Positions 1 to 64,000 of a stretch of DNA of 64,000 nt are shown here, one piece after another. Both the position numbers and the translations under genes were made by a program. The stretch is taken from contig JAJYNN010000002.1 of assembly GCA_021786315.1 (NCBI GenBank), positions 545,494 to 609,493 on the forward strand. Reading direction: 5' to 3'. The DNA is from a bacterium. Lineage in GTDB: Bacteria > Patescibacteriota > Microgenomatia > Daviesbacterales > UBA10151. Every line of letters begins with the position of its first letter. Within the stretch, counting starts at the first letter, position 1. Under the pieces are notes generated by a model. It searched no databases and was not told where the DNA came from. It saw nothing but the letters and a program-made list of their open reading frames with translations.

Positions 1-1
1 T

Positions 2-376
2 GAGCTTCCAATCCTTGGGTTTATCGCTGCCGGCCAGCCAATTATGACTTATACTGATCCGGACGCGACCGTTAATGTTCCGGCTCACATGATCACCGGC
101 AAAAAAAGGTCCTACGTTCTTCAGGTGAAAGGCGACTCGATGATCGAGGAGGGAATCTTAGACGGCGATTTCGTCATTATTGAAGAACAAACCACCGCCA
201 ACAATGGTGAAATAGTGGTCGCACTGTTGGATAATGGATTAGCGACCTTAAAAAGATTTTACCGGGAATCAACCCGGATCCGTCTCGAACCCGCTAATTC
301 CGCTATGCAGCCCATCTATGCAACTGATGTAAAGATTCAAGGTAAGTGCGTCGGGGTAATTAGAAGATTCAGCTAA
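2..376 (+). CDS. lexA: LexA repressor, C-terminal S24 peptidase domain (5'-truncated by window edge)
   Basis: In-frame translation from nt 2 gives ELPILGFIAAGQPI followed by VKGDSMIEEGILDGDFVIIE (LexA autocleavage/S24 motifs). The gene continues upstream of the window. Confidence 0.8.
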   Translation, partial: ELPILGFIAAGQPIMTYTDPDATVNVPAHMITGKKRSYVLQVKGDSMIEEGILDGDFVIIEEQTTANNGEIVVALLDNGLATLKRFYRESTRIRLEPANSAMQPIYATDVKIQGKCVGVIRRFS

Positions 377-633
377 AAGAAGCACTCTTACACGTTTATT
401 TCCGGTTTCTCACCTTTTCCTTAAAAATATTTGGTAAATTTACCACTATCAAGATTGGTTGAGACTGAGCAGAGTCTTATGTCAATTCATACACCCAGCT
501 TTTTGCTACAGACGGATACCAGTAAACAAGAGCTTATCAAAGCCGCACAAATTTCTTATGCCAAACTTCTGAAGAAAAAATGCTCGGTTGAGAAAGCCAG
601 ACAAAAAGTTCTGGAAGAAACTGGAGTGGTTTT

Positions 634-1308
634 CTAACTCTTACAGGGCTTGAGTTTTCGATAGATATAAAATCCTATTACCCCGATCACTACTGCAATA
701 ATTAAAGCATCAAACTTATGGAAGTAGGGGCCAATAGACTTCCAATTTTCTCCCAATTTAAACCCTACCCAAGCTAAAAAGTAAGACCAGACAAAGGATC
801 CGGCAAATGTTAAGACAATGAATCTGCCCAAAGGTAACCTGGCAATGCCGCACGGCAAGGAAATAACAGTCCTTACTCCGGGTAAAACCCGGCTTCCTAA
901 AACTACCGTATCTTTATATTTATGCAGTAAATTCTCCGCTTTATCCAATTCCTCTTCTGTCAAAAGTATCCATTTACCAAACCGTCTGACAAATCTCCTA
1001 ACAACTTTTTCGTGTCCCCAATAACCCAAGCCATAAGCAGCCAATGATCCGATAACATTTCCCAAGGCTCCGGCAATAGCCACTCCCAAAAGAGTAAATT
1101 TGCCTGCAAAAACCAAGTATCCGGAGAAGGGCATAATAATCTCTGAAGGAAGAGGAATCAAGGCTGACTCAATTGCCATAGTTATTGCCACACCCGGATA
1201 TCCTAACGTAGAGATGACATGGATGACCCAACCTGCTACACTTTCTAGCATGCTATATATTGTACCAACACCTATAGGGAATTTAAAAGACATAACTTTA
1301 AGGGTCAT
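634..1308 (-). CDS. DedA/TVP38 family membrane protein (start codon uncertain; alternatives at 1251 or 1179)
   Basis: Multi-TM protein with DedA-like motifs (LPLPSEIIMPFSGYL; GKWILLTEEELDKAE; GVRTVISLPCGIARLPLGRF). Confidence 0.7.
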   Translation of the reverse strand: MTLKVMSFKFPIGVGTIYSMLESVAGWVIHVISTLGYPGVAITMAIESALIPLPSEIIMPFSGYLVFAGKFTLLGVAIAGALGNVIGSLAAYGLGYWGHEKVVRRFVRRFGKWILLTEEELDKAENLLHKYKDTVVLGSRVLPGVRTVISLPCGIARLPLGRFIVLTFAGSFVWSYFLAWVGFKLGENWKSIGPYFHKFDALIIAVVIGVIGFYIYRKLKPCKS

Positions 1309-1924
1309 CGAGGTTTTGCAGGCTGTTGATGGGGTAATCTGTGAAGACAGCCGGAGAACAGGACAACTTTTAAATCATCTGGGGATCAGGAAACCATTTC
1401 TGGTTTTAAATGATTTTAATGAATCCAGAATGGTTTCAGATATCTTGCAAAAGCTACAGGCCGGACAAAATTTGGCCTTGGTTTCCGATGCAGGAACACC
1501 TTTAGTATCTGATCCGGGATATAAGTTAGTAAGATCATGTATTGAACAAAATATTTCCGTAGACTCTTTGCCAGGTCCGTCTGCCGCAATCACCGCCCTC
1601 ACTTTATCTGGTTTACCCCCAGATAAATTTTTCTTTTTAGGATATCTCCCTGAAAAACAAGGAAAGAGACTTGAGCTCCTTAAGTCCCTTAATACTTTAC
1701 ACTCTATACTTAATACTACTTTTATAGCCTACGTCGCTCCGCACAAATTAGTCCGGACACTTGAGGATATGCAAAGTACATTGGGGAATATAGATGTGGT
1801 CTTGGCCCATGAACTTACCAAGGTTCATCAATCTACCGAAAAGAGAACTGTTGAAGACTGGTTGAATCAATTCAAAAAACAACCTCCCAGAGGAGAATAC
1901 GTACTCCTTTTTAACTTAGGTTAA
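1250..1924 (+). CDS. rsmI: 16S rRNA (cytidine1402-2'-O)-methyltransferase RsmI
   Basis: MLYIVPTPIGNLKDITLRVIEVL...GVICEDSRRTGQLLNHLGI and VSDAGTPLVSDPG are tetrapyrrole-methylase/RsmI signatures. The longer ORF from 1100 would overlap dedA, so the ATG at 1250 was chosen. Confidence 0.85.
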   Translation: MLYIVPTPIGNLKDITLRVIEVLQAVDGVICEDSRRTGQLLNHLGIRKPFLVLNDFNESRMVSDILQKLQAGQNLALVSDAGTPLVSDPGYKLVRSCIEQNISVDSLPGPSAAITALTLSGLPPDKFFFLGYLPEKQGKRLELLKSLNTLHSILNTTFIAYVAPHKLVRTLEDMQSTLGNIDVVLAHELTKVHQSTEKRTVEDWLNQFKKQPPRGEYVLLFNLG

Positions 1925-1991
1925 ATCCACGAAAAAGCGCCCTTTAGATCTTTCGATCCTCAAGGCGCTTACTTCACCATTCATTTTTGTG

Positions 1992-2234
1992 TTAACCCCA
2001 ACCCAACCAATGGAAACGGAAAGCTATCCCAACAAAAGCCATAACAGCCCCCGCACCTACGCCTATTAGCAGCCAATTAGCCACTTTTTCCAAAAAATCA
2101 TCATGTTCCTGTCCCGGTAACCACATACCACCAATATAAGTCTTCGGTTTCCCTAATTCGAACATAACAACCAACTCCAGAAACGAGAATACCAGGAAAA
2201 GAACTCCTCCGACGGCAATTAGGGCAATGTCCAC
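1992..2234 (-). CDS. small two-TM membrane protein (paralog of 2249..2449)
   Basis: 80 aa, starts MDIALIAVGGVLFLV. Preceded by an AGGAGG RBS inside a repeated leader, aacaggaggtaaaaggtggacatt. Confidence 0.4.
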   Translation of the reverse strand: MDIALIAVGGVLFLVFSFLELVVMFELGKPKTYIGGMWLPGQEHDDFLEKVANWLLIGVGAGAVMAFVGIAFRFHWLGWG

Positions 2235-2248
2235 CTTTTACCTCCTGT

Positions 2249-2449
2249 TTAATGAAGATGCCAAACAATGCCTGCGGCAACTATTATTAATCCAACACAA
2301 ACACCTCGTCTCGTCACTCTCTCTAGACTTTTCCCAAATCCTGGATTACGCAAGACATCATACATGGGCCTACCCAAGTCGATTAATGCTGGGATAAACA
2401 GAAATCCAAGGATCACTACTACCCCGACAATAATCATAACAATGTCCAC
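2249..2449 (-). CDS. small two-TM membrane protein (paralog of 1992..2234)
   Basis: 66 aa, starts MDIVMIIVGVVVILG. Near-identical RBS/leader to the downstream paralog. Confidence 0.4.
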   Translation of the reverse strand: MDIVMIIVGVVVILGFLFIPALIDLGRPMYDVLRNPGFGKSLERVTRRGVCVGLIIVAAGIVWHLH

Positions 2450-2665
2450 CTTTAACCTCCTGTTTTTTTGTTTTTCCCATTATCTATCTAAAGGCATTAC
2501 TTTGCCATTAATTTCAATCTTAGGTCAAACACAAATTTTGAAGGTGCAAAAGAAAAAATAGCAGGAGAAAGAAATAAGACAAAGCTTAACTTGTCTCTTT
2601 CCCTCTCTTACATGAAGTGTATTCTACTAAATTTCAAGGGGGTAATCAAATATTATGGGCCTTTT

Positions 2666-4126
2666 TTAAATTAATCTTCTGGACACCATTCTTCTTTCCA
2701 CCCAAGCCAAGTGTTCAGGAACTGATTCAGCTTGCAATGGTGTATTAACCGTTACTCCCCAAATGCCTGATTCAACCAAGAAGTCCAAAATTTCATGATG
2801 TAAAGCCAATTCCCCTTTTATTAAGACAGGAATCTTGGATTGATGCAAAATTTTAAAGGCAGGTTTTAAGAATTTTACCAAAGCCTGGACATGGTCCTTA
2901 TAAAATTGCCCTTCTGAAACCTCATATCCCCCAAGATTTTTTTGCAGTTCATCCAGATTCAAAATTATTCCGTCAATTCCTACCGTTAAATAATCCTCCA
3001 GATTTATAAAGTTCTCCGGTACCCCACACTCTAACCAAAAACGCAAAACCCCTTTTCGGCTGATTCCTCTAACTGCCAACTCTCTTTTAAGTTGTAAAAG
3101 TTCCCCGGATGTCCTCGTTAAAGGAATTCCCAGTTCTAAGTTATATAAGCTTTTCTTATTACGAATAAACAAAAAGGTCTTGGCAGTTTCATCCAAAATA
3201 CTTGTCTGATTTATAAGCCTTAACGTTCCCCGGATTTTGGAAGCATCAACAATATCCGGAAGTTTATAAATTACCGGTTTTCCGGGAAAACTCAAAGCTG
3301 ATTCCCCTATTTGAAAAACTAGATTATCAAATCCTTTGATCTTTTCTCCCTCAATTAAAATCCCGTCAATATTATGGGCAACTGCAAAACCCGAAGAAAG
3401 GTTTAAAAAAAGCTTAACCGCTTTTTTACAAAGCTCAACTTCAACCTTTTTTGTAATAACTATGTCCTCTGTCTTTGATACCGGTAGCGTTTGGGTAAAA
3501 GGAGATACGGAAACAATAAATGGTTTTCCCTCGATAATTAAAAATCTATATACTTGAGGAATAAACAGTTTCTTATTGGCATCCAAAACAACCTGGTCAA
3601 TTTTCTTCAACATTGGGGGCGGAAGTTTGGCTGGTGATTTGATTATTACCTCTTTTAAATCCGGGTCAAAATAAGCCGAGACTTCAGAAAACGAATCATG
3701 GACATTAAAAATTACCTGGGATGAAAGGTTAGAAGCTACTCCGTTTCCCAATCCATTATTCCAAATCTTTAGCTTAATTTCTTCAATCCAAATATTAAGC
3801 AATGCTTTCCAAAAATCATTCTTCTTTTTGAAAATTAAACCTTGAATAAAAAATGCTTTAAAATTTTTAGTTTCCTTCTCTAGTTCTTCAGGAATAGAAA
3901 TTTTAGCCAGGTCACTTTTAATTAATTCCAACCTGCTTTCAAACACTTCGCTTTTTATACCCTGGATGTGTTTCAAAATTACATTCAAAACAATTTCCGG
4001 AGGGGAAACAGCAACCCCTAAGACTACAGGAATTCCCGACCTTTGAAGCTTGGCTAAATTAAAGATATCAGCTCCCAAGATTGGTTGGTCTACTTCAGTA
4101 ATATGTTTTATCGGCAGAACAGTCAT
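2666..4126 (-). CDS. PEP-utilizing enzyme family protein (pyruvate,water/phosphate dikinase-like N-terminal and C-terminal domains; no obvious central phospho-His domain)
   Basis: The N-terminus (ILGADIFNLAKLQRSGIPVVLGVAVS) resembles the PEP/pyruvate-binding ATP-grasp domain. The C-terminus (LRFWLECGVPENF...GIDGIILNLDEL) resembles the PEP-utilizer TIM barrel. No catalytic His motif was recognised. Confidence 0.4.
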   Translation of the reverse strand: MTVLPIKHITEVDQPILGADIFNLAKLQRSGIPVVLGVAVSPPEIVLNVILKHIQGIKSEVFESRLELIKSDLAKISIPEELEKETKNFKAFFIQGLIFKKKNDFWKALLNIWIEEIKLKIWNNGLGNGVASNLSSQVIFNVHDSFSEVSAYFDPDLKEVIIKSPAKLPPPMLKKIDQVVLDANKKLFIPQVYRFLIIEGKPFIVSVSPFTQTLPVSKTEDIVITKKVEVELCKKAVKLFLNLSSGFAVAHNIDGILIEGEKIKGFDNLVFQIGESALSFPGKPVIYKLPDIVDASKIRGTLRLINQTSILDETAKTFLFIRNKKSLYNLELGIPLTRTSGELLQLKRELAVRGISRKGVLRFWLECGVPENFINLEDYLTVGIDGIILNLDELQKNLGGYEVSEGQFYKDHVQALVKFLKPAFKILHQSKIPVLIKGELALHHEILDFLVESGIWGVTVNTPLQAESVPEHLAWVERRMVSRRLI

Positions 4127-4128
4127 AA

Positions 4129-4638
4129 CTAATTCCCGGCGGCTTGTTCAACTAAAAATACCTGGTCGCCGACACGGATCCCATTAGTGTCAATAAACCC
4201 GGTGTTGACCTCTAACATCATATCAACTGGGACAACCGGCGCATAGATAGGAAGGGTTGAATCCTTTTGGCCATCCAAAGGCGGTTGGACATTCCTTAAA
4301 AGATCAACAACTTTTCCCTGCCTGATAAAGATAAAGTCCAAAGGAAACTTCATTCCCCTCATCCAAAATTGGTATTTGCTCTCTTTAGGAAAAACAAACA
4401 GCATCCCGGAATCCGCTGGCAAGCTATCCCTTCCCCCCAACCCTTTACTTCTGAGTTCTGGGGTATCAGCTATCTCTATATTTAAGTATATATTGCCTAT
4501 TTTAATTTGATGGGCAGTAGACCGTGCTTGTTGGAATATGGGAGTAACCCCGCCCAATACTTGGGGATTGTATAAAACAAAAATCGAGCCAAGAATAACT
4601 AATCCCAAAAAAACAATTTGAATCCAAAATTTTTTCAA
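4129..4638 (-). CDS. DUF192 (COG1430) domain protein, N-terminal signal/TM
   Basis: LFVFPKESKYQFWMRGMKFPLDFIFIRQGKVVDL matches the DUF192 core. Confidence 0.6.
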   Translation of the reverse strand: MKKFWIQIVFLGLVILGSIFVLYNPQVLGGVTPIFQQARSTAHQIKIGNIYLNIEIADTPELRSKGLGGRDSLPADSGMLFVFPKESKYQFWMRGMKFPLDFIFIRQGKVVDLLRNVQPPLDGQKDSTLPIYAPVVPVDMMLEVNTGFIDTNGIRVGDQVFLVEQAAGN

Positions 4639-4656
4639 GGCAATAACATCATACCA

Positions 4657-5220
4657 TCATTGACACTTTCCCCAAAGGCCGCGGTTATTTTCCCTTGCTT
4701 CCCTCTCTGCTTCCAAAAACTGAGACTGAAACTTTACGTCAGGAGGATAAGTGGAAGCTTTGGCAAATCCCTGGCGCGCTAAATAATCATTAATGAATAA
4801 CCAGTTTCCGTTCTCCTGATTAATATATACATACCGTAACAACCTGCCAAATTTGTCGGCGTCCGATACATCTTTGACTAAAATCGCTTCTTTCCCTAAA
4901 ACCAGCTTTTTATTCTCATCGGATGCTTCTTTCCCAAAACACCCGACAGGCCTCCTCGGGTCAACTGTTTCCGGAGTATCAATACCAATATACCTAACCT
5001 TTACCCCTTCCTTGATTTCTATAGTATCTCCGTCAATCACCCGGGTAATTACCACCTTTTGCCCCTCAGGCCCCAAAGTTCCTGAGTTAGTTGATTCCGG
5101 AATAGAAGATGTGGTAACAGTTGGGGTGGATGACAATGAGCTTGTTTTCAACCCACCAACCACCAAAGAAGTGCCAATTACAAACAATGAGATTGCAATT
5201 ACAAGGAGCCGTTTATTCAT
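4657..5220 (-). CDS. secreted thermonuclease (staphylococcal nuclease homolog, SNase-like)
   Basis: Signal peptide, then ITRVIDGDTIEI...VRYIGIDTPE...RLLRYVYI...GLWG, the canonical SNase motifs. Confidence 0.85.
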   Translation of the reverse strand: MNKRLLVIAISLFVIGTSLVVGGLKTSSLSSTPTVTTSSIPESTNSGTLGPEGQKVVITRVIDGDTIEIKEGVKVRYIGIDTPETVDPRRPVGCFGKEASDENKKLVLGKEAILVKDVSDADKFGRLLRYVYINQENGNWLFINDYLARQGFAKASTYPPDVKFQSQFLEAEREARENNRGLWGKCQ

Positions 5221-6173
5221 TAATTTTTAAACACTTGGGTAAACATAATCCCATATTCATCCCCATTGGCTATTCCAATCCCAATTCTATGATAATCTTC
5301 CGAAAGAATATTGGCCCTGTGTCCGGGACTGTTCATTAACCCCTGCTGGGCTAACTCAAGCGAAGGGGCATAAGCCAAGTTCTCTCCTATCACCCGATAA
5401 TCAATTCCTGCAGCCAAAGCCCTATCAGCCACGTCTTTGCCCTGTAAATCATAATGGGCAAAATATCCATTCCTAAACATATCCGCGCTGTGGTCCCGGG
5501 CAATCTGGCGAAGCGTCGGGTCATAAACCAGCGGCGGAATTCCCCGGCTCACCCTTTCTTTATTCACCATATCAATCATCTGCATTTCCATTTCCTCATC
5601 AAATACAAACTTGTCATTCTTAAACCCTAAACCAACACTCTCATTAGTCTTTGGTTCAATAGTTAAAAATGTTAGAGTGTCGTTAGCAAATCCCCCAAAT
5701 GCAGCTTTCAATGGTGATTCAATCCGGTAGGAATAGGATAAAATCCATGTTGCAATTTTAGAGTTATTTACATCCTTTTTGAGTGTTGGCTGTATGGGAA
5801 AAACCGCAACCAGGATTAAAATGATTGCTACGAATATTGTTCCTTTTAAAAAAGCCGGAATAGTACTTAGAAACTTCTCACCCGGTAATTGGGGAATTTT
5901 TGGCGCTAACTTGTATAAAGTCCTTGCCAAAAAAAACATTACCGCTTCCACCAGATACCACATAATAATAAACCCCAGGACATTGGCAAACGAATGAGGG
6001 AGGGTAAAAAAATTTTCAAGTACCTTTGCAGCTAAACCATAAAACTGTAACGAAACTAAAAATGATAAAACGAACCCCAAAAGATCAAAGGTCTCAAAAA
6101 ATAAAGGTTTTCCAAAACCCTGGACAGCAAAAAGAGCAACAATGGCGATAATACTGAAGTCAACCCAATTCAC
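5220..6173 (-). CDS. CvpA-family membrane domain fused to C-terminal CAP/SCP (YkwD-like) domain
   Basis: N-terminal MNWVDFSIIAIVALFAVQGF with 4 TM segments (CvpA-like). C-terminal YFAHYDLQGKDVADRALAAGIDYRVIGENLAY...GHRANIL is the CAP-domain signature. Confidence 0.65.
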   Translation of the reverse strand: MNWVDFSIIAIVALFAVQGFGKPLFFETFDLLGFVLSFLVSLQFYGLAAKVLENFFTLPHSFANVLGFIIMWYLVEAVMFFLARTLYKLAPKIPQLPGEKFLSTIPAFLKGTIFVAIILILVAVFPIQPTLKKDVNNSKIATWILSYSYRIESPLKAAFGGFANDTLTFLTIEPKTNESVGLGFKNDKFVFDEEMEMQMIDMVNKERVSRGIPPLVYDPTLRQIARDHSADMFRNGYFAHYDLQGKDVADRALAAGIDYRVIGENLAYAPSLELAQQGLMNSPGHRANILSEDYHRIGIGIANGDEYGIMFTQVFKN

Positions 6174-6296
6174 TATTTCCTACATATTTTACTACAATTT
6201 GGACCCCCGAAAATAGAATTAACCATATTATTACGCGATCATTGTTATTTTCTAATCCTCCCGCAGTAGCATGATCCTACTTGAAAGGAGGAGCCA

Positions 6297-6467
6297 ATGA
6301 AAAAAACTCCCAGCCAAAAAAAAGAAAGGAAGGAAGAGGGAAATGACGAAATCGTAGTCCCTACCGATCAAAAAATTCACGAACCCGATCTCCCCTTATT
6401 ACAATACGATGATTTTGGTATGGAGGATCCCCGGGTAAAAATGCTCTTTCCTAAAAGATACCCTTAA
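6297..6467 (+). CDS. small Lys/Glu-rich protein (56 aa), below ORF-track cutoff
   Basis: ATG with AGGAGG 6 nt upstream (gaaaggaggagccaATG). Open frame MKKTPSQKKERKEEGNDEIVVPTDQKIHEPDLPLLQYDDFGMEDPRVKMLFPKRYP ends at TAA. Confidence 0.25.
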   Translation: MKKTPSQKKERKEEGNDEIVVPTDQKIHEPDLPLLQYDDFGMEDPRVKMLFPKRYP

Positions 6468-6472
6468 AACTC

Positions 6473-7240
6473 TCAAATCTGAATTTTTGAAAAAAGGTAA
6501 GTGCCAACCCCCAGAAGAATTAATGTAATAGCACTTAACACAAAAAAATCCAGCGTCAATCCAAATTGAGCTGCTCCTGTCAGGGTTCCCCGAAGCCCGT
6601 CGACTCCATAAGAAAGCGGGTCAATTCTGGCAACAATATTTAAGGCTTGGGGTAAGCCTGTTAAAGGAAAAAGCGCCCCTGATAAGAAGAAAAATGGCAT
6701 GACCATAAAATTCATTATCAGCTGGAACCCCTGCATATCTTCCAAAATAGAAGCAATCGCGGTTCCCAAAGCTGTAAAAAGTAAAGCAATTAAAAACATG
6801 AAGATAATTGCCAAAGGAAACTCTCCTAAACTATGTATTCTAAAACCTACCAATGATGCCAAAATTACCACGATAATCCCCTGAATCATAGCTACCGTTG
6901 CCCCTCCCAAAGTTCTGCCTAACATTATTTCCCATCTGGAAATCGGCGCCACTAAAGTTTCCTTCAGGAAACCAAATTGCTTATCCCAAATAATCTCTAT
7001 TCCTGAAAAAATTGCCGTAAATAAAATGCTCATGGCAATAATTCCGGGAGCTAAAAATTCTAAGTAGTTCCCCTGGCCTGCCTTCTGGAAAATGGGTCCA
7101 AAACCAAATCCTAATGCCAAGAGAAATAGCAAAGGTTGCCCTAAAGCCCCCACGATTCTGGATCTCGCCCGGAAATATCGTTTTAACTGGCGAAGCCACA
7201 AAATATAAACTGCCCCCAAATTCATCTTCTCCCTCCCCAA
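6473..7240 (-). CDS. ABC-2 type transporter permease
   Basis: 6 TM segments with ABC-2 family architecture. Overlaps the upstream ATPase gene by 19 nt. Confidence 0.75.
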   Translation of the reverse strand: MGREKMNLGAVYILWLRQLKRYFRARSRIVGALGQPLLFLLALGFGFGPIFQKAGQGNYLEFLAPGIIAMSILFTAIFSGIEIIWDKQFGFLKETLVAPISRWEIMLGRTLGGATVAMIQGIIVVILASLVGFRIHSLGEFPLAIIFMFLIALLFTALGTAIASILEDMQGFQLIMNFMVMPFFFLSGALFPLTGLPQALNIVARIDPLSYGVDGLRGTLTGAAQFGLTLDFFVLSAITLILLGVGTYLFSKIQI

Positions 7241-8025
7241 ACTCTGCTTGCCATCCTCATCTGTTCTTTAGCACCCGCCTCTTCTTCCCGGATTGCCTTC
7301 CCGGTTAATTTCAGGAAAGCCTGCTCTAAACTGGAAGATTTAGTTCTGGACTTCAATTCCTTTGGAGAACCTAAGGAAATAATTTTACCGTGATCAATAA
7401 CGGCCACCCGCCCGGCAACATCTTCTGCCTCATTCATATAATGGGTAGTAAAAAAGATGGTAATCTCTTCTTTTTTATTAAGGTTTTTAATATATTCCCA
7501 AATATGGTTTCTTGTTTGGGGATCCAGTCCCAGGGTTGGCTCATCAAGGAAAAAGATTTTAGGGTGATGAAGCAGCCCGCGGGCAATTTCCAGTCTTCTT
7601 TTCATCCCTCCGGAAAAAGTTTTTACTAAATTATTTCTTCTATCCCAAAGTTCAACAAACCTCAAAAGTTCCTCTGTTCTTTGTTTTCTGATATCTCCCG
7701 GTACCTTATATAAAACTCCGTGAAATTCCATATTTTCATAAGCCGTGAGTTCGTCATCCAAACTCGGATCCTGGAAAACAATGCCAAAAGTTTTGCGGGC
7801 CCCTTCAGAATCTTTTACCGGGTCAATTCCATTCAGCTCAATTTTTCCTTCTGTCGGATGAAGCAGTGTAGTCAGCATCTTAATGGTGGTTGTTTTGCCT
7901 GCTCCGTTAGGACCCAGGAAAGCAAAAATCTCCCCTTTGGGAACTTCAAAAGAGATACCATCCACTGCCGTTAAATCTCCGTATTTTTTAATTAGATTCT
8001 TTGCTACAACCGTATTTTTTGCCAC
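7222..8025 (-). CDS. ABC transporter ATP-binding protein
   Basis: Walker A GPNGAGKTT, signature LSGGMKRRLEIA, Walker B IFFLDEPT. Confidence 0.9.
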   Translation of the reverse strand: MAKNTVVAKNLIKKYGDLTAVDGISFEVPKGEIFAFLGPNGAGKTTTIKMLTTLLHPTEGKIELNGIDPVKDSEGARKTFGIVFQDPSLDDELTAYENMEFHGVLYKVPGDIRKQRTEELLRFVELWDRRNNLVKTFSGGMKRRLEIARGLLHHPKIFFLDEPTLGLDPQTRNHIWEYIKNLNKKEEITIFFTTHYMNEAEDVAGRVAVIDHGKIISLGSPKELKSRTKSSSLEQAFLKLTGKAIREEEAGAKEQMRMASRVWGGRR

Positions 8026-8075
8026 AGCTTTTAGTATAGCTCAAAAGTGTAAGAATTTGATAGGCAAAATGGAAA

Positions 8076-8107
8076 CTTTGTAAAAGCTATGGGTTTTATG
8101 GTATAAT
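8076..8107 (+). promoter_or_regulatory. candidate sigma70 promoter with extended -10 (TGgTATAAT) upstream of the RRM protein gene
   Basis: tttgtaaaagctatgggttttaTGgTATAAT. Leaves a ~140 nt 5'UTR. Confidence 0.35.
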
Positions 8108-8250
8108 TACCATGTACTCTGTTAGTGTGTAAAGAAACTGCGTGTTAGGTTGGCAGGATCTGAAGCTTAAGAGACTGTCAAACATTCTTCTTTGTGTTTA
8201 AACCCCAGAGAAAGTGAGTTGAAAAGAAAAAAGGTGGTGAATATTTTAAT

Positions 8251-8598
8251 ATGACAAAGTTATTTGTAGGCGGATTGCCTTATGCTGTCAACAGCGATGA
8301 ACTTAAGAATACTTTCAGCCAGTTCGGTTCAGTTTTATCTGCTACCGTTATTACTGATAAGTTTTCCGGCCAAAGCAAAGGTTTTGGATTCGTCGAAATG
8401 GAAAACGATGAAGAAGCCCAAACAGCTATCAAGGAACTTGATGGTTCAGATATGGGTGGTCGTAAGGTTGCTGTTTCAGTAGCTCGTCCCAAGGAAGAAA
8501 GACCTCAAGGAGGATTCAGACGCGACAACAATCGTGGTGGATTCGGTGGAGGTTTTAATCGCGGTGGACGCGATGATCGAAGAGGCGGAAGATATTAA
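8251..8598 (+). CDS. RNA-binding protein, RRM domain with Gly/Arg-rich tail
   Basis: RNP2 LFVGGL and RNP1 KGFGFVEM. C-terminal RGGFGGGFNRGGRDDRRGG. Confidence 0.9.
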   Translation: MTKLFVGGLPYAVNSDELKNTFSQFGSVLSATVITDKFSGQSKGFGFVEMENDEEAQTAIKELDGSDMGGRKVAVSVARPKEERPQGGFRRDNNRGGFGGGFNRGGRDDRRGGRY

Positions 8599-8691
8599 GA
8601 CAATCGTCATTGATTGTTAAATTGTCGAGACGATTATCATGTAATTATCTTCGATAATTATAATCTTTCAGATCTGAAGATCTAAGAAAAA

Positions 8692-8716
8692 GGAGCTCGC
8701 AAGAGCTCCTTTTTTG
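8692..8716 (+). terminator. rho-independent terminator
   Basis: GGAGCTC-GCAA-GAGCTCC hairpin followed by TTTTTTG. Confidence 0.7.
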
Positions 8717-8756
8717 TCCCCCTTGCCAAAATATAAAATTTTTATAGAATATCCAC

Positions 8757-9530
8757 ATGCACGAGTTATTAATCTCCAAAGACCAACCGGACAATCAACT
8801 AACTCAAACCTCCCGGCAAAAAAATCTTCTCAGAAAAGTAAACTTTGATATCGATGGGGTACTCGCAAAAGCCCCTGTGCCCGGAAAAACTGTTTTTGCT
8901 TTGGTTATCAGGCGGTTCCATCCCAAACTGGGAAAAACATACAAGCCATACCATCCCGGAAAAAGCGAAATTATTTCCCGGGTTTTTGAGCCTGTTACTT
9001 CCCGTTTTATCACTCCATATGAATCTCGTCGATTACGCCCGGATGTGGTTCCTGGTTTAAGAGGATTTCAGGCAATCGGCAAGCGTCAGGGAGTTGATCT
9101 GACAATGGGAATCCTTTCCGGACGGGAACTACCTGCACATTCAACAACCAGACTATGGATTATCACCAACCCTCGGCTATCCCATTTTTTTCAACCTGAA
9201 AACGTTTCTTTAAATACCGGCAACAGTTCGTCGTTATCGAAAGAGCTGGGGACAATAGCAGATGCCGAAAGGTTTTACTCTGTCCTCCAGGTAGACGATG
9301 ACCCCAAGGCGGCTGTCCAAACTGCTTTAATTAATGGAATGACATTAGTTGATGCCAATGGGGAACAAAAAGTTGCAAAGACTGCATCTATTTTAATTAA
9401 CAACCTTTCCACTAAACCCGGGCTACTGCGTTGGGCAGGTGTGGAGTTACCGGAAAATGTCATCCCCGTAGACTCACTCTTTTTGGCAGCTCTAGCTTAT
9501 GAAAGAATGATCGCCGACGGAATAATGTAG
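8757..9530 (+). CDS. hypothetical protein (possible HAD-like DxDG motif FDIDGVL)
   Basis: 257-aa ORF. Only a weak N-terminal FDIDGVLAK motif. No other recognisable domain. Confidence 0.35.
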   Translation: MHELLISKDQPDNQLTQTSRQKNLLRKVNFDIDGVLAKAPVPGKTVFALVIRRFHPKLGKTYKPYHPGKSEIISRVFEPVTSRFITPYESRRLRPDVVPGLRGFQAIGKRQGVDLTMGILSGRELPAHSTTRLWIITNPRLSHFFQPENVSLNTGNSSSLSKELGTIADAERFYSVLQVDDDPKAAVQTALINGMTLVDANGEQKVAKTASILINNLSTKPGLLRWAGVELPENVIPVDSLFLAALAYERMIADGIM

Positions 9531-9535
9531 CTTGG

Positions 9536-11317
9536 TTATTTAGCACTGAGATTAATTTTGCGGATGCGGATGTTTTTGGGGGTCACTTCCACCAACTCTG
9601 TATCATCTATATATTCCAAGGCATCTTCCAAAGAAATAACCCGAGGGGCATTAAAGTGTTCCGAAACTCCTTCTCCGGAAGACCGGTGGTTTGTTTGCTG
9701 TTTTTCTTTGCAAACATTAATCCGGATATCATCCAACCGGGAATTTTGCCCAATCACCTGGCCAGCATAAACCGGAACAGACGGACCAATAAAAAGTTCT
9801 CCCCTGTCTTGAGCCCCAATCAAAGCATAGAGCTTACTGATTCCGCTTTCGTGAACCACCAAGGATCCTCTTTCACGGACATAAGAGCTTCCGGTATCTT
9901 TCCTAAATTCCAAGAAGGTTACATTAATAATCCCTAAACCGTGGGTGTCGGTAATAAATTCACTGCGGTAGCCAAAAAGCTCTTTGGTGGAAATAATAAA
10001 TTCCATGGTAACCACTCCGTTTTCAGTGTTCATATCCTGCAAATCCCCATGGCGGGTTCCCATCTTTTGCATAACAACCCCGGAGAAGTTTTCCGGCACT
10101 TCAATCAAAACCCTTTCATAAGGGGTAAAAGTTTGCCCATCAATTACTTTCTCGATTACTTGCGGACGGGAAACTTGGAATTCATAACCCTCCCGGCGCA
10201 TTCTTTCAATAAGAATCGCTAAATGGAGCTCTCCTCTTCCGGAAACAATCCAGGAACCATTGCTCTCCTGAACTTTCAAAGCCACATCAGTTTCCAACTC
10301 TCGGTTCAACCTGTCTTGGATTTGCCTAGCGGTTTTAAATTCCCCCTCTTTTCCGGCAAATGGAGAAGAATTAACGCTAAAGGTCATCTTGACGGTTGGT
10401 TCTTCAATGGATAAAAGTGGTAAAGCTTCAGCATTATTAGGATCAGCAATGGTCTCTCCAATAGTGATTTCCGGAATACCCGAGATGGAGACAATATCCC
10501 CCGCCTGTACTTCGCTTGTTTCTACCCTTTCCAAACCCTGATAAGTCATCAACGAAGTTAAGCGGTATTTTTTCTTTTCCCCGTCACGATTGATATGCAT
10601 CACATCTTGGCCAGCCTTGATTGTTCCGTTGTATATTCTGCCTGTAGCAATCCGGCCTTTAAAGTTGTCTCCGGAAATGGCCGCCACTAACATCTGTAAT
10701 GGTTTGTTAGAATCACCGGACGGAGAGGGAATGTGTTCCAAGATGGCATCAAAAATCGGGGTAATATCTTCCATCTTATCCAGCATTGGCTCCAAACCGG
10801 CTTTACCCAGCTTGCTTGAAGAATAAATAACCGGGAAAAAGGCAGTCTCTTCATCAGCCCCAAGTTCCAAAAACAGGTCAAAGGTTTTATTTAAAACATG
10901 CTCAATCCGGGCATCGGGTTTATCAATCTTGTTGATTACCACAATAATTTTATGGCCTAGCTCCAAGGCTCTCTTTAAAACAAATCTGGTTTGGGGCATA
11001 GGTCCTTCCTTGGCATCCACCAAAAGCAGACAACCATCAGCCATCTTTAATACCCGTTCAACTTCCCCTCCAAAGTCAGCGTGTCCTGGGGTATCAATAA
11101 TATTGATCTTGGTATCTTTCCAAATGATGGAGGCATTCTTGGAAAAAATAGTAATTCCTCTTTCCTTTTCCAAGTCATTGCTATCCATGATGAGGTCAGA
11201 ATCTTCAGTAAATTGTTTACCCAATTTGGTCTGTGATTGACGCAGCAAAGCATCCACCAAAGTAGTTTTACCGTGATCAACGTGAGCAATGATGGCAACA
11301 TTTCTTATATTATTCAT
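9536..11317 (-). CDS. typA: translational GTPase TypA/BipA
   Basis: NIRNVAIIAHVDHGKTTLVD, DTPGHADFGGEVER, NKIDK, with EF-G-like domains. Confidence 0.95.
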   Translation of the reverse strand: MNNIRNVAIIAHVDHGKTTLVDALLRQSQTKLGKQFTEDSDLIMDSNDLEKERGITIFSKNASIIWKDTKINIIDTPGHADFGGEVERVLKMADGCLLLVDAKEGPMPQTRFVLKRALELGHKIIVVINKIDKPDARIEHVLNKTFDLFLELGADEETAFFPVIYSSSKLGKAGLEPMLDKMEDITPIFDAILEHIPSPSGDSNKPLQMLVAAISGDNFKGRIATGRIYNGTIKAGQDVMHINRDGEKKKYRLTSLMTYQGLERVETSEVQAGDIVSISGIPEITIGETIADPNNAEALPLLSIEEPTVKMTFSVNSSPFAGKEGEFKTARQIQDRLNRELETDVALKVQESNGSWIVSGRGELHLAILIERMRREGYEFQVSRPQVIEKVIDGQTFTPYERVLIEVPENFSGVVMQKMGTRHGDLQDMNTENGVVTMEFIISTKELFGYRSEFITDTHGLGIINVTFLEFRKDTGSSYVRERGSLVVHESGISKLYALIGAQDRGELFIGPSVPVYAGQVIGQNSRLDDIRINVCKEKQQTNHRSSGEGVSEHFNAPRVISLEDALEYIDDTELVEVTPKNIRIRKINLSAK

Positions 11318-11517
11318 TTATTAATCCTTTCTGTTGCCATCACAAGATCTTTTTGTGAAACAAAAAGTAGACTTATGATTGCGACATTTCTCCTGTTCTT
11401 CATTTGACATTCCTTTCCCATTAAAAAAACCGCCTGTCCGCGGTGCAATAATTATACCTTTTTAAGCTTCAAATCACAAACATAAAGGTGACGCCTCGTC
11501 CGAAGGCAGGCGCCACC

Positions 11518-11850
11518 TTAAGAAATTACTAGAACATCACCAATTTCAGTTTTAGTTTGTTTTATTGTCCCTTCAGGTAATTCCAAAACCAATCCATATT
11601 TAGGGTTCCAAAAGAAAAACTGATTGGGTTCAATGGATTCTCCGATCTTTACCACCTTATTACTCTTGTCCAAAACCAAGATATCAATATTCTCCTTCAT
11701 CAATAGGGTATGCATCCCCAATCTCGTTTTAAACATCAGAGATCTGGGGTTGGATTTTCTAAGCAGCCCCAAGAATTTATCCAAAACAGAATTACAAAGT
11801 TTTAAATCAGTGGCCAGAATAGTTTTTTTGCTTTGATTGACAACTTCCAT
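11518..11850 (-). CDS. DUF192 (COG1430) domain protein, second copy
   Basis: LRKSNPRSLMFKTRLGMHTLLMKENIDILVLD follows the DUF192 pattern. Confidence 0.5.
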   Translation of the reverse strand: MEVVNQSKKTILATDLKLCNSVLDKFLGLLRKSNPRSLMFKTRLGMHTLLMKENIDILVLDKSNKVVKIGESIEPNQFFFWNPKYGLVLELPEGTIKQTKTEIGDVLVIS

Positions 11851-11862
11851 ACTTATTCTGTA

Positions 11863-12138
11863 TCAAAACCATTTTTTTGCTTTAGGATTGCGATGAGGAC
11901 AACCAGGCCAACAACACGGCCTGCGCATACCTTCTTTAAGTTCCGAAACCACTCGCTTGACGTGTTCCTCTCTCGTCTCGGGTTTTTTAACAATAGTAAC
12001 CCAACAAATCCACTCATTACGGGCAAGTGGTGTAATACTCTCCCAAGCTTCTAGAGCTTTGGGATCAGAAATGAGAGCTTTTCGCAAATCATCCGGCAAG
12101 TCATGCACTACGCCACCGGGAATATTTTTTGGGGTCAT
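11863..12138 (-). CDS. YdeI/OmpD-associated (DUF1905/YdeI-like) family protein
   Basis: DLPDDLRKALISDPKALEAWESITPLARNEWICWVTIVKKPETREEHVKRVV is typical of YdeI. Confidence 0.6.
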   Translation of the reverse strand: MTPKNIPGGVVHDLPDDLRKALISDPKALEAWESITPLARNEWICWVTIVKKPETREEHVKRVVSELKEGMRRPCCWPGCPHRNPKAKKWF

Positions 12139-12434
12139 GAAGTTATTTTATCAAAGTTGTGACCCGGCTAACACTACTTTTTACTTCGTAAAAAGATGTT
12201 GTAATTCTCGCTTCGCTCAAATTATGTGGATTCGAAGGGCCTCTTCCTTAGTCAGACAGAAATAAAAAAGGCGAGGCATAAAACCCCGCTTTTTAATTGT
12301 GACCCGGCTGGGATAGGCACTCCTCGAAGACTCGGAGTTGAACCTCCTTAGCTGTGCCAGATGCGGAGATTCTCGATCCAATAACCGCCTCAAAAATGAA
12401 ATTGCGCTTGGAAAAACCAAACTCAATTTCATTG

Positions 12435-12506
12435 TGACCCGGCTGGGATTCGAACCCAGGACCAAAAGCTTAAAAGGCTTCTGCTCTACCGCTGAGCTAC
12501 CGGGCC
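12435..12506 (-). tRNA. tRNA-Lys (anticodon UUU)
   Basis: Reverse complement GGCCCGGTAGCTCAGCGGTAGAGCAGAAGCCTTTTAAGCTTTTGGTCCTGGGTTCGAATCCCAGCCGGGTCA folds as a cloverleaf. Anticodon loop CTTTTAA, T-loop TTCGAAT. Confidence 0.9.
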
Positions 12507-12618
12507 AGATAGCACTAGATATTTTACCTCAATTTGATCTCAGTTAAAAGCCTTTTGCTTTACTCTTTTATTACTTCTTTAATATTTGAAAGTTAAAGGG
12601 TGTGTCTATACTTTTCCC

Positions 12619-13803
12619 ATGAACCTAGATATTCCGAGTACTTTTCAGTCAATTTGGCAAGCTACAACCCCGGAGACAAATTATCCGGCTTTAGAAAAAG
12701 ATCTGGAAGTTGATGTAGTAGTCATTGGCGGAGGCATCGCCGGGTTAAACGCCGCTTACTTTTTAAAAAACCGGGGATTAAAGATTGCGGTCATCGAGAT
12801 GGGGAAAATTGTTACCGGTACCTCAGGTAACACTACCGCTAAAATAACCTCTCTCCATGGCCTAAGATATGCCTATTTGAGAGAACATTTTGGTCAGGAT
12901 AAAGCTCAAATTTATGGGAATTCCAATGAATGGGCTATCTCTGAACTTCAGAGGATTATTCAAAAAGAGAATATTGAGTGTGATTTTTATCAGGCTCCCA
13001 GTTTTACCTATACCAACTCCCCTGATGATTTAGACAGTATTAAACAAGAGGTGGAGACAGCCCAAAAATTAGGGCTTCCGGCATCTTTTGTAAATTCCAT
13101 TCCCGGAATTAATTTGGATATTTTAGGAGCGGTGCGGTTTGACCATCAGGGATATTTTCACCCCAGAAAATTCCTTTTAAGAATTGCTGAACTAATTAAT
13201 AGAGATGGCAGTTATATTTTTGAAAATACTCCTGCCCAGGATATTAAAGAGAGTGAACGTTGCAATGTTCAAACTCCTAAAGCAACCCTTCTGGCCAAAT
13301 CCGTTGTTATTGCCACTAATCTCCCTTTCTATGACCCGGAAAAAATCTTTTCCCAGCTGGAAAGAAGCGGTTCCTTTGTTATTGCTGCCAAGCCCGCCTC
13401 CATCTTTCCCGAAGCAATGTTTATCGGCACCCGGGGCAAAGACATGTCATTCCGCCCCCACAAGAATCATCAGGAAAGGTGGTTAATTATCGGAGAAAGG
13501 CATAATGAGATGGGGATGGGTAAAAATATGAATGAAAATATCGAAACCCTGGCAAAGCTTACTAAAGAACACTTTCAGACAGATCAAATTGAGTTTAAAT
13601 GGGGGGCAGCCGACACCATGTCTTTGGATAAAGTGCCGTATATCGGTAGGATGCCCGGGTCGAAAAATGTCTATGTGGCCACCGGTTTTAATACCTGGGG
13701 AATGACTACTAGTTTTGTTTCTGCTAAGTTGCTTACGGACTTAATTTTAGGGGAGAAAAACGACTGGGAGAGCCTGTATACCCCTAAAAGGCTAAGGAGG
13801 TGA
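12619..13803 (+). CDS. FAD-dependent oxidoreductase (DAO family)
   Basis: Rossmann motif VVVIGGGIAGLNAAYFL. The ORF track begins at TTG 12586. The ATG at 12619 (MNLDIPS) is preferred. Confidence 0.8.
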   Translation: MNLDIPSTFQSIWQATTPETNYPALEKDLEVDVVVIGGGIAGLNAAYFLKNRGLKIAVIEMGKIVTGTSGNTTAKITSLHGLRYAYLREHFGQDKAQIYGNSNEWAISELQRIIQKENIECDFYQAPSFTYTNSPDDLDSIKQEVETAQKLGLPASFVNSIPGINLDILGAVRFDHQGYFHPRKFLLRIAELINRDGSYIFENTPAQDIKESERCNVQTPKATLLAKSVVIATNLPFYDPEKIFSQLERSGSFVIAAKPASIFPEAMFIGTRGKDMSFRPHKNHQERWLIIGERHNEMGMGKNMNENIETLAKLTKEHFQTDQIEFKWGAADTMSLDKVPYIGRMPGSKNVYVATGFNTWGMTTSFVSAKLLTDLILGEKNDWESLYTPKRLRR

Positions 13804-13808
13804 TCGAG

Positions 13809-14060
13809 TTGGATTTAAAACCCGGTGAGGGAAAGGTTATTGATTACCAGGGGCAAAAAGTTGCTGTCTATAAGGATGAAAAAGACAGGATCTTTGCCAT
13901 TTCAGGAAACTGTACCTATGAGGGCTGTATTATTAATTGGGACCCGGTGCAAAAAATTTGGGTCTGTCCTTGTTGCGGGTCAAGATATAGCTTGGAAGGA
14001 AAAGTTTTAAAAGGACCGGCAACAGTGGACTTACAAAAGGTTAAGATAAAAGAAGACTAG
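13809..14060 (+). CDS. Rieske [2Fe-2S] domain protein
   Basis: CTYEGC...17 aa...CPCCGS Rieske-like Cys/His boxes. AAGGAGG RBS at 13794-13800, likely TTG start. Immediately follows the FAD oxidoreductase. Confidence 0.7.
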   Translation: MDLKPGEGKVIDYQGQKVAVYKDEKDRIFAISGNCTYEGCIINWDPVQKIWVCPCCGSRYSLEGKVLKGPATVDLQKVKIKED

Positions 14061-14689
14061 TCTTTTTCAGCAGAGTTGGTGGCAGGATGGGCTGATTTGC
14101 TGCCTTCTTTCTGCCAATTCTTCCCCTCAGAAGTAGCAGAGTTAAAACTCTTAAGTGTCCTGATAATTTTAGATGCATCCTCACGGATAGCATGAATATC
14201 TTGTCTTATCGCCTTAAATTGAGTTTCAATAGCCTGGAATCCAGCTTTGTCTACTGCGGTTCCTTTTTGGGCATCAACATTTGCCAATCTTGTCTTGGCA
14301 TCAGCCAATTTACTTCTGGCATCAGTCATAGCTGCACTCATAGAAGTCACATCTTTTCCGGCATTTTTCGCGGCATCAATTCGAATTTGTAACTTATCTA
14401 AAATCTTGCCTGCAAGATCCAAAGACCTACTTAAGGCAGTTTCCCTGGCATCAACTGCTTTTCTCACTCTGGTAACTATTGCCTCCTTTTTGGCGTCTCT
14501 TTTTTCGGATACTTTTTCCTTTATATTGGTAACTCTTTCCTTGACAGTCTCCTCCAGTCTCCTAATTCCGGAGGTGGAAGCATTAGTTGGCCTCACTTCA
14601 TTACTGCCTTCCGCAAAAACAACTCCCGTCGCAGAAAGCGCTACAACAACAGACAAAGCTATAGCGATAGTGGCTTTTTGTATCTTCAT
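14057..14689 (-). CDS. secreted coiled-coil protein, hypothetical
   Basis: Signal peptide, then Ala/Lys/Glu-rich heptad-like sequence. Confidence 0.4.
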   Translation of the reverse strand: MKIQKATIAIALSVVVALSATGVVFAEGSNEVRPTNASTSGIRRLEETVKERVTNIKEKVSEKRDAKKEAIVTRVRKAVDARETALSRSLDLAGKILDKLQIRIDAAKNAGKDVTSMSAAMTDARSKLADAKTRLANVDAQKGTAVDKAGFQAIETQFKAIRQDIHAIREDASKIIRTLKSFNSATSEGKNWQKEGSKSAHPATNSAEKD

Positions 14690-14982
14690 AATCCCTTTAA
14701 TTCATTGGATAAATCAGAACCAGTGGTATCAATGTTGGCAAGATCCTTATCCAAAGCTGTTAAATCCTGGTCCAAAGCCTGGTCAGAAACATCTGGGGTA
14801 GGAGTTACCCGCACGTTTTGGGAAACTGTACCCTCCTGGGCGGGTTTTATTTCATTAATAGTCTTGGTGATTCCAATTTTTGAACCAAACTTATCTAAAA
14901 CACCAATTTTTACCGGGGAAAACATGTAGTACCCTGCAAGGATAAGAATTAAAGCTAAAAAAGCAACGAATAACTTAATCAT
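14686..14982 (-). CDS. small membrane-anchored hypothetical protein
   Basis: N-terminal TM MIKLFVAFLALILILAGYYMF. Start overlaps the downstream gene's stop. Confidence 0.3.
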   Translation of the reverse strand: MIKLFVAFLALILILAGYYMFSPVKIGVLDKFGSKIGITKTINEIKPAQEGTVSQNVRVTPTPDVSDQALDQDLTALDKDLANIDTTGSDLSNELKGL

Positions 14983-15091
14983 AGAGCAGTAAATTTATAC
15001 TACAACCAGCCCTAAAAACTGTCAAGAATATCAAACTAAATCAAGTCTAGATAATGTTGTAACTTCTATATCTTGTAGATATACTAAATTT

Positions 15092-16069
15092 ATGGAAGAT
15101 AACCTGCCCAAATCTGATAATCAATTTTGGTATGAAAATCAGCCCAACCATAATGAACCTCTTCAACCACAACCAGAACCTGCTCCTGCTGGTCCTCCAA
15201 TTCAAATAACAGAGAATAAGAAATACTCAGAGAAAAATGACCCGCCGATGGTAGATGTTAAAGTGACCAATCCTGTCTCCTACTTTAAAAAGTGGGTTAA
15301 ACATCTTTTAGGTAATGAGGGTATTGATATCGGTTTCAAATTTAAAGTTAAACCCTTAACCGCCATAGCTTTAATGGTTGCCTTGGCTGTTTCTTTTGGC
15401 ACTGGTTATGGAACTGGATTAAACGCCGCTGCCGGAGTTTTATTCCCCAACTCCTCCCCGCTTTTACACAGAACCGTGATGTACCAAGGAAATTTGCAAA
15501 AGGCAGGTGACAAATATCTTCTAATCCTTCCCAATTCAGATACTTATACTTTAAAACCCAAATCCAATACTAATATTAACTTTCAAAATTTAACTGATGG
15601 CCCGGTTTTAGTTAAAGGAAACTTAACCAGGGAAGCGTTTGTGATTGAACCCTCAGAAGTTATATCTTTAGGTGGTTCAGCCCCTGAGCCGCAAGCTACC
15701 CTTACCCCAACTAACTCTTCCATCTCTAATCCCACCGATTTCCCTAGTCTTTACCCCAGCCTGACTTGGGAAGTAACTCAAGAAAAAGTTTTAATATTTA
15801 CTTCGGGAAAAAGAAAGATCGAACAAAATGGTGTCTACCTGGAATCTGCTCAGGTACCTACTCTTCCTCAAGATTTCTTGAATTACTATACCAATGAGCT
15901 ACAAACCAAAGGTTTTGAGGAAACCTTAAATTCCAAAGATCCGGAAGGAACCACAATCACCTTTGCCAAAAATGACCTCTACTTAACCTTCGGCATCAAA
16001 AACATCTTTAAAGGCTCAGGCGACACCCGCCAACTCTCCGGCTACAAAGCCTTCATAGAACATAACTGA
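15092..16069 (+). CDS. Pro-rich membrane-anchored hypothetical protein (paralog A of 26482..27273)
   Basis: The core DPPMVDVKVTNPVSYFKKWVKHLLGNEGIDIGFKFKVKPLTAIALMVALAVSFGTGY is shared with the island-borne paralog. Confidence 0.5.
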   Translation: MEDNLPKSDNQFWYENQPNHNEPLQPQPEPAPAGPPIQITENKKYSEKNDPPMVDVKVTNPVSYFKKWVKHLLGNEGIDIGFKFKVKPLTAIALMVALAVSFGTGYGTGLNAAAGVLFPNSSPLLHRTVMYQGNLQKAGDKYLLILPNSDTYTLKPKSNTNINFQNLTDGPVLVKGNLTREAFVIEPSEVISLGGSAPEPQATLTPTNSSISNPTDFPSLYPSLTWEVTQEKVLIFTSGKRKIEQNGVYLESAQVPTLPQDFLNYYTNELQTKGFEETLNSKDPEGTTITFAKNDLYLTFGIKNIFKGSGDTRQLSGYKAFIEHN

Positions 16070-16084
16070 TCTCCACGCAGGGCG

Positions 16085-16702
16085 TTGCCTTGCGTAGGCT
16101 CAGTTAACAACATATGGTATTATTCCCCCATGGCTGAAAGATCAATATTAGGAATAACAGAAGAAAGAGTTAATAGAGCTGAAGACATTGTAGAAGAAAC
16201 TACCGATATCGAAAGAACCGACGATATGTTTAGGTTTATTAGAGGTGTAAACAAAAGGATATCCCGGGAACAAAGAGAACTTTATCTTAATTTAAAAACC
16301 GCCAAGGAAAGATTTCAAGTTGGTTCAGCACTCGCTTATGGATATGCAGCTGCAGTAACTTATGAAATGCTTCCTGATGAAGTAAGAAAAATTGAACTCA
16401 CTCAGGATCAAGTGGAGACTTCAACCAAGAGCCTACTTGATTCAAACCAAGATGAAAATGGATGCTTTGATTGGTATTTGGACAAATTAATAGCCGACTC
16501 TCCTTATTATATTAACTGGTTAATAGATACACTTGAAGATATTGAAGACCCAGAAGAAAAGCGTGATTTTACCTATGGTAGCGTTCTAGTCACACTTCCT
16601 TTTTATCAAAGAGGCGAGGCGTTTATCTTAGCCAATCAAATATGGTATAGACAAGACAGACCTCTCCTTACCTTACTCGAAGTTGAACTTGTACCACAAT
16701 AA
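16085..16702 (+). CDS. hypothetical protein (acidic)
   Basis: 205-aa ORF. No recognisable domain. Confidence 0.35.
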   Translation: MPCVGSVNNIWYYSPMAERSILGITEERVNRAEDIVEETTDIERTDDMFRFIRGVNKRISREQRELYLNLKTAKERFQVGSALAYGYAAAVTYEMLPDEVRKIELTQDQVETSTKSLLDSNQDENGCFDWYLDKLIADSPYYINWLIDTLEDIEDPEEKRDFTYGSVLVTLPFYQRGEAFILANQIWYRQDRPLLTLLEVELVPQ

Positions 16703-16810
16703 CAACACTATTTTCTCAACCCTACTGGCCTTCAGGATTATTTTTTGTTAAAATTACCACTACGGCGCGTTCGTCATAGTGCGCAAGCGCCAGACGAACT
16801 ACCTTGAAAA

Positions 16811-18406
16811 CTAAATATAGATGGCGCGTTCGTCTAGAGGCCTAGGACACTGGGTTTTCATCCCAGGAATCGCGGGTTCGAATCCCGCACGCGCTACTGA
16901 GAGGGATTGTAAGAAGGTTGTGTTTGATTTCCTCTGCGCGGGTGGGGGCGCGCAGAGCTCTCTAAAGCCCTGATTGTAGTCTACGGAAAGTTGCCGATTC
17001 AATAAAAAGAAGTTCGAGCCGACAGTTTTTGCTCCTATGCTTAAATCGGAGCATGTATTTTTTGCGCGCGCGATTTTTGCGCACGAAAGTGCGCTTCCGA
17101 CCCACTCTCTCATAGGTTCGAGCCAACTCGAACCGTTTTGTCTTATTCTCTCCAAATCTTCCTGAATTTTAAGTTTTTGTTCAAAAACTTCGTTCTTTTT
17201 ACTTTTATAAGTTTCACCATCTATTACCTGATCCAAGAAACTATCAAGTAACAAATTGAGCTTTTTATCTAAAGTTTCCAGCTCGTTTTTTAGGGAGATT
17301 ATATTTTCCTCAATGAACTTTTGCTCCTCAACTTCATCCCGATCCATCCATTTATACCAATCATGAGCCCAACTTTCGGGAATAGACACATCAGAAACAA
17401 TCTTTCTTACTTGTAGTTCTAAATCTTCTTGAGAAATATATTTTTGAGAACAAGGTTTAATTTTCTTAGTGCATCTATAGTAAATAAAGGTTTGTTTATT
17501 ACCATTTTTATATTTTTTAGTATGAGTTTCGGTAGTAATAGCCGCACCGCACTCTCCGCACCTCATCAAACCTCTAAAAGCAAAATCATGGCCATTTTTC
17601 CTTGGTCTTTCAATTCTTTTTATTTCTTGTTGAGCAGAATCAAATAGTTTTTTAGAGATAAATGTTTTATGAGAGCCCTGATAATACTCACCGTTATACT
17701 TTAAAATCCCAATATAAAATCTGTTGGATAGCATTTTCTTTATTTGGTTTATATGTAAAGGTTTTTTGTTTATGGTTGTACTTACCCAACCTCGAGTTAA
17801 CCCTAATTTGTGAAGATAGAGGGATATTTCCTTGTAAGATTTACCTCCCTCGGCAAAAAGTTCAAAGGCCTTTTTAATTGCTAAAGAAGTTTCCGGATCT
17901 ACTTGAACAGTTTTTGTATTCGAGTCGTTTTTATACCCGAAAGGTGCTTTCATTGGCCAAACTCCATTGCGAAGTTTTTGCCTTAGCCCACGTTTTACAT
18001 TTTCTGATAAGTTGTCGACATAATATTTGGATTGGCCAAAGGCAATATTTAGCATAAATTTTCCCTGTGGAGTATTTTCAAACCAGAAGGTAGGGAATTT
18101 AAGGTTTAGAAGATTACCGGTATCCAAGAGGTAAATTATTTGGCCGCCGTCAATTGAGTTACGAGCTAATCTATCGGGATGCCAGGCAATAATACCTTGT
18201 GCCTGTCCTTTCTCGATCTTTTTTATTACCTCTGCGAATTTTTCTCTTCCGGGGAGTTTAGCGGTTTTTGACTCTGTTATAAATTCTTTGATTTCTAAGT
18301 TCTCTCTTTTGGCAAATTCTTGAAGCTCAGCAATTTGAGCCTCAATAGAAAGGACTTGTCTATCCTTCTCATCTGTTGATTTTCGGCAGTATGCTATATA
18401 TTTCAT
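16811..18406 (-). CDS. large serine recombinase (resolvase/invertase catalytic domain + recombinase domain + Zn-ribbon + coiled coil)
   Basis: N-terminal YCRKSTDEKDRQVLSIEAQ (Y-x-R-x-S motif), GIIAWHPDRLARN, a Cys4 ribbon CGECG...YYRC, and a coiled-coil tail. The frame has no stop until 16811, so it reads through IR1-left into the tRNA-Glu antisense. The true 3' end is uncertain. Confidence 0.8.
   Translation of the reverse strand: MKYIAYCRKSTDEKDRQVLSIEAQIAELQEFAKRENLEIKEFITESKTAKLPGREKFAEVIKKIEKGQAQGIIAWHPDRLARNSIDGGQIIYLLDTGNLLNLKFPTFWFENTPQGKFMLNIAFGQSKYYVDNLSENVKRGLRQKLRNGVWPMKAPFGYKNDSNTKTVQVDPETSLAIKKAFELFAEGGKSYKEISLYLHKLGLTRGWVSTTINKKPLHINQIKKMLSNRFYIGILKYNGEYYQGSHKTFISKKLFDSAQQEIKRIERPRKNGHDFAFRGLMRCGECGAAITTETHTKKYKNGNKQTFIYYRCTKKIKPCSQKYISQEDLELQVRKIVSDVSIPESWAHDWYKWMDRDEVEEQKFIEENIISLKNELETLDKKLNLLLDSFLDQVIDGETYKSKKNEVFEQKLKIQEDLERIRQNGSSWLEPMREWVGSALSCAKIARAKNTCSDLSIGAKTVGSNFFLLNRQLSVDYNQGFRELCAPPPAQRKSNTTFLQSLSVARAGFEPAIPGMKTQCPRPLDERAIYI
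16823..16896 (+). tRNA. tRNA-Glu (anticodon UUC)
   Basis: GGCGCGTTCGTCTAGAGGCCTAGGACACTGGGTTTTCATCCCAGGAATCGCGGGTTCGAATCCCGCACGCGCTA. D-arm TTCGTCTAGAGGCC is typical of tRNA-Glu. Anticodon loop TTTTCAT. Confidence 0.9.
16894..16996. repeat. IR1-left: 103-bp perfect inverted repeat (partner 18490..18592)
   Basis: Exact reverse-complement match to 18490-18592, verified base by base. Overlaps the last 3 nt of tRNA-Glu. Confidence 0.9.
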
Positions 18407-18489
18407 GGCAGTTTATCTTTAGGGGAAAAGTTCTTTTAGCGACAGCGTTTCCCAGAAATTTTTGCGTGTCTTCTTACTATCTTTCTTTA

Positions 18490-18592
18490 CGGCAACTTTC
18501 CGTAGACTACAATCAGGGCTTTAGAGAGCTCTGCGCGCCCCCACCCGCGCAGAGGAAATCAAACACAACCTTCTTACAATCCCTCTCAGTAG
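18490..18592. repeat. IR1-right: 103-bp perfect inverted repeat (partner 16894..16996)
   Basis: Exact reverse complement of 16894-16996. Lies between the recombinase start (18406) and IR2. Confidence 0.9.
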
Positions 18593-18703
18593 TACGGTAT
18601 CAACAAATTCGAACCTATTTCAAATCGACGTATGCATCGGTCGGTCGGTAGAAGCCCCTCCGCTTCGCGTCGGGGCCTTCTGATCTTTAAGCTCGGCCTT
18701 CGG
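18589..18703. repeat. IR2-left: 115-bp perfect inverted repeat (partner 28385..28499)
   Basis: Exact reverse complement of 28385-28499. Abuts IR1-right, sharing 4 nt. Confidence 0.9.
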
Positions 18704-18764
18704 TCGAAGCTCTGAAACTGTCGGTTCCGAAAACGCAAAAATTTCAAAGAACTTTTCCAAAAAA

Positions 18765-21700
18765 TTATGCACTAAGTTGTATGTATGGATAATCCTTGTA
18801 AAGATTCTCTGCCTGTTCATATACCTTATCAACCATCAAGTCCACCTCTGCAAATGAAATATTATTCCTTAATAAGACTAACCTCACATCTGCTCTTACT
18901 CGAGCTTTAATAATTTCATGGTTAGTCCAGTCAATTGCTATATCTGCCCTTATAGCATGTATAATTTCTTTCACAATCCTCTTTAGATTACTATCTTTTA
19001 AAGACTTCTTACCCAGTGATAAGGCATCATAAAAAGCTAATTCCTCTACTGTTAATCCAATCTCCTTGCCAACTTCACTTGCTTGTCTAATTTCTCTAGC
19101 CAGTTCTAATAATTTATCTATCACTTTAGATGAATTGATAATATTGTTTTCATATTCCTCAATGATTTCTTCTAATTTATTAAGGAGAGTGTCATACCTT
19201 AAAATATTTGTTCTTCTGCGCATTTTTAATTCATCTTTTAACAGTTTGTTTATTGCCTCAATTGTTAGATTCTTAAATCTAGATTTCTTAATATCTTCCA
19301 GGAATCTTTCATCCAATATAGAAATATCAGGTTCCTCTCTCCCATTTTGAGAAAATATATCTATTACACCCTCAGCGACTATATTTTTTGAGATTAGATC
19401 TTTAATCGCGGTTTCTGTTTCATTACTTATATAGATTGGGTCTACAGTAGTGTTTTTAATGATAATTTTTCTAACTCCTTCGAAAAATTCTAGTTCTTCC
19501 CGAATATTATTTGCCGCTTTATGTGGCATTACTAAAGAGAAAAATTTATATAGTCTGCTGGAAAGGCTTAAGTATTGGTCTTTTTGTGCTGTATTTATAC
19601 CACCAGATACCGGATCCGTTAAAATTCCATTAACCGCTCTTGCAAAAAGTGACGCCAGTTCGCTACTAGGTAACTTATGCCAGTTGGTATATTCAATCCC
19701 TTCAAAAAATTTCTTTACTTTTTTATAGTGTTCTAACATTTTCGCGACCATCTCCTCTATTGGAACCATGGCTTGTTTTTGAACATCCGAAGTGTAGATT
19801 GCTAAAGCTTTCTTTAAGTTATCAGCAACACCAATATAATCAACAATTAACCCACCCTCTTTATCTTTATAGCGTCTGTTAACCCTAGCAATTGCCTGCA
19901 TCAAAGTATGACCTTCAAGAGGTTTATCTAAATAGAGTGTATTTAAATGAGGAACATCAAAGCCTGTAAGCCACATATCACAAACGATAACAATTTTTAA
20001 AGGATCTTCAGGATTTTTGAATCTTTTCTCAATTTCCCTATTATCTAACTCTTCTTGAATTTGTCCCTGAAAATCCTTACTGCCAGAAACAACAACAGCA
20101 ATTTCCGGTGCACCCTTCATTGTTTTGATAATTTCGTACATTCTTGCAGCAATTCTTCTACTCATAGTCACAAGTAATGCCTTTCCTTTATATCTTCTAT
20201 TTATAAAATGAAAAACGACATCATAAGCCACTTTTTGTAATCGATCCTCCGCTCCAATAGCGCTCTCCAAAGTAGCCCATTTATTCCTTAAGACGTCTTT
20301 TGTATCTATTGGATGCTCAGCTAATAATTGATCAAAGTCCAAATCAATGTATTTGTTGAAAACATGTAGAGGGGTTAATCGTCCTTCATAGTAGATTGGC
20401 ACCGTTGTTCCGTCCTCAACTGCTTTATCAATTGGATATTCACTAAATTCCTCACCAAAGACCATTTGTGTATTTCTGTTTTGCAAAGAGATTGGAGTAC
20501 CAGTAATACCCATAAAAGAGGCATTTGGTAAAACATCTCTAACATTGCCTGCAAATGTGGCATATTGCGATCTGTGCGCTTCGTCTGCAATCACGATAAT
20601 ATTTTCTCTTTCCGATAAAGGTTCTCTCGTATCAAACTTCTGAATAGTAGTAAATAGAACCTCGGATCCAGCTCCTTTTAGCTGATTAATTAATCCAGCG
20701 ATACTGCCTGCTTGTTTTACAGTGGGGTAACCTGTTCGCAAGAAAGTTTTATACAGCTGCTGATCCAAATCATTACGGTCTGTTAAAAACAGTATTGTCG
20801 GGCTTTTTAGTTGCTCCGCTCTTTTAGCTTTATTAACATAGAAAACCATAGATAAAGATTTTCCGCTTCCTTGTGTATGCCAAAAAACTCCAATCTTTTT
20901 ATTACTAACGATAGCTTGTAAAGTTCTTCCAATCGCTTTGTTCACGCCAAAATATTGATGATACATCGCCATCTTCTTGGTAAATTTAGAAGCATCTTTC
21001 TCAGCGTCTGCCTCAAAGACAATAAAGTTCTCAATTAGATCAAGTAAATGATTTTTATTAAACATTCCCTTTATCAAAAGTTCTAATTCTGACTTCTCTA
21101 GATTTTTTTCGTTCTCACTCTCTATTCCTTTCCAAACATTAAAAAAGTCGAAGGAAGACGAAATAGTTCCATGCTTCGCCTTCATTAGATCGCTGATAAC
21201 AAGTACCTGGTTATACAAAAATATCTTTGGAATTTCTTTTTTATACAAGTCGTGAATTTGTGAGTATGCGTCGGCAATTGTCACCTTTCCATCAACGGGA
21301 TTTTTTACTTCAAATAATCCCACGGGAATTCCGTTAATAAAAACGACCACGTCTGGAATTCTTATAGAAGATCCTTGAACAGAAAATTGGTTAACTACTA
21401 AAAACTCGTTGTTATCCGGATTTCTATAATCAATAATATTTACGATCTCACCTTTAAGATCATTATTTTTGTCTTTGACTTCTACTCTTATCCCTTCCGT
21501 CAACCACTTAAAAACTTCTTTGTTTCCTAACTCTAAATCCTGATGATCATATTTAGTGATCTTATCTACAACCTCGTTAACTTTTTCATCTGGAATATCT
21601 GGATTTATTCTTTTTAAAGATCTTTTTAGTCGCGTCTCTAGAACAACCTCTCTATAATCACTACGTTCTTGAAAAGTTCCGCCAGGGGAGATATCAGGAC

Positions 21701-21782
21701 CATATGCATGTTCATAACCCAATTCATTGAGCCATTCTAATACTGGTTTTTCTGCTAAATTATTTTCATTAAGTTTTGACAT
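18765..21782 (-). CDS. hsdR: type I restriction enzyme R subunit HsdR
   Basis: HTQGSGKSLSMVFYV (Walker A), IVIADEAHRSQY (DEAH box), helicase C motifs. 1005 aa. Confidence 0.95.
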   Translation of the reverse strand: MSKLNENNLAEKPVLEWLNELGYEHAYGPDISPGGTFQERSDYREVVLETRLKRSLKRINPDIPDEKVNEVVDKITKYDHQDLELGNKEVFKWLTEGIRVEVKDKNNDLKGEIVNIIDYRNPDNNEFLVVNQFSVQGSSIRIPDVVVFINGIPVGLFEVKNPVDGKVTIADAYSQIHDLYKKEIPKIFLYNQVLVISDLMKAKHGTISSSFDFFNVWKGIESENEKNLEKSELELLIKGMFNKNHLLDLIENFIVFEADAEKDASKFTKKMAMYHQYFGVNKAIGRTLQAIVSNKKIGVFWHTQGSGKSLSMVFYVNKAKRAEQLKSPTILFLTDRNDLDQQLYKTFLRTGYPTVKQAGSIAGLINQLKGAGSEVLFTTIQKFDTREPLSERENIIVIADEAHRSQYATFAGNVRDVLPNASFMGITGTPISLQNRNTQMVFGEEFSEYPIDKAVEDGTTVPIYYEGRLTPLHVFNKYIDLDFDQLLAEHPIDTKDVLRNKWATLESAIGAEDRLQKVAYDVVFHFINRRYKGKALLVTMSRRIAARMYEIIKTMKGAPEIAVVVSGSKDFQGQIQEELDNREIEKRFKNPEDPLKIVIVCDMWLTGFDVPHLNTLYLDKPLEGHTLMQAIARVNRRYKDKEGGLIVDYIGVADNLKKALAIYTSDVQKQAMVPIEEMVAKMLEHYKKVKKFFEGIEYTNWHKLPSSELASLFARAVNGILTDPVSGGINTAQKDQYLSLSSRLYKFFSLVMPHKAANNIREELEFFEGVRKIIIKNTTVDPIYISNETETAIKDLISKNIVAEGVIDIFSQNGREEPDISILDERFLEDIKKSRFKNLTIEAINKLLKDELKMRRRTNILRYDTLLNKLEEIIEEYENNIINSSKVIDKLLELAREIRQASEVGKEIGLTVEELAFYDALSLGKKSLKDSNLKRIVKEIIHAIRADIAIDWTNHEIIKARVRADVRLVLLRNNISFAEVDLMVDKVYEQAENLYKDYPYIQLSA

Positions 21783-21783
21783 A

Positions 21784-22602
21784 TTAGTGATCTTCCAATT
21801 GTAATTTTTGTTGAGGTTCTTTATATGACTCTATATCAACTACTTTAATTTTGGGAACCTCATAATCACTATTTCTTATTACTATCCCTCTCAACTGAAC
21901 TTTTTCCATTTCAAGATATTCGTGAAATTTCGTCGTACTCTTTTCTTTATCCAAAGGAGAAACATTTAAGGTGTACCCTTTATAAATAAATCCTAAATCA
22001 TTTAATTTTTTATTTATCCGTGTAATTTCTCCATCTATAACAACTTCCTCTCCGTTTCTAAGTTCCGGTAATATGGGATCTTCTTGTTTATCTACATAAA
22101 ATTGATACTTATTATCGCAAGTAATCTTGAATGACTTATCTCCTATAACGATTTCCGCATGTTCGTTGTATTCGCTAACTGGCCTCGCCATTTTTTCTGC
22201 ACCTTTTCTGAAATCATAACTTCTACATAATTCAAAGACCTTCTTGTCGGAAATGGCGTCTAACAATTCTTTTGTGGGATTCTTCAAGCTATTCGATCCA
22301 AATCTATCGATTATTACAAAGGCTGATACTATTATTGTGGCTACATAACTTATTCGCTCTACGGTTTGCCAGGGGTGCTTCTGAACATATATAAGCTTTG
22401 TTCTAACCGAACCATTTTCAATTGGAAGAACGTATATATTATCGTAAGCCAGCATTCCTATTTTTGCTGCTTCTTTTAAACATGTCTCCAAGCCAATAAT
22501 TGCTTCTCCTAACTCTTTAGCTGGCATTGCACTTTTTTCCGCAGAATACACTAAGAATATTTCCGATGAAGAGGGATCGACTTGGAATAGTTGTTGATTC
22601 AT
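21784..22602 (-). CDS. hypothetical protein embedded between hsdS and hsdR (no recognisable domain)
   Basis: 272-aa ORF, translationally coupled on both sides (1-nt gaps) inside the hsdM-hsdS-X-hsdR operon. Confidence 0.5.
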   Translation of the reverse strand: MNQQLFQVDPSSSEIFLVYSAEKSAMPAKELGEAIIGLETCLKEAAKIGMLAYDNIYVLPIENGSVRTKLIYVQKHPWQTVERISYVATIIVSAFVIIDRFGSNSLKNPTKELLDAISDKKVFELCRSYDFRKGAEKMARPVSEYNEHAEIVIGDKSFKITCDNKYQFYVDKQEDPILPELRNGEEVVIDGEITRINKKLNDLGFIYKGYTLNVSPLDKEKSTTKFHEYLEMEKVQLRGIVIRNSDYEVPKIKVVDIESYKEPQQKLQLEDH

Positions 22603-23745
22603 CTAAATTGTTATTTCTCCTTTCATTAATTTTGGTAAAAGCAAATCACGCAAAGCAGTTAATTTTTGATTTTCCAGCTTTAAACTGATCATAGTTCTGT
22701 AAGTAACATCAAAAATATTTATATTTTTATTGTCAGATATAAAAATATTTTGTTCTTTTAAATGCTCTTTTTTAATATGTCCCATGGTCGTAGCTTTGGC
22801 ACCCGCCTGTTGTTGAAAAAATTTTAGCTTCGACTTAAGAAGAAAATATATAAACCCTTTGGAAAAATCACTTGTTGGAACTACATTAAATATATGCTGG
22901 TTTAATATCGCCTTATCTTTATCCCAGATATACAAATCTACTGTACCAGACCAAGAGAATAGCAAGTCACCGTTTTGGATGTAATATTTATCGTCCACCT
23001 TTTTGTCTATCCATTCAGTATTATCTGAAACTCCTCTGTTTAAGTCAGCAATTTTTATTAGCGGAAGTCCTTTCTTCATTCTGTTTGTAATTTTTCCAAA
23101 AGCCCCGCCATTAATATAATTCGCTATATCCAACAATGAATATTTAGTACCTTCATTAGAGGAGAACCATTTTTTAAAAAATGTCTGGGCCATTTCTTCT
23201 AAAGTTTTTGAAATTTTATTGTTCACTTCAATCTTTTCATCTAATGCAGCTAAAATTCTGGAAATTTTTTTTTGTATAGACAATGGAGGGGTTGGAACTA
23301 AAACATTCTCGAAAGTACCAAGATTAATATTGTCTTGTGCGCTACCGATGGCATAACTTTGAATATTTCTCTTAAGATATTGCAGAGAATATAGAATAAA
23401 ATCTGGATCGCTTTTTTCTTCGTCTGCTAAAAAACCGATTACACTATCAGGGAAACACGCCGGAAAAGTTAGTTTTCCTAAATCTGCAATATTTGCTGCG
23501 ATCGTTATACAAATTGTATTAACGGGCCACATCCTACTTTGTTTTAAACCATTTTCACTGTATGTTTGTGAATATGAAGTTATTCGACCACCTGAGGCTT
23601 TCACATCACCTGTTTGTATAAATGGGTACGGACCACCATACAATATCCTTGCGTCTCTTGGCCGATGTCGAGATCTTCCTCTATTAAGTTCACCTAACTG
23701 AGTTAATTTTTTTAATTGCCAATTATCTGGAATCTGATTTTGCAT
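22603..23745 (-). CDS. hsdS: type I restriction-modification specificity subunit HsdS (two target-recognition domains)
   Basis: 380 aa. Duplicated TRD/conserved-helix architecture. Positioned between hsdM and hsdR. Confidence 0.85.
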   Translation of the reverse strand: MQNQIPDNWQLKKLTQLGELNRGRSRHRPRDARILYGGPYPFIQTGDVKASGGRITSYSQTYSENGLKQSRMWPVNTICITIAANIADLGKLTFPACFPDSVIGFLADEEKSDPDFILYSLQYLKRNIQSYAIGSAQDNINLGTFENVLVPTPPLSIQKKISRILAALDEKIEVNNKISKTLEEMAQTFFKKWFSSNEGTKYSLLDIANYINGGAFGKITNRMKKGLPLIKIADLNRGVSDNTEWIDKKVDDKYYIQNGDLLFSWSGTVDLYIWDKDKAILNQHIFNVVPTSDFSKGFIYFLLKSKLKFFQQQAGAKATTMGHIKKEHLKEQNIFISDNKNINIFDVTYRTMISLKLENQKLTALRDLLLPKLMKGEITI

Positions 23746-23746
23746 A

Positions 23747-25537
23747 TTAATAATTAATCTTTTTTAGATTTTCTAAAATTTCCTTTTCTAATTTTTCAGA
23801 TTTTGTGAAATATTGTTTTAGTTCTGATTCTAATTCTTTCATCTTTTCTTCGAACGGAACTCCATCCTCCTCTTCATCCTCCACTCCAACAAAACGACCC
23901 GGTGTTAAAACATAACCACTTTTTACAATTTCCTCTTTTGTTGTTGCCTTACAAAATCCGGAAACATCTTTATATTCTCCATTTTCGCTCCTCCAAGCCC
24001 TCACAGTATTAGCAATTAGCTGAACTTGTTCTTCATTAAAAGTCACTTGTTTTCGAGAGATTTGAGTAAAATATTTTGAGTCTCGAGCATCAATGAAAAG
24101 AGTTTCTCCTTTTCTGTTTCTGAATCTGCCGGATTCTTTATTTTTTGTGACAAACCATAACGACACTGGAAGGGAAACATTAAAAAATAGTTTTGGAGGA
24201 CAAGCAATTATTACATCAATCAGATCATCCTCAATCATTCTTTTTCTGATTTCACCTTCCTTGCCGGAAACAGCCAACGCTCCATTAGCCATTACAAATC
24301 CAGCTATTCCATTTGGGGTTAAGTGGTTTATAAAATGTTGAATCCACATAAAGTTAGCATTTCCTTTCGGAGGAGTGCCATAAACTAATCTCGGATCTTT
24401 TTCAGAAAGACGATCTGAATCCCATTCTGCATTAAATGGAGGATTAGCCAGGATAAAATCGACTTTAAGTTCTCTGAACTTGTCATCATAGTAAGAATTA
24501 CCAAATTGGATATTTCCAAAAACTCCACGGATAGCAAGATTCATCTTGCAGAGCTTTAAAGTTGTTTGATTACTTTCTTGGCCGAATATGGATATTTTTG
24601 TCGGATCTTTATGGTGCTCTTGCAAGAATTTGCTGGACTGGACAAACATTCCACCAGACCCACAACATGGGTCTAAAACCCTACTGTTTTCATAAGGTTC
24701 AAGAATTTCAACTAAAAGTTTTACTAGCGAACGAGGTGTATAAAATTCTCCTCCTCTTTTACCCTCAGCATCAGCAAACTGTCCCAAGAAATATTCATAG
24801 ACTCTACCAAGTAAATCTTTCTCTCTATCCTCATCATCGTTGAAATCTATCCGGGAAAAAATATTAATGAGTTCTCCTAAGATTTGACTTTCAAGTGGAA
24901 CGCGAACATAACTCTTTGGCAGAACTCCTGTCAGCTGTTCAGGGTTTTCATTTTCTATAGCTTCCATAGCATCGTCGATATACTTCGCTAAATCTGATAA
25001 GGCAGCTTTGCTTCTCAAATATTCCCATCTGGCGATTTCTGGAATATAAAAGATCCCCTCCTTCTTATACATGTCTTTATCTTCCAAAATCATTTCTCGA
25101 GCAGCGGGGTTAGGGATATAGTATTGCTTGTTTTTGGAATCACTCATCCATTTTTGAAGTTTTTCTCTTCTTTGGTAAAAAGAATCAGAAATATACTTAA
25201 GGAAAATAAGACCTAAAACGACATTCTTGTAATCAGAAGAATCAATATTACCCCTAAGTCTATCTGCAGCTGCCCATAGCTCTTTTTCAAAATGAATATC
25301 TGTTTTAGGTTTACTAGCTAAATCCCGAGCTTCCTTTGCTGTAGCTTTTTGAGTTTGGATAATTCTATCTTTAAAATCCTGAGGAAGAGTATTGTACTTT
25401 AGAAGATATTTTTTACCCTCTGTTCGTGTTTCGATTTCTCCAGCATTAATTTTACCTTGGAGTTGCTTTAAAACAGCCTGACGAGATATACCTAATATCC
25501 TGGCGATATCACTAATTGAGATAAAATTTTCATCCAT
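23747..25537 (-). CDS. hsdM: type I restriction-modification N6-adenine methyltransferase HsdM with extra N-terminal HTH-like domain
   Basis: HsdM_N motif ELWAAADRLRGNIDSSDYKNVVLGLIFLKYISD, SAM motif LDPCCGSGGM, catalytic NPPF (FILANPPFN). The first ~85 aa (ISISDIARILGISRQAVLKQL) are an additional HTH. Confidence 0.95.
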   Translation of the reverse strand: MDENFISISDIARILGISRQAVLKQLQGKINAGEIETRTEGKKYLLKYNTLPQDFKDRIIQTQKATAKEARDLASKPKTDIHFEKELWAAADRLRGNIDSSDYKNVVLGLIFLKYISDSFYQRREKLQKWMSDSKNKQYYIPNPAAREMILEDKDMYKKEGIFYIPEIARWEYLRSKAALSDLAKYIDDAMEAIENENPEQLTGVLPKSYVRVPLESQILGELINIFSRIDFNDDEDREKDLLGRVYEYFLGQFADAEGKRGGEFYTPRSLVKLLVEILEPYENSRVLDPCCGSGGMFVQSSKFLQEHHKDPTKISIFGQESNQTTLKLCKMNLAIRGVFGNIQFGNSYYDDKFRELKVDFILANPPFNAEWDSDRLSEKDPRLVYGTPPKGNANFMWIQHFINHLTPNGIAGFVMANGALAVSGKEGEIRKRMIEDDLIDVIIACPPKLFFNVSLPVSLWFVTKNKESGRFRNRKGETLFIDARDSKYFTQISRKQVTFNEEQVQLIANTVRAWRSENGEYKDVSGFCKATTKEEIVKSGYVLTPGRFVGVEDEEEDGVPFEEKMKELESELKQYFTKSEKLEKEILENLKKINY

Positions 25538-25627
25538 GCCGGAAGCAGTATAGTACTAAAAAATAATTCTGTCAAGTTGTCATCGTGACAACCTTAAATT
25601 AGAAATAATTGCGATACAAGAGTTTCT

Positions 25628-26485
25628 TCAGTAACACTTTTTAGTGCTACTACCCTCTAAATAATAAGACTCTTTTTTAGGATCAAACCGATATGTATTC
25701 TTTTCTTCGGTATCACTTCCATGATCTCCACAAGACCAACCTTGCTCAACCTTCCCTTCAGAATTTGGCAGAAAGTTATCGACCCAGTAGAAAGTTTGAT
25801 CTTTGTTGATTATTGGATAGACAACAGCTTTATTATTGGCCTTACTATATCCCAAGACTAAATGTTCAGTATGTCCACAAGCCAAAGTAAAACCATTTAG
25901 GAGAAACTCATAATAATACCCATCGCCGTTTAAATCCTGAAAATTCATCAAGTCCACATCTGTATACTCGAGTTGTTCTACAGAAGGTTCGCTACCTTCC
26001 AATTTCAAATAAGCCGGATCAGCGTTCATTCTGATATTTTGATAAGCTAAACGGATATTATTGCTTGGAGGTAATGGTTTCCCTGTACTTAAATCTACAT
26101 TAGAGCCCGAACCCGGAATCGAAACATCATTAATAAGTTTGTTGTTTTGTATCAGGGCTAAATGATAGTTACCTTCAATCGCTCTTCCCTCTATGCCGGA
26201 AGCACAAGAAGTATAAGCAGACCATCTGCGGGATGGTTCTAATAATTCGTCTGTTTTAGAGTTTAATACATAGAGCACCAAGTACGATTCAGGAGAAAGA
26301 TTGGGAATTTTCTTATATTCTCGGAGTAATGCTTCTTTGGGAATTAAGTTCTTGATAGAACTGTCGCTAATATTTGTTTTATCGGGTTTATTTATGTTTT
26401 TTGTATCAATTTTTAAAGAGGGAAAATAGAAGAAACCAACAATCAACACAAATGGAATGATAAATAATAACTTTTTTCTGCTCAT
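25628..26485 (-). CDS. secreted/membrane-anchored Cys-containing hypothetical protein
   Basis: N-terminal TM LLFIIPFVLIVGFFYF. No recognisable domain. Confidence 0.4.
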   Translation of the reverse strand: MSRKKLLFIIPFVLIVGFFYFPSLKIDTKNINKPDKTNISDSSIKNLIPKEALLREYKKIPNLSPESYLVLYVLNSKTDELLEPSRRWSAYTSCASGIEGRAIEGNYHLALIQNNKLINDVSIPGSGSNVDLSTGKPLPPSNNIRLAYQNIRMNADPAYLKLEGSEPSVEQLEYTDVDLMNFQDLNGDGYYYEFLLNGFTLACGHTEHLVLGYSKANNKAVVYPIINKDQTFYWVDNFLPNSEGKVEQGWSCGDHGSDTEEKNTYRFDPKKESYYLEGSSTKKCY

Positions 26486-27273
26486 TTATTACTATCAAAA
26501 ATATTTATTTCAGATACATTAATAACATTGGCTTCTCTAGTTAGGTTTCCTTTAACCATTACTTGTTTGTTTATAGAATTGTTGATGGTATTGAGGGCTG
26601 TTTGGGATTTTGGGAGTAGCTTCCATAAAGTTGTATCGGGTAAAGATAAATAGTATTGTCCGTCTTGAGTTTTCTGAATAGTTCCTTGATAGACAATAGC
26701 TCGATGAAGGATAGGGCTTGAGTTAGGGAAAAGAATTCCGGCAGCCGAATTTAGACCAGAGGTATAACCAGTTCCGAAAGAAGCTGCGAGGGCAATCATA
26801 ATAGCTACTGCAGTCATAGGCTTAATTCTAAACTTAAATCCAATATCTATGCCCTCGTTTCCCAAAAGGTGTTTAATCCATTTTTTAAAGTAAGTTACGG
26901 GATTAGTAACTTTCACATCCACCATTGGAGGATCATTATTTTCTGAGTATTTATCATTTTGGGTTACTTGGATTGGAGCAGGGTAAGAGGAATCAGGGTG
27001 ATCAGGGATATTAGGGGAAATTGGAGGATTGGGATTATCAGGGACAGTATAATCACTTTTAATAAAGTGTCCTTGGGCATCTCGCTTTTGGTGTTTTGCT
27101 AATTCACTTTGAACAGGGTCTATTAAGTCAGGAGAAGGATTTGAAGGAATAGGAGGAATGGGGGTATCAGGGAAATTGGGGGGATTCGGGGAAGGAGTTT
27201 GAGCTAATGGTTCGGGTTGAGTTGGTTGTTGAGGGGTAAAGGAATTATTAGGATCAGGCAGTTTGTCATCCAT
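26482..27273 (-). CDS. Pro-rich membrane-anchored hypothetical protein (paralog B of 15092..16069)
   Basis: Shares the DPPMVDVKVTNPVTYFKKWIKHLLGNEGIDIGFKFRIKPMTAVAIMIALAASFGTGY core with the chromosomal paralog. Confidence 0.5.
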   Translation of the reverse strand: MDDKLPDPNNSFTPQQPTQPEPLAQTPSPNPPNFPDTPIPPIPSNPSPDLIDPVQSELAKHQKRDAQGHFIKSDYTVPDNPNPPISPNIPDHPDSSYPAPIQVTQNDKYSENNDPPMVDVKVTNPVTYFKKWIKHLLGNEGIDIGFKFRIKPMTAVAIMIALAASFGTGYTSGLNSAAGILFPNSSPILHRAIVYQGTIQKTQDGQYYLSLPDTTLWKLLPKSQTALNTINNSINKQVMVKGNLTREANVINVSEINIFDSNK

Positions 27274-27339
27274 AAATCCAGTATATCTACTAGATTAGAA
27301 AGGTGCAACTGCAGCGGAAATATACAAAAAGTTATCCAA

Positions 27340-28330
27340 TATATTGTGTATTGACTCGGCTTTCCATACAAGGTGTAAAATTTAATTACTCTCTGCAGTA
27401 GCGGAGGTAGAAGGGAGGGCCATGAATTTGACCCAACTTTTGTACTCCGTGAGTATCTTTGGTAATTGAAACTAGCAAACGGACAAGCAAGGAGGATCCA
27501 AATAACCTTGCTTACTTAATTGTTCAGGGAAGATTACTGACAACACTCTAGCGGAGGCTCACCTTTGTCTTACCTAAAGGTTAAGTGTTGTCTACCGGAA
27601 AATTGGGAGAGAATAACCAATCAAAGCAAACTGAGACGTCGGTTTGGGGAGATATAGGTATTAGGTACTTTTGTAGGTGAGAGGGCCACTCAGTATTCTC
27701 ACTGGGTGGCCTTTTCTTTATTCTCCTTGCAAACTCTTTTCTCTTCTGTGGCGGTTCCGCCGCCCCCGCCCCTTTGGGATAATAACCGTTCAGGAGGGCA
27801 GCACCTTAGAAGAAATCTTTTTGGAATTAGTAGTAAGTAAAATGGGTGCTGCCCGACAATAGCGAGGGCCGAGAAAGCCAAGTCATATTTTAGAAGAACC
27901 GGCCCGAGCCCTCGGAATTAGTGCGAGAAAGTTTCTCGAGAAACTTTCGAGCGGCATGGATGCAAGTAGGGCTAAAAATTGCGGCGGGGGCGATTGCGGA
28001 CAAACCCCCGCAACGGCAGGAGGTATTAGAAAGAAGAAAAGGGTAGGCGAAAAGTACCGAAGGTAACCTTACCCAACGAACTTTTCGCCGAGTTAGATAC
28101 TACCAATACTAGTTCGTAAGGCAACAATATAGGCGAGGCGCCCCCTAGGGCGACCTCTCGCCCAAAAGCGGGGGTGCCGCTACTACTAATTTGGGTGGGT
28201 GGGTTAGTTCAGGATACAAGATTTACTCTTCTTACCCGTTACCGTAGCGGTAACGGTATCCGTAACGGTCCGTTACGGTGATTAGCTTGTCAAAAACCGC
28301 TAAACTCCCCATTCTTAAATATCTTAATAA
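27340..28330 (+). other. ~1 kb GC-rich non-coding region with dense predicted secondary structure (candidate structured ncRNA and/or iteron/ori-like region)
   Basis: No ORF of 62 aa or longer on either strand. GC-rich helices in an AT-rich genome. Several helices only work with G-U pairs on the + strand. Contains a 22-bp perfect palindrome and four ~11-nt CCGTTACGG-type repeats. Confidence 0.3.
27684..27720 (+). terminator. rho-independent terminator-like hairpin inside the non-coding region
   Basis: GGCCACTCAGT-attctc-ACTGGGTGGCC followed by TTTTCTTTA. Confidence 0.5.
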
Positions 28331-28384
28331 TTCTTTAAAAATCGCGCGCTTTTCTGTCTCTTAGCAAAAAATACCAGAGCGAGG

Positions 28385-28499
28385 CCGAAGGCCGAGCTTA
28401 AAGATCAGAAGGCCCCGACGCGAAGCGGAGGGGCTTCTACCGACCGACCGATGCATACGTCGATTTGAAATAGGTTCGAATTTGTTGATACCGTACTAC
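28385..28499. repeat. IR2-right: 115-bp perfect inverted repeat (partner 18589..18703)
   Basis: Exact reverse complement of 18589-18703. Confidence 0.9.
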
Positions 28500-28510
28500 A
28501 AAAGAAAAAG

Positions 28511-28540
28511 TCCTCCCTTCGGGGAGGCTTTTTGTTTTTT
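28511..28540. terminator. bidirectional rho-independent terminator
   Basis: CCTCCC-TTCG-GGGAGG hairpin with a T-run on the + strand (CTTTTTGTTTTTT) and an A-run before it. Insulates the island from the sigma/anti-sigma operon. Confidence 0.65.
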
Positions 28541-28639
28541 AACTGTGATTAGGCAAGAATCTGCGCATCTCGCAGAGCTAAGCAGGTTCGATCAGGCAAA
28601 GCCTGACAACATCTTCGAGCAAAGCGAGAAGTAGTGTTA

Positions 28640-28657
28640 ATCCCCGCACGCGCTACT
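28640..28657 (+). repeat. direct repeat of tRNA-Glu 3' end (putative attR core)
   Basis: atccccgcacgcgctact versus tRNA 16882-16898 atcccgcacgcgctact (one extra C). Preceded by the motif acaacatcttcgagcaaagcgagaagtagtgtta. Confidence 0.7.
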
Positions 28658-29219
28658 TGTTACGATTAAAATGGTGAGTTTTTAGACCCTTAACCTCACC
28701 GTTTCCTTTTTGAGTTTCAGAAGCAGCCCGCCGCAATTTTTCCGAAGAAGCAGGATTCTTCCGGGCTTCATCTTCAAACTTTCTTCCCTGAATATTGATC
28801 TCCTTTTTAACTTCCTCTTTCCGGGCAGAACTGCTTGCCATATTTTCACTATCCTTTACCGCTTCCTGATAATGCTCAATCGCATCATCCAATTTCTTTG
28901 GGTCATTACTTACTTTCAAAACATCATCGCCCCTTCTTTCTATAATTAAGGAGGGGTTATTGGTGGCTTTGGCCACTATATTATCAGCCAATACTTTAAT
29001 CGGATAGAACGTGTCCCCGGGTTCAGCTGCCTGAACTACCCCTCCAAACCCGCCTAGAATTATTAATGCCCCAATCAAACTCAAGACTATCTTTGAATAA
29101 GGAACAGGCGAATTATAAGCATTCTGATCACCCAATTTGGACTCCAACTTTTTCCACTCTTTATCAGGATTATTATCTGAAATATTAATATAGCTTTTTC
29201 TTAATTCCTCTAATTTCAT
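28653..29219 (-). CDS. putative anti-sigma factor / membrane protein downstream of ECF sigma
   Basis: Single TM IVLSLIGALIILGGFGGVV. Start overlaps the sigma gene stop by 4 nt. Confidence 0.4.
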   Translation of the reverse strand: MKLEELRKSYINISDNNPDKEWKKLESKLGDQNAYNSPVPYSKIVLSLIGALIILGGFGGVVQAAEPGDTFYPIKVLADNIVAKATNNPSLIIERRGDDVLKVSNDPKKLDDAIEHYQEAVKDSENMASSSARKEEVKKEINIQGRKFEDEARKNPASSEKLRRAASETQKGNGEVKGLKTHHFNRNK

Positions 29220-29749
29220 TCTGTCTCCTCTAAAACCTCTTTCATTTTTTTTAAAACCCTGTGGATTTTCACCCTTAAAGCGCCCTCCCGAATTCCCAAT
29301 ACTTTGGAGATTTCAGTAAATGACAATTCCTCAAAATACCGCAGAATGACAATTTGTTTTTCTTCTTCCTTAAGCAAAGAAAGCGCTTCCCATACTTTTT
29401 TGGATGTCTCTTCACGGACCAGGTTTTCATCCGGTTTTTCATTTGCTTCAATTTCCATTGCCCCCTCCAAAGAGGTTTCTTTCTTCTTGCGGGAGAAATC
29501 AATAATGGAATTCTTAGCAATTTTAAAAAGGTACGCCTGAAAAGAGCCACCGGCAAAATGGCTAAACGAAGGGAGATTTTTCCAGGCTTTAATAAAAGTT
29601 TCCTGGGAAATGTCCTGCGCCAGGTCATGGTCATGCAGGTTGAGGAAACAGTAACGGAAAATCCGCCGCGAAAACATCCGGTAAATTTTACTGAAGGCAT
29701 CCTTGTCTCCTTTTTGAGCTTGCGAAAGCCACTGTTCGAGGTCGTCCAT
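29216..29749 (-). CDS. ECF-type RNA polymerase sigma-70 family factor
   Basis: Region 2 FSKIYRMFSRRIFRYCF...DLAQDISQETFIKAWKNL. Region 4 IVILRYFEELSFTEISKVLGIREGALRVKIHRVLKKM. Confidence 0.85.
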   Translation of the reverse strand: MDDLEQWLSQAQKGDKDAFSKIYRMFSRRIFRYCFLNLHDHDLAQDISQETFIKAWKNLPSFSHFAGGSFQAYLFKIAKNSIIDFSRKKKETSLEGAMEIEANEKPDENLVREETSKKVWEALSLLKEEEKQIVILRYFEELSFTEISKVLGIREGALRVKIHRVLKKMKEVLEETE

Positions 29750-29829
29750 GAAGGTTCATACTATAATGTAGAACGTTCAGAAATTCAATTTGTAACATTT
29801 TTTAACGAACTGCGTTCTATTCTTTAGAG

Positions 29830-30312
29830 ATGAAAAAAGTTTTACTTTTAAGCGCCGGCATTTTAATTGTTACCGCAACACCGGCTTTAGCCAAAGAAAA
29901 CGGTAATAAAACTCCGGAAAACGGTAAATTAAATGAACAGGCAGAAATCAAAGATACCGGTAAAGAGTGTAACCCAGATGACCAATGGAAAAACCACGGC
30001 GAGTATGTTTCCTGTGTGGCTAGGTTACACCTAGGGAGCGCAACAACCTCCGCAGCCGCCAAGTCTGATATCGGCAAGAAAGAAGCTAAAGAAAAGGAGA
30101 CTGAAGATAATGGGAATGAAATTTCGCCCACTGCCGCCCCAAGTGGAACCTTAACTCCAACCCCAACATCTACCATTTCCGCTACCCCTACCCCAGTAAG
30201 TACCGAATCCGCCCAATTATTAACCGAAAAAGCCCAGGCTTTAACCAATGAATTGAACGGAGTAATAACATTCCTCAATAACGTCCTGGCATCCTTGAAA
30301 AGTTTACTTTAA
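29830..30312 (+). CDS. secreted hypothetical protein with Thr/Pro-rich linker
   Basis: Signal peptide MKKVLLLSAGILIVTATPALA. TPTPTSTISATPTPVST low-complexity segment. Confidence 0.4.
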   Translation: MKKVLLLSAGILIVTATPALAKENGNKTPENGKLNEQAEIKDTGKECNPDDQWKNHGEYVSCVARLHLGSATTSAAAKSDIGKKEAKEKETEDNGNEISPTAAPSGTLTPTPTSTISATPTPVSTESAQLLTEKAQALTNELNGVITFLNNVLASLKSLL

Positions 30313-30668
30313 CCGGTAATATTTTTAATCAATTCAACTTTAGGATTATTTTTATCTTCAGCAAAATCCACCCCGACAAAATCTAGCCGATAAGGTTTAT
30401 CTTCCCAATTAATTTCCTGTAAATAAAATTTTGCTGTTTTTAAAAGATATTGGATTTTCCAGGGAGTCATGGATTCAACAGGCAGACCAAATTCATGGGA
30501 ATACCTTGTCTTAACCTCCACAAAAACCAAATATTCCTTATCCTGGGCCACAATATCAATTTCTCCCCCTCTAATCCGGTAGTTTTTCTTAAGAATTTTA
30601 TATCCATGGCTTTGGAGATATTTACAAGCGAGTTCTTCCCCCAAGTCACCAACATTTTTTGTAGTCAT
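30309..30668 (-). CDS. YraN family endonuclease (UPF0102)
   Basis: GEELACKYLQSHGYKILKKNYRIRGGEIDIVAQDKEYLVFVEVKTR is the YraN signature. Confidence 0.8.
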   Translation of the reverse strand: MTTKNVGDLGEELACKYLQSHGYKILKKNYRIRGGEIDIVAQDKEYLVFVEVKTRYSHEFGLPVESMTPWKIQYLLKTAKFYLQEINWEDKPYRLDFVGVDFAEDKNNPKVELIKNITG

Positions 30669-30775
30669 CGATTTAGGATTTAGGAATTAGGAATAAATTC
30701 TTAAATCTTACCTCTTAAATCTTAAGAACTTGCTCACAAGTTCGCAAGACCTTGCGACAGCAAGCTGTCTTAAAT

Positions 30776-31408
30776 CTATATTAAGAACTTTTCCAGATTA
30801 AAAGATTTCCTATGAATTCGGGATAAACCATGTTTTTTGATGGCATCCCGATGAGCCTTTGTCCCGTAACCCTTATGTTTATTAAAACCATATTGGGGAT
30901 ATTTTCCGTGCAATTCATCCATTAATTTATCCCGGTGAACCTTGGCAATAATAGAAGCTGCCGCTATCGAGATAGACAATTGATCTCCTTTAATAATCGG
31001 TTCCTGTTTCTTCCGATTAAGATGCTTAATGTAAAAAGCGTCTATTAGAATAAAGTCAGGATTCTTATCCAGGGATTTAACTGCTTTCCTGAAAGCCATC
31101 TGGGTAGCTTTACCAATTCCCAGCTTATTAATGTGACAGACAGGAATTTCGGCAATTGACCAGGCAAGGGCAGTTTTCTTAATCTCTTCTGCCAGTTTCT
31201 CCCGCTTTTTCGGAGTTAAAAGTTTAGAATCAGCAATTCCCTCCGGTATCTCACGCAAGGCGTCACCTTGCACAGGCTCAGCAAAGATTACAGCACCGAC
31301 CACCACCGGCCCGGCAAAACACCCCCGGCCAACCTCATCCAAGCCACAAACATACCGATAACCTAATTTCCAGTATTTTTCTTCAAATTCGAGTGTGGGA
31401 TAGATCAT
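30776..31408 (-). CDS. rnhB: ribonuclease HII
   Basis: VCGLDEVGRGCFAGPVVVGAV, DSKLLTPKKRE, and a C-terminal KGYGT. Start chosen at MIYPTLEFEEKYWK. Confidence 0.9.
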   Translation of the reverse strand: MIYPTLEFEEKYWKLGYRYVCGLDEVGRGCFAGPVVVGAVIFAEPVQGDALREIPEGIADSKLLTPKKREKLAEEIKKTALAWSIAEIPVCHINKLGIGKATQMAFRKAVKSLDKNPDFILIDAFYIKHLNRKKQEPIIKGDQLSISIAAASIIAKVHRDKLMDELHGKYPQYGFNKHKGYGTKAHRDAIKKHGLSRIHRKSFNLEKFLI

Positions 31409-31547
31409 AAACCTTTGATAAAAACAATTTATAAATACCAAGTACCAATTTACAATGAATTTTCAAAAACTCAATGATCAAAAGTTTAGAACTTCGAACA
31501 TTGAAATTTATTTGAAAATTGTAAACTGAAAATTGAAAATTCTGAAG

Positions 31548-31862
31548 TTAAACCCTTGTAGCTTGTCTACCAGTTAAATTGCGGAGGTAATAAAGCTTGC
31601 TTCTTCGAACATTAGTAGCATTCTTCTTCACTTCAACTTTAACAATGGATTTTGCGTCCAAAGGCCACTTTCTTTCAACACCAATTCCGCCAGCACCAAT
31701 ATGGCGGACAGTCATCATCTGGTTTTCACCGCGTCCGGATAAAGCAATAATAATGCCCTCAAAAACCTGGACACGGGTTTTATTGCCTTCAACCACGGTT
31801 GAATGGACACGAACCGTGTCGCCAATGTGAATTTCTGTTGTGCTTATTTTTCCTGAAATCAT
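31548..31862 (-). CDS. rplS: 50S ribosomal protein L19
   Basis: GDTVRVHSTVVEGNKTRVQVFEGIIIALSGRG...RHIGAGGIGVERKWPL. Confidence 0.95.
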   Translation of the reverse strand: MISGKISTTEIHIGDTVRVHSTVVEGNKTRVQVFEGIIIALSGRGENQMMTVRHIGAGGIGVERKWPLDAKSIVKVEVKKNATNVRRSKLYYLRNLTGRQATRV

Positions 31863-31889
31863 GGACTAAATTTTAACCTAAGATCAGCT

Positions 31890-34800
31890 TCAAGTCAATC
31901 TAACAACACCTTTTCCTAAAATTCCTTCAATGTTTTCAATCATCGCCGGATCAGCTTTCACCCCAAAAGGCAAATCCATCCTTTGTAAGTTTGGCCCTCC
32001 ATTGGGCAAAAGCAAAGCTACTTTAGACTTTCCTGGATACTCACGCAAAGTCCGGTTAATCTTTTGTAGAGTTTCCGCCCCCGCCCCTTTAGGCACCATA
32101 ATTTCCAATTCTTTCTCTTTAACTCTCTGGCTCCCTGATTCACCGGTTCTCTGGCTCTCTGATCTTCCGGTTTTCCGGTCTTCCGATACTTTGGTATCCA
32201 AATTAAAGGTATCCGGATCATAAGAAACTATCCTATCAATCACCAATGAAAGTTGTTCCTCCCTTTTATCCAGTTTGGCCCAGATTACTACTACATTATC
32301 CTTTTCCATACATTGTTTTGAGGTTTCAAAAGTTTTCGGAAAGACCACCGCTTCCATTTCAGAGGTTCCATCCGACACCTGCAGAAAAGCCATCTCAGCC
32401 TGAGTTTTCTTGGTCATCACCTTCTTCACATTGGTAATCACTCCTGCTACCACCACTTTCATTCCCGCCAGTTCCTCGCCTAAGTCCGAAATTTTCTGCT
32501 CGCAAATCCTATTGGCCTGGCGAAGCTTGGAAATATAAGGAGGTTCGTGCAGATAAAATCCTAAAAGGTCTTTTTCAAAACCCAACATCTGATCCAAAGC
32601 CAATTCTTCCACGTCCGGCAAAGGCACAACTATTTCATCAACATTTTCCTCTTCCCCAAATAAAGAAACCTGGTTGGAAGCCACCCTTTTGGCTTGCTGA
32701 TGCACTTTTTCAATGACAGTATCCAAAACCAGAAGCTGGGCTGCCCGGGAACCAAATTGGTCTAAAGCTCCAGCCTTAATCAAGCTTTCCAAAGTCTTTT
32801 TATTCACCAAGCGGTTATCCACCCGAGTGCAAAGATCAACCAAAGAGTTAAATGGTGTTTTCTTTCGGGCCTCAATAATCGATTCAATAGCTGAAATTCC
32901 AACGTTTTTAATTGCCGACATCCCAAAACGTATACCCTGAGCCTGAATTTCCCCTGTTGTTCCGCCAACCTGCCTCTCCAAATCACCTTCACTAAGCTTT
33001 TCCAAAGTAAACCCAACTCCTGATTTATTGACATCAGGTGGCAAAACCACAATACCCATTCTTTTACATTCATCCATGGCATTGGCAATCTTCTCTGCAT
33101 CCCCATACTCGGCCGACATCACCGCCGCCATATATTCAACCGGGAAGTTAGCTTTCATATAACCCGTTTGGTAAGAAACCATGGCATAGGAAGCGCTGTG
33201 GGATTTATTGAAGCCATAAGCCGCAAATTTTTCGATCAGATCAAACAGTTCTTCTGCTTTTTCATGGCTCATCCCTCCCGCCACAGAACCTTCAACGAAA
33301 TGCGCCCGCTGCTTGGCCATCTCCTCCGGAATTTTTTTGCCCATAGCTTTACGGAATTTATCCGCCTCCTCCCAGGTGTAACCGGCAATATTAATAGCCG
33401 TCATAATAACGTCTTCCTGATAAACCAAGAGTCCCAAAGATCTATCCATATAACTTTCCATCCTGGGATCAAGATAAGTAATTCTGGAGGGGTCACGTTT
33501 ACGGGCAATATATTCCGGAATAATTGAAAGTGGACCCGGGCGATATAGGGCAATCATCGCCATGATATCGAAGATATTGGTGGGACGCAGCTCCATCAAG
33601 TACCGAGTCATGCCTGAACCCTCAAGCTGAAACAAACCCATGGTTTCCCCCCGAGCCATCATGTCGTACGTCTTTTTGTCATCAAGCGGTAAATTGCCCA
33701 AATCAACATTAATATCCCGATTATCTTTCACGAATTTAACCGCTTGTCCTAAAATAGACAAATTACGAATTCCCAACATGTCCATCTTAACTAACCCCAC
33801 ACCATCTTCACCAACAGCGAACATATCGTATTGGGTTACAATCTTATCCCCATTTGACTCCCTTTGGAGCGGAGTAAAATCTGTCAGCGGTGTGGGAGCA
33901 ATAACCAACCCGGCGGCATGGACTGAGGCATGACGGACCGTTCCTTCAACCCGCTTAGCAAGCTCTATTAGTTTTTTAACCTGGGGGTCATCCCGATAGA
34001 GCTGGTTGAGCTCGGGAACCTCTTTTAAAGCATCATCTAAAGTCTGGTGAAATCCCTGCTTGGGCGGCGGCACCAGTTTAGCAATTCTGTCTACCTCCCC
34101 ATAGGTCATCCCCAAAACCCGGCCGATATCCCGGATGGCCGCCCGGCCCATCATAGTTCCAAAGGTCACAATATGGGCCACTTTATCCTGACCGTATTTG
34201 TCCATCACGTAGCGGATTACCTCATCCCTTCTGTCGTCAGCGAAATCACTATCAATATCAGGAAGAGACGGCCTCCAGGGGTTTAAAAACCTTTCAAAGG
34301 GAAGTAAGTAATCTACCGGATTAATATTCGTGACCCCCAATACATAAAGGGTAAGCGCCCCAGCAGCTGAACCTCTGGTATTAGTGATAATACCATGCTC
34401 GTGTGACCAGTTAATAAAATCGTGGACAATTAAAAAATACGTTCCGTACCCCTTTTGTTCAATAACAGAAAGTTCATAATCCAATCTTTCCCGAAGCCTT
34501 CCATCATCATTGGGGAACTTTTCTTTAAATTTTTCATCACACATCTCTTTCAAATAATCCATTGGTTTTTTACCACCTGGAACATCAAAAATAGGAAAGT
34601 ACGGCTTTCCAAGGGTTATCTCAAAATCAATTTTATCTGCCACTTTTAGGGTATTACTAATAGCGTCAGGGATTTCACTAAACATAGCGGACATTTCTTC
34701 TGTAGAGCGAATATAAAGGTTGGGGGTATCAATCATCCGCAGGCGGTTAATATCCCGAATATACTTTCCGGTTTGGACACAAAGGACTGCATCCTGAGCC

Positions 34801-35513
34801 TCAGCATCATCGGCCTTAACGTAATGGTAATCGTTGGTAGCAACAATTGGGATGCCAACTTTGGGGCTCAACTCCTGAACGGCTTTCCACCAAATCTTTT
34901 GGAACTTTTCCATCCTTTGGAGGTCTTGGATAACCTTGGGGTCAAGATTTTTGTTCTCAGCTAAAATTTTGGCATATTCGTGATCCTGTAACTCTAGGAA
35001 ATAATTTCCTTCCCCAAAAATAGATAAGTAATTTTTAACGATCTCCTCCCCTTTCTTAAAATCATCTTCCTTTAAACTCTCTGCAAATTCCCCTCCGGGA
35101 CATCCGGAAAGTGCAATAATTCCTTCATGAAACTCTTTTAAAAGCTCTTTATCCACCCGAGGTTTGTAGTAGTAACCATCAAGGTAAGCAATAGAAACCA
35201 GCTTCATCAGGTTTTTATAACCCTCAAAGTTTTTGGCCAGGAGTGTTAAATGGTAAGGTTCAGTATCAATTTTCCCTTCTTTGTCCTTGTGTGACCTTTT
35301 GGCCACATAAACCTCACACCCCACAATTGGTTTAATCTCATTATCCAAACAAGCCTTATAAAACTCGATTGCTCCATACATCGAGCCGTGGTCGGTCACG
35401 GCCACTGCCGGCATTTCCATCTCTTTGACAGCCTTAACCAGCTTTTTAATCTTAGATAAACCATCAAGAAGGGAATATTCTGTATGACCGTGGAGATGAA
35501 CGAAGTTAGCCAT
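31890..35513 (-). CDS. dnaE: DNA polymerase III alpha subunit
   Basis: PHP domain FVHLHGHTEYSLLDG, polymerase core, HhH, and OB fold. The C-terminal region carries a short tandem-repeat insertion. Confidence 0.95.
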   Translation of the reverse strand: MANFVHLHGHTEYSLLDGLSKIKKLVKAVKEMEMPAVAVTDHGSMYGAIEFYKACLDNEIKPIVGCEVYVAKRSHKDKEGKIDTEPYHLTLLAKNFEGYKNLMKLVSIAYLDGYYYKPRVDKELLKEFHEGIIALSGCPGGEFAESLKEDDFKKGEEIVKNYLSIFGEGNYFLELQDHEYAKILAENKNLDPKVIQDLQRMEKFQKIWWKAVQELSPKVGIPIVATNDYHYVKADDAEAQDAVLCVQTGKYIRDINRLRMIDTPNLYIRSTEEMSAMFSEIPDAISNTLKVADKIDFEITLGKPYFPIFDVPGGKKPMDYLKEMCDEKFKEKFPNDDGRLRERLDYELSVIEQKGYGTYFLIVHDFINWSHEHGIITNTRGSAAGALTLYVLGVTNINPVDYLLPFERFLNPWRPSLPDIDSDFADDRRDEVIRYVMDKYGQDKVAHIVTFGTMMGRAAIRDIGRVLGMTYGEVDRIAKLVPPPKQGFHQTLDDALKEVPELNQLYRDDPQVKKLIELAKRVEGTVRHASVHAAGLVIAPTPLTDFTPLQRESNGDKIVTQYDMFAVGEDGVGLVKMDMLGIRNLSILGQAVKFVKDNRDINVDLGNLPLDDKKTYDMMARGETMGLFQLEGSGMTRYLMELRPTNIFDIMAMIALYRPGPLSIIPEYIARKRDPSRITYLDPRMESYMDRSLGLLVYQEDVIMTAINIAGYTWEEADKFRKAMGKKIPEEMAKQRAHFVEGSVAGGMSHEKAEELFDLIEKFAAYGFNKSHSASYAMVSYQTGYMKANFPVEYMAAVMSAEYGDAEKIANAMDECKRMGIVVLPPDVNKSGVGFTLEKLSEGDLERQVGGTTGEIQAQGIRFGMSAIKNVGISAIESIIEARKKTPFNSLVDLCTRVDNRLVNKKTLESLIKAGALDQFGSRAAQLLVLDTVIEKVHQQAKRVASNQVSLFGEEENVDEIVVPLPDVEELALDQMLGFEKDLLGFYLHEPPYISKLRQANRICEQKISDLGEELAGMKVVVAGVITNVKKVMTKKTQAEMAFLQVSDGTSEMEAVVFPKTFETSKQCMEKDNVVVIWAKLDKREEQLSLVIDRIVSYDPDTFNLDTKVSEDRKTGRSESQRTGESGSQRVKEKELEIMVPKGAGAETLQKINRTLREYPGKSKVALLLPNGGPNLQRMDLPFGVKADPAMIENIEGILGKGVVRLT

Positions 35514-35593
35514 TTTTCTGTCCCATTTTAACAGCCTAATGGATCCCCATTTCAAGTGGGTAGATTACATTTAAAATTTCCAATTCTCAATTT

Positions 35594-36478
35594 TCAATTT
35601 CTAAGTAATTCAGAAACAGTGACAAATTGAAAACCTCTCTTTTTAAGGTCAGGAATTATCTTCTCCAAAGCATCATTAGTCTTGGGGGCATTCGGCCCTC
35701 CATGAATATGGAAAACAATGATCGAGCCGTTTTGTACTTGAGATTCGACCTTGTTAATAATCGACTGGGTATTGGGGTTAAAGCCGTCACCCGAGATAAC
35801 GTCCCAATGGACAACCTTTAACCCTAATTTAGCTACGGTTTCCAAATTTACCTTATCGTAACATCCTCCGGGGAAACGGAAATATTTAGGGGTAACCCCC
35901 GTAACCGCAACGATCTCCTTTTGGGCTTGTTCTACCTCATCTACGGCTGATTCTGAAAGAAAAGGCAGCTTAAAGCAGCTCTTAGTAAAAGCCGGGTGGG
36001 CATAGGAATGATTGCCAATCTCTATCAATTTATCCTGGGCCAATTCCTTAGCTTCCTGAGGATATGCCTTAACCCAAAGTCCGGTTAAAAAGATAGTGGC
36101 CGGTACATTTTCCCGATCCAAAGTATCTTTAATCGGCTTGTTGTACCAAGACTTCACTACCCCTTTTTGCAGCAGCGCCAACATCCCCGGAGTCATGTCC
36201 GCATCAAAAGTTAAAGCCACTACCTTTTTATTCCGAGGCCCGTGTTCAATAACCTCCGGCTTCAGAGCTTGCTGGGGAGAACTTTGGAACTTCCGGATAA
36301 TAAAATTTTTTGGTGACGGCTGCTCAGCTTGTTCAGGGGGATAAACAAATGACTGGTAATCTACGGCAATAAAAATTAAAACAGAAAATACTAATCCAAC
36401 CAAAACAATGGTGATATTTTTAAGATTTCTTTTAAAAAGATCGACCGGGTATCTTTTAACCTTTTTTCTTTGCCTCAC
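35594..36478 (-). CDS. polysaccharide deacetylase (NodB homology domain) with N-terminal TM
   Basis: VALTFDADMTPGM (TFDD motif), HSYAHP, FRFPGG. Confidence 0.7.
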   Translation of the reverse strand: MRQRKKVKRYPVDLFKRNLKNITIVLVGLVFSVLIFIAVDYQSFVYPPEQAEQPSPKNFIIRKFQSSPQQALKPEVIEHGPRNKKVVALTFDADMTPGMLALLQKGVVKSWYNKPIKDTLDRENVPATIFLTGLWVKAYPQEAKELAQDKLIEIGNHSYAHPAFTKSCFKLPFLSESAVDEVEQAQKEIVAVTGVTPKYFRFPGGCYDKVNLETVAKLGLKVVHWDVISGDGFNPNTQSIINKVESQVQNGSIIVFHIHGGPNAPKTNDALEKIIPDLKKRGFQFVTVSELLRN

Positions 36479-36490
36479 AGGAATTATTGT

Positions 36491-37816
36491 CTAGGATTCC
36501 AATTTTTCCTGCAAGACACGTCTTACAGTTTCTATATTCACTTTACCGCCGGTTTTTCTCATTACCCCACCAATTAAAGACTGGATAGCGTTTGTTTTGC
36601 CATTCTTGTAATCATCTACGGACTTCTCGTTTTCCATTAAGACTTCATCCACCACTTTTTCAATTTCCCCTTCATCTTCAACAACCCCTACTTTCCTATT
36701 GGCAATTTCTTCCACAACCTGTTTAGGCTTGACCTCATCAATATTTACCTTCCTGTTGATGATGTAATTAGCTATATCCGTTGGACTCACTCCTATATCC
36801 TTACCATCTTCAACTGTTTTTTCAAAATAGTTAGCCAACTCCTTGGAATCCACTAAAATCTGGGCATTGGCCTTAGAAATTCCATAATCCGAGATAAATC
36901 TTTTTACTTTCGCTTCCGGTAGTTCCGGCATACCAGACTCCAGACTCTTGACTCTAGACTCTTCCATTCTGATTTCCGGTAAATCCGGATCCGGAAAATA
37001 CCTGTAATCGTGCGCTTCCTCCTTGCTTCTTTGCAAAAATGTTTCTTTTTTGTTTTCATTCCAACCCCTGGTTTCCTGGGTTAATTTTTCACCTTTTTCC
37101 AAAGCCTCAATCTGCCTTTTAATTTCATATTCAATAGCTGCCACCATAAACCTAAATGAATTAATATTCTTCAATTCAATTCGATAGTTGGGCAATTCCG
37201 TTTCTCCAATCTTCCGAACCGACACATTTGCCTCCAACCGCATATCTCCCCGTTCCATATCAGCATTGGAAACCCCCAGGTACCTGAAAATCTGCTGAAG
37301 CTTCTTGGCATAATCTCGAACCTGGGAAGAATCATGAAAATCCGGTTCGCTGACTATTTCCACCAAGGGAACTGATGAACGGTTGAAATCAATTAGGGTT
37401 TGTCCATCGGTATGTGTCAGCTTTCCTGTATCCTCTTCCTGGTGGACCCGATTGATTCTGATTTTGGTGACATTGCCATCTTTATCCTCCACCTCTAACC
37501 AACCGTTTTTACAAAGCGGCCATCGGTATTGGGAAATCTGGTAACCTTTTGGTAAATCCGGATAGAAATAATTCTTCCTCTCAAACCGGGAGACATCAGC
37601 AATTTGGCAATTTAGGGCTAGACCAATTTTCATACAATCTTCAATAGCTTGTTCGTTGATATAGGGGAGCGATCCGGGAAGCCCCAAATTTGTCGGATCC
37701 GTACAGCTGTTTGGTTCTTTGCTAAAATAATCCGCCGAAGACCCCGAAAACATCTTCGACTTGGTGTTGAGTTCTACGTGTACCTCTAACCCAATAACTG
37801 GTTCGTATTGATTCAT
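36491..37816 (-). CDS. gatB: Asp-tRNA(Asn)/Glu-tRNA(Gln) amidotransferase subunit B
   Basis: YEPVIGLEVHVELNTKSKMF is the GatB N-terminal signature, with a C-terminal YqeY-like tail. Confidence 0.95.
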   Translation of the reverse strand: MNQYEPVIGLEVHVELNTKSKMFSGSSADYFSKEPNSCTDPTNLGLPGSLPYINEQAIEDCMKIGLALNCQIADVSRFERKNYFYPDLPKGYQISQYRWPLCKNGWLEVEDKDGNVTKIRINRVHQEEDTGKLTHTDGQTLIDFNRSSVPLVEIVSEPDFHDSSQVRDYAKKLQQIFRYLGVSNADMERGDMRLEANVSVRKIGETELPNYRIELKNINSFRFMVAAIEYEIKRQIEALEKGEKLTQETRGWNENKKETFLQRSKEEAHDYRYFPDPDLPEIRMEESRVKSLESGMPELPEAKVKRFISDYGISKANAQILVDSKELANYFEKTVEDGKDIGVSPTDIANYIINRKVNIDEVKPKQVVEEIANRKVGVVEDEGEIEKVVDEVLMENEKSVDDYKNGKTNAIQSLIGGVMRKTGGKVNIETVRRVLQEKLES

Positions 37817-37939
37817 TCCGCCTAGTCTAAATAATTTTCAATTTTAAATTCAAAATTTTCAATTAATTTTCAATGCCTTAATTTTTAAAAATTTAAACAT
37901 TGGATCATTTATTAAAAATTAAAAATTAGAAATTAGAAA

Positions 37940-39313
37940 TTAAGCCTCCTTTCCTAAATCTGGTTTTTTATTATGCCAATCAGTTGATTGTTCATAAATT
38001 TCCCCTATATTTAAAATTGTCTCTTCATCCAAATATTTACCTAAAATCTGCAAACCTACCGGCAGACCATCGGAAAATCCGCAGGGAACTGACAACCCAG
38101 GGATTCCAGCGAGCGATGCCGGGATTGTATAGACATCAGATAGATACATAGTTAAAGGATCTTCAATCTTTTCTCCCAAATTCCAGGCTACTGTCGGAGA
38201 AACCGGACCCACAATCACCTCACATTTTTCAAATGCTTTTTCAAAATCCTGTTTAATCAAGGTTCGAACTTCGGCAGCTTTGGCAAAATAATCATCGTAG
38301 TATCCGGTAGAGAGAGCAAAAGTTCCGAGCATTATTCTTCTTTTAACCTCCGGGCCAAAGTCTTCCCGCCCTGATCCAAACCTAATACCGTCAAATTTGG
38401 CCATATTGGAAGAAACCTCAGAAGACATAATAATGTAATAGGCAGCCACGGCATATTCAGTGTGAGGCAAGCTCACTTCGACAATTTCCGCTCCCAATTC
38501 TTCTAACTTTTTAATAGCTTCACGGATAACCTTCTCTACCCCTTTATCCAATCCCTTACCAAAATATTCTCTCGGCACCCCAACCCTTACTCCCGCAAGG
38601 CATCCCCTTGCGGCGCAAGGCGTCACCTTGCACGAAGCTGGATCAACACAATTTGAGTCCTTTCCATCTGGCCCGGAAATCCATTCTAAAACTAACCTGG
38701 CATCTGCCACTGATTTTGTTATCGGGCCAATTTGGTCCAAAGATGAGGCCATAGCAATTGCCCCATACCTGGGCACCCTTCCATAACTCGGTTTAAGCCC
38801 GACCACTCCACAAAGTGAGGCTGGTTGGCGGATTGAGCCACCGGTATCGGTTCCCAAAGCAAAAGTACAAAGGTCTGCCGCTACCGCTGCCGCTGATCCG
38901 CTGGAAGATCCGCCGGGTACTTTTGTCTCATTCCAAGGGTTTTTCGTTGGACCATAGGCTGAATTCTCGCCCGATGAACCCATGGCAAACTCGTCCAAAT
39001 TTGTTTTTCCGATTATCCCAATCCCCTTTTCTTTGAGGCGGTCAATTACTGTTGCACTATAAGGAGGAACGAAATTACTCAATATTTTTGATCCCGCAGT
39101 AGTCCTAATATTTTGAGTACAAATTATATCCTTTATTGCTGCAGGCATATTTTGGGGATTTTTTTTAATTTCCAGAAAAATATTTAGCCTCGGATTTATT
39201 TTTTCAATTCTTTCGAGGTAAGCCTTATTTAATTCCTCCGATGAGAATTTCTTTTCCTCTAAAGCTTTTAAGGTTTCTATCAGTGTTAATCCGGTAATAT
39301 CATTCATTCTCAA
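37940..39313 (-). CDS. gatA: Glu-tRNA(Gln) amidotransferase subunit A (amidase signature)
   Basis: [15 protein letters not shown] amidase signature. Located in a gatCAB operon. Confidence 0.95.
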
Positions 39314-39593
39314 AAACTCCCTTCGTTACAAAAAAGTGGTTATTTTTAGAAGAGGCATTCTGCAATGCAGCATCCTGGGTCAAGTTTTTAGTTACTTCAT
39401 CCTTCTTCATAACGTTGAATGATCCGGTAACATTAAATGTCGGTTCAACTCCCTCAGTTCCAACCTTATTTAGCTGGTCAATATAATCCAAAATTCGGGA
39501 AATTTGTTCTGCGTAAACTTCAATTTGCTCTTCAGTTAAGGGTAATTTTGCTAATTTAGCCGTGTGTTTGACCTGATCGGATGTAAGCTTCAT
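39300..39593 (-). CDS. gatC: Glu-tRNA(Gln) amidotransferase subunit C
   Basis: 97 aa, [37 protein letters not shown]. Confidence 0.9.
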
Positions 39594-39637
39594 AAAAGGA
39601 TTATACTTGATACTCGGGTTCGTGTTAATATCAATTC

Positions 39638-40093
39638 ATGAGGAGAGTCACTCTCTGCCTTTTAGTTAAAGAAAACCATGTACTTCTAGCCATGAAAAAA
39701 CGCGGATTTGGACAGGGGCTTTGGAATGGAGTCGGAGGAAAACTAAACGAAGGCGAGACCATAAAACAAGCAGCGATCCGCGAAACCCGAGAAGAAATTA
39801 ACATCATCCCCAGGGAACTAGAGAAAGTTGCAACTGTCGATTTTCTCTTTTCAGACAAACCCGAATGGAACCAACAGATGGTGGTTTTTAAGTGTACAAA
39901 ATGGGAGGGTAAGCCCCAGGAATCAGAAGAGATGAAACCACGATGGTTTAAAGTTGATAGGATCCCGCTCAAAAAAATGTGGGAAGCCGATACCCACTGG
40001 CTGCCCAAAGTTTTATCAGGAATTTCGATAAGAGCTAAATTTATTTATACAGCTGACCAAAAGCTACAAAAATCAAAGCTTGTAGAAATCTAG
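39638..40093 (+). CDS. NUDIX hydrolase (MutT-like)
   Basis: Nudix box GGKLNEGETIKQAAIRETREEINI. Confidence 0.8.
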   Translation: MRRVTLCLLVKENHVLLAMKKRGFGQGLWNGVGGKLNEGETIKQAAIRETREEINIIPRELEKVATVDFLFSDKPEWNQQMVVFKCTKWEGKPQESEEMKPRWFKVDRIPLKKMWEADTHWLPKVLSGISIRAKFIYTADQKLQKSKLVEI

Positions 40094-40355
40094 AGTTAAT
40101 TACTAGATTCATATCTCTCTCTTACAGTTTCCTTACTTTAGAAATTTAAACTATTACCTTGTAGTGAGAGAAACCCAAGATAATAATCTAGCTAAAACTA
40201 AAGAGGAAGGGAAAACAGAAAAAACCTTAACTCCATACACATTATTCTTTTGCGTGGAAGAAAGATATCTCCAGGAAAGTTGGATCGGCAACCCTGATGT
40301 AACTGCAGCTTGCTTATTATCGCCGGAAAAACCCCAAAAACCTAAGAGGAAAAAA

Positions 40356-41300
40356 TTAACTTCTTAAGTAACTTTTTAATTTCTCCAAAGAATCCCAATC
40401 ATGAATAGAAACAGTCAAAACTTGTTTTTTGAGTGTCTTAAGCTTCTTGACCTTTTCTTCAACTTGCTTTTTATCCATCAAATCCGTCTTGGTTAAGAGA
40501 ATTATTTCTTTTTTCTTTAAAAGTTCCGGGTTAAACTTTTTCATCTCCCCTTGTACGGTTTTGTAGTCACCTAAAACATCTTCAGATTCCGAAGGAATAC
40601 AATGGATCAATAAGTTAACCTTTTCAATATGTTTCAAAAACTTAATCCCCAAGCCCTTCCCTTCAGCTGCTCCTTCAATTAAACCCGGGATATCAGCAAT
40701 AACCTTGCCATCGAATACACCTAAATTAGGTTCTAAGGTGGTAAAAGGGTAAGCTGCAGTTTTAACACTGGCGGCAGTAAGCTCGTTCAATAAACTGCTT
40801 TTGCCGGCATTAGGCAAACCAATCAGACCAAAATCAGCAATCAACCGCAAAATTACTTTGAAATGTTTTTCTTCGCCCGGTAAGCCTTTTTGGGCAAACT
40901 TAGGTGTGGTTCTTCGGGAAGATTTAAATTCAGCATTTCCTTTCCCCCCTAATCCGCCTTTACAAACCAGTAAGACCTGATCCGACTCAGCAAGCTCAAA
41001 TTGCTCACCAGTATTTACTTCTGTGAATAACGAGCCAACAGGAAAGGTATAGGTTGCATCTTTGCCGTCTTTGCCAAACTTTAAAAAACTACCGCCCATT
41101 TCCCCATTCTCCGCCTCTATCATTTTTTTATTGGCGTATTGATTTAGAGCAGTGATATCCGAAGTGGCCTTAACGTACAAATCTCCACCACGACCACCAT
41201 TGCCTCCATCTGGGCCAGCCTTTTCTTTGGGATAAAAGGAAACTTTTCCAACTCCCCCATGTCCAGCTCTTAAAGTAATGTTTACTTCATCAATTAGCAT
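40356..41300 (-). CDS. obg: GTPase Obg/CgtA
   Basis: Gly-rich Obg fold GHGGVGKVSF...GGNGGRGGDLY. GTPase motifs GLIGLPNAGKSSL, DIPGLIEGA, TKTD. Confidence 0.9.
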   Translation of the reverse strand: MLIDEVNITLRAGHGGVGKVSFYPKEKAGPDGGNGGRGGDLYVKATSDITALNQYANKKMIEAENGEMGGSFLKFGKDGKDATYTFPVGSLFTEVNTGEQFELAESDQVLLVCKGGLGGKGNAEFKSSRRTTPKFAQKGLPGEEKHFKVILRLIADFGLIGLPNAGKSSLLNELTAASVKTAAYPFTTLEPNLGVFDGKVIADIPGLIEGAAEGKGLGIKFLKHIEKVNLLIHCIPSESEDVLGDYKTVQGEMKKFNPELLKKKEIILLTKTDLMDKKQVEEKVKKLKTLKKQVLTVSIHDWDSLEKLKSYLRS

Positions 41301-41392
41301 ATTTCTCCTACAATTTACTAAGCTAGTATAGCATAAAAATCATTCAAAGACCTATAGTTTACTTTTCCAAAAAATTTTACTATAATTCGAAG

Positions 41393-41974
41393 ATGTGTCT
41401 AGAGAAAGCAATACAACTTTATCCTCTCCCCAGAGAGTTATACAAACCCTACATTCGCGTAGGAATCCAACCACCACTTGATATTAATAGGGTCACTTCA
41501 GAATTTATTTTCGGTGACAGAAGACAAGTTGTCCTTAAAACTCCAGTTACTGGAGACGGAAGCTTAATTCTCTCATATTCTAAAAACGGTAAAACAAAGG
41601 AGGGTGGCGTAGTCAGCCTAAAAGAAAATAATTCCGACTTGCTAGTTCTGCAAGTCCAGGGAGCAACTTCAGGGATATCTTATCGTTTGCTTACAGGACT
41701 GCGTTGGGAATCATTTGCAGCCGATCAAATCAGGCGAATCGGCTGTTTTTTAGCAAAACATGGATCCATAGATAGAATTGCCGTTCCTTTCTTTATTGAA
41801 GGTATTGACAGTGCGAAATCAGAGAATGCTTATCACAAATACCAGATAGTTGCAGCCAGACTCGGATTAAAACCTTCGACAGAAGAGAAAATGTTTGTCG
41901 GGGAAATAGATGAGGTAATAAAACAGTGCCCTAACTGTTGCTTAAATTGCCTTCCATCTGGTGAAGGGCTTTGA
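41393..41974 (+). CDS. hypothetical protein
   Basis: 193-aa ORF. No recognisable domain. C-terminal CPNCCLNC. Confidence 0.3.
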   Translation: MCLEKAIQLYPLPRELYKPYIRVGIQPPLDINRVTSEFIFGDRRQVVLKTPVTGDGSLILSYSKNGKTKEGGVVSLKENNSDLLVLQVQGATSGISYRLLTGLRWESFAADQIRRIGCFLAKHGSIDRIAVPFFIEGIDSAKSENAYHKYQIVAARLGLKPSTEEKMFVGEIDEVIKQCPNCCLNCLPSGEGL

Positions 41975-42866
41975 TCCTATCCTGAATTGAGGGATGGGTA
42001 TTGAAAAGTCCGGTTAGCCAACTGCCGGCTTCTTTGCCTTTTAAGGGATTCACTATGTACATATGGGCTGTGCCTGAAGTGGCTGATCGTACAGGTTGAG
42101 GATCTGAAGAAATTTTAAGTAATGCATTTTCCAAACCCTGAGGATATCTTGTTAAAATCACCCCAGAAGCATCTGCCAAAAACTCTCTCCTTCGGGAAAT
42201 GGCCAGTTGGATCAAAGTAGCCACAATCGGCGCCAAAATGGCCGCCACAAGGGCCAAGATGGCAAAAATGGAGTTATTCCCCTCCCGGTCACGGTCTCTT
42301 CCCCCAAACCACATTGACCTTAGGAAAATATCTGCAAGTATTGCAATCGTTCCCACCAAAACTGCAACCACTGCCATAAGTAATGTATCCCTATTCCCCA
42401 CATGAGACAGTTCATGGGCAGTTACCCCTTCCAACTCTTGTTTGTTTAACCTTTCCAATAGGCCTGATGTATAGGCAATAGCTGCATGTTTCGGATCACG
42501 TCCGGTGGCAAATGCATTGGGAGCACTATCATCAATCACATAAATTTTAGGAGTTGGCAATCCCGCCGCAATACAAAGATTTTCCACTAAATGATACAGC
42601 TCCTTGTTTTGGTCGTGTTTTAATTCTTTGGCTCCGGAAATCCCCAATACAATCCTGTCGGAGTAGTAATAAGAGACAACATTCATTATTCCGGCAATGA
42701 TTAAAGCAAGGCCGACAATCCCCAACCCCCCAATGTTTCCATACCCTAAACCTCGGGCAAGCACATAAACCACTGCCGTCACAAAAATTGTAAAGAAAAT
42801 AAAAATTAACCAGGTTTTGAGGATATTGCCGGAAACCTGATCCCACGCAGTATTAACTTTAGCCAT
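41931..42866 (-). CDS. htpX: zinc metalloprotease HtpX (M48)
   Basis: HELSHVGNRD (HEXXH), TM helices, and a C-terminal NTHPSIQDRI. Confidence 0.9.
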   Translation of the reverse strand: MAKVNTAWDQVSGNILKTWLIFIFFTIFVTAVVYVLARGLGYGNIGGLGIVGLALIIAGIMNVVSYYYSDRIVLGISGAKELKHDQNKELYHLVENLCIAAGLPTPKIYVIDDSAPNAFATGRDPKHAAIAYTSGLLERLNKQELEGVTAHELSHVGNRDTLLMAVVAVLVGTIAILADIFLRSMWFGGRDRDREGNNSIFAILALVAAILAPIVATLIQLAISRRREFLADASGVILTRYPQGLENALLKISSDPQPVRSATSGTAHMYIVNPLKGKEAGSWLTGLFNTHPSIQDRIKALHQMEGNLSNS

Positions 42867-42871
42867 AGGAG

Positions 42872-43420
42872 TTAGAACTTTACTTTAATGTCAGCCTTTT
42901 CTTCGTCGGTTGCCTGAAAGAAATCAGCCTTCTGAAAATTAAATAAATTAGCGATCAAAGCAGAAGGAAAAGTTTCAATTGAATTGTTTAAATCCAAAAC
43001 GTTGGTGTTATAAAACTGTCTGGCAGCAGCCACTTTAGTTTCAGTATCAGAAATTTCCTCTTGTAATTCCTTAAAGTTTTCCGAAGCTCTAAGTTGAGGA
43101 TAATTCTCAGCTACCGCAAACAAGCTCTTTAAAGCCCCGGAAAGCTGGTTATTTGCCGCTGCAGCCTCCTGTGGCCCCTTAGCACCCAACAAAGCACTTC
43201 TAGCCTTGGTAACGTTTTCAAAAACTTCTTTTTCGTGCTTAGCATACCCCTTTACAGTTTCTACTAAGTTGGGAATCAATGAGGATCTTCTTTTAAGCTG
43301 GACATCAATTTGTGACCAGGCTTCCCGAACACGATTCCTTAATGTTACCAGGCTGTTATAGGTGGCAAGCAGCCAAAGAAGGATAACAAAAATGATTCCA
43401 GCCAGAATATACAGAGCCAT
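42872..43420 (-). CDS. lemA: LemA family protein
   Basis: N-terminal TM, then [25 protein letters not shown]. Conserved lemA-htpX pairing. Confidence 0.85.
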
Positions 43421-43426
43421 AACTTC

Positions 43427-45169
43427 TTATATCTTAATCCATTCTAACACTTTTGTTAAGCTCCAGCTGTTAATAATATCATTCTTTGTCAGCCATCCCC
43501 TTTTAGCAACTGCTACCCCAAATTTCATCTGGTTCATATCTGAGGCTTTATGGGAGTCAGTGTCAATGACAAATTTTACCCCAATTGCCTTTGCCATCCG
43601 CACCAACATATCCGGTAAATCTAATCTGTCAGGATAAGCATTAATTTCTAAAGCTTTCTGGTTTTCAGCAGCAAACTTAAAAATCCTCTCCCAATCCGCC
43701 TCGGACGATTCGCGCCTGTTGATCAACCTATTTGTGGGATGCCCCAAAACTTTAACATAAGGATTTTCTAAAGCTTTAAGTATTCTCTTGGTCATCTCTT
43801 CCCGGGGTAGAGAGTGTTGACTATGAACAGAAGCAATGGCAAAATCTAAAAGTTTTAAACCCTCGTCAGGCACTGATAAGCTGCCATCTGGCTGAATATC
43901 TACTTCGAGTAAATTTAGTACTCGAACACTTTTATTGTTCGAGGAATTATATTTATCAATTACTTCTTTATGCTTCTGGATAAGATGGATGATCTGTTCC
44001 GAGGAATGGTTAGAAATACTGGGAGAGTGGTCAGAAATCCCGATATATTCATACCCTAGCTTCTTCCCCTCTTCAGCGATTTCTGTGATCGAACTTGATC
44101 CCAAGTCATGCGACGGCTCAATAGGGAAATTATCATGCAGATGAAAATCACCTTTAATATCTTCTATCCCCACTAAATCAGGTAAGGTATCTTTTACGGC
44201 TGCTTCTATTTCGCCAGTATCCTCCCGAATCTCCGGCGGTGGCATTTTCATCCCTAATAGTCTATAGAACTCTTCTTCAGTTGGGGTTTTTACCACCTTC
44301 CCGGTTTTAACATCCTTCACTCCATATTCCGAAAGCGATAATCCTTTGTGTTCGGCCAAAGTCCGAAGATGGATATTGTGGGATTTAGAACCTGTGAAGT
44401 GCTGAAGCAAGGCACCGTAAGAATCAGGGTCAGCAATTAAAAAATCCAATTCCAAACCAGAGGATAAGCGCACATCAACTTTGCTTTCACCCTTACCTAA
44501 GACTTCATTTACCCCAGGCATCCGGATAATGTATTCCACAACTTCCTTGGGTTTTTTGGAAGCTACAGCAAAATCCAAATCCCCTACAGTCGCCACCATC
44601 CTTCTTAAACTCCCTAAAACATCTGCATGAATAATATCCGGGTTGGGCTTTAAGTAGTCCAAAACCTTTTCCGCCTGGGTGTAGGCATAAGGAAGCAACA
44701 TCCTCCCGCTCTGTGTCTTCTTAATGCCTTCCAACCCCCCAAGAACTTTATCGGCAATCTTTTCCGAAAGGCCTTTTTTAACCAAAAGTCCTGATTGAAG
44801 CTTATCTTGTAAATCTCCAACATCCTTTGCTCCCAGTTCGGCAAGTTTTAAGGCAGTTTTGGGACCCACTCCGGGAACATCTAAAAATTCAAAGGTTGCC
44901 TCAGGAATACCTCTTTTCAGATCTTCCCAATGTTTAACTTTTCCGATTTTAAAAAGCTCCTCCAAATGGGCTTGGATACTCTCCCCAACACCCGGAACCT
45001 GACCCAACTTCCCTTCTTCCCGAAGATCCTTTATCTCCGAAGTCGAATGTTCAATAGACGTAGCCGCATTTTCATAAGCCCGTATCTGGAAAACGCTGGC
45101 TTTTTTGAGGATTAATGCCGCTGCAACTTCGCGAAGGCTTTTGGCAACCGCCGCATTGGTCCATGTCAT
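43427..45169 (-). CDS. DNA polymerase X family protein with C-terminal PHP phosphoesterase domain
   Basis: HhH motifs PGVGPKTALKL, Pol-beta nucleotidyltransferase core, PHP domain HLHDNF...SDHSP. Confidence 0.85.
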   Translation of the reverse strand: MTWTNAAVAKSLREVAAALILKKASVFQIRAYENAATSIEHSTSEIKDLREEGKLGQVPGVGESIQAHLEELFKIGKVKHWEDLKRGIPEATFEFLDVPGVGPKTALKLAELGAKDVGDLQDKLQSGLLVKKGLSEKIADKVLGGLEGIKKTQSGRMLLPYAYTQAEKVLDYLKPNPDIIHADVLGSLRRMVATVGDLDFAVASKKPKEVVEYIIRMPGVNEVLGKGESKVDVRLSSGLELDFLIADPDSYGALLQHFTGSKSHNIHLRTLAEHKGLSLSEYGVKDVKTGKVVKTPTEEEFYRLLGMKMPPPEIREDTGEIEAAVKDTLPDLVGIEDIKGDFHLHDNFPIEPSHDLGSSSITEIAEEGKKLGYEYIGISDHSPSISNHSSEQIIHLIQKHKEVIDKYNSSNNKSVRVLNLLEVDIQPDGSLSVPDEGLKLLDFAIASVHSQHSLPREEMTKRILKALENPYVKVLGHPTNRLINRRESSEADWERIFKFAAENQKALEINAYPDRLDLPDMLVRMAKAIGVKFVIDTDSHKASDMNQMKFGVAVAKRGWLTKNDIINSWSLTKVLEWIKI

Positions 45170-45188
45170 GAAATTAATATAACATAAA

Positions 45189-46127
45189 TTAAAACACTGC
45201 CATGGGAGCCAGGTGGTCTGAAATATATATTTTCTCTCCTTTTACCATTTTCGGACGGGTTCCCATCAGCATAACTCTTTTAGGGATCAAATCCGCGCAA
45301 CCCCAAATATAATCCATCCATCTTTGCAGTACACTGTAACTGGGAACGTTCTGCAGTTCTCTGGCATGGATATCATAAAACCACCTTAAATCAGGTGGCC
45401 ATGTGTGGCTGAGCCTCCTTTTAATCGGAGAACGGAAGAAGGGGAATTGCCGCCCAATCGGCGGTTCAAAAACATAACGGTATTTGCGGTTTAAGGACCT
45501 CGTCCAATCGATCAACCCCGCCTGTTCAAATTCCCGGTAGAGATTGGTAAAAATATCCGCATTTAAATCCCCAACAAGAAGCATATTGGTGAAGGATCGG
45601 AGCTGGTAAATTGAGCTGCCCAACAACTCTTCTCTAATTCCCCCGGATAACTGCAGTCCTTCCACAATAAAATCCCTAAAAATCCTTAAACACTCAAGAC
45701 CCTCCTGGATTTGGGTCCTTTCATGAAAATCCAGATGGGTATTGGCAAAAACCAAAGGCTGATTCTCATGGCGAAGCTCCATTAATGCCACCCCCCTTTG
45801 GTAATCAGAACGCCTAGTTGAGGAGAAAATTTTGACTCCCGACCTGATTACATCCAAATTGGTAACTATGGCCAAACCGTATTTTCCGGGCACAGATATA
45901 GGAAAAAAGAAGACTTCTTCGGGATTAAAGTGTAGCTCTGTCTCCAAATCCTTTAAAAAGTTGGTCTTACGGATATTTACTTCCTGCAAGGCCAAAATTA
46001 TCCCCCTTTGATTCCCACCATGAAAACCATGATGTCTTAAAACCTCATATATATAATCCCTTCTTTTCTCCCAAATGAAGTCTTCCCATAAATTTAAGGT
46101 GCCAACCAGAAGTTCCTTCTCTGCCAT
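45189..46127 (-). CDS. endonuclease/exonuclease/phosphatase (EEP) family protein
   Basis: LALQEVN, FANTHLDFHE, LLVGDLNAD, SDHLAP are conserved EEP motifs. Confidence 0.6.
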   Translation of the reverse strand: MAEKELLVGTLNLWEDFIWEKRRDYIYEVLRHHGFHGGNQRGIILALQEVNIRKTNFLKDLETELHFNPEEVFFFPISVPGKYGLAIVTNLDVIRSGVKIFSSTRRSDYQRGVALMELRHENQPLVFANTHLDFHERTQIQEGLECLRIFRDFIVEGLQLSGGIREELLGSSIYQLRSFTNMLLVGDLNADIFTNLYREFEQAGLIDWTRSLNRKYRYVFEPPIGRQFPFFRSPIKRRLSHTWPPDLRWFYDIHARELQNVPSYSVLQRWMDYIWGCADLIPKRVMLMGTRPKMVKGEKIYISDHLAPMAVF

Positions 46128-46138
46128 AACAGTACATT

Positions 46139-47041
46139 ATGGTTTTTTTACTTAAGAAAGAGGTGAAGATTATGCAAGAATACTATTTACTAAAGGCTGT
46201 CAATAAAATTACTCCTTTCTTAACGGCGTTTGCGATACTAGACATTATGTTGGTGGCTGACGGCTGTGAGGTTATAAAGGGTAATATTGATCCAATTGTG
46301 ATTGCCGAAGAATTTGTAATCCAAGAATTAATCAAGATGTTTCCCAAAGAGACAGAACAGTTTTACGACATCATCCGATTTTATGTCCGTGATTTTAAGA
46401 ACGTTTATTCTGAACACCGGCTTTGGAAATTTTTGGCAGGGTTATCCAATGAATATATGTTCAAAAGCGTTTATCAAATCTTAAGGGGTGATCAATATTA
46501 TTGGAATCTGGAATCTATTCCTCTAAAAGATTTAAGGGTAAAAATGCTTTCTGGGAAAATCGACAAAATTTTAAGAAGTGTCGATTTCCGGGCAGATAAA
46601 GCCGGGGAAATCTTACAAAAGTTGGACCCCAAAGAGAGGAATGAGCTTATTGAGCCATTTAAGCTGAGTGAGGATAACTATCCAATCTTGGTAGTGCAAG
46701 AAGGCAATGAGCTAGTTGTTCATGACGGGAATAGGAGGACAATGGATGCGGCTATTTATGGCATGCCGGCTATCAAGGGATATGTGGGAAGACTAAAGAA
46801 TCCTCCTGGAAAACCAGCTATTTCAGAGGGATTTATTATCTTACTGTTTCATTTATTTAAGGATGTTGATGATTTGGATGATACCTTGGTTGAAGCTTTA
46901 TGTAGGATATTAATTGATGTCAAAAAAACTTATAAAGATGCTCCTGAATTAATTGATATGTATATCCCCCGGACTTTTGAGGTATTAAAAAATAGCAAAC
47001 AAAGAGAAATGCTGGAAAAAGTTTTAAAGGAAAAAGGTTAG
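46139..47041 (+). CDS. hypothetical protein
   Basis: 300-aa ORF. No recognisable domain. Confidence 0.35.
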   Translation: MVFLLKKEVKIMQEYYLLKAVNKITPFLTAFAILDIMLVADGCEVIKGNIDPIVIAEEFVIQELIKMFPKETEQFYDIIRFYVRDFKNVYSEHRLWKFLAGLSNEYMFKSVYQILRGDQYYWNLESIPLKDLRVKMLSGKIDKILRSVDFRADKAGEILQKLDPKERNELIEPFKLSEDNYPILVVQEGNELVVHDGNRRTMDAAIYGMPAIKGYVGRLKNPPGKPAISEGFIILLFHLFKDVDDLDDTLVEALCRILIDVKKTYKDAPELIDMYIPRTFEVLKNSKQREMLEKVLKEKG

Positions 47042-47183
47042 CTTGCGGGACCGACGGGACTAAGACCACCTTTTTGTTCTTCGAACAAAAACGATCTTGT
47101 CTTCTCGCTTCGCTCGAAGATCGAACCAACTTAGAACTTCGTTCTGCGTATATTTCTCTCCCAAGCAATCAGCCAATAAAAAA

Positions 47184-47209
47184 GTCCCCATAAAGGGGAC
47201 TACTTTTTT
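47184..47209. terminator. bidirectional terminator hairpin
   Basis: AAAAAA-GTCCCC-ATAAA-GGGGAC-TACTTTTTT. Confidence 0.55.
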
Positions 47210-47211
47210 GT

Positions 47212-47288
47212 TGGCGGGACCGACGGGACTCGAACCCGCGACCTCTTCCGTGACAGGGAAGCGCTCTAACCAACTGAGCTACGATCCC
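47212..47288 (-). tRNA. tRNA-Asp (anticodon GUC)
   Basis: Reverse complement GGGATCGTAGCTCAGTTGGTTAGAGCGCTTCCCTGTCACGGAAGAGGTCGCGGGTTCGAGTCCCGTCGGTCCCGCCA. Anticodon loop CTGTCAC. Confidence 0.9.
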
Positions 47289-47323
47289 AAGCCAAGATAT
47301 TTTATCAAAGCTAGAGCCTAGGG

Positions 47324-48232
47324 TCAACGAAAGACTATTCTTTTTTTCCATGATTGGTTTTGTTCTGGTAAGAGCTCCATTCGCTCTCTTAAAGCAATTC
47401 CCTCCAAAATTTCCGGGGTAATTGGAATGCCCAATATATCTTCATACTCAGTAATCACTCCATCCATTACTTCCCGGAACTTTTTTAGGCCGTTGGTTCG
47501 AGATACGGGAGATCCTAGATACTGAATTTTATGTAATACTTGTCCCGCTTGAGAACAGTATCCTCTATAGTAATACCATAAGCTACTTTCATAAATCGAA
47601 TAAGAAGAGAGTCCTCGATTCTGTTGTAGATAATAGACATACGCATCCACAGGAGCAGGGTAAGTTAGAAGCCCGCCTTCCTGCTTAAAAAAAGCCTCCA
47701 CAATAGTTTGTTGGTATAAGTTAAAAGCAGAAAAATTTTTCCCAGTTTCATAAGGAATAACTCCCCTTCTTATTACTGGCCGATGGCACTCTCTCCTAAT
47801 CCACTCAGGGAGGCACTTATTGAAATGGTCAACCAGCTGACCCAATCTATCAAGCATAATTTTAGTACTTTCTACCTCTCTTGTTGGTAAAGTAGTCAAT
47901 GCACTAGGTTCCGGCGAGACTTGATCCACACGAGTAGAACCATCATCAGTAAAATCTGTACCTCCGAAAGCTCTAAGAAGAACAGAAACACGGGCTCCTT
48001 CATCAGTAAACGACTTATCGGCAATATCTAATAGAACCTGTATTTCTTCCAGAGAACCAAGAGCTCTCGAGAACCTCTTCGAACCTGCCTCCAAGGAAGC
48101 TGCATCTTCAGTCTTTCCGGAAATCCGTAAAAGACCCTCTAATCCGGATAATTTTTCTGAAGTCTGCTCCAACTTAGCCCTGGCTTCCCCGAGAGTTACG
48201 TCCCCTGCTAACGAAAAATCTCTCTCTGACAT
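47324..48232 (-). CDS. hypothetical protein
   Basis: 302-aa ORF. No recognisable domain. Confidence 0.35.
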   Translation of the reverse strand: MSERDFSLAGDVTLGEARAKLEQTSEKLSGLEGLLRISGKTEDAASLEAGSKRFSRALGSLEEIQVLLDIADKSFTDEGARVSVLLRAFGGTDFTDDGSTRVDQVSPEPSALTTLPTREVESTKIMLDRLGQLVDHFNKCLPEWIRRECHRPVIRRGVIPYETGKNFSAFNLYQQTIVEAFFKQEGGLLTYPAPVDAYVYYLQQNRGLSSYSIYESSLWYYYRGYCSQAGQVLHKIQYLGSPVSRTNGLKKFREVMDGVITEYEDILGIPITPEILEGIALRERMELLPEQNQSWKKRIVFR

Positions 48233-48284
48233 GCAGCAAGACTACAATACATAGATTAAAAAAGTCAAAAAAACACTCGCTCCC

Positions 48285-48313
48285 TTGACAAAAGTTTTTA
48301 AATCCTTTAAATA
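48285..48313 (+). promoter_or_regulatory. sigma70-type promoter upstream of LysM gene
   Basis: TTGACA, a 17-nt spacer, TAAATA. AGGAGG RBS at the gene start. Confidence 0.45.
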
Positions 48314-48393
48314 CAAACTATACTTCAAAAGAATCTTTTTTACTGCCACAAGAGATTTTCTGCTCAAGCTAATTACAGTTAGGAGGTGAGAAA

Positions 48394-49062
48394 ATGCCAA
48401 GAAAAAAACAAACACTTGCTATCGCTACAGCCAGGCGAACCGCAAAAATTGGTCGGGTTTCAAGGTCTTCCTCGAATCTTTCTCTAATCCAAAAATTACA
48501 AAAGGAGTTAAACATCAACCAATCGTACCTTTCAGTACTATTGGGAATTTTGATTGTTTTAGTAGTTGGAGTTTTGGTCTTTAACTACGTCAAGAGAAAT
48601 GAAGGAAATCTGGGGCCAGCCCAACAAACAGTTTCGGAAAACAAAAATGCAGATGTTAAGCCGGAAAACTTGCCGGGTAAATACACTGTTAAGGACGGTG
48701 ACACTCTATTCAAGATTGCCCAAGCTTATTACAACGATGGTTACAAATATCCTGAGTTAGTAAAAGCCAATAAAATTGCTGACGAGAACGTTATCGCCGT
48801 CGGCCAGGTAATAGACATTCCAAAACTGGAAGTAGCTTCCGACACTCAAACTGCCTTGGGTACAGGCGGATCTACTAACGAAACTATCTGGGGAGATAAA
48901 ATCACCGGCGATACATATACGGTAGTAGAAGGTGACTGGCTTTCCAAGATTGCGGGACGGGCTTATGGGGATATTTATGCTTTTGACAAAATTGCCAAAG
49001 CAAACAACATTACTGACGTCGATAATATCGAACCAGGAACAGTCCTAAAAATTCCGCGTTAA
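48394..49062 (+). CDS. LysM-domain protein (two LysM repeats) with N-terminal TM
   Basis: YTVKDGDTLFKIAQAYY...VIDIP and YTVVEGDWLSKIAGRAY...VLKIP. Confidence 0.85.
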   Translation: MPRKKQTLAIATARRTAKIGRVSRSSSNLSLIQKLQKELNINQSYLSVLLGILIVLVVGVLVFNYVKRNEGNLGPAQQTVSENKNADVKPENLPGKYTVKDGDTLFKIAQAYYNDGYKYPELVKANKIADENVIAVGQVIDIPKLEVASDTQTALGTGGSTNETIWGDKITGDTYTVVEGDWLSKIAGRAYGDIYAFDKIAKANNITDVDNIEPGTVLKIPR

Positions 49063-49400
49063 GCAATCCCGGCGAATAAAATTAGGAGCAATCCTAAAAT
49101 TATTACCAAAACCAGAAGGCTTGGTAGTCCTGTGAAGGCAAAAAAGCCGGAGAAAATTCCTAAAACGGAAAGTGCCCAAAGCAGTAAAAGCAAGCCGGCA
49201 ACAATTTGAAGTGGAGCCGGAAGCAAAGTTATCACCCACAGAACCACAGCTAAAATCAGCAGGTTTAAAAGAGTGATGGGAATGCCGTTAAATGTAAAAA
49301 GTATAATATTGGGTATTAATAACCCGGGGATTGTGACGTACCCTAAAAACCACAGGATTATTAAGAGAATAAGCAGCGCCCCCAACATATCTTGTATCAT
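49059..49400 (-). CDS. small hydrophobic membrane protein (3' part of a 264-aa ORF; upstream part is antisense to the GlsB gene and probably not coding)
   Basis: MIQDMLGALLILLIILWFLGY... with 3-4 TM segments. Confidence 0.3.
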   Translation of the reverse strand: MIQDMLGALLILLIILWFLGYVTIPGLLIPNIILFTFNGIPITLLNLLILAVVLWVITLLPAPLQIVAGLLLLLWALSVLGIFSGFFAFTGLPSLLVLVIILGLLLILFAGIA

Positions 49401-49515
49401 AATTCCCTCTCCTAAGAAGCCAGTTAAAATCGGGTAAGAAAGCAGACATATATCTCTTGATAAATTCTTACCCACATCTGATTGAATATTTAACCCAAAA
49501 CAATAACATGTCATC

Positions 49516-49872
49516 ATGACAAATATCACTGGCATCTCCGACCTGTTCAAGATTAATGCCGGCATCATTTTGGCAGCAATTACGGCAAGTTTGATCACCT
49601 GGATCGTCTTCGGGATTGTAGTTGGAATTATTGCCCACTTCATAGACCGGGGCGAGGTCCGGGGAGGAATTCTTGGCACGATTTTAACGGCAATTATTGG
49701 GTCAATATTGGGAGGACTAATAGGAAATTTGGTTTTTGGCATTAGCGCCGTAGGCATTAATGGCCAAAGCTTCCTGGTTGCAGCCATCGGAGCCATAATT
49801 CTTGTCATACTTGAACGGATAATCTTCCGGAACCGGGAACATATTAAAACCAAAGTGACAAGATTGGATTAA
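49516..49872 (+). CDS. GlsB/YeaQ/YmgE family transglycosylase-associated membrane protein
   Basis: Gly-zipper TM repeats GIVVGIIAHFI...GGILGTILTAIIGSILGGLIGNLVFG. Confidence 0.65.
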   Translation: MTNITGISDLFKINAGIILAAITASLITWIVFGIVVGIIAHFIDRGEVRGGILGTILTAIIGSILGGLIGNLVFGISAVGINGQSFLVAAIGAIILVILERIIFRNREHIKTKVTRLD

Positions 49873-49874
49873 CA

Positions 49875-50768
49875 ATGCTAGTTAAAGGAACAGAAGTTAT
49901 TGGTGCCAAGGTTTTTACAATTGACGAAGGCGAACAGGTTGAGGATGTGGATGATGTTATCTACAATCCTCAAACGAACCGGGTAGAAGCCCTTCTTGTC
50001 TCCCCTAGCGGCATTTTTTCCGAAGCTAAGCTAATATTGCTTAAAGATGCCCGGGGTGTAGGTAAAGATGCGGTTTTAATTCAAAACAAAGATATTATGA
50101 AAAATTCCTCCGATATTCCCTCCAATTTAGCGTCCATTGCCACCAAAGGTGCCTATTTAACGGAAAACAGGATTATTTCCGAATCAGGAGTAGACCTGGG
50201 GAAAGTAGTTGATATTTTATTTGACAGCCAAAGCGGTAAAGTTGAGGAATTTGAAGTCTCCCAAGGCCTAAGAGATGTTGCAACAGGCAGAAAACGAGTT
50301 AAAGTTTCGGACATTATTACTGTCGGGAAAGATGCTGTAATTGTGAAAGGCTACACGGAAGAAAAAGTCAGTGAGCAGGCAAAAAGCGGCGGAGTTGTTG
50401 GGGCAGTCAATAAAGGTGCAGAAACTATCCGTCGGGAAGGGCCAAAATACTACGAACAGGCCAAAACCAAGGCTCAGGAATATGCCGATAGAGCCAGGAG
50501 TAAAGCCGAGGAATACCGGCAAAAACCGGAGACCCAAAAAACCATTAACGAAGCCAAAATAGAGGCAAAAAAACTAAAGGGGCAAGCTTCAGAAACATAC
50601 CAAAGGGTCAAGGGTAAAGCAAAAGAAGCAAAAAGGACACAGAGCCCAAAAGTTCGGTCAATGGCCCAAAGAGCCCGGGAAGAAGCAGCCCAATACCGTG
50701 CCCAAGCTCAACAAACTACTAGACCAAAATCCCGAAAAACAACTAAGAAATCCTCTAAAAGAAGGTGA
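49875..50768 (+). CDS. tandem PRC-barrel domain protein with Lys/Gln-rich C-terminal tail
   Basis: Two PRC-barrel-like segments (GAKVFTIDEGEQVEDVDDVIYNP...; GKVVDILFDSQSGKVEEFEVSQG), then a KAEEYRQKPETQK low-complexity tail. Confidence 0.5.
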   Translation: MLVKGTEVIGAKVFTIDEGEQVEDVDDVIYNPQTNRVEALLVSPSGIFSEAKLILLKDARGVGKDAVLIQNKDIMKNSSDIPSNLASIATKGAYLTENRIISESGVDLGKVVDILFDSQSGKVEEFEVSQGLRDVATGRKRVKVSDIITVGKDAVIVKGYTEEKVSEQAKSGGVVGAVNKGAETIRREGPKYYEQAKTKAQEYADRARSKAEEYRQKPETQKTINEAKIEAKKLKGQASETYQRVKGKAKEAKRTQSPKVRSMAQRAREEAAQYRAQAQQTTRPKSRKTTKKSSKRR

Positions 50769-50865
50769 CTTCCTCGCCAAAGCCAGGCGTTACCTTAGCA
50801 CTTTTCCCCTCCATAAAGGTGACCTCCTTGGCGTATAGCAAGGGGTCACCTTGCGCATTGAAAAG

Positions 50866-51291
50866 TTAAGGTAACTGGTTATCAGAAACTGGCGAGGCAG
50901 GAGTTGTGGGAGTTTCAACTTGTGTCTCTGCCGGCTTATTACTTTGTTCTACTTCTAATCCAGGAACTTGAGTAAATCGAGAAAGACCACCAGTCGCTTC
51001 TCCTAATGTATTCGATGCAGGTTGTGTTTTAAGGGGGATTGAAGGAATTGGTAACTTCACTTCAGGTTCCTCTTTTCTAGGAGGAGGAGTCACTCCTGAT
51101 TGCTCTAACGCAAAGTCTTTTACCTGACTGGCAGCTTCCTTGGTTGCAGCACCTAAAGCATCAGGCATCGACTTTGCAAGTAAACCAGCTGCTTCCCCAG
51201 CAGTCATATGTGGAGTTTCAGAAGAAGAATCAAGGGAACCCAAAGGTAGCTCTTTTTCTTCAAAGCTTCCACCAATCACATCATCTTTCAT
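50866..51291 (-). CDS. acidic low-complexity hypothetical protein
   Basis: 141-aa ORF. Pro/Thr/Glu-rich. Confidence 0.25.
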   Translation of the reverse strand: MKDDVIGGSFEEKELPLGSLDSSSETPHMTAGEAAGLLAKSMPDALGAATKEAASQVKDFALEQSGVTPPPRKEEPEVKLPIPSIPLKTQPASNTLGEATGGLSRFTQVPGLEVEQSNKPAETQVETPTTPASPVSDNQLP

Positions 51292-51431
51292 CTAGTTCAG
51301 TAGACCATAACCACATTAAAATATCAATCACCTTCCTTGGTTTCCTCCGCCAACTTGAGTTATAATTTGAGCGAAGCGATAATTTCAAGCTCCGCTTATA
51401 ATTTGAGCGAAGCGAGAATTACAGGATCGTT

Positions 51432-51460
51432 TTGACGCAGTCAAAAGGTAGCCCTATAAT
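51432..51460 (+). promoter_or_regulatory. sigma70 promoter of tRNA-Gly
   Basis: TTGACG, a 17-nt spacer, TATAAT. The tRNA starts 9 nt downstream. Confidence 0.55.
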
Positions 51461-51469
51461 ACTCACACT

Positions 51470-51540
51470 GCGGGATTCGTATAGTGGTAATATGCTTCCT
51501 TCCCAAGGAAGAGTCGAGGGTCCGATTCCCTTATCCCGCT
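51470..51540 (+). tRNA. tRNA-Gly (anticodon CCC)
   Basis: GCGGGATTCGTATAGTGGTAATATGCTTCCTTCCCAAGGAAGAGTCGAGGGTCCGATTCCCTTATCCCGCT. Anticodon loop TTCCCAA. Atypical T-loop TCCGATT. Confidence 0.8.
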
Positions 51541-51544
51541 CATA

Positions 51545-51946
51545 ATGAGCGAAAATGAACCTGATAATAATTTGGAAGCCTTTAGGTCTTATATCGAAGA
51601 AGAAATAGATAATCTTTTCGGAACACCTGAAATGCTTGATACAGTTCGCCCAATCGATCCTTGGTGTATGAGACTGGAAAAACCAATGGAGGAGCTTAAT
51701 TTAGGCGAAAAGAAAATCATAGAACAGGCCATCTTTAAAACAGCCGGATTAGAACCTCAAACACTGGAAGAATCAAAGATTAGACAATACGAAGCTCATG
51801 GTAAAGAAGGTACCAAAGGTGCGGGAAAAATCTATATCGAAGTTTTTCGAACCAACCAGGAAGAAGTCTTTTTACAAAAGTTAACGTATCCGGATGGAGA
51901 AATAAGGTGGGCCGTCGGCCCGGATGAAAATCTAAAAGAACTTTAA
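51545..51946 (+). CDS. hypothetical protein
   Basis: 133-aa ORF directly after tRNA-Gly. Confidence 0.3.
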   Translation: MSENEPDNNLEAFRSYIEEEIDNLFGTPEMLDTVRPIDPWCMRLEKPMEELNLGEKKIIEQAIFKTAGLEPQTLEESKIRQYEAHGKEGTKGAGKIYIEVFRTNQEEVFLQKLTYPDGEIRWAVGPDENLKEL

Positions 51947-51949
51947 ACC

Positions 51950-53236
51950 TTATCTTCCACCCTGAGCCAAAGTAAAAATCAGGGCAATGGCTGCAGTGGA
52001 CATTCCAATAAATGTTGTCCAGAGAATAAGGTTTGAAAGCCAACCATTCCTGTATTCCCCCATGATATTTTTATTTCTGCCGATTAAAGCAATTAAGAAT
52101 AGCAAAGGAACAGCCACAATACCGTTGATCACTGCCGTATAGACTAAAGCCTTGACCGGGTCAATGCCGACAAAATTAATCATCAGCCCAATCAAGGTAG
52201 CCAGGGTAATCACCCCGTAGAAACCATGTGCCTGTTTCAATTTCCTATATAAACCTTCTTTCCAGCCAAAAGCCTCGGATAAGGCATAAGCAGCGGAACC
52301 TGCAAGAACAGGAACTGCCAACAACCCTAGACCAACAAGCCCGGTTGCAAAGATAGTCTTAGCCATAAATCCGGCGTTGGGGAAAGTTTGTACCAGCGGT
52401 TCTAAAGCTTTCGCGGCATCAGCTGCTGTGCGAATATCAGTAATGCCATTTTTGTTTAACACCGTAGCCCCGACAACGATAATACTCCAAGTGGCTATCT
52501 CTGAGGCAACCATCCCTAAAGCATTATCAATCCGCAACTGTTTAATCTGTGCCCAGCCAATACTGGGCCGGCTACTACCATTTAACTCATGTTTCTCCCG
52601 CTCTTCCTCCACCTCCTCTGAAGCCTGCCAGAAAAACATATACGGAGAAATCGTTGTCCCCAAAACTCCAGTAATGATAAACAGAAAGGCAAAATTGAGT
52701 TCAAAGTGCGGCACAAAGGTAGCCCGGAGTAACTCCCTCCATGGTTGGGAAACCAAAAGCACAGTTAAAGGATAGGCCAAAAGGGTAAGAGCCAGCCATT
52801 TAAGCAACCTTGAGTAAAACTTATAGGAAGTAAAGATCTCCAAAACCAAAACAGTAAAGGTAAAAAACAGGGTCAGCAGGGCAAAGTTGACGGGGATAAT
52901 CAACTGAGTGGCTGCAGCCATAGCCCCAATATCCGCCCCAATATTAATCGTATTGGCCACCACAACCAGGAAAACTACCCCATAAAGAATCCTCTTACTA
53001 TAGTGGGTCCGGACTACCGCCGCGATTCCCTTTCCGGTAACCATTCCAATCCTTGCGCAACATTCCTGCACCCCCATCATAAAGGGGAGCATAAACAGGG
53101 CTGTCCAAAGTTGGCCTAGTCCAAACTGAGCTCCGGTTTGAATATATGTCCCTATCCCTGAATCATCATCATCTGCCGCGCCGGTTATGACTCCGGGTCC
53201 TAAAATTCTTAATAATCTATTAAATTTATGCTTCAT
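51950..53236 (-). CDS. mntH: NRAMP-family divalent metal (Mn2+/Fe2+) transporter
   Basis: GPGVITGAADDDDSGIGTY...FMMGVQECCARIGMVTGKG. About 11 TM segments. Confidence 0.9.
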   Translation of the reverse strand: MKHKFNRLLRILGPGVITGAADDDDSGIGTYIQTGAQFGLGQLWTALFMLPFMMGVQECCARIGMVTGKGIAAVVRTHYSKRILYGVVFLVVVANTINIGADIGAMAAATQLIIPVNFALLTLFFTFTVLVLEIFTSYKFYSRLLKWLALTLLAYPLTVLLVSQPWRELLRATFVPHFELNFAFLFIITGVLGTTISPYMFFWQASEEVEEEREKHELNGSSRPSIGWAQIKQLRIDNALGMVASEIATWSIIVVGATVLNKNGITDIRTAADAAKALEPLVQTFPNAGFMAKTIFATGLVGLGLLAVPVLAGSAAYALSEAFGWKEGLYRKLKQAHGFYGVITLATLIGLMINFVGIDPVKALVYTAVINGIVAVPLLFLIALIGRNKNIMGEYRNGWLSNLILWTTFIGMSTAAIALIFTLAQGGR

Positions 53237-53312
53237 CTATTTATGTATAACATATCTAAAACTCTCACAACACCCCGATTTTCCCGTTTTCTGGTAGAAT
53301 ATACACATTACT

Positions 53313-53385
53313 GCCGATGTAGCTCAGTGGCAGAGCAATGCTTTCGTAAAGCAAAGGTCGTGAGTCCGATTCTCACCATCGGCTC
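53313..53385 (+). tRNA. tRNA-Thr (anticodon CGU)
   Basis: GCCGATGTAGCTCAGTGGCAGAGCAATGCTTTCGTAAAGCAAAGGTCGTGAGTCCGATTCTCACCATCGGCTC. Anticodon loop TTCGTAA. Confidence 0.85.
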
Positions 53386-53473
53386 CGAGCAAAGCGAGAA
53401 GACAAAGTGAGAACAACATCTTCGAGCAGAGCGAGAAGTAGTGTTATTCTCACCATCGGCTCTCACAATTTTT

Positions 53474-54235
53474 ATGAACAGGCAAAAACTTAGATCAAGA
53501 GCAAGAGCATCATCCAATAGTTCCTTTACAGCCAGACGCTGGGAGAAAAAAAGCAAGAAAAAAATTTATCTGACTCTTACCGTTATCGCCATACTTCTCT
53601 ACTCATTTTTCACCTGGTTTCTGCCCACGCTCATAGGAAGCCTGTCTTTTGTAAACCAATTCAAACCAGCGCCAACACCTGTTCCTCAAGTCGCTGACAG
53701 TGTCACTTTAGCCCCACCCGTTTTAAATATTCCTTTTGAAGCAACAGGAAGTTCCACTATTAAGGTTAAAGGTTACGCTTCTCCTAATACATCAGTAAAA
53801 ATTTATCTGGATGATGATTTAAAAAGTACCGTTAAAACATCCGGTGACGGTAGCTTCACCTCAGATGATATCACCCTCAGCTTAGGTTCAAATAATATTT
53901 ACGGAAAAACTGTTGATGAAAGTAACCACGAAAGTTTACCCTCCACGACTCTCCGGATCAGTTACATTAACGAAAAACCGGATTTATCAGTGGATAGTCC
54001 GGCTGACAATCAGGTCATAAACGGCGGGGACAAAAAAGTTACAGTTTCCGGCAAAGTCAACCCAAAGGAGAATATGTCTTTGACTATCAATGGCCAAGTT
54101 ATCATCCTGAAAGATGACGGCAGCTTCTCTCAATCAATAGATATCAATGAAGGAGATAATAATATTGTAATTAAGGCAATTGACCAAGTTGGTAATAGTG
54201 CCCAAGTTACCCGTAAAGTTACTTATAATCCCTAA
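53474..54235 (+). CDS. membrane-anchored extracellular protein with two Ig-like (Big-type) domains
   Basis: TM IYLTLTVIAILLYSFFTWFLP, then two beta-rich repeats (TIKVKGYASPNTSVKIYLDDD...; KVTVSGKVNPKENMSLTINGQ...). The ORF-track start at 53441 lies within the tRNA-Thr scar. Confidence 0.5.
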   Translation: MNRQKLRSRARASSNSSFTARRWEKKSKKKIYLTLTVIAILLYSFFTWFLPTLIGSLSFVNQFKPAPTPVPQVADSVTLAPPVLNIPFEATGSSTIKVKGYASPNTSVKIYLDDDLKSTVKTSGDGSFTSDDITLSLGSNNIYGKTVDESNHESLPSTTLRISYINEKPDLSVDSPADNQVINGGDKKVTVSGKVNPKENMSLTINGQVIILKDDGSFSQSIDINEGDNNIVIKAIDQVGNSAQVTRKVTYNP

Positions 54236-54337
54236 GCGGAGCGAGAGAATTACAGGATCGTTCCGGCAAATGCCGGGAGGTAGCCTACAATAATACCTAG
54301 ATTGCATAAATAAACCCCAGCAGTTAATATACTTCCG

Positions 54338-55060
54338 ATGAAGACACTCTCCATAGTTATCCCTATTTTTAATGAAGAAAAATTTATCGCCACGACCTTA
54401 GAAAAGGTTATAAAAAGTGACACTCTTAGCTTTAAAAAGGAAATCATTTTGGTTGATGACGGATCTAAAGATCAAACACCAAAAATTTTAAAAAAATTAG
54501 AAAAACAATACCAAAAGAAAGTCAAAATAAAACTCATCCTGAAAAAGAAAAATCAAGGCAAAGGAGCGGCCCTAAAAGACGGATTTCTAGAGACTACCGG
54601 AGATATTGTCCTAGTCCAAGACGCGGATCTTGAATATAACCCCAATGATTACCCTACTCTCCTTGAACCCTTTATAAACCACGATGCCGATGTGGTTTAT
54701 GGCTCCAGACTTTTGTCCAACCGCCCCCACCGTGTCCTTTATTTTTGGCACTATGTTTCCAATATGGTTTTGACAACTTTATCCAATATGTTTACCAACT
54801 TAAATCTTTCGGATATGGAAACAGGATATAAGGTTTTTAAGGGAGATCTAATCCGTAAATTGGCCAAAAAATTAAAGAGCAAGAGGTTTGGATTTGAGCC
54901 GGAAATTACTGCTAGAATCTCTAAGGTCAAAGGCATTAAAGTATATGAAGTGGGAATTTCCTATTCCGGGAGAACTTACGAAGAAGGTAAAAAAATTGGC
55001 TGGAAAGACGGAGCTAAAGCGGTTTGGGAAATTTTTAAATACAATGTTTTAGAATCATGA
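54338..55060 (+). CDS. family 2 glycosyltransferase (Dpm1/polyprenyl-phosphate sugar transferase-like)
   Basis: LSIVIPIFNEE, LVDDGSKD, LVQDADLEY (DxD). Confidence 0.85.
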   Translation: MKTLSIVIPIFNEEKFIATTLEKVIKSDTLSFKKEIILVDDGSKDQTPKILKKLEKQYQKKVKIKLILKKKNQGKGAALKDGFLETTGDIVLVQDADLEYNPNDYPTLLEPFINHDADVVYGSRLLSNRPHRVLYFWHYVSNMVLTTLSNMFTNLNLSDMETGYKVFKGDLIRKLAKKLKSKRFGFEPEITARISKVKGIKVYEVGISYSGRTYEEGKKIGWKDGAKAVWEIFKYNVLES

Positions 55061-56238
55061 AATATATAACAAGTCTTATTTTATTAATTGGCCTTTTAGC
55101 CGGGCAGCTTTTTAAATTTCCCCAAGGGAACCAGGGAGGGGCCACGCTTTTGGATCTCGCAGTAATTATATTAATCCTTTTCTCAATTCCTAAAATTAAA
55201 CTCCAAAACTTAAAATTAAACCATTGGACCAAAGCCGCTTTTATCTTCTCCGGGGTAGCAATAATATCTTTAATTCTGACACCGCTCAGACTAAGCACCA
55301 GCCAATATCTTTTAAGCCTTGCCTATCCTTTCCGCTTTACACTTTATTTCTTGTTAGGCTTTCTAATTTCCAACGGTGCACTGCCAACCCTGAAGAAAAC
55401 CTTACCAAAAACTATTTTGTTCTCCGGAATAGGGCTTGCCGTCCTTGGGCTATTACAGCTAATCTTTATTCCGGATTTAGGGTTCATGTCAGAAGCCGGA
55501 TGGGATCCCCATTATTTCAGGACTGTTTCGACTCTTCTTGACCCAAACTTTCTCGGGGCATATCTAGTCTTAACTCTTCTTTCAATCACTCTGGATCAGT
55601 CAATTTCCCCAACAATAAAAAAGAGGCTTCCAGGTTTTATTATTACCTACCTGGCAATCATCACAACATTTTCCCGCAGTGCGGCAATCATGCTTTTTGT
55701 AAGTTTTACAGCACTTGCACTCTTAAAAAGATCCCCCAAATTATTATTGCTTTCCATATTCTTAACGGGTGGAGTTGGTTTAGGATTTTTAGGATACAAA
55801 CAGCTAGTTGCCCAACCCCGGGGAATCGACCGGCAACAATCGGCCTACTATCGCCTAAATTCCTGGCAGGAAGGATGGACAATGCTTCAATACTCCCCTG
55901 TTTTTGGAGTAGGGTTTAACGCCTACCGTTTTGCCCTTTCTCAATATCATCTGGGGACAGAAAATTTCAGCCAGACGCGTGGAGCGTCTGCCAATGATTC
56001 CAGCCTTTTATTCGTGGCAGCAACCACCGGAGTTGTGGGATTGGCTGTATTCTTTGCCTTTTTAACAACACTTATTCAGGGATCTCTCTTTAAAGTTACC
56101 CAAAACAAATGGAATCTAGTAATTGTCTCAGGCTTACTTGGCTTAATTGCCCAAAGTTTTTTTATTAATGTTCTTTTTTATCCCTGGATTTTAATTTGGG
56201 TTATCCTTGTTACAGTTTACGCTCAATCTAAGCAGTAA
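55057..56238 (+). CDS. O-antigen ligase/polymerase-like membrane protein (Wzy_C family)
   Basis: About 10 TM segments. Wzy_C-like IITTFSRSAAIMLFVSFTAL. Start overlaps the GT2 stop. Confidence 0.6.
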   Translation: MKYITSLILLIGLLAGQLFKFPQGNQGGATLLDLAVIILILFSIPKIKLQNLKLNHWTKAAFIFSGVAIISLILTPLRLSTSQYLLSLAYPFRFTLYFLLGFLISNGALPTLKKTLPKTILFSGIGLAVLGLLQLIFIPDLGFMSEAGWDPHYFRTVSTLLDPNFLGAYLVLTLLSITLDQSISPTIKKRLPGFIITYLAIITTFSRSAAIMLFVSFTALALLKRSPKLLLLSIFLTGGVGLGFLGYKQLVAQPRGIDRQQSAYYRLNSWQEGWTMLQYSPVFGVGFNAYRFALSQYHLGTENFSQTRGASANDSSLLFVAATTGVVGLAVFFAFLTTLIQGSLFKVTQNKWNLVIVSGLLGLIAQSFFINVLFYPWILIWVILVTVYAQSKQ

Positions 56239-57370
56239 TCTCTTGGTAGAGTTTGTTCAATTCTTGTGCTGACTTCTCCCAAGAAAATTTCTCTGCTTGT
56301 TTCATTCCCATCTGGCCCATTCGTCTCCTGATTCTTATATCTCCAATTATTTTTTTTATCTCATTTCCTATCTCTTTTGTATTACTAGGATCAATATACC
56401 TTGCTGCCTTTCCCCCCACTTCTGGAAGTGAGGAAATATTCGAGGTGATCACAGGGAGTCCTGCTTTCATCGCTTCTAATACCGGAATACCAAAACCCTC
56501 ATAAAAAGATGGGTAAACAAAAATCAAGGCATGTTTATACAAGTTAGCCAATTCCTCATCAGGCACAAATCCTAATTGTTTTATCCGATCTTGATGTTTA
56601 TTAATTAAATCCATCAATCCCTCGTTTTTCCAACCTGATTTTCCTACCAAAATTAAGGGCTCGGAAATTTTGCTTTCTAAATAAGCTTTAACTAAGTTTT
56701 CTAAATTCTTCCTTGGCTCCAAAGTTCCCACGGCTAATAAATATCCCGGCTTTAATCCATATTTTTCTAATGTTTCTTTTTCCTTACCCCTTTTCCCTAA
56801 ACCATCTCTCACGGCCGGGTAAATCACCTCCACCCTACCTTTTGGTTTAAACTCCATAAAATCTTTCTTGGTACTCTCTGAAATGGCAATCACCAAATCC
56901 GCATTTTTAGCGATTCTATTAAAGCGGGCTTTGTCCAATTGGGTTGTTTTGGGGTCATGCCATTGGGGAAACAGTACTGATGTCAGGTCGAACACTGTAG
57001 CCACTCTTTTTCCATGTCTTTGGGGAGGCATAAACCAATTAAATGAATGGAAAATATCAACAGGGCCAATAAATGTTTCTATTGGCGGCCAATTTAATTT
57101 TTGCCAAGTTAAAAAAGCCGTCCGGAAAAATTTCGCCGGCATCTTATAAACTTTCATTTCTACATTAGGATAATCTTTAAATTCTAAGTTTTTCAGATAT
57201 TCATAAGTAGAAAGGGTTGCGATCCCAAAAAGAATAAACTTATCTTTTTTACTCGAAGAGGAGCTTTGCTCATTAGTCTTGAGGAGATTTTTAATTAACT
57301 CAAAAGTGTAGACTCCAATTCCCGTCCGATTCTTATCATTTAAAACCGAAATATCAATCCCAATTCTCAT
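56228..57370 (-). CDS. family 4 (GT-B) glycosyltransferase
   Basis: MRIGIDIS start. C-terminal EGFGIPVLEAMKAGLPVITS. The longer ORF-track start (57412) would overlap tRNA-Val. Confidence 0.85.
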   Translation of the reverse strand: MRIGIDISVLNDKNRTGIGVYTFELIKNLLKTNEQSSSSSKKDKFILFGIATLSTYEYLKNLEFKDYPNVEMKVYKMPAKFFRTAFLTWQKLNWPPIETFIGPVDIFHSFNWFMPPQRHGKRVATVFDLTSVLFPQWHDPKTTQLDKARFNRIAKNADLVIAISESTKKDFMEFKPKGRVEVIYPAVRDGLGKRGKEKETLEKYGLKPGYLLAVGTLEPRKNLENLVKAYLESKISEPLILVGKSGWKNEGLMDLINKHQDRIKQLGFVPDEELANLYKHALIFVYPSFYEGFGIPVLEAMKAGLPVITSNISSLPEVGGKAARYIDPSNTKEIGNEIKKIIGDIRIRRRMGQMGMKQAEKFSWEKSAQELNKLYQEITA

Positions 57371-57440
57371 ATTAAGTGGAGTTAACTGGACTCGAACCAG
57401 TGACCTCTTCAATGTGAATGAAGCGCTCTAACCAACTGAG
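57367..57440 (-). tRNA. tRNA-Val (anticodon CAC)
   Basis: Reverse complement GGAGTTATAGCTCAGTTGGTTAGAGCGCTTCATTCACATTGAAGAGGTCACTGGTTCGAGTCCAGTTAACTCCA. Anticodon loop TTCACAT. Confidence 0.9.
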
Positions 57441-57523
57441 CTATAACTCCTTAACCTAGAAACACCTAATTTTACCATCCTCCCACTTGTCTTACAAACC
57501 CAAAATGTAGGATAATTACCGGT

Positions 57524-58144
57524 ATGGATCCCCAATACCCTAAAGAAGTTAACCCTGATTTAGCCAAAGCGACTGAAGAACATCCTTCATCATCAAAATT
57601 TAGGGATAGCTTAGTTGAACTGATTGAGTTTGTTGCCATCGTTGCAGCAGTATTAATCGTCTTGCGTTTTTTTATTGCCGAGCCTCACCGTGTCTCCGGA
57701 AGTTCAATGGTCCCCAATTTTCATGATGGAGATTATATTATTACCAACAAACTTGCCAAAAGCATTGCCCATCTTGAAAGGGGGGAAGTTATTATCCTGC
57801 ACAACCCCAGAAACACCGACCAGGTATTTATTAAAAGGATAGTTGGACTGCCGGGAGAAAAAATCCAAATTCTAGACGGGCAAGTGTATATTAACGGCAA
57901 ACAAATTCAGGAACCATACCTACCTCAGGGGCTCAAAACCTCCGGAGGGGCATTTCTTCCCGAAGGAGAAGAGATTACTATCCCCGATAACCAATATTTC
58001 GTCATGGGAGATAACAGGAACGGCAGCTCGGATTCAAGGGAATGGGGCACAGTCGAATACAACCTGGTCATCGGCCAAGCATGGGCAAGATATTGGCCAG
58101 CACAAAAGTTTGGAATTATTCCGGTCGATAAACCTTCGAATTAA
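57524..58144 (+). CDS. lepB: signal peptidase I (S26)
   Basis: Catalytic SGSSMVPNF (Ser), KRIVGLPGE (Lys), and GDNRNGSSDSREWG. Confidence 0.9.
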   Translation: MDPQYPKEVNPDLAKATEEHPSSSKFRDSLVELIEFVAIVAAVLIVLRFFIAEPHRVSGSSMVPNFHDGDYIITNKLAKSIAHLERGEVIILHNPRNTDQVFIKRIVGLPGEKIQILDGQVYINGKQIQEPYLPQGLKTSGGAFLPEGEEITIPDNQYFVMGDNRNGSSDSREWGTVEYNLVIGQAWARYWPAQKFGIIPVDKPSN

Positions 58145-58980
58145 AAGAGAGAAGTAATAGCTTCGTAGATTTTTCTCACTATTTCGGCATTAGCTTCCGG
58201 GTTTCCCGGAATCTTAAACTCTAATTTTGCCTGATTCCCGGTTAAGACGTACTTTACGTGAGCCTTTCTGTCACCTTTAGACAAAGCAGAAGCCAAACCT
58301 GCTTGGATCTTATCTATTTCATCGTTTAGGATATGCATATCAATTCTTTCACCCTTCTTGGCAGCAATTCCAAGCTTGGAACGCATTTTTCGGACAAGCT
58401 CTTCCGTTCCCCGGACTGACAAGTTTTTCTTAAGGACTTCTTTATATGCCTCAATAATCAAGTGAGGATCCTCTAAAGCAGCTAAAGCCCTAACGTGACC
58501 CTCTGTTGTTTGTTCAGACATCACCGCATCTTTTAAAGCGTCAGGCAAAGTCAAAAGGCGGATTGTGTTGGAAATGTAGGCGGGGCTCTTCCCTACCCTT
58601 TGGGCAATCTCGGCATTGGCCAAACCGAACTCATCCATCAGTCTTCTGTAAGCTTGGGCCCTCTCTAAAGCATTAAGGTCTTGCCTTTGGACATTTTCCA
58701 CAATTGCCATCTCCAGCATCCCTCTTGGAGAAGTTTCTTTCATAATTACAGGGACTTTTTTGAGGCCGGCGAGTTTAGAAGCTCTCCAGCGTCTTTCGCC
58801 GGCGATTATTTGAAATCCGGCAGGGGTCTTGGCAACAACCAAGGGTTCCAAAATTCCGTGTTCTCTGATTGATTCTGCAAGCTCGGCCAAAGACTCAGGG
58901 GTAATTAAACCTCTTGGTTGGAGTGGATTGGGCTCCAAGAGGTTGATATCTAACTCAAATACTTGGTCAATATTATCCAT
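58141..58980 (-). CDS. parB: ParB/Spo0J-like partition protein
   Basis: ParB box GILEPLVVA...[16 protein letters not shown], and an HTH. Confidence 0.85.
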
Positions 58981-59224
58981 TAATAATTTGAACTATGCTC
59001 TTACCTTTTTTCTTTGCAAATTCAACTTTTCCTGGAGTGGCTGCATAAATAGTAAAATCATTCCCTATCCTTGTTCCAATACCGGAATGAAACTTATTCC
59101 CCTTTTGTCTGACAATAATATTACCTACTTCAACAATTTCCCCACCATAACGTTTTACACCCAATCTCTTGGAAACTGAGTCTCTGCCATTTTTTGTTTT
59201 TCCACCTGCTTTTGTATGTGCCAT
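58973..59224 (-). CDS. rpmA: 50S ribosomal protein L27
   Basis: [29 protein letters not shown]. Confidence 0.95.
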
Positions 59225-59258
59225 ATATCTTTAAGGATACAATCCGTGAAAACAAAAA

Positions 59259-59582
59259 TCAAGCTTTTTTCACAGACTTTTTATCGTCTGCCAACTTAAT
59301 TCTTGTCATTTCCCTTTTTTGTCCTATTACTCTTCTATAATTAGCCTTTGCTTTGTAAGTTGCCACCCTTACTTTGGGTTTTCTGACATTGCCAACCACC
59401 TCAAAATTTAAAGTGGTCTTTAAGTATGGTTTTCCAATCTCGATTTTCTTACCATTGGAAACTAAAAGAACCTTGTCAATATTTAAGGTCTTTACATCCT
59501 CAGAAATTCGGTCAACTTCGATTGTTTGGCCAGGTTTAATTAAATATTGCCGGCCTGATATTTCAAAAATTGCATAATCCAT
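59259..59582 (-). CDS. rplU: 50S ribosomal protein L21
   Basis: MDYAIFEISGRQYLIKPGQTI... is an L21-family sequence. Start set at Met 13 of the track ORF. Confidence 0.9.
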   Translation of the reverse strand: MDYAIFEISGRQYLIKPGQTIEVDRISEDVKTLNIDKVLLVSNGKKIEIGKPYLKTTLNFEVVGNVRKPKVRVATYKAKANYRRVIGQKREMTRIKLADDKKSVKKA

Positions 59583-59614
59583 AAAGGGAATTATACCCTG
59601 ATCTTGCTGTAGCG

Positions 59615-60700
59615 TCAATCCAAATCACGATTAAACGATTTTTGCCTACTGAATCTGGAAACTGAAGCAATGAAGCTTAAGGACAAGAGTACCGAAAGAA
59701 GCGAACTGCCTCCATAAGAAAGCAGCGGTAAGGTAATACCGGTAATAGGAAATAGTCCGACATTCATCCCAATATTAATTGAGGTTTGGAAAAAGATCAT
59801 TCCTAAAACTCCTAAGATTAATAAATTCCCAAATCGGCTCGATGAGTTAGTGCAAATCTTCAAGGCTCTGGCAATTAAAACACCATATAGAGATAAAACA
59901 ATAAGTGACCCTAGGAGCCCAAGTTCCTCGGCGATAGACGCAAAGATAAAATCTGTCCGGAACTCGGGTAGAAATTGCAGTCTGGACTGAGTCCCTCTCC
60001 CTAAGCCCCTTCCGAGTACTTGTCCTGACCCAACAGCGATCATTGATTGAATAACGTTATAGCCTATCCCTAAAGGATCCTGAGTAGGCGAGAGAAAGCT
60101 GAAAATCCTTTGTCTTTGGTAATCTTTCAAGAAGAGCCAGATGATAGGCGCAGATACAGCCGAAGCCACACCCATGATCATAAACTTAAACCAGGAGATA
60201 TTTGCTCCCACAAGCATTATTACCCAGATAGAGAGTAAAGTAAGCGCTGTCCCTAAATCCGGCTGTTTAAAGATCAACCCTATTAAGGGTGCCGCAATAA
60301 GGAAACTTTTTAATAAATTCATCCAATTGGGAAGCCGGTTAGACCAAAATTTTGCCAGAAATAAAATCAAAGCCGGCTTCGCCAACTCCGATGGTTGAAG
60401 CTGAATCCCCCCTAATGGTATCCACCTAACGGATCCTCTGGTCTCAAAACCTAAAAGGAAAACTACAACAAGTAAAATTATTACTGACAGGTAAAAATAA
60501 AGTGTGTAATTTTTATATATTTCAAAATCTAAAGAAGAAAGACCCCAATAAATTAGAAGCCCGACTAAGGCAAACAAACCCTGCTGGAAAGCAAGCTTGG
60601 TATCCGAAGAATAAATCACTAAAATGCCTAATGAAAGCAGCAGAATAGCAGGAATAGTTATCAATAAGTCAGGCAGAAAACCGCTTTTAGGATTCATCAA
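59615..60700 (-). CDS. SEDS family peptidoglycan glycosyltransferase (RodA/FtsW)
   Basis: 10 TM segments. SEDS signature DFIFASIAEELGLLGSLIVL. Confidence 0.85.
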   Translation of the reverse strand: MMNPKSGFLPDLLITIPAILLLSLGILVIYSSDTKLAFQQGLFALVGLLIYWGLSSLDFEIYKNYTLYFYLSVIILLVVVFLLGFETRGSVRWIPLGGIQLQPSELAKPALILFLAKFWSNRLPNWMNLLKSFLIAAPLIGLIFKQPDLGTALTLLSIWVIMLVGANISWFKFMIMGVASAVSAPIIWLFLKDYQRQRIFSFLSPTQDPLGIGYNVIQSMIAVGSGQVLGRGLGRGTQSRLQFLPEFRTDFIFASIAEELGLLGSLIVLSLYGVLIARALKICTNSSSRFGNLLILGVLGMIFFQTSINIGMNVGLFPITGITLPLLSYGGSSLLSVLLSLSFIASVSRFSRQKSFNRDLD

Positions 60701-63523
60701 TTAAACAACTTCGATCTTTAAACTCTCGCCTTGTATAAGCTCCAAAGCATTGGTCTGTTTTAATATTAGCTCAACTAGATTTTTATCTTTTGGCACTTCC
60801 GGTACAAAAGCCTTTATCTTATCTTGTAAAGTCAGCCCGGATTCTTTCCTTGCCTGTTGGATTTGCCTGATTATCTCCCTAGCTTCTCCTTCTGCTTGAA
60901 GTTCCGGAGTAATTTTTGTATCCAATTCCCCTTTAGCCTCATTTGAGGATTTTTTATACTCAATCTCTTTAACATTTAACTCATCCGCCATAATCTTTTC
61001 TAATTCGTCATCTAATTTCCCCTCTGAGAAGTAAGTAAACTTCTGCAATGGTTGACGAAGTTTAATATTTGCTTCTTTTCTTAGGGCATGTCCCCTCTCC
61101 ACCATTTGTCTCACAAGGCTCATCTGCCTCACCAGCTCTTCATCAATTAGCCCCTTGTCTGTTTCCGGATAATCAGTTAAATGAACCGATTCTTCTCCGG
61201 TAAGGTTTCGATAAATTGCTTCAGAAACAAAAGGCATAAACGGAGCTAGTAACTTGCTCAAAGTCACTAAGACTTCGTAAAAAGTCGACAAAAACACTTT
61301 CTCATCTTCCTTATCAGCTACAGGCCCTACACGATCTCTGGATCTTCGGATATACCAAGTCGATAAGTCATTTACGACAAAATCTTCAATATTTCTGGAG
61401 GAATTATAAAAATCATATTTATCTAAATTATTATTCACAAGCTCCGTCAGCTGGTTCAGTCTGGATATGATCCATTTATCAAGCGCTGTCCTATTTCTCA
61501 CATCTTGAACTTCAACCTCGGATAAATTAGCATAGTCGACGAAAAACTTATAACTGTTCCATAAAATTAAGGAAAAACGGCGTAATTTTTCTGAAACTAA
61601 GTCAGAGGAGAAGGGTACGCTCCCCCCTGGAGGGCAATTAGTGTAGAAAAACCAGCGAATTGTATCCGCTCCGGTTTTTGAGATTACATCCCAAGGATTA
61701 ACTACATTTCCCTTGGATTTACTCATCTTTTGGCCTTTTTCATCCAAAATATGTCCTGTTGTAAAGATATTTTTAACAGGAGCAGGGGTGCTATTTCCCA
61801 AAAGCATCGCTTCGGCCATTAAAGTAAAGAACCACCCTCTTGTTTGGTCAATTGCCTCAACAATATAATCTGCCGGATACCATTCCTTATAAATCTCCTG
61901 GTTTTCAAAGGGATAGTGCCACTGGGCAAAAGGCATTGCTCCTGAATCCATCCAGACATCAACCACATCAGAAACCCTTCTCATTTCCTGGGAACATTCA
62001 GGACATTTGAACGTCACTTCATCAATAAAAGGCTTGTGTAAATCATCGGGAACTTTACCCCCTAACTCTTCAATCTCATTCCGTCCGCCAACAACCTTTA
62101 TATGTTTATCAGGGCACATCCAAACCGGCAGCGGTGTTCCCCAAAACCTGTTACGGGAAATATTCCAATCAATTAATGTTTCCAACCAGTTTTTCATTCT
62201 CCCGGTCTTTATAGTTTTGGGAACCCAATTAATCTTTTGATTATCCTCTAAAAGCGCCTCTTTAACCGCAGTGGTTTTAATGAACCAGGAATCAAGGGCA
62301 TAATAAAGAATCGGGGTGGAACATCTCCAACAAAACGGATAAGTGTGTTTTATGGTTCCTGATTTATAAAGGATGTTTCTATTTTTTAAGTTTTCGATAA
62401 CATCTTTGTCGGCATCTTTGACAAATTTTCCGGCAAATTCAGTGATTTCCGGCATAAACTCCCCCTTTAAGCTGACCGTGTGCTGTAAAGGCAAGTTCGC
62501 CTTTTTCCCCATTTCAAAGTCTTCGATTCCGTACATTACCGCAGTATGAACGATGCCAGTTCCCTCATCTTCCGTAGCAAAATCCCCTTCTAAAACATAG
62601 AATGCTTTGGGCTCCGGTTTGATGTAATTAAATAGTGGTTTGTAGTTTTTCCCTAAAATATCTTCAAATTTAACATCACCTAAAACTTTGTACTCTCCGT
62701 CTAAAACGCTTAATCTTTTCTTGGCCAAAATATATCTTTCATCATTTTGCTCCACTTTCACATATTGGATATTTTTTCCAATCGTCAGGCCAACATTTCC
62801 CGGAAGTGTCCAGGGAGTTGTTGTCCAGACCAAAAAATAGGTGCCTGGTTCATCTTCCAACTCAAATTTAATAAAAACGGATGGGTCTTCCACATCATCT
62901 TTATATCCTTGGGCCAACTCATGGGAAGAAAGCGAAGTTCCGCAACGAGGACAGTAAGGGACAACTTTGTAGTCCCGGTACAAAAGACCCTTTTCGGAAA
63001 CCTGTTTTAAAAACCACCAAACGCTTTCAATATATTCATTTTTATAAGTGATATACGCGTCATCGAAGTTAATCCAAAAAGCAATCCTCCTGGTTAAGTT
63101 CACCCACTCATCAACATAACGAAAAACAGATTGTTTACATTTTTCATTAAAGAATTTAACTGACTCAAATTGGCTATCTTTTAAATCTAAAATATCCTGT
63201 TTGCCCCGCAATCCCAACTCTTTCTCAACTTCAATCTCTACCGGTAACCCATGGGTATCCCAACCGGCTTTTCTCTCCACCAAAAAGCCTTTCATTGTTC
63301 TATAGCGCAAAACTAAATCTTTGAAAGACCTTACTAATACATGATGAATGCCTGGTTTACCATTTGCCGTTGGAGGGCCTTCATAAAAAACAAATCTCTC
63401 CCGACCTTCCCGGTTTTCTACGGATTTTGCAAAAGTTTTGTTATCTTCCCAATAAGCCAAAACCTCTTCTTCGAGAGTCGGCAAATCAACTTGCGACGAA
63501 ATAGGCTTAAATCTTGTTACCAT
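60701..63523 (-). CDS. ileS: isoleucyl-tRNA synthetase
   Basis: HIGH-type motif PTANGKPGIHHV, KMSKSKGN, editing domain. 940 aa. Confidence 0.95.
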   Translation of the reverse strand: MVTRFKPISSQVDLPTLEEEVLAYWEDNKTFAKSVENREGRERFVFYEGPPTANGKPGIHHVLVRSFKDLVLRYRTMKGFLVERKAGWDTHGLPVEIEVEKELGLRGKQDILDLKDSQFESVKFFNEKCKQSVFRYVDEWVNLTRRIAFWINFDDAYITYKNEYIESVWWFLKQVSEKGLLYRDYKVVPYCPRCGTSLSSHELAQGYKDDVEDPSVFIKFELEDEPGTYFLVWTTTPWTLPGNVGLTIGKNIQYVKVEQNDERYILAKKRLSVLDGEYKVLGDVKFEDILGKNYKPLFNYIKPEPKAFYVLEGDFATEDEGTGIVHTAVMYGIEDFEMGKKANLPLQHTVSLKGEFMPEITEFAGKFVKDADKDVIENLKNRNILYKSGTIKHTYPFCWRCSTPILYYALDSWFIKTTAVKEALLEDNQKINWVPKTIKTGRMKNWLETLIDWNISRNRFWGTPLPVWMCPDKHIKVVGGRNEIEELGGKVPDDLHKPFIDEVTFKCPECSQEMRRVSDVVDVWMDSGAMPFAQWHYPFENQEIYKEWYPADYIVEAIDQTRGWFFTLMAEAMLLGNSTPAPVKNIFTTGHILDEKGQKMSKSKGNVVNPWDVISKTGADTIRWFFYTNCPPGGSVPFSSDLVSEKLRRFSLILWNSYKFFVDYANLSEVEVQDVRNRTALDKWIISRLNQLTELVNNNLDKYDFYNSSRNIEDFVVNDLSTWYIRRSRDRVGPVADKEDEKVFLSTFYEVLVTLSKLLAPFMPFVSEAIYRNLTGEESVHLTDYPETDKGLIDEELVRQMSLVRQMVERGHALRKEANIKLRQPLQKFTYFSEGKLDDELEKIMADELNVKEIEYKKSSNEAKGELDTKITPELQAEGEAREIIRQIQQARKESGLTLQDKIKAFVPEVPKDKNLVELILKQTNALELIQGESLKIEVV

Positions 63524-63556
63524 ATGGGTAATTCTAACAAAAATGGTGCTCTGAAA

Positions 63557-64000
63557 CTAGTTGTTTCGGCGGAGGAAGGTGGGAATTTCAAATCTGTCAT
63601 CTGAATCTTCTGCCGCTACTTCTTCTACAACTTCCTCTTCTTCCGGCTCCTCTTCAGTAACCTCTTCCTGAGCCGTTGGCCTTTGGGGTTGTATATAACT
63701 TTGTGATAAAGGATTCATCCCTGCCCCGGCATATTCACGAAGCCTTGCCCTACTCTGGTCAAACCCAGTTGCAATAACCGAAACTATTAATTGGTCCACT
63801 TGGTCCTCTTTAATGGTGGCACCAAAGATAATGTTGGCATCCGGGTCGGCAGCGGCCGAAACAATCTTGGCTGCTTTGTCGACTTCTTCCATGGTTAAAT
63901 CCGGACCGCCAACAATATTGAACAAAACTCCCTTGGCGCCTTCAATGGAAACTTCCAAAAGCGGCGAAGCAATAGCCATGCGCGCTGCCGCTTCCGCCCT
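63557..64000 (-). CDS. ftsZ: cell division protein FtsZ, C-terminal portion (continues beyond window)
   Basis: [27 protein letters not shown]...[10 protein letters not shown]...[10 protein letters not shown] plus an acidic C-terminal tail. Confidence 0.85.

Follow-up and report, generated by a model that had tools for sequence, protein, structure and literature searches.

A likely large serine recombinase-driven integrative element behind a tRNA-Glu gene of a Patescibacteria genome, with an inverted internal copy of its attachment site

The segment from 16898 to 28499 of our window (the whole 64,000-nt stretch of DNA analysed here) is likely an 11.6-kb integrative element driven by a large serine recombinase (LSR), belonging to a very large CPR/Patescibacteria family and inserted via attP × attB recombination behind tRNA-Glu. 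Its components, in order, are attL (tRNA / arm A), the LSR gene, an internal inverted attP (A′/B), cargo and attR (B′ / terminator) (Table 1). Insertion would have occurred at the last tRNA-Glu bases (core CTAC) and separated the tRNA from its terminator, giving tRNA/A as attL and B′/terminator as attR, with A′/B as an intact second attP lying inverted between the LSR gene and the cargo. Since both attP halves are present twice, they form two perfect inverted-repeat pairs. The function of the internal copy is what we infer with the least strength, as the weakest part of the explanation, and we favor a spare gene end or a retained recombination site.

Table 1. Coordinates of the features of the element and its target site in the window.
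Feature	Position	Strand	Basis or remark
LSR ORF, 531 aa, integrated form	16811–18406	-	Pfam Resolvase, Recombinase, Zn_ribbon_recom
tRNA-Glu(UUC) gene	16823–16897	+	ARAGORN; Rfam tRNA 60.7 bits
Shared core CTAC, last 4 nt of tRNA-Glu	16894–16897		left half of target site (attB) = tRNA 3′ end
Arm A, 103 nt, right half of attL	16894–16996		repeat search and translation
Region upstream of LSR, motif ACGCAAAAATT	18407–18489	-	sequence
Internal inverted attP copy (A′ 18490–18592, B 18589–18703)	18490–18703		repeat search, sequence
Complete type I R-M operon	18765–25537	-	Pfam, PADLOC
hsdR	18765–21782	-	PADLOC REase_I 2.4e-255
Unknown 272-aa gene	21784–22602	-	between hsdR and hsdS
hsdS	22603–23745	-	PADLOC Specificity_I 3.6e-79
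hsdM	23747–25537	-	PADLOC MTase_I 3.9e-163
Sigma-70-like promoter match TTGACA-17-TATACT, 11/12	25547–25575	-	consensus match only
Two cargo hypotheticals, 285 aa and 263 aa	25628–26485 and 26482–27273	-	ORFs
Non-coding block, 1.1 kb	27274–28384
Candidate structured RNA, ~480 nt	27736–28213	+	nhmmer; conserved in 14 related elements
Arm B′, 115 nt, left half of attR	28385–28499		repeat search and junction table
Right half of target site: hairpin and T-run	28500–28540	+	sequence; terminator-like site 28512–28527, both strands

A repeat search over the 64-kb window confirmed the perfect 115-nt inverted pair reported in the initial annotation (18589–18703 and 28385–28499, 100% complementary, 9681 nt apart) and gave a second inverted pair of 103 nt (16894–16996 and 18490–18592), also 100% complementary. 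The sharing of 4 nt between the two pairs (GTAG, 18589–18592), the two neighboring modules, each with inverted repeats at its ends and a link to the serine recombinase, and the gene content (hsdR, an unknown gene, hsdS, hsdM, two hypotheticals and a non-coding block) were likewise as that annotation had described them. A′ and B form a single uninterrupted 214-nt unit, and B′ plus A is its reverse complement. A perfect 115-nt repeat in 64 kb cannot have arisen by chance. Misassembly, which the annotation had named as an alternative, would make the repeats and the segment order chimeric joins of an assembler; that the repeats are perfect and adjacent, and that contigs of many relatives end at them, would fit such joins. 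We give this a negligible probability: a Logan contig from public run SRR13201255, an independent k=31 assembly, is 9741 nt long (9681 + 2 × 30) and ends exactly 30 nt inside both arms, as a true repeat predicts; the architecture, with its double repeats, recurs in ~130 other loci assembled with many different programs, some of them in complete or long-read genomes (L037, L045, L061 and L079); and arm A is in-frame coding sequence conserved across homologues.

As in LSR elements, attL and attR each combine an attP half with an attB half and have a short common core but no long direct repeats. Across the 24 elements compared, the tRNA end and B′ share only 2–15 nt, and the junctions tRNA/A, B′/A and B′/flank were all found. 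Arm A adjoins the 3′ end of tRNA-Glu, and a tRNA gene is placed likewise in 107 related loci. B′ contains a T-loop mimic, GGTTCGAAT, 16 nt away from the core CTAC (28496–28499); in 23 of the 24 elements, the distance from this T-loop-like motif to the core is greater in B′ than in the tRNA, by 4 nt in 17 elements and by 5 nt in six. Such a displacement fits the published rule for LSRs, where the zinc-ribbon motif is 5 bp nearer the center in attB than in attP (PMC3783163). The attB half-site consists of the tRNA T-loop, which is conserved universally, and a few matching 3′-terminal bases, and this design allows close relatives to retarget to many different tRNA genes. The hairpin and T-run that follow B′ are probably the original tRNA-Glu terminator, and the GC content of the element is 0.33–0.375 against 0.40–0.44 in the flanks. 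Insertion has indirect support from the variety of tRNAs targeted, from the low GC and from the position of the terminator directly after B′. No empty site was found, the right-flank protein being an orphan, and the boundaries rest on the terminator, family comparison and GC. No circular contig or excised circle was found among 80 metagenome loci checked.

The only recombinase gene of the window encodes the three domains that define an LSR (PF00239, 1.8e-22; PF07508, 1.6e-13; PF13408, 6e-11). R8, K9 and S10 are invariant in an alignment of 22 LSR homologues, S10 being the catalytic serine predicted from the family. The motif ACGCAAAAATT upstream of the gene is family-wide, as it is also found 5′ of the ATG in the related loci inspected. 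The gene runs antisense into tRNA-Glu, so that its final ~28 codons are antisense tRNA-Glu and its G-F-E-P tail is the antisense of the tRNA T-loop, while the minus strand of arm A encodes the ~35 residues ahead of the crossover (LSVDYNQGFRELCAPPPAQ...SLSV), in a tail conserved in 22 homologues. On the plus strand, the internal copy carries the native LSR 3′ end, ...SLSV / VRYQQIRTYFKSTYASVGR, with a stop codon at 18649–18651. This attP-form tail, x[VIL][YF]E[KQ][IV]RTxF[KQ], and a nearby stop are conserved in most of 75 elements, and reading the ORF from A′ into B is the only way to obtain the conserved peptide and stop; the antisense-tRNA tail terminates 83 of 104 single-length homologues in the protein database. 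Because attP lies inside the LSR 3′ end, integration exchanges a conserved C-terminal peptide of ~15 residues for antisense-tRNA junk. The native 3′ end of the gene is preserved in the internal copy.

The best sigma-70-like match of the region is located just 5′ of hsdM, within the repeat-bounded segment, and the R-M operon seems to be ordinary cargo with its own promoter-like site. A phase-variable type I R-M system of the hsdS-shuffling kind was considered and rejected (one complete hsdS with two target-recognition domains and no repeats inside 22603–23745). The 285-aa and 263-aa genes had no match in Pfam, PADLOC or NCBIfam. Between the B arms, cargo differs from element to element, is unrelated and ranges from 0.56 to 9.7 kb; no protein is common to the cargo segments, and no conserved second gene was seen that could be a directionality factor. 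With such unrelated cargo, the architecture is not about R-M. In all 12 elements for which an arm is mapped, the candidate structured RNA is situated close to the distal arm in a single orientation, opposite in strand to the recombinase. In an alignment of 12 sequences, 37 pairs were 93.3% paired versus 46–56% when the structure was slid, with compensatory change at 16 pairs, and none of 500 shuffles matched the observed values. This region had no match in Rfam, and we propose it as a new candidate structured-RNA family.

Homologues of the recombinase number more than 7600, nearly all of them from CPR/Patescibacteria, and viral contigs contain hardly any members of the family. The same layout was found in ~130 of 161 related CPR loci (A pair in 130 of 161, B pair in 61), the missing pairs being mostly at loci cut by a contig end close to the recombinase gene. 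Targets cover more than 12 tRNA specificities. Arms evolve in concert within elements: median identity is 98.8% (A) and 99.1% (B) within elements and 46% (A) and 60% (B) between them. Four loci (L014, L015, L018 and L020) have near-identical B′ arms yet different A arms and different cargo. Loci in which the LSR gene reads into the tRNA outnumber the others by 107 to 2 which, together with the distal RNA in 12 of 12, means that both segments keep one orientation and that any inversion of either would be too rare to show up in consensus assemblies.

It had been suggested in the initial annotation that the recombinase drives a flip, or on/off switching, of the defence cassette. The LSR would then invert the 9.7 kb enclosed by the 115-nt repeats, possibly along with its own 1.5-kb segment, switching R-M relative to an outside promoter. 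Every arm contains a full att half-site plus core, inverted and beside a recombinase gene with the invariant S10, and recombination between these sites would be expected to regenerate identical sites; the locus L035, whose LSR module is flanked by two convergent tRNA-Glu genes, is evidence that the internal site can recombine. Even so, the switch is not supported and we hold it to be very improbable, since the repeats are attL, attR and the internal inverted attP halves and not dedicated inversion sites, cargo is arbitrary family-wide and orientation is fixed, as given by the RNA landmark and the LSR. The lone hsdS lacks internal repeats, and characterised LSRs recombine attP with attB only (PMC3783163), which counts against a flip as well. 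The initial annotation had itself named a promoter inside the segment as an argument against switching, and a strong promoter-like site is present there, 5′ of hsdM (25575–25547), a consensus match that is no proof of a promoter. A Hin/Gin-type invertase and switch were rejected as candidates: such invertases are small (~190 aa) with a C-terminal HTH, but the protein, at 531 aa, is an LSR and reaches 21.6 bits with the Mpi invertase model, whose cutoff is 272, and one orientation dominates (LSR 107:2, RNA landmark 12/12) in consensus assemblies. Rather unlikely, in our opinion, is a modular TIR element whose LSR module (A...A′) and cargo module (B...B′) move or are exchanged independently, in the manner of a cassette or composite transposon. 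In its favor, perfect inverted repeats enclose each module separately, the LSR module of L035 stands by itself with a tRNA gene on either side, modules alternate in the array of L169, and the four loci with near-identical B′ differ in A arms and cargo. Against independent movement, the shared cores are usually non-palindromic (TCACC, CAACA, CACCA), so that inversion of a TIR-bounded module, but not its excision, would be open to a polar serine recombinase; B′ is beside A′ in every LSR module examined except L035 and L067; and a non-systematic look found no solo cargo modules. The initial annotation was right to think of a transposon-like unit. A composite transposon, with an insertion sequence on each side of the cargo, was rejected, since the arms are 103–115 nt of att-site sequence without a transposase and the window has a single recombinase gene.

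For the internal copy, our preferred reading, put forward tentatively, is that it stores a spare 3′ end for the LSR gene. If the 1.5-kb LSR segment occasionally inverted between the A arms, the native recombinase gene would be restored with no need for excision, and the copy would stay a live attP that may recombine with a different tRNA gene or serve as a docking site for a second element. The internal site is recombinogenic, on the evidence of two loci: the arrangement of L035 looks as if its retained attP had recombined with a second tRNA-Glu gene, and L169 is an array of two elements joined at attP copies, with the native tail kept by the second LSR. Counting against the integrative-element explanation as a whole, published LSRs show no attL or attR × attP recombination (PMC3783163), and a circle with two identical attP should integrate through either, yet one isomer is seen (107:2); to account for this bias, one must further assume either selection or an effect of context. 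A spare 3′ end would not strictly require the long, perfect match of B and B′. We hypothesize, with considerable doubt, that the spare end makes a self-rearming "suicidal" serine integrase, in which integration severs the C-terminal peptide and inversion of the LSR segment restores the gene from the stored end. The LSR itself, or homologous recombination between the A arms, would invert the 1.5-kb segment, the element would be re-activated inside the chromosome without a directionality factor, and the near-identity of the arms would be renewed at each mobility cycle, LTR-like. If so, the retained attP would dock further elements, drive tRNA-to-tRNA inversions and shape small CPR genomes. Alternatively, although we consider it improbable, the copy could act by base-pairing and not by recombination: in a single-stranded DNA form, A′B would be a splint joining ends A and B′, as in a DIRS-like internal complementary region, or, in an RNA form, paired arms would insulate the LSR and cargo from read-through transcription. 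The ~100 nt of perfect complementarity on each side, exactly contiguous, the LTR-like arm identity (35% of pairs perfect, median ~99%, tail to 82%), mismatches evenly distributed along the arms and a fixed orientation suited to a non-inverting role are all compatible with pairing. However, the argument is purely geometric, the minimal elements have no relaxase, Rep or reverse transcriptase and give no sign of a single-stranded stage, and serine recombinases require duplex sites. In the searchable literature, we found no description of this layout or of an integrative element with an intact inverted attP.

This family appears to be a major route by which minimal CPR/Patescibacteria genomes acquire cargo such as R-M systems. 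Many related contigs terminate at these repeats, and the inverted-repeat architecture causes CPR assemblies to break often beside these genes. The T-loop site design may interest serine-integrase engineers. An explanation for the near-identity of ~100 nt on each side and for the fixed orientation could reveal a new directionality control or end regeneration.

Large serine integrase elements (phiC31, Bxb1, A118/LI; CcrAB of SCCmec; XisF; TnpX) share with the element described here a three-domain LSR with a serine nucleophile, a short shared core, ends without long direct repeats and a recognition motif shifted 4–5 bp between attP and attB (PMC3783163). Unlike them, this element targets the extreme 3′ end of tRNA genes, read via a T-loop mimic, has attP inside the 3′ end of the recombinase ORF and keeps a complete second attP inverted inside, with ~100-nt perfect arms; no conserved candidate gene for a directionality factor was seen in this family, which is nearly absent from viral contigs. 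In Mx8 IntP/IntX, the att site lies within the integrase ORF and integration alters the integrase gene. The "suicidal" SSV-type archaeal tyrosine integrases also have the att site within the ORF, and integration alters or splits the gene (PMC7253208). In contrast to both, the recombinase here is a serine one, the exchange is limited to the last ~15 codons and the element brings along a spare, inverted version of the severed end that has no counterpart in those systems. The Hin/Gin/Cin/Pin systems are similar in having the recombinase gene in or next to an inverted-repeat-bounded segment that holds its sites, and in adjacent segments that share a site; however, they are ~190-aa invertases with 26-bp sites, an enhancer and both orientations coexisting, whereas here there is a 531-aa LSR, with arms that are integration-site halves and one orientation dominant (107:2, 12:0). 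The yeast 2-micron plasmid is a circle with two long perfect inverted repeats and a recombinase target in each, and the excised form predicted here would resemble it, by analogy only. DIRS retroelements have an internal region complementary to both termini, again an analogy only with the internal complementary region of this element. Unlike either, ours would be a bacterial integrative element with a serine recombinase, and no replication or reverse-transcription functions are found in it. Finally, a plasmid tyrosine integrase is reported to drive chromosomal inversions between tRNA genes in Thermococcales (PMC5495485); L035 resembles these tRNA-tRNA inversions, here with the resident attP copy of a serine-integrase element.

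We show that the region around the recombinase gene is very probably an integrative island, in which a large serine recombinase (LSR) targets a tRNA-Glu gene, carries a type I restriction–modification (R-M) system as cargo and retains an inverted copy of its own attachment site. A repeat search of the window agrees with the initial annotation, which had described perfect 115-nt inverted repeats around 9.7 kb that overlap a neighboring pair by 4 nt, and gene and domain content likewise confirm a complete type I R-M operon inside these repeats, next to the serine recombinase module. Since arm A' is contiguous with arm B, the two form a single 214-nt unit, whose reverse complement reads B' and then A. 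Misassembly, named earlier as a possible source of the repeats, is ruled out and has a negligible probability: a public run assembled independently at k=31 holds a 9741-nt contig (9681 + 2 × 30) that ends exactly 30 nt into each arm, which is the behavior of a true repeat. Exact-protein look-ups for orientation variants of the window's element returned only k=31 contigs ending at the repeats.

Coordinates of features in the window and in related loci (L-numbers)
Feature	Position (strand)	Remark
tRNA-Glu(UUC), 3' end	16897	start point of arm A
Inserted element (proposed)	16898-28499	
Arms A / A'	16894-16996 / 18490-18592	inverted, 103 nt, 100% complementary
Arms B / B'	18589-18703 / 28385-28499	inverted, 115 nt, 100% complementary, spacing 9681 nt
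GTAG	18589-18592	overlap of both inverted pairs
A'–B unit	18490-18703	
LSR, 531-aa ORF	16811-18406 (-)	resolvase, recombinase, zinc-ribbon domains; adjoins R-M segment
hsdR, unknown 272-aa gene, hsdS, hsdM	between B arms	complete type I R-M
Two genes without assigned function; 1.1 kb non-coding DNA	between B arms	with R-M genes
272-aa gene	21784-22602 (-)	between hsdS and hsdR
Candidate structured RNA	27736-28213 (+)	
Recombinase codons (..KTAKLPG..), 22-nt perfect inverted copy	18251-18272 and 28289-28310	second copy within the non-coding DNA, 75 nt short of arm B'
GTAACGG/CCGTTAC repeat cluster	~28235-28280	just upstream of 28289-28310
Hairpin and T-run	28500-28540	directly after arm B'
tRNA-like remnant	28636-28685	140 nt past arm B'; overlaps end of 188-aa gene
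23-nt direct repeat (96%)	12292-12314 / 12427-12449	copies 135 nt apart
tRNA-Lys	12434-12506 (-)	3' end included in direct repeat
RNA homologues	L006 2894-3332; L040 4622-5037; L023 5784-6226; L025 4656-5061; L016 667-1065; L017 5031-5410; L036 5405-5777; L089 3764-4171; L103 853-1248; L112 3866-4317; L092 23-560	
LSR module between tRNA genes	L035 9796-11582	
Two-element array	L169 6467-20593	
ORF crossing into second recombinase gene	L078 3064-5610; L145 1353-2972	

In the proposed integration, the empty target would be tRNA-Glu|terminator, the circular junction B'|A would be attP, and tRNA|A and B'|terminator would be attL and attR, respectively; A'|B would be a second intact attP, inverted. 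The assignment draws on 24 elements whose junctions read tRNA|A, B'|A and B'|flank every time, with a short common core (CTAC in the window). Of these 24, 23 have a T-loop-like motif whose distance from the core is 4-5 nt greater in B' than in the tRNA, and such displacement is the signature that tells LSR attP from attB half-sites (PMC3783163). The B' end of the window, ataGGTTCGAATttgttgataccgtaCTAC, resembles the tRNA 3' end, gcgGGTTCGAATcccgcacgcgCTAC, and GC content is 33-37.5% in the element versus 40-44% in its flanks. In the search for an empty site, no homologues of the 188-aa neighbor gene were found and exact look-ups of two flanking proteins gave no match; among the 80 metagenome loci checked for excised circles, no contig had terminal redundancy. 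The remnant past arm B' looks like the 3' end of tRNA-Glu joined to the beginning of arm A (GTTAATCCCCGCACGCGCTAC...), perhaps left behind by an earlier insertion at this tRNA; it was rejected as the true attR because B' directly adjoins the next host feature in relatives. In one of the related loci (L014), a tRNA lies 10 nt beyond B'. The direct repeat at the tRNA-Lys gene may be the footprint of another tRNA-targeting element, since lost.

The same layout recurs widely. We analyzed 161 loci by self-BLAST, tblastn and ARAGORN (80 from species-representative genomes, 80 from JGI metagenomes and the window), complete or long-read genomes included (L037, L045, L061 and L079); homologues of the LSR number >7600, nearly all in Patescibacteria/CPR. 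The inverted A pair is present in 130/161 loci, where one arm precedes the LSR start by 50-150 nt and its partner is at the 3' end of the LSR. The B pair is found as well in 61 loci; one of its arms adjoins the A pair with an overlap of 2-15 nt, and the second is at a distance of 0.5-7.6 kb. In most loci that lack a pair, the contig runs out close to the recombinase gene. CPR contigs very often start or end no more than ~100-300 nt from these genes, at the repeat arms (L008, L012, L028, L029, L046, L011, L022, L024, L032 and many others), and the repeat architecture breaks assemblies systematically. A tRNA gene adjoins the LSR 3' arm in antisense in 107 loci, spanning >12 specificities. Segments bounded by B arms span 0.56-9.7 kb; no protein family is common to them and next to no DNA, and cargo segments of different species had no DNA in common; the R-M operon is one of many cargoes, and cargo is arbitrary. 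The 272-aa gene of the window gave a weak, sub-threshold "LAPAL motif" match (26 bits versus a cutoff of 60) and no match in the defense database. A phage origin was rejected, with only 4 weak matches in 2.9 million viral contigs.

The initial annotation had suggested that the recombinase inverts the whole R-M cassette as an on/off switch relative to an outside promoter, which now appears extremely unlikely. The LSR is directed into the tRNA in 107 loci, the tRNA being upstream of it only in L035 and L067, and the homologue of the candidate RNA, used as a landmark, is found close to the distal arm and on the opposite strand to the LSR in 12/12 arm-mapped elements; therefore, no flip-flop of either segment is visible in consensus assemblies. 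This fixed orientation, together with cargo that is unrelated from element to element, weighs against the idea that the defense cassette flips on and off. Also speaking against switching from outside, the best sigma-70-like match of the region (11/12), a candidate promoter, is located within the segment just upstream of hsdM. Rare inversion may still occur, at a level that only reads would reveal.

What integration does change is the recombinase itself. Arm A codes for a conserved tail (...NRQL..YN.GF.ELCA.PPAQ...SLSV), and the ORF of the integrated form continues past it into the antisense tRNA, which accounts for G-[FIV]-E-P as a recurring motif with 1 to >60 junk residues behind it. When the frame is followed from A' across to B, most of 75 elements encode the conserved peptide x[VIL][YF]E[KQ][IV]RTxF[KQ] and a stop at a median of 14 residues past the core; the window's version is VRYQQIRTYFKSTYASVGR followed by a stop, and its native LSR tail is ...SLSVVRYQQIRTYFKSTYASVGR. 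Since the gene end differs between the two readings, integration replaces the native C-terminus. Antisense-tRNA tails are found in 83 of the 104 single-length homologues in the protein database, and native tails are rare. The internal copy of the window has a frame open for 91 aa; an independent small protein was rejected, as start codons are not conserved among relatives and the frame often closes where the arm ends, and the copy holds the native gene end rather than an independent ORF. In two loci (L078 and L145), the recombinase ORF crosses the att core into a second recombinase gene, entering from ~residue 119 (..AFGQSKYYVDNLSEN..), and double-length "fusion" recombinases of ~865-920 aa occur among the homologous proteins (P0002, P0003 and P0005-P0008). 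A subfamily seems to insert into other elements' recombinase genes, not tRNA genes.

The arms evolve in concert. Median identity within an element is 98.8% for pair A (perfect in 46/130) and 99.1% for pair B (perfect in 26/61), versus 46% and 60% between elements, respectively; mismatches are even along the length, rising only at the inner edge, and decayed pairs go down to 82%. This pattern indicates arms that are either homogenized, or made identical in each mobility cycle with decay afterwards; protein binding alone is insufficient to account for it.

The internal site can recombine. In L035, convergent tRNA-Glu genes (UUC and CUC) stand on either side of an LSR module whose arms are 86% identical; the arrangement resembles a chromosomal inversion, the product expected if the retained attP recombined with a second attB. 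L169 is a two-element array joined at attP copies, in the order tRNA-Lys|A, LSRa (leftward), A'|B, cargo, B'|A, LSRb (rightward), A'|B, type I R-M, and its LSRb has a native tail. As for the role of the retained copy, we infer, tentatively, a spare 3' end of the recombinase: inversion of the 1.5-kb segment could rejoin it to the gene body, re-arming the recombinase in situ, and as a by-product the copy would stay an active attP where docking and rearrangement could take place. Independent modules bounded by terminal inverted repeats are improbable: a palindromic crossover dinucleotide, which would let such a module excise, is present in CTAC and absent in the cores of several relatives (TCACC, CAACA and CACCA). 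It is highly improbable that the internal copy acts by base-pairing, as a single-strand splint or RNA insulation. No single reading covers all the facts, least of all the apparent use of only one of two identical attP copies for integration.

The non-coding block contains a candidate new structured RNA of ~480 nt, proposed from sequence comparison; 13 further elements have homologous non-coding DNA. The conserved element is GC-rich, ~400-480 nt long, with long-range helices and strong covariation: over 37 pairs on 12 sequences, 93.3% are paired versus 46-56% in slid controls, 16 pairs show compensatory change, and the observed values were reached by 0/500 shuffles. One-sided changes are all G-U on the window's + strand. 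Rfam had no match for the element, with nothing but tRNAs at gathering score and, for 27200-28700 at E<=1, just two sub-threshold terminator look-alikes. A guide-RNA role found no support, as matches to the tRNA end, flank or attP do not exceed 5-10 nt and lie at inconsistent positions. The candidate is confined to the LSR subclade nearest the window, its putative transcription running towards attR.

Finally, full-text literature searches turned up no account of the layout, nor any of Patescibacteria serine recombinases. LSR integrative elements are already known, and the layout is a variant of them. Integrase-driven inversions between tRNA genes, comparable to the one L035 resembles, are reported for Thermococcales (PMC5495485). 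"Suicidal" tyrosine integrases likewise carry attP within their own ORF (PMC7253208), whereas the enzyme here is a serine recombinase.

Follow-up and report, generated by a model that had tools for sequence, protein, structure and literature searches.

What does an uncharacterised gene contribute when it is nested between the specificity and restriction genes of a type I restriction-modification operon? The gene presented here, X, comes from the genome of a member of the Patescibacteria (CPR) and lies in a stretch of 64,000 nucleotides that was analysed as a whole and is called the window throughout. TypA encoded in the window is 73-81% identical to its counterparts in Microgenomates and Candidatus Daviesbacteria MAGs, which places the host, with a contig of ~0.94 Mb, in the Patescibacteria. 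Experimental knowledge of immunity in this group is sparse, and reduced CPR/Patescibacteria genomes are generally reported to depend mainly on restriction-modification for defence. Time and again, genes within restriction operons have turned out to act as defences, either independently or in cooperation; PrrC, TgvAB and the HEC systems are examples. Of the genes found inside type I systems, more than half are uncharacterised and likely to have a part in defence, and PrrC is almost exclusively embedded in such systems (Payne et al. 2024, bioRxiv 10.1101/2024.01.29.577857, the latter as cited there). The original prediction gave X an auxiliary defence or abortive-infection function. We find X to be a good candidate for an accessory defence gene, and a well-defined experimental lead rather than a surprise.

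Table 1. Gene X, its parts and its operon in the window, followed by the surroundings of X-family genes in 11 independent contexts.
Feature	Coordinates	Strand	Description
Gene X	21784..22602	minus	272 aa, ATG start; ORF and translation, 30 homologues, AlphaFold2 two-domain model
X N-terminal domain, residues 1-143	22174..22602	minus	beta-alpha-beta-beta, then helical bundle
Hydrophobic helix, residues 80-98 (TVERISYVATIIVSAFVII)	22309..22365	minus	Kyte-Doolittle 19-residue mean 1.76
X C-terminal OB-fold, residues 186-259	21826..22047	minus	three strands, helix, two strands; predicted structure
hsdM, methyltransferase subunit	23747..25537	minus	596 aa; Pfam N6_Mtase E 4e-103, HsdM_N E 9.5e-25
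hsdS, specificity subunit	22603..23745	minus	380 aa; Pfam Methylase_S E 9e-36, two target-recognition stretches
hsdR, restriction subunit	18765..21782	minus	1005 aa; Pfam HSDR_N, SWI2_SNF2, ResIII, T1R_D3-like, T1RH-like_C
hsdS-X junction	22600..22605	minus	hsdS stop TAG (22605-22603) abutting X ATG (22602-22600), 0-nt gap; sequence read directly
X-hsdR junction	21780..21786	minus	X stop TAA (21786-21784), 1 nt, hsdR ATG (21782-21780); sequence read directly
Best sigma-70-like promoter match of the region	25547..25575	minus	TTGACA-17-TATACT, 11/12; immediately upstream of hsdM; consensus scan
Window			hsdM-hsdS-X-hsdR
P0005 (L015)			hsdM-DUF4145-DUF2321-hsdS-X-hsdR
P0007 (L017)			hsdS-orf-DUF3800-X-hsdR
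P0008 (L010/L011)			hsdM-hsdS-orf-SDH_protease-X-hsdR, HEPN_AbiU2 nearby
P0012 (L005)			type ISP enzyme upstream, X, Cas4/DUF2779-like gene 73 nt downstream
P0019 (L008/L009)			X, then MmeI-like type IIG enzyme directly downstream
P0013 (L018)			HinfI-family endonuclease, methyltransferase, X, PDDEXK_1 gene overlapping X stop by 38 nt
P0026 (L001)			no adjacent restriction-modification genes; housekeeping-type surroundings
P0014 (L019)			no adjacent restriction-modification genes; housekeeping-type surroundings
P0028 (L007)			no adjacent restriction-modification genes; near recA, UvrD-PDDEXK protein 4 kb off
P0025			contig end, near Fic gene; no adjacent restriction-modification genes

The proposed gene order hsdM-hsdS-X-hsdR was confirmed on the minus strand, with neighbours identified by Pfam (Table 1). 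The 1-nt gaps that had been placed on both sides of X hold on the hsdR side only; the hsdS and X genes abut. The junction of hsdM with hsdS, also read directly from the sequence, has a 1-nt gap. Co-expression of X with the restriction complex, as originally proposed, is well supported, because the junctions measure 0-1 nt and because a gap of ≤9 nt between X and hsdR is kept in three other type I operons despite HsdR identities to the window of 31-66%. The promoter and terminator scan reports consensus matches only. Shuffled sequence is expected to yield at least as many promoter-like sites in total, which leaves the site upstream of hsdM no more than suggestive. In the same simple consensus scan the minus strand showed nothing terminator-like from hsdM through the end of hsdR.

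A search of 5.8 billion clusters returned 30 homologues of X (238-304 aa, 37-67% identity), all sharing a common start, with 18 invariant and 32 nearly invariant residues. X is a real gene of 272 aa; a chance open reading frame was rejected on the conservation of this family and of its N-terminus. A split or extra Hsd subunit was also rejected, since X has no Hsd domain in Pfam and HsdR, HsdM and HsdS are separately present and complete. The family is rare. An exhaustive profile search of 1.84 billion representatives collected a superfamily of 236 proteins at E ≤1e-3, only 14 of them at E ≤1e-30. The X family was not found in GTDB contigs sampled at one genome per species. JGI metagenomes held three X-family loci, of which two were new, both with too little sequence for context, and plasmid searches returned only two Vibrio chromid loci, both carrying a remote relative. 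The superfamily was clustered into four clades. The largest, clade A (proteins of ~320 aa), aligns with the X family at full length and over both domains (hhalign probability 99.8%, E 2e-27). Only G37, G64, S65, P179 and G191 are nearly invariant across the superfamily, and no catalytic motif is conserved across it. A candidate zinc site (C41, C126, C162, H227) is conserved in the X clade, not across the superfamily.

X had been described as having no recognisable motif, which stands for sequence libraries. Searches of Pfam, PADLOC, NCBIfam and PHROGs with X gave nothing above threshold, with no Pfam family in X and no PADLOC model at E ≤1, and profile searches of the PDB gave noise only (best E 0.027). 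Structure prediction, in contrast, gives a C-terminal OB-fold. The AlphaFold2 model, built on the 30-sequence alignment, has a mean pLDDT of 82.8 and two domains. The N-terminal domain carries the conserved motifs MPAKxLGEAIxG and GS and is remotely related to DUF7946, LAPAL_fam and PDC-S42. The C-terminal domain, preceded by a conserved ILPELxNG motif, is modelled as a closed barrel of five beta-strands in which a helix separates strands 3 and 4, the arrangement that defines an OB-fold. Remote-homology and structure searches found an OB-fold and no metabolic or housekeeping domain, so that overall the predicted defence role is not refuted.

Compared with nucleic-acid-binding OB-folds (RecG wedge, RPA, SSB, PriB and the MCM N-terminal domain), the X domain has a sequence identity of only 8-20%, which indicates likeness of fold, not family membership. 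It also differs from them in being fused to an N-terminal domain without structural counterpart and in being acidic, a property found across the X family (median pI 5.0, net charge -5.5). The conserved residues R195, N197, F205, Y207, R243 and K253 favour nucleic-acid binding by the OB domain, whereas the net charge speaks against it. Such acidity is atypical of a general nucleic-acid binder, and it tempers the case for nucleic-acid binding. Both this acidity and the failure of X and of its clade to match any PADLOC model count against a defence reading of X.

The genomic surroundings of X-family genes were compared in 11 independent contexts, the window included (Table 1). X-family genes lie directly beside restriction-modification genes in 7 of the 11 (four type I, and one each of type ISP, MmeI-like type IIG and HinfI-type II). 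In each of the four type I contexts hsdR follows X as the next gene, 1-9 nt away. No restriction-modification genes are adjacent in the other four of the 11 contexts, two of which lie among housekeeping-type genes, and in part these count against the original prediction. Three uncharacterised neighbours of solitary X homologues had no match among PDB sequences. Variable cargo accompanies X in the type I operons (SDH_protease, DUF3800, DUF4145 and DUF2321, with HEPN_AbiU2 nearby), as is typical of embedded defence genes. In cross-operon comparisons X is 55-58% identical where HsdR is only 31-39% and HsdM 29% identical; being more conserved than the restriction backbone, X behaves as a portable module and not as a co-diverging subunit. 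Solitary copies (P0026, P0014) indicate that the protein is probably able to act alone.

Adjacency to restriction-modification genes of four types in 7 of 11 contexts is what links X to defence, and together with the remote PDC-S42 relatives it supports the predicted auxiliary function; the 4 contexts without such genes do not. The reading that we prefer, tentatively and at somewhat less than an even chance, takes X for an accessory gene of defence type that lies inside the type I operon, is translated together with it and carries an OB-fold sensor. The C-terminal OB-fold would serve as a sensing or ligand-binding module, most likely for nucleic acid in single-stranded or branched form, or for some other ligand of phage origin. 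Output would fall to the alpha/beta-helical N-terminal domain and its conserved hydrophobic helix, through oligomerisation, membrane association or contact with a partner nuclease. As a second layer X could then complement restriction, for instance where the latter is evaded.

The hydrophobic helix bears on the original claim that X has no predicted transmembrane segments. The classical transmembrane threshold is a Kyte-Doolittle mean of 1.6 over 19 residues, against which residues 80-98 of X are borderline. At the equivalent position a mean of at least 1.6 is reached by 10 of 13 X-clade and 8 of 12 clade-C representatives, and the medians are 1.76 for the X clade, 1.93 for clade C, and 1.31 and 1.38 for clades A and B. 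The helix, which spans residues 85-101 in the model, is amphipathic in several close homologues, and the claim is probably right, if not secure. Because the amphipathic form occurs in many close homologues, this may be a buried core helix. In one special form, the accessory-defence reading would make X a membrane-inserting abortive-infection effector, whose latent transmembrane helix would be released when the OB-fold senses infection and would depolarise the cell. Single-pass membrane effectors are common in abortive-infection systems, and the small-residue-rich hydrophobic helix keeps a conserved position ~15 residues after the GS motif (e.g., TYVAVSTVVMALCAVITII, LVGGGVGIGAAIIGGVAAI), with the X-clade and clade-C medians also on its side. 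We nevertheless consider such an effector quite improbable: many close homologues carry Asn, Asp or Ser in the helix and give it an amphipathic look (VVGIDLVANLFNNSFQLIDRFGA), AlphaFold2 packs it into the globular N-domain (pLDDT 86-94), and the medians of clades A and B are lower.

The restriction block as a whole has a GC content of 0.33-0.37, against 0.39-0.46 in its flanks. It adjoins a large serine recombinase and a tRNA-Glu gene and is bracketed by perfect long inverted repeats. Its low local GC content marks the block as an acquired island, a location that also speaks for the defence reading, and it is possibly a mobile or invertible cassette. The inverted repeats and serine recombinase at the cassette flanks make establishment in new hosts a plausible problem, which bears on the main rival explanation of X. 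On that view the protein is produced in step with HsdR and is dedicated to the restriction nuclease, as its cofactor or regulator. As a cofactor, X would use its OB-fold to direct or load the nuclease onto DNA structures such as single-stranded regions, forks or ends. As a restraint, it would hold the nuclease back while a mobile restriction cassette establishes, in the manner of restriction alleviation or of an antitoxin-before-toxin gene order. Such a role would account for the fact that hsdR always follows X directly in the four type I operons, at gaps of ≤9 nt and HsdR identities down to 31%. Other neighbours of X are again nucleases (MmeI-like, PDDEXK_1, Cas4/DUF2779-like), remote relatives stand beside small PLD nucleases, and the flanking of the cassette fits as well. 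The constant place just ahead of the nuclease gene suits a dedicated cofactor no less well than it suits the defence reading. We still rate a cofactor or regulator as somewhat unlikely. No restriction gene or recognisable nuclease is adjacent in 4 of 11 contexts, X does not co-diverge with HsdR, and the OB domain is acidic. Most type I systems function without an X-like protein, and the partners of X are mechanistically diverse (type I, ISP, IIG, II), a point against any specific protein-protein interface.

The preferred reading of X as an embedded defence gene draws also on its relatives among catalogued families. PDC entries are "phage defence candidates" identified through guilt-by-embedding in BREX, DISARM and type I systems, and were added to PADLOC (Payne et al. 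2024, bioRxiv 10.1101/2024.01.29.577857). One of them, PDC-S42 (PDLC05015), is matched weakly by 27 of 100 superfamily representatives (best E 5e-9). PDC-S42 is a single-gene candidate, itself uncharacterised, with a profile of 302 positions, similar in size to X. The two share a superfamily, the X family being homologous at full length to a clade with weak PDC-S42 matches, and embedding in defence operons is common to both, X being found within type I operons in the window and three others. They differ in that X and its clade match neither PDC-S42 model: X and the X-clade member P0036 gave no match to PDLC05015 or PDLC05016 at E up to 1. Pfam DUF7946 (PF25678) was matched at E ≤0.1 by 17 of 100 superfamily members (best 6.9e-6), and by none of the 30 X-family members at E ≤10, the gathering threshold of 27 bits not being reached. 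NCBIfam NF053583 (LAPAL_fam) aligns with X residues 16-175 at 26.4 bits and E 4e-6, under its curated cutoff of 60 bits. Both of these uncharacterised families align with the first N-terminal strand and the LGEAxxG-motif helix, with X under both thresholds. The links of the superfamily to PDC-S42, DUF7946 and LAPAL_fam are weak sequence similarities. X is a divergent clade of a flagged but uncharacterised superfamily, itself passing none of the family models. Literature searches for the X clade, DUF7946, PF25678, the LAPAL motif or PDC-S42 found nothing relevant. Uncharacterised genes that lie within a type I operon and have a catalogued defence candidate as a relative are a kind already known.

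The NF053583 family is named "LAPAL motif-containing putative phage structural protein", and its similarity to X raises the question of whether X is instead a passenger derived from a phage or mobile element, either a structural or morphogenetic remnant or a gene with an anti-defence or entry-exclusion function. X also matches PHROGs 32975 and 3243 weakly, and Foldseek found full-length matches between predicted folds for three phage proteins in BFVD (E 6e-8 to 5e-7). The island carries a large serine recombinase next to tRNA-Glu, and the ICE-like element that holds one remote relative has T4SS genes. Against this origin, tblastn of X and two remote relatives matched none of 50,697 phage genomes, IMG/VR held no X-family relative, and the NCBIfam score is far under the cutoff (26 against 60). 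Other phage genes flank X in 0 of 11 contexts, and translational coupling within restriction operons is conserved. We regard a passenger as very unlikely; were X nothing else, it would still be of use in showing that guilt-by-embedding calls for functional confirmation. In BFVD the top structural match to X is a phage protein named "DUF6575 domain-containing" in UniProt, and DUF6575 is present in one of the PD systems of Vassallo et al. No sequence link of X to this domain was found: X has no PADLOC match and DUF6575 is not among the Pfam matches listed.

Among known systems, PrrC, RloC and TgvAB resemble X in being extra genes nested between hsd genes and co-expressed with them; TgvAB is an independent defence system embedded in the type I cluster of V. 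cholerae VPI-2. PrrC and RloC combine an N-terminal ABC-type ATPase with a C-terminal anticodon nuclease motif, whereas X has no ABC-ATPase. A pattern scan of X found no Walker A motif, in agreement with the original prediction that it lacks ATPase motifs. That X is not PrrC/RloC-like was likewise upheld, as no PADLOC match at E ≤1 and no such Pfam or NCBIfam match was found. X differs from all three in lacking a HEPN or GmrSD domain and matches none of their PADLOC models. Unlike classical type I-embedded genes, it also accompanies type ISP, IIG and II systems.

Its small size, clean two-domain architecture and constant position by a nuclease gene across four restriction-modification types make the X family a useful test case, through which one can readily ask if embedded genes work alone or via the restriction enzyme. 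On a broader reading, the superfamily could be a general and so far unrecognised partner of restriction nucleases. Its members would be OB-fold sensors, translationally coupled to nucleases of the PD-(D/E)XK or PLD kind from unrelated types, that link cleavage, or its failure, to a second response. Cleavage might fail through an anti-restriction protein, for example, and the response could be to guard the nuclease and trigger abortive infection, or to target phage replication intermediates in a structure-specific way. We consider a general partnership of this kind unlikely; if true, it would be of particular interest in CPR/Patescibacteria. The remote relative on a Vibrio chromid lies beside a small PLD-family nuclease. 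A second remote relative lies beside another such nuclease, and its ICE-like island also carries GmrSD, a serine recombinase and T4SS genes. One notable fusion among the 150 matches listed, at 442 aa the longest listed, carries an extra C-terminal domain.

Both the large serine recombinase gene and the restriction block that carries X, the 272-aa gene between hsdS and hsdR, are bounded by perfect inverted repeats (see the table). The 103-nt pair has its outer arm starting where tRNA-Glu has its 3′ end; the outer arm of the 115-nt pair begins just inside a bidirectional terminator-like hairpin (28512 to 28527). The inner arms of the two pairs adjoin, with 4 nt in common (GTAG, the complement of CTAC). 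Since the inner arms abut and the outer arms lie at the island ends, the internal 214-nt site made up of both inner arms is the reverse complement of the island's right end joined to its left end, and in matching these joined ends it resembles an attP. An independent Logan contig (L012, 9,741 nt) has both of its ends 30 nt inside the 115-nt arms; the 115-nt repeat therefore exists in reads. The inverted-repeat structure could mean that the restriction cassette is mobile or can invert, or it could be an assembly-graph effect. The 3′ end of the recombinase open reading frame (ORF) runs antisense over the entire tRNA-Glu(TTC) gene, and because of this overlap the integration junction may have changed the C-terminus of the recombinase; alternatively, its real stop may lie elsewhere.

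Features of the window and of loci carrying homologues or remote relatives of X
Feature	Sequence	Positions	Strand	Description
typA	Window	9536-11317		
325-aa ORF	Window	15092-16069	+	Outside the island
Large serine recombinase ORF	Window	16811-18406	-	531 aa; Resolvase, Recombinase, and Zn_ribbon_recom domains
tRNA-Glu(TTC)	Window	16823-16897	+	
Inverted repeat pair, 103 nt	Window	16894-16996 / 18490-18592		100% identity; encloses recombinase gene
Inverted repeat pair, 115 nt	Window	18589-18703 / 28385-28499		100% identity; encloses 9.7-kb block orf263-orf285-hsdM-hsdS-X-hsdR
orf263 and orf285	Window	25628-27273	-	Directly upstream of hsdM
dnaE	Window	31890-35555		
Cargo	L010/L011	6869-7953		SDH_protease (ClpP-like) gene and 58-aa ORF
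Cargo	L015	3789-4756		DUF4145 and DUF2321
Cargo	L017	3339-4719		DUF3800 and 142-aa ORF
PLD-family nuclease genes, NgoFVII/Nuc type, 157-163 aa	L014; L020	8677-9150; 6790-7281		

In the related type I operons with homologues of X (loci L010/L011, L015, and L017), further cargo is embedded in the stretch that separates X from hsdM or hsdS. Variable cargo appears to have a hotspot in the hsdS-to-hsdR interval. L010 additionally has a YgjP-like gene downstream of hsdR. Remote members of the X superfamily adjoin the PLD genes of L014 and L020, in a Vibrio chromid and on an ICE-like island. Compared with each other, the two PLD proteins show no detectable similarity, and a near-identical relative in Vibrio aquimaris (94% amino acid identity) is without a PLD neighbor.

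Within the restriction block, orf263 and orf285 share a 4-nt start/stop overlap, and neither matched Pfam, PADLOC, or NCBIfam. The orf263 product combines a proline-rich N-terminus, a hydrophobic segment, and a domain at the C-terminus; the gene is a diverged paralogue of the 325-aa ORF (73% over 307 nt, in inverted orientation). HsdM (23747 to 25537, minus strand) is long, at 596 aa, with the Pfam domain HsdM_N beginning at residue 84 behind an N-terminal extension of about 80 residues to which no domain is assigned. The real start may be further downstream than the annotated ATG, because the promoter-like site upstream of hsdM ends only 10 nt before it.

Upstream of orf263, about 1.38 kb (27274 to 28650) is free of ORFs, with a raised GC content (0.44 to 0.45) and numerous perfect GC-rich hairpins. 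Folding of 27700 to 28300 with RNAfold gave z scores of -5.2 for the operon strand and -3.1 for the opposite strand. In Rfam, the ORF-free stretch had no match that passed the gathering thresholds; relaxing the E value to 1 brought up only noise. This stretch could be a large structured RNA, a REP-like hairpin array, or a decayed element. The host belongs to the Patescibacteria/CPR and is closely related to Candidatus Daviesbacteria: the window's TypA shares 73 to 81% identity with metagenome-assembled genomes of that kind.

What the first reader, a model, noticed from the sequence alone, without database searches (positions are those of the whole stretch)
27340..28330. ~1 kb GC-rich non-coding block, dense in stem-loops, inside the island
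In an AT-rich genome this stretch has no ORF of 62 aa or longer on either strand, yet many GC-rich helices.

Examples:
- GGGCAGCACC...GGGTGCTGCCC
- GGGCCG...CGGCCC, nested with CGAGGGC...GCCCTCG
- GCGGGGG...CCCCCGC
- GCGCCCCC...GGGGGTGC, which requires a G-U pair on the + strand only and so points to a + strand RNA

Other features:
- a sigma70-like promoter (TTGACT...TGtTAAAAT, 27351-27381) with a terminator hairpin at 27684-27720, which would give a ~300-nt transcript
- a perfect 22-bp palindrome GAAAGTTTCTCGAGAAACTTTC (27927-27948)
- four ~11-nt CCGTTACGG-type repeats (28236-28280) followed by an AT-rich stretch, which look like iterons

Candidates are a large structured ncRNA, a replication or transfer origin, or regulatory leader RNA for the R-M operon.
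Basis: seen in the sequence. Interest (0 to 1): 0.7.

Follow-up and report, generated by a model that had tools for sequence, protein, structure and literature searches.

The report
Conserved folded module of recombinase element
About two thirds of this GC-rich gene-free block is a copy of a previously undescribed, roughly 640-base folded nucleic-acid module (probably a non-coding RNA) that travels with a widespread family of tRNA-targeting serine-recombinase mobile elements in the tiny "candidate phyla radiation" bacteria.

Summary
Window 27274-28652 has no ORF over 61 aa, is GC-rich and folds better than shuffles on both strands.

Only 27748-28384 is conserved. About 45 homologous copies turned up in Patescibacteria genomes and metagenomes. 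None matches Rfam. The similarity shifts reading frame between loci, so it is not protein-coding.

A roughly 435-nt domain (27748-28183) is closed by a long-range helix, P1. It contains hairpins whose pairing is kept by compensatory changes: 94% of cells paired against 37-51% in slid controls. An invariant GGGTGGGTGGG tract and an end motif follow.

The module always lies inside the tRNA-distal end of an element built from:
- a large serine recombinase whose gene runs antisense across a tRNA;
- two pairs of near-perfect roughly 100-bp inverted repeats (X, Y) that carry the att half-sites.

Cargo varies between loci; here it is type I R-M. So this is an element part, not an R-M leader. The "iterons" and the promoter/terminator unit are not conserved.

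RNA versus single-stranded DNA is unresolved, and the strand rests only on a conserved purine-rich + strand. Function is inferred.

The parts
27748..28183 (+). Core folded domain of the conserved module (about 435 nt, 52.5% GC), closed by helix P1.
   Evidence: nhmmer and CM hits in 13 GTDB and about 30 metagenome loci. Alignments A1 and A2. Covariation. Purine-rich + strand in 34 of 34 copies.
27748..27754 (+). P1 5' strand GUGGCGG. It pairs with 28177-28183.
   Evidence: Seven arm variants that stay complementary: GGAAGCGG/CCGCUUCC, GUUGGCGG/CCGCCAAC, GGUGGCGG/CCGCCACC, GGAGCGG/CCGCUCC and others.
28177..28183 (+). P1 3' strand CCGCUAC.
27761..27992 (+). P2: CGCCCCCGCC (27761-70) with GGCGGGGGCG (27983-92).
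   Evidence: 93% of cells paired. The helix is almost invariant, so it is uninformative. Terminal pair C-G 23 / U-G 9 (I15, 50, 98).
27796..27854 (+). Hairpin Pa: GGGCAGCACC / GGUGCUGCCC with a 39-nt A/U-rich loop.
   Evidence: It is the longest stem at the same anchored place in 21 of 34 copies, with about 10 different arm sequences. Also, I17.
27866..27905 (+). Hairpin Pb: GGGCCGA / CCGGCCC.
   Evidence: 95.5% paired; 6 of 7 pairs show a change on both sides.
27927..27948 (+). The stem varies; the UCGA/CUCGAG tip is mostly conserved.
   Evidence: Stems GTCCCGCC/GGCGGGAC (L011), GTTCCGTC/GACGGAAC (L113) and GTCCCGA/TCGGGAC (L136), read from A1 and A3. Also, I10.
28137..28154 (+). Hairpin Pe with the conserved loop CCUA (CCCCUAGG).
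   Evidence: 97.5% paired; 6 of 7 pairs show a change on both sides, for example GC16/UA10/CG7.
28193..28203 (+). Invariant G-tract GGGTGGGTGGG, 10 nt 3' of P1.
   Evidence: The G-runs are invariant in all 34 copies; only the two intervening T positions vary, in three copies. It forms part of a motif that hits only this module in the GTDB loci. Position.
28236..28278 (+). This is the lineage-specific filling of a variable hairpin slot.
   Evidence: Homologues carry one unrelated GC-rich hairpin and/or a TGGTATAAT-type promoter here.
28339..28374 (+). End motif AAATCGCGCGC ... GCAAAAAATAC abutting repeat Y.
   Evidence: Conserved in most copies. It is kept even in minimal elements that lack the core.
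28385..28499 (+). Inverted repeat Y, distal copy. It ends with a tRNA T-loop mimic (GGTTCGAAT), 15 nt and the core CTAC (28496-99). This is the attR junction and the true right end of the island.
   Evidence: 100% identical to 18703-18589. Junction logic. Logan unitigs break exactly here.
18589..18703 (-). Inverted repeat Y, proximal copy. It abuts X (shared GTAG, 18589-92), giving an intact attP-like Y|X junction upstream of the recombinase gene.
18490..18592 (-). Inverted repeat X, copy upstream of the recombinase gene.
   Evidence: 100% identical to 16996-16894. An X pair flanks the recombinase gene in about 60 of 80 related loci.
16894..16996 (+). Inverted repeat X, copy inside the 3' end of the recombinase ORF, joined to the tRNA-Glu 3' end (attL).
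16811..18406 (-). Large serine recombinase gene (531 aa). Its ORF runs antisense across tRNA-Glu.
   Evidence: Pfam Resolvase + Recombinase + Zn_ribbon_recom. PHROG integrase. More than 580 relatives.
16823..16897 (+). tRNA-Glu(UUC), the integration target.
27274..27747 (.). Non-conserved spacer ('block A').
   Evidence: No homologue in any fetched locus apart from the two Logan unitigs that are the same sequence. Scan results.
18765..27273 (-). Variable cargo of this copy: hsdR, a 272-aa ORF, hsdS, hsdM, a 285-aa orphan and a 263-aa Pro-rich membrane protein.

Best explanation
Window 27748-28384 is one copy of a conserved non-coding module. It belongs to the backbone of a family of integrative elements of Patescibacteria driven by a large serine recombinase (LSR).

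Layout, 5' to 3' on the window + strand:
1. A roughly 435-nt domain closed by a long-range helix (P1), with internal helices P2, Pa, Pb, Pc and Pe and A/G-rich joining strands.
2. An invariant GGGTGGGTGGG tract.
3. A variable hairpin slot.
4. An end motif (AAATCGCGCGC ... GCAAAAAATAC).
5. The 115-bp inverted repeat Y, which carries one att half-site.

My reading is that the module works as a folded single strand of + polarity, most likely a non-coding RNA made by the element. I think it serves the element itself rather than its cargo. The likeliest setting is the life of the excised circle: priming or maintaining its replication, or controlling transcription that runs across the att junction towards the recombinase module.

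Shown:
- conservation and the absence of coding;
- compensatory base-pair changes;
- strict linkage and fixed position within the element;
- the strand-asymmetric composition.

Inferred:
- that the folded molecule is RNA;
- its exact ends;
- its function.
For: - Homology at nucleotide level. BLASTN finds 68-70% identity over about 460 nt in L017, L036 and L013. The nhmmer profile hits 13 GTDB loci and about 30 metagenome contigs. The CM scores the window at 186.7 bits, E about 1e-53.
- Not coding. Open frames over the homologues lack start codons and look like junk, and the matching frame shifts between loci. The small window ORFs have no family match.
- Structure. For P1, Pb and Pe, 94.3% of 699 cells are paired against 37-51% when partners are slid. 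116 cells have changes on both sides against 14-20. The covariation score is 0.469 against 0.05-0.08, and 0 of 500 shuffles reach it.
- P1 joins segments about 430 nt apart with seven different complementary arm pairs.
- Pa has about 10 arm variants at one anchored position.
- Linkage. In every locus with enough sequence, the module lies just inside the distal Y repeat and in the same orientation relative to the recombinase. Only the recombinase and this module are shared; cargo differs.
- Strand asymmetry. All 34 cores are purine-rich on the + strand, with A>T and G>C in 34 of 34. Unpaired conserved stretches are A/G-rich, as is usual for structured RNAs (established knowledge). C-GAA-G tips outnumber C-TTC-G tips 16 to 3.
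- No Rfam family matches the window or nine homologous loci.
- Contig L137 carries module-Y-core-X-recombinase 3' end. This is the junction expected in an excised circle.
Against: - No transcription data are available.
- No convincing promoter lies 5' of P1 in the window. A strong + strand terminator (27679-27716) sits just upstream.
- Wobble pairs are almost absent, and no more frequent than A.C: 11 against 12 in P1/Pb/Pe. Only 5 G.T and 3 A.C occur in 86 distinct local hairpins. This is unusual for an RNA family. It fits DNA hairpins, or stems made perfect by template-switch mutation.
- Recurrent GCGAAGC tips are the classic very stable DNA mini-hairpin (my own knowledge).
- Minimal elements with perfect repeats (L018, L020, L043) lack the core domain, so it is not needed for recombination itself.
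- The pairing scheme of the invariant G-run and C-run core could not be settled. RNAalifold gave different answers on A1 and A2.
Confidence: 0.55

Rival explanations
1. The module works as folded single-stranded DNA of the + strand. It would be a single-strand origin or single-strand promoter. It would act when the element enters a cell as ssDNA (Patescibacteria rely on natural competence), or during some single-strand replication stage. It would start complementary-strand synthesis or early expression of the - strand genes that begin next to P1.
For: - Stems are almost purely Watson-Crick, with G.T as rare as A.C.
- Helices are 84% G-C in a 40% GC genome.
- C-GAA-G / GCGAAGC hairpin tips recur at non-homologous places.
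- In eight or more loci, the first - strand gene starts only 34-100 nt from P1, which leaves little room for an ordinary promoter.
- The module lies at one end of the element, like leading-region ssDNA promoters and the sso of plasmids (established knowledge).
- In ssDNA, the inverted Y+X copies could anneal to rebuild a duplex attP (inference).
Against: - No Rep, relaxase or other single-strand-generating gene is conserved in the elements.
- Serine recombinases act on duplex DNA.
- Known sso, ssi and Frpo elements are 100-330 nt and are simple hairpins. They are not a 435-nt multi-helix domain closed by a long-range helix with A/G-rich joiners (my own knowledge).
- ORF starts used for the gap argument are the longest possible and may be wrong.
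Confidence: 0.25
2. The module is transcribed on the window - strand, as a long structured 5' leader of the element's operon (cargo genes, then recombinase).
For: - In the window, every element gene is on the - strand, downstream of the module.
- In many loci, a - strand gene starts 34-100 nt after P1.
- Folding and covariation are equally compatible with either strand.
Against: - All 34 copies are purine-rich on the + strand. A - strand RNA would therefore have U/C-rich single-stranded regions and a CCCACCCACCC tract.
- In about 12 loci, the neighbouring gene is on the + strand and ends at P1, so there is nothing to lead into.
- The window's cargo operon has its own - strand promoter-like site at 27366-27338, separated from the module by a 470-nt non-conserved spacer.
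- No canonical - strand promoter was seen by eye in the end motif.
Confidence: 0.1
3. It is a duplex-DNA site array: an iteron-type origin, recombination enhancer or operator cluster bound by proteins at the palindromes.
For: - There are many palindromes, plus a conserved GCGCGC and G-tract also present in repeat X.
- The end motif is kept even in minimal elements.
- An operator-like palindrome, ATCGGCCAA-N11-TTGGCCGAT, occurs in 19 related loci.
Against: - Protein-binding palindromes conserve sequence. Here the stems change sequence but keep complementarity, and P1 pairs segments 430 nt apart.
- The 'iterons' are absent from homologues.
- The operator-like palindrome is absent from the window.
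- The composition is strand-asymmetric.
Confidence: 0.05
4. It is the remains of a decayed protein-coding gene, or a chance cluster of genome-wide GC-rich palindromic repeats.
For: - Stop-free frames of about 200 codons cover the homologues in L017 and L013.
- GC-rich hairpins also occur in X, Y and near other tRNAs.
Against: - Those frames have no start codon and a junk-like composition. The window matches them in three different frames, with stops.
- No protein family matches.
- The window holds only one copy.
- The order of motifs is conserved over about 640 nt in about 45 loci.
Confidence: 0.03

Closest known systems
Large orphan structured ncRNAs carried by mobile elements (ROOL, GOLLD, HEARO/IS605 omega-RNA, OLE, raiA)
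   Same: - Several hundred nucleotides, GC-rich relative to the genome.
- A multi-helix domain with covariation.
- Located in or near mobile DNA and tRNA genes.
- No coding capacity.
   Different: - No sequence or structure match to any of these Rfam models.
- Tied to one recombinase family and to one fixed position next to an att repeat.
- Almost no G.U pairs.
ColE1 RNA II / mitochondrial CSBII primer RNAs (a structured transcript, then a G-rich tract that forms a persistent RNA-DNA hybrid at the origin)
   Same: - A folded domain of about 450-550 nt, followed within about 10 nt by an invariant G-tract.
- No element-encoded Rep protein.
- RNase HII is encoded in the window.
   Different: - No promoter at the expected distance, no antisense RNA I, and no mapped origin.
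- The resemblance comes from memory and from the layout only. It was not tested.
Single-strand origins (ssoA/ssoU), G4/phiX-type ssi signals and the F-plasmid Frpo ssDNA promoter
   Same: - Orientation-specific folded single strand.
- Watson-Crick-perfect GC-rich hairpins.
- GCGAAGC-type tips.
- Position at an end of the mobile DNA, next to the first genes.
   Different: - Much larger, and branched.
- No Rep or relaxase in the element.
- The CS-6/RSB motifs were not searched for systematically (one TAGCGG in the window's own variable hairpin was noticed by eye only).
- No known single-strand stage for serine-recombinase elements.
IS110/IS1111 bridge (seek) RNAs
   Same: A non-coding structured RNA encoded next to the end of a recombinase-bearing element.
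   Different: - Bridge RNAs are about 150-200 nt, lie 5' of the recombinase gene, and carry loops complementary to target and donor.
- Here, own-locus matches to the att arms (6-10 nt) are no longer than cross-locus controls.
- The recombinase here is a classical large serine recombinase. Its att arms explain the targeting (T-loop mimic plus a shared core).
Serine-integrase elements (phage integrases, SCCmec Ccr, Tn4451 TnpX, XisF) and the yeast 2-micron plasmid
   Same: - Resolvase + Recombinase + Zn-ribbon protein.
- Site-specific insertion with a short shared core.
- The predicted circle has two long inverted repeats that divide it into two arcs, as in the 2-micron plasmid.
   Different: - The integrated form keeps an extra, inverted attP-like Y|X junction.
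- The recombinase ORF reads antisense through the tRNA.
- Many different tRNAs are targeted, through a T-loop mimic.
- The elements carry the folded module described here.

Membership tests
Any Rfam 15 family (including ROOL, GOLLD, HEARO, OLE, raiA, group I/II introns, RNase P, tmRNA, 6S) | A covariance-model score at or near the family's gathering threshold. | tested here: not met
   The window at gathering threshold gives only six tRNAs. Region 27000-29000 at E<=10 gives only terminator-like weak hits below half the gathering score. Nine homologous loci at E<=1 give nothing. ARAGORN finds no tmRNA.
Structured non-coding RNA (generic) | Conserved secondary structure maintained by compensatory substitutions. 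| tested here: met
   94.3% paired, 116 double-change cells, 0 of 500 shuffles reach the score, slid controls 37-51%. Also.
Structured non-coding RNA (generic) | It is transcribed: a promoter, a terminator, or RNA evidence. | not testable with these tools
   No expression data are available. No consistent promoter lies 5' of P1. Outward + strand promoters lie 3' of the core in many loci.
Structured non-coding RNA (generic) | Strand-specific G.U tolerance (G.U far more frequent than A.C). | tested here: not met
   G.U 11 against A.C 12 in P1/Pb/Pe. 5 against 3 in 86 local hairpins.
IS110-type bridge/guide RNA | Loops complementary to the target and donor att sequences, changing with the target. 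| tested here: not met
   The longest own-locus matches to attB, Z or attP arms are 6-10 nt, the same as cross-locus controls.
Iteron-type replication origin | Three or more direct repeats of about 17-22 bp at regular spacing, conserved with the replicon, plus an AT-rich stretch and a Rep gene. | tested here: not met
   The repeats are 9-mers in alternating orientation that form two hairpins. They are absent from homologues. No Rep gene is shared.
Single-strand origin / ssDNA promoter | A folded ssDNA recognised by RNA polymerase or primase, orientation-specific, in an element that has a single-strand stage. | tested here: inconclusive
   Watson-Crick-only stems and GAA tips fit. No Rep or relaxase is present. 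Activity cannot be tested here.
ColE1 RNA II-like primer | A promoter about 500 nt upstream of the origin, a persistent hybrid at a G-rich/C-rich site, and an antisense regulator. | not tested
   Only the layout (folded domain plus G-tract) resembles it.
Decayed protein-coding gene | Similarity in one reading frame to a protein family. | tested here: not met
Large-serine-recombinase integrative element (context of the module) | A Resolvase + Recombinase + Zn-ribbon protein, att junctions sharing a short core, and a site-specific target. | tested here: met
   Pfam and PHROG matches. Junctions B|X, Y|X and Y|Z share CTAC. The same design occurs at 15 or more different tRNAs.

The most novel reading that the evidence does not exclude
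The module is an element-encoded structured RNA (or folded single strand) that the recombinase element needs for its own propagation. One possibility is a host-factor-only primer or origin that lets the excised, 2-micron-like circle replicate. Another is an RNA partner that controls the direction or expression of a large serine recombinase. Either would be the first nucleic-acid cofactor tied to this recombinase class, and it would define a new kind of mobile element that dominates tRNA loci in Patescibacteria.
Probability: 0.25. Interest if true: 0.9.

Novelty: categorically new. Interest (0 to 1): 0.8.

Why it matters
Patescibacteria have tiny genomes, and little is known of how they exchange genes.

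This finding exposes a widespread mobile-element family, with more than 580 recombinase relatives in species-representative genomes. These elements insert at the 3' end of many different tRNA genes and carry defence cargo. One large branch of the family always carries the same roughly 640-nt folded module.

If the module is an RNA, it adds a new large ncRNA class with a clear genetic partner. That makes its function testable, unlike most orphan large ncRNAs. If it is a single-strand DNA device, it points to an unrecognised single-strand stage in the transfer of serine-recombinase elements.

The att design (a T-loop mimic plus a short matching core) and the compact recombinases may also interest genome engineers.

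Tried and rejected
- Rfam at gathering and permissive thresholds, on the window and on nine homologous loci: nothing.
- tRNA/tmRNA scan: nothing in the block.
- BLASTN of the gap against phage and plasmid collections: no match.
- Family scans of the neighbouring unknown proteins and the block's small ORFs (Pfam, PHROGs, PADLOC, NCBIfam): nothing useful.
- The 285-aa neighbour is an orphan with a single 40% homologue, so it was useless as an anchor.
- Protein-anchored metagenome scan with the 263-aa neighbour: nothing.
- Viral contigs:
  - recombinase relatives only at contig ends, without the module;
  - no relative of the 285-aa protein;
  - the motif scan gave one 64% GC false positive.
- Decayed-gene hypothesis: rejected by frame shifting.
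- Guide/bridge RNA hypothesis: rejected, with no target- or donor-specific complementarity.
- Iteron origin: rejected, not conserved.
- Strand assignment from G.U against A.C: inconclusive in three versions of the test.
- RNAalifold on the full alignments: unstable for the invariant G-run/C-run core. MAFFT columns misalign Pa and Pc, so these two rest on per-sequence hairpin searches and on reading the alignments.
- CM of the 5' half: no further copies among distant recombinase loci.
- Literature searches: no prior description found.
Full report
**1. What is in the window**

The ORF-free gap is 27274-28652. It lies between a 263-aa ORF (26482-27273, -) and a 188-aa ORF (28653-29219, -).

GC content:
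- the finding: 46.5%
- 27748-28204: 52.5%
- the whole window: 40.3%
- the island's genes: 34.9%

All the quoted inverted repeats exist. Perfect GC-rich hairpins are concentrated here and in two other non-coding pieces of the island.

Both halves fold better than every dinucleotide shuffle. They do so on both strands (z -3.1 to -5.1), so folding energy gives no strand information.

Rfam finds nothing here at gathering or at permissive thresholds. ARAGORN finds no tmRNA.

**2. Context: the island is a serine-recombinase element with an unusual repeat design**

The left end of the island has two features:
- tRNA-Glu (16823-16897, +);
- a 531-aa large serine recombinase (LSR) ORF (16811-18406, -) that runs antisense across the tRNA.

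A self-comparison shows two perfect inverted repeats:
- X: 16894-16996 and 18592-18490;
- Y: 28385-28499 and 18703-18589.

X and Y overlap by the four bases CTAC/GTAG at 18589-92.

Three junctions share this core:
- tRNA 3' end | X, which is attL;
- Y | X on the - strand, directly upstream of the recombinase gene, which is attP-like;
- Y | flank at 28496-99, which is attR.

The block therefore lies just inside the right end of the element. The simplest reading (inference) is a circular element that carries two inverted copies of its attP region, one of which recombined with the tRNA.

Independent Logan unitigs from two samples end exactly inside Y at both ends, as expected for a true repeat.

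**3. The element family**

The recombinase has more than 580 relatives in the GTDB species genomes. The best 80 are nearly all Patescibacteria; Daviesbacteria are closest, at 67-73% identity.

Among these 80 loci:
- about 60 have an X-type inverted pair around the recombinase gene;
- about 65 have a tRNA gene antisense at +1430 to +1660 of the recombinase start, covering at least 15 tRNA species;
- about 30 of those with enough upstream sequence have a Y-type pair abutting X.

Repeat copies are 96-100% identical within a locus, although they differ between loci.

The Y arm always ends with a tRNA T-loop mimic (GGTTCGAAT-like). About 13-23 nt follow, then a core of 4-10 nt identical to the 3' end of the target tRNA. 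This accounts for the wide choice of tRNAs without any guide RNA.

**4. Only part of the block is conserved**

BLASTN of window pieces against these loci finds no homologue of 27274-27740.

By contrast, 27741-28384 matches L017, L036, L013 and L011 at 68-70% over about 460 nt. Its most conserved piece, about 28118-28206, matches eight more loci.

Further searches extended the set:
- A profile search finds the module in 13 GTDB loci.
- A motif from it, GGGGT-N0-1-GCCGC-N8-22-GGGYGGGWGGG, hits only the module in those loci.
- Scanning metagenomes with that motif, then confirming with the profile, adds about 30 copies.

Wherever the contig is long enough, the module lies immediately inside the distal Y repeat. 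It has the same orientation relative to the recombinase, 1.5-8 kb upstream of it.

**5. It is not a gene**

Stop-free frames cover the homologues in L017 and L013. They lack start codons and have junk-like composition. The window matches them in three different frames, with stops.

**6. It is structured**

Alignments of 9 and 34 copies (A1 and A2) show a fixed order of invariant motifs separated by hairpins whose arms differ but stay complementary.

*Helix P1* pairs 27748-54 with 28177-83, segments about 430 nt apart. Its arm variants are:
- GUGGCGG/CCGCUAC
- GGAAGCGG/CCGCUUCC
- GGAGCGG/CCGCUCC
- GUUGGCGG/CCGCCAAC (up to 10 bp)
- GGUGGCGG/CCGCCACC
- AGGCGG/CCGCCU
- AUGGCGG/CCGCCAU

*Counts for P1, Pb and Pe together*:

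| Measure | This structure | Partners slid by 1-3 columns |
|---|---|---|
| Cells paired | 94.3% of 699 | 37-51% |
| Cells changed on both sides | 116 | 14-20 |
| Covariation score | 0.469 | 0.05-0.08 |

None of 500 column shuffles reaches the observed values.

*Other helices:*
- Pa (27796-805/27845-54) is the longest stem at the same anchored place in 21 of 34 copies, with about 10 different arm sequences.
Its stems are replaced wholesale (GTCCCGCC/GGCGGGAC, GTTCCGTC/GACGGAAC, GTCCCGA/TCGGGAC) around a mostly conserved UCGA tip.
- P2 (27761-70/27983-92) is 93% paired but nearly invariant, so it is uninformative.

- GCGCCCCC/GGGGGTGC conflicts with Pe and P1.
- GCGGGGG/CCCCCGC is only 53% paired in the window's register.

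How the invariant G-runs and C-runs pair, possibly as a pseudoknot, could not be settled.

*The 3' part.* An invariant GGGTGGGTGGG (28193-203) lies 3' of P1. A variable slot follows. In the window it holds the two CCGTTACGG palindromes. In other loci it holds one unrelated GC-rich hairpin and/or a canonical + strand promoter (TGGTATAAT, or TTTACn-N17-TATAAT) that points outward through Y. After the slot comes the end motif AAATCGCGCGC ... GCAAAAAATAC (28339-74).

A covariance model of the 5' half scores the window at 186.7 bits. It finds the same GTDB loci as the profile search (one fewer) and no others.

**7. Which strand, and RNA or DNA?**

For the + strand:
- All 34 cores are purine-rich on the window + strand: A>T in 34 of 34 with mean skew +0.24, and G>C in 34 of 34. 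This holds although the surrounding genes are on the other strand.
- C-GAA-G hairpin tips outnumber C-TTC-G tips 16 to 3.

Since the helices are compositionally symmetric, the + strand carries A/G-rich unpaired regions, as structured RNAs usually do (established knowledge).

Against a simple RNA reading:
- Wobble pairs are nearly absent and no commoner than A.C: 11 against 12, and 5 against 3 in 86 local hairpins.
- Helices are 84% G-C.
- GCGAAGC tips recur. This is the classic stable DNA mini-hairpin (my own knowledge).
- I found no consistent promoter 5' of P1. In the window, a strong + strand terminator lies just upstream.

I therefore rank a + strand RNA first (about 0.55), with a + strand single-stranded-DNA device as a serious rival (about 0.25). 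Template-switch mutation could also produce perfect stems and one-step 'compensatory' changes (established knowledge), so the covariation numbers may overstate selection on individual pairs. P1 and the conserved architecture are still hard to explain without folding.

**8. What it does (inference)**

The module is not tied to the R-M genes. Cargo differs among loci: methylases, M23-peptidase-like proteins, very large surface proteins and small ORFs. Only the recombinase and the module are shared.

It is not a guide RNA. Matches to the att arms are no better than cross-locus controls.

It is not required for recombination as such. Minimal elements with perfect repeats and only 584-861 nt between the Y copies lack the core domain. 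They keep the end motif and an outward promoter.

Contig L137 carries module-Y-core-X-recombinase 3' end. This is the junction expected when attL and attR recombine to give a circle.

Three features point to a role in the excised form of the element:
- the fixed position beside the att repeat;
- the G-tract just after the folded domain;
- the absence of any element-encoded replication protein.

That role could be priming or maintaining replication of the circle, or controlling transcription that crosses the att junction towards the recombinase module. This step is not shown.

**9. Comparison with what is known**

No Rfam family matches. Five literature searches found no description of a structured RNA or DNA module linked to large serine recombinases, or of these double-inverted-repeat, tRNA-targeting elements in Patescibacteria.

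The nearest analogues by kind are:
- orphan large ncRNAs of mobile elements (ROOL, GOLLD, HEARO);
- primer RNAs (ColE1 RNA II, mitochondrial CSBII);
- single-strand origins and promoters.

The module meets none of their testable defining features, so I class it as new.

**10. Verdict**

About two thirds of the block is a real, conserved, folded module of a mobile element. The other third is local spacer holding the cargo promoter and an unconserved terminator unit. Its nature (RNA or ssDNA) and its function remain to be shown.

Noticed in passing
window 16811-18406 (-) and 16823-16897 (+): The recombinase ORF reads antisense through the whole tRNA-Glu gene. Its last roughly 60 codons are encoded by repeat X plus the tRNA. 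The same overlap (tRNA antisense at +1430 to +1660 of the recombinase start) occurs in about 65 of 80 related loci. The C-terminus of the protein would therefore differ between the integrated and excised states.
   Followed up: partly
window 16894-16996 / 18490-18592 and 18589-18703 / 28385-28499: Two abutting pairs of perfect inverted repeats (103 and 115 bp) bound the recombinase gene and the cargo. The integrated element thus holds attL, an inverted intact attP-like junction, and attR. This fits a circle with two inverted attP copies (2-micron-plasmid-like), or two invertible segments.
   Followed up: partly
window 28470-28499; L011, L017, L022, L033, L035, L036, L071 junctions: The Y arm of every element ends with a tRNA T-loop mimic (GGTTCGAAT-like). 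Roughly 13-23 nt follow (15 in the window), then a 4-10-nt core identical to the 3' end of the target tRNA. This is a simple way for one recombinase family to use many tRNA genes.
   Followed up: yes
L137 700-1200 (- strand): A 1.7-kb metagenome contig joins module-Y-core(CGACAGA)-X-recombinase 3' end. This is the junction expected for the excised circular form, or for a double inversion.
   Followed up: partly
window 28606-28657 and 53387-53463: A 34-nt motif (CAACATCTTCGAGCARAGCGAGAAGTAGTGTTA) is followed by a partial copy of the 3' end of the neighbouring tRNA. This occurs downstream of both tRNA-Glu (19-nt copy, 28639-57) and tRNA-Thr (about 16-nt copy, 53448-63). It looks like the footprint of another small tRNA-targeting insertion.
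   Followed up: no
window 26482-27273 (-) and 15092-16069 (+): The Pro-rich membrane-anchored 263-aa cargo protein has a paralogue (76% nucleotide identity over 259 nt, plus similar upstream sequence) just outside the island, in inverted orientation.
   Followed up: no
window 27274-27747: This non-conserved spacer holds a - strand promoter-like site (27366-27338) for the cargo operon and a very strong + strand terminator (27679-27716). It also holds a 15-codon ORF (27423-27470) behind a strong GGAGG/GGGAGGG ribosome-binding site. It may be a local small RNA or leader peptide unit.
   Followed up: no
L011 9747-9771, L036 9686-9710, L087 1345-1367, L193 8757-8781 and 15 other loci: An operator-like palindrome, ATCGGCCAA-N11-TTGGCCGAT, lies either just 5' of P1 or just before an outward TGGTATTAT promoter in related elements. 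It is absent from the window (0 matches).
   Followed up: partly
L018 9188-9770, L020 9104-9769, L043 8912-9771: Minimal elements have only 584-861 nt between the Y repeats. They carry no folded core, but they have a TGGTATAAT promoter, a 75-aa ORF with a strong RBS (L018, L020), and the hairpin + AAAATCGCGC..GAAAAAATA end motif.
   Followed up: partly
window 25628-26485 (-): The 285-aa secreted or membrane protein in the cargo is an orphan. It has a single homologue (40% identity) among 5.8 billion clustered proteins.
   Followed up: partly
L034 6648-7103, L185 3727-4226, L170 2186-2920: Some copies of the module lie outside the nearest recombinase element, either on the far side of its tRNA or fused to a recombinase C-terminal remnant. 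This suggests tandem or decayed elements at tRNA clusters.
   Followed up: no
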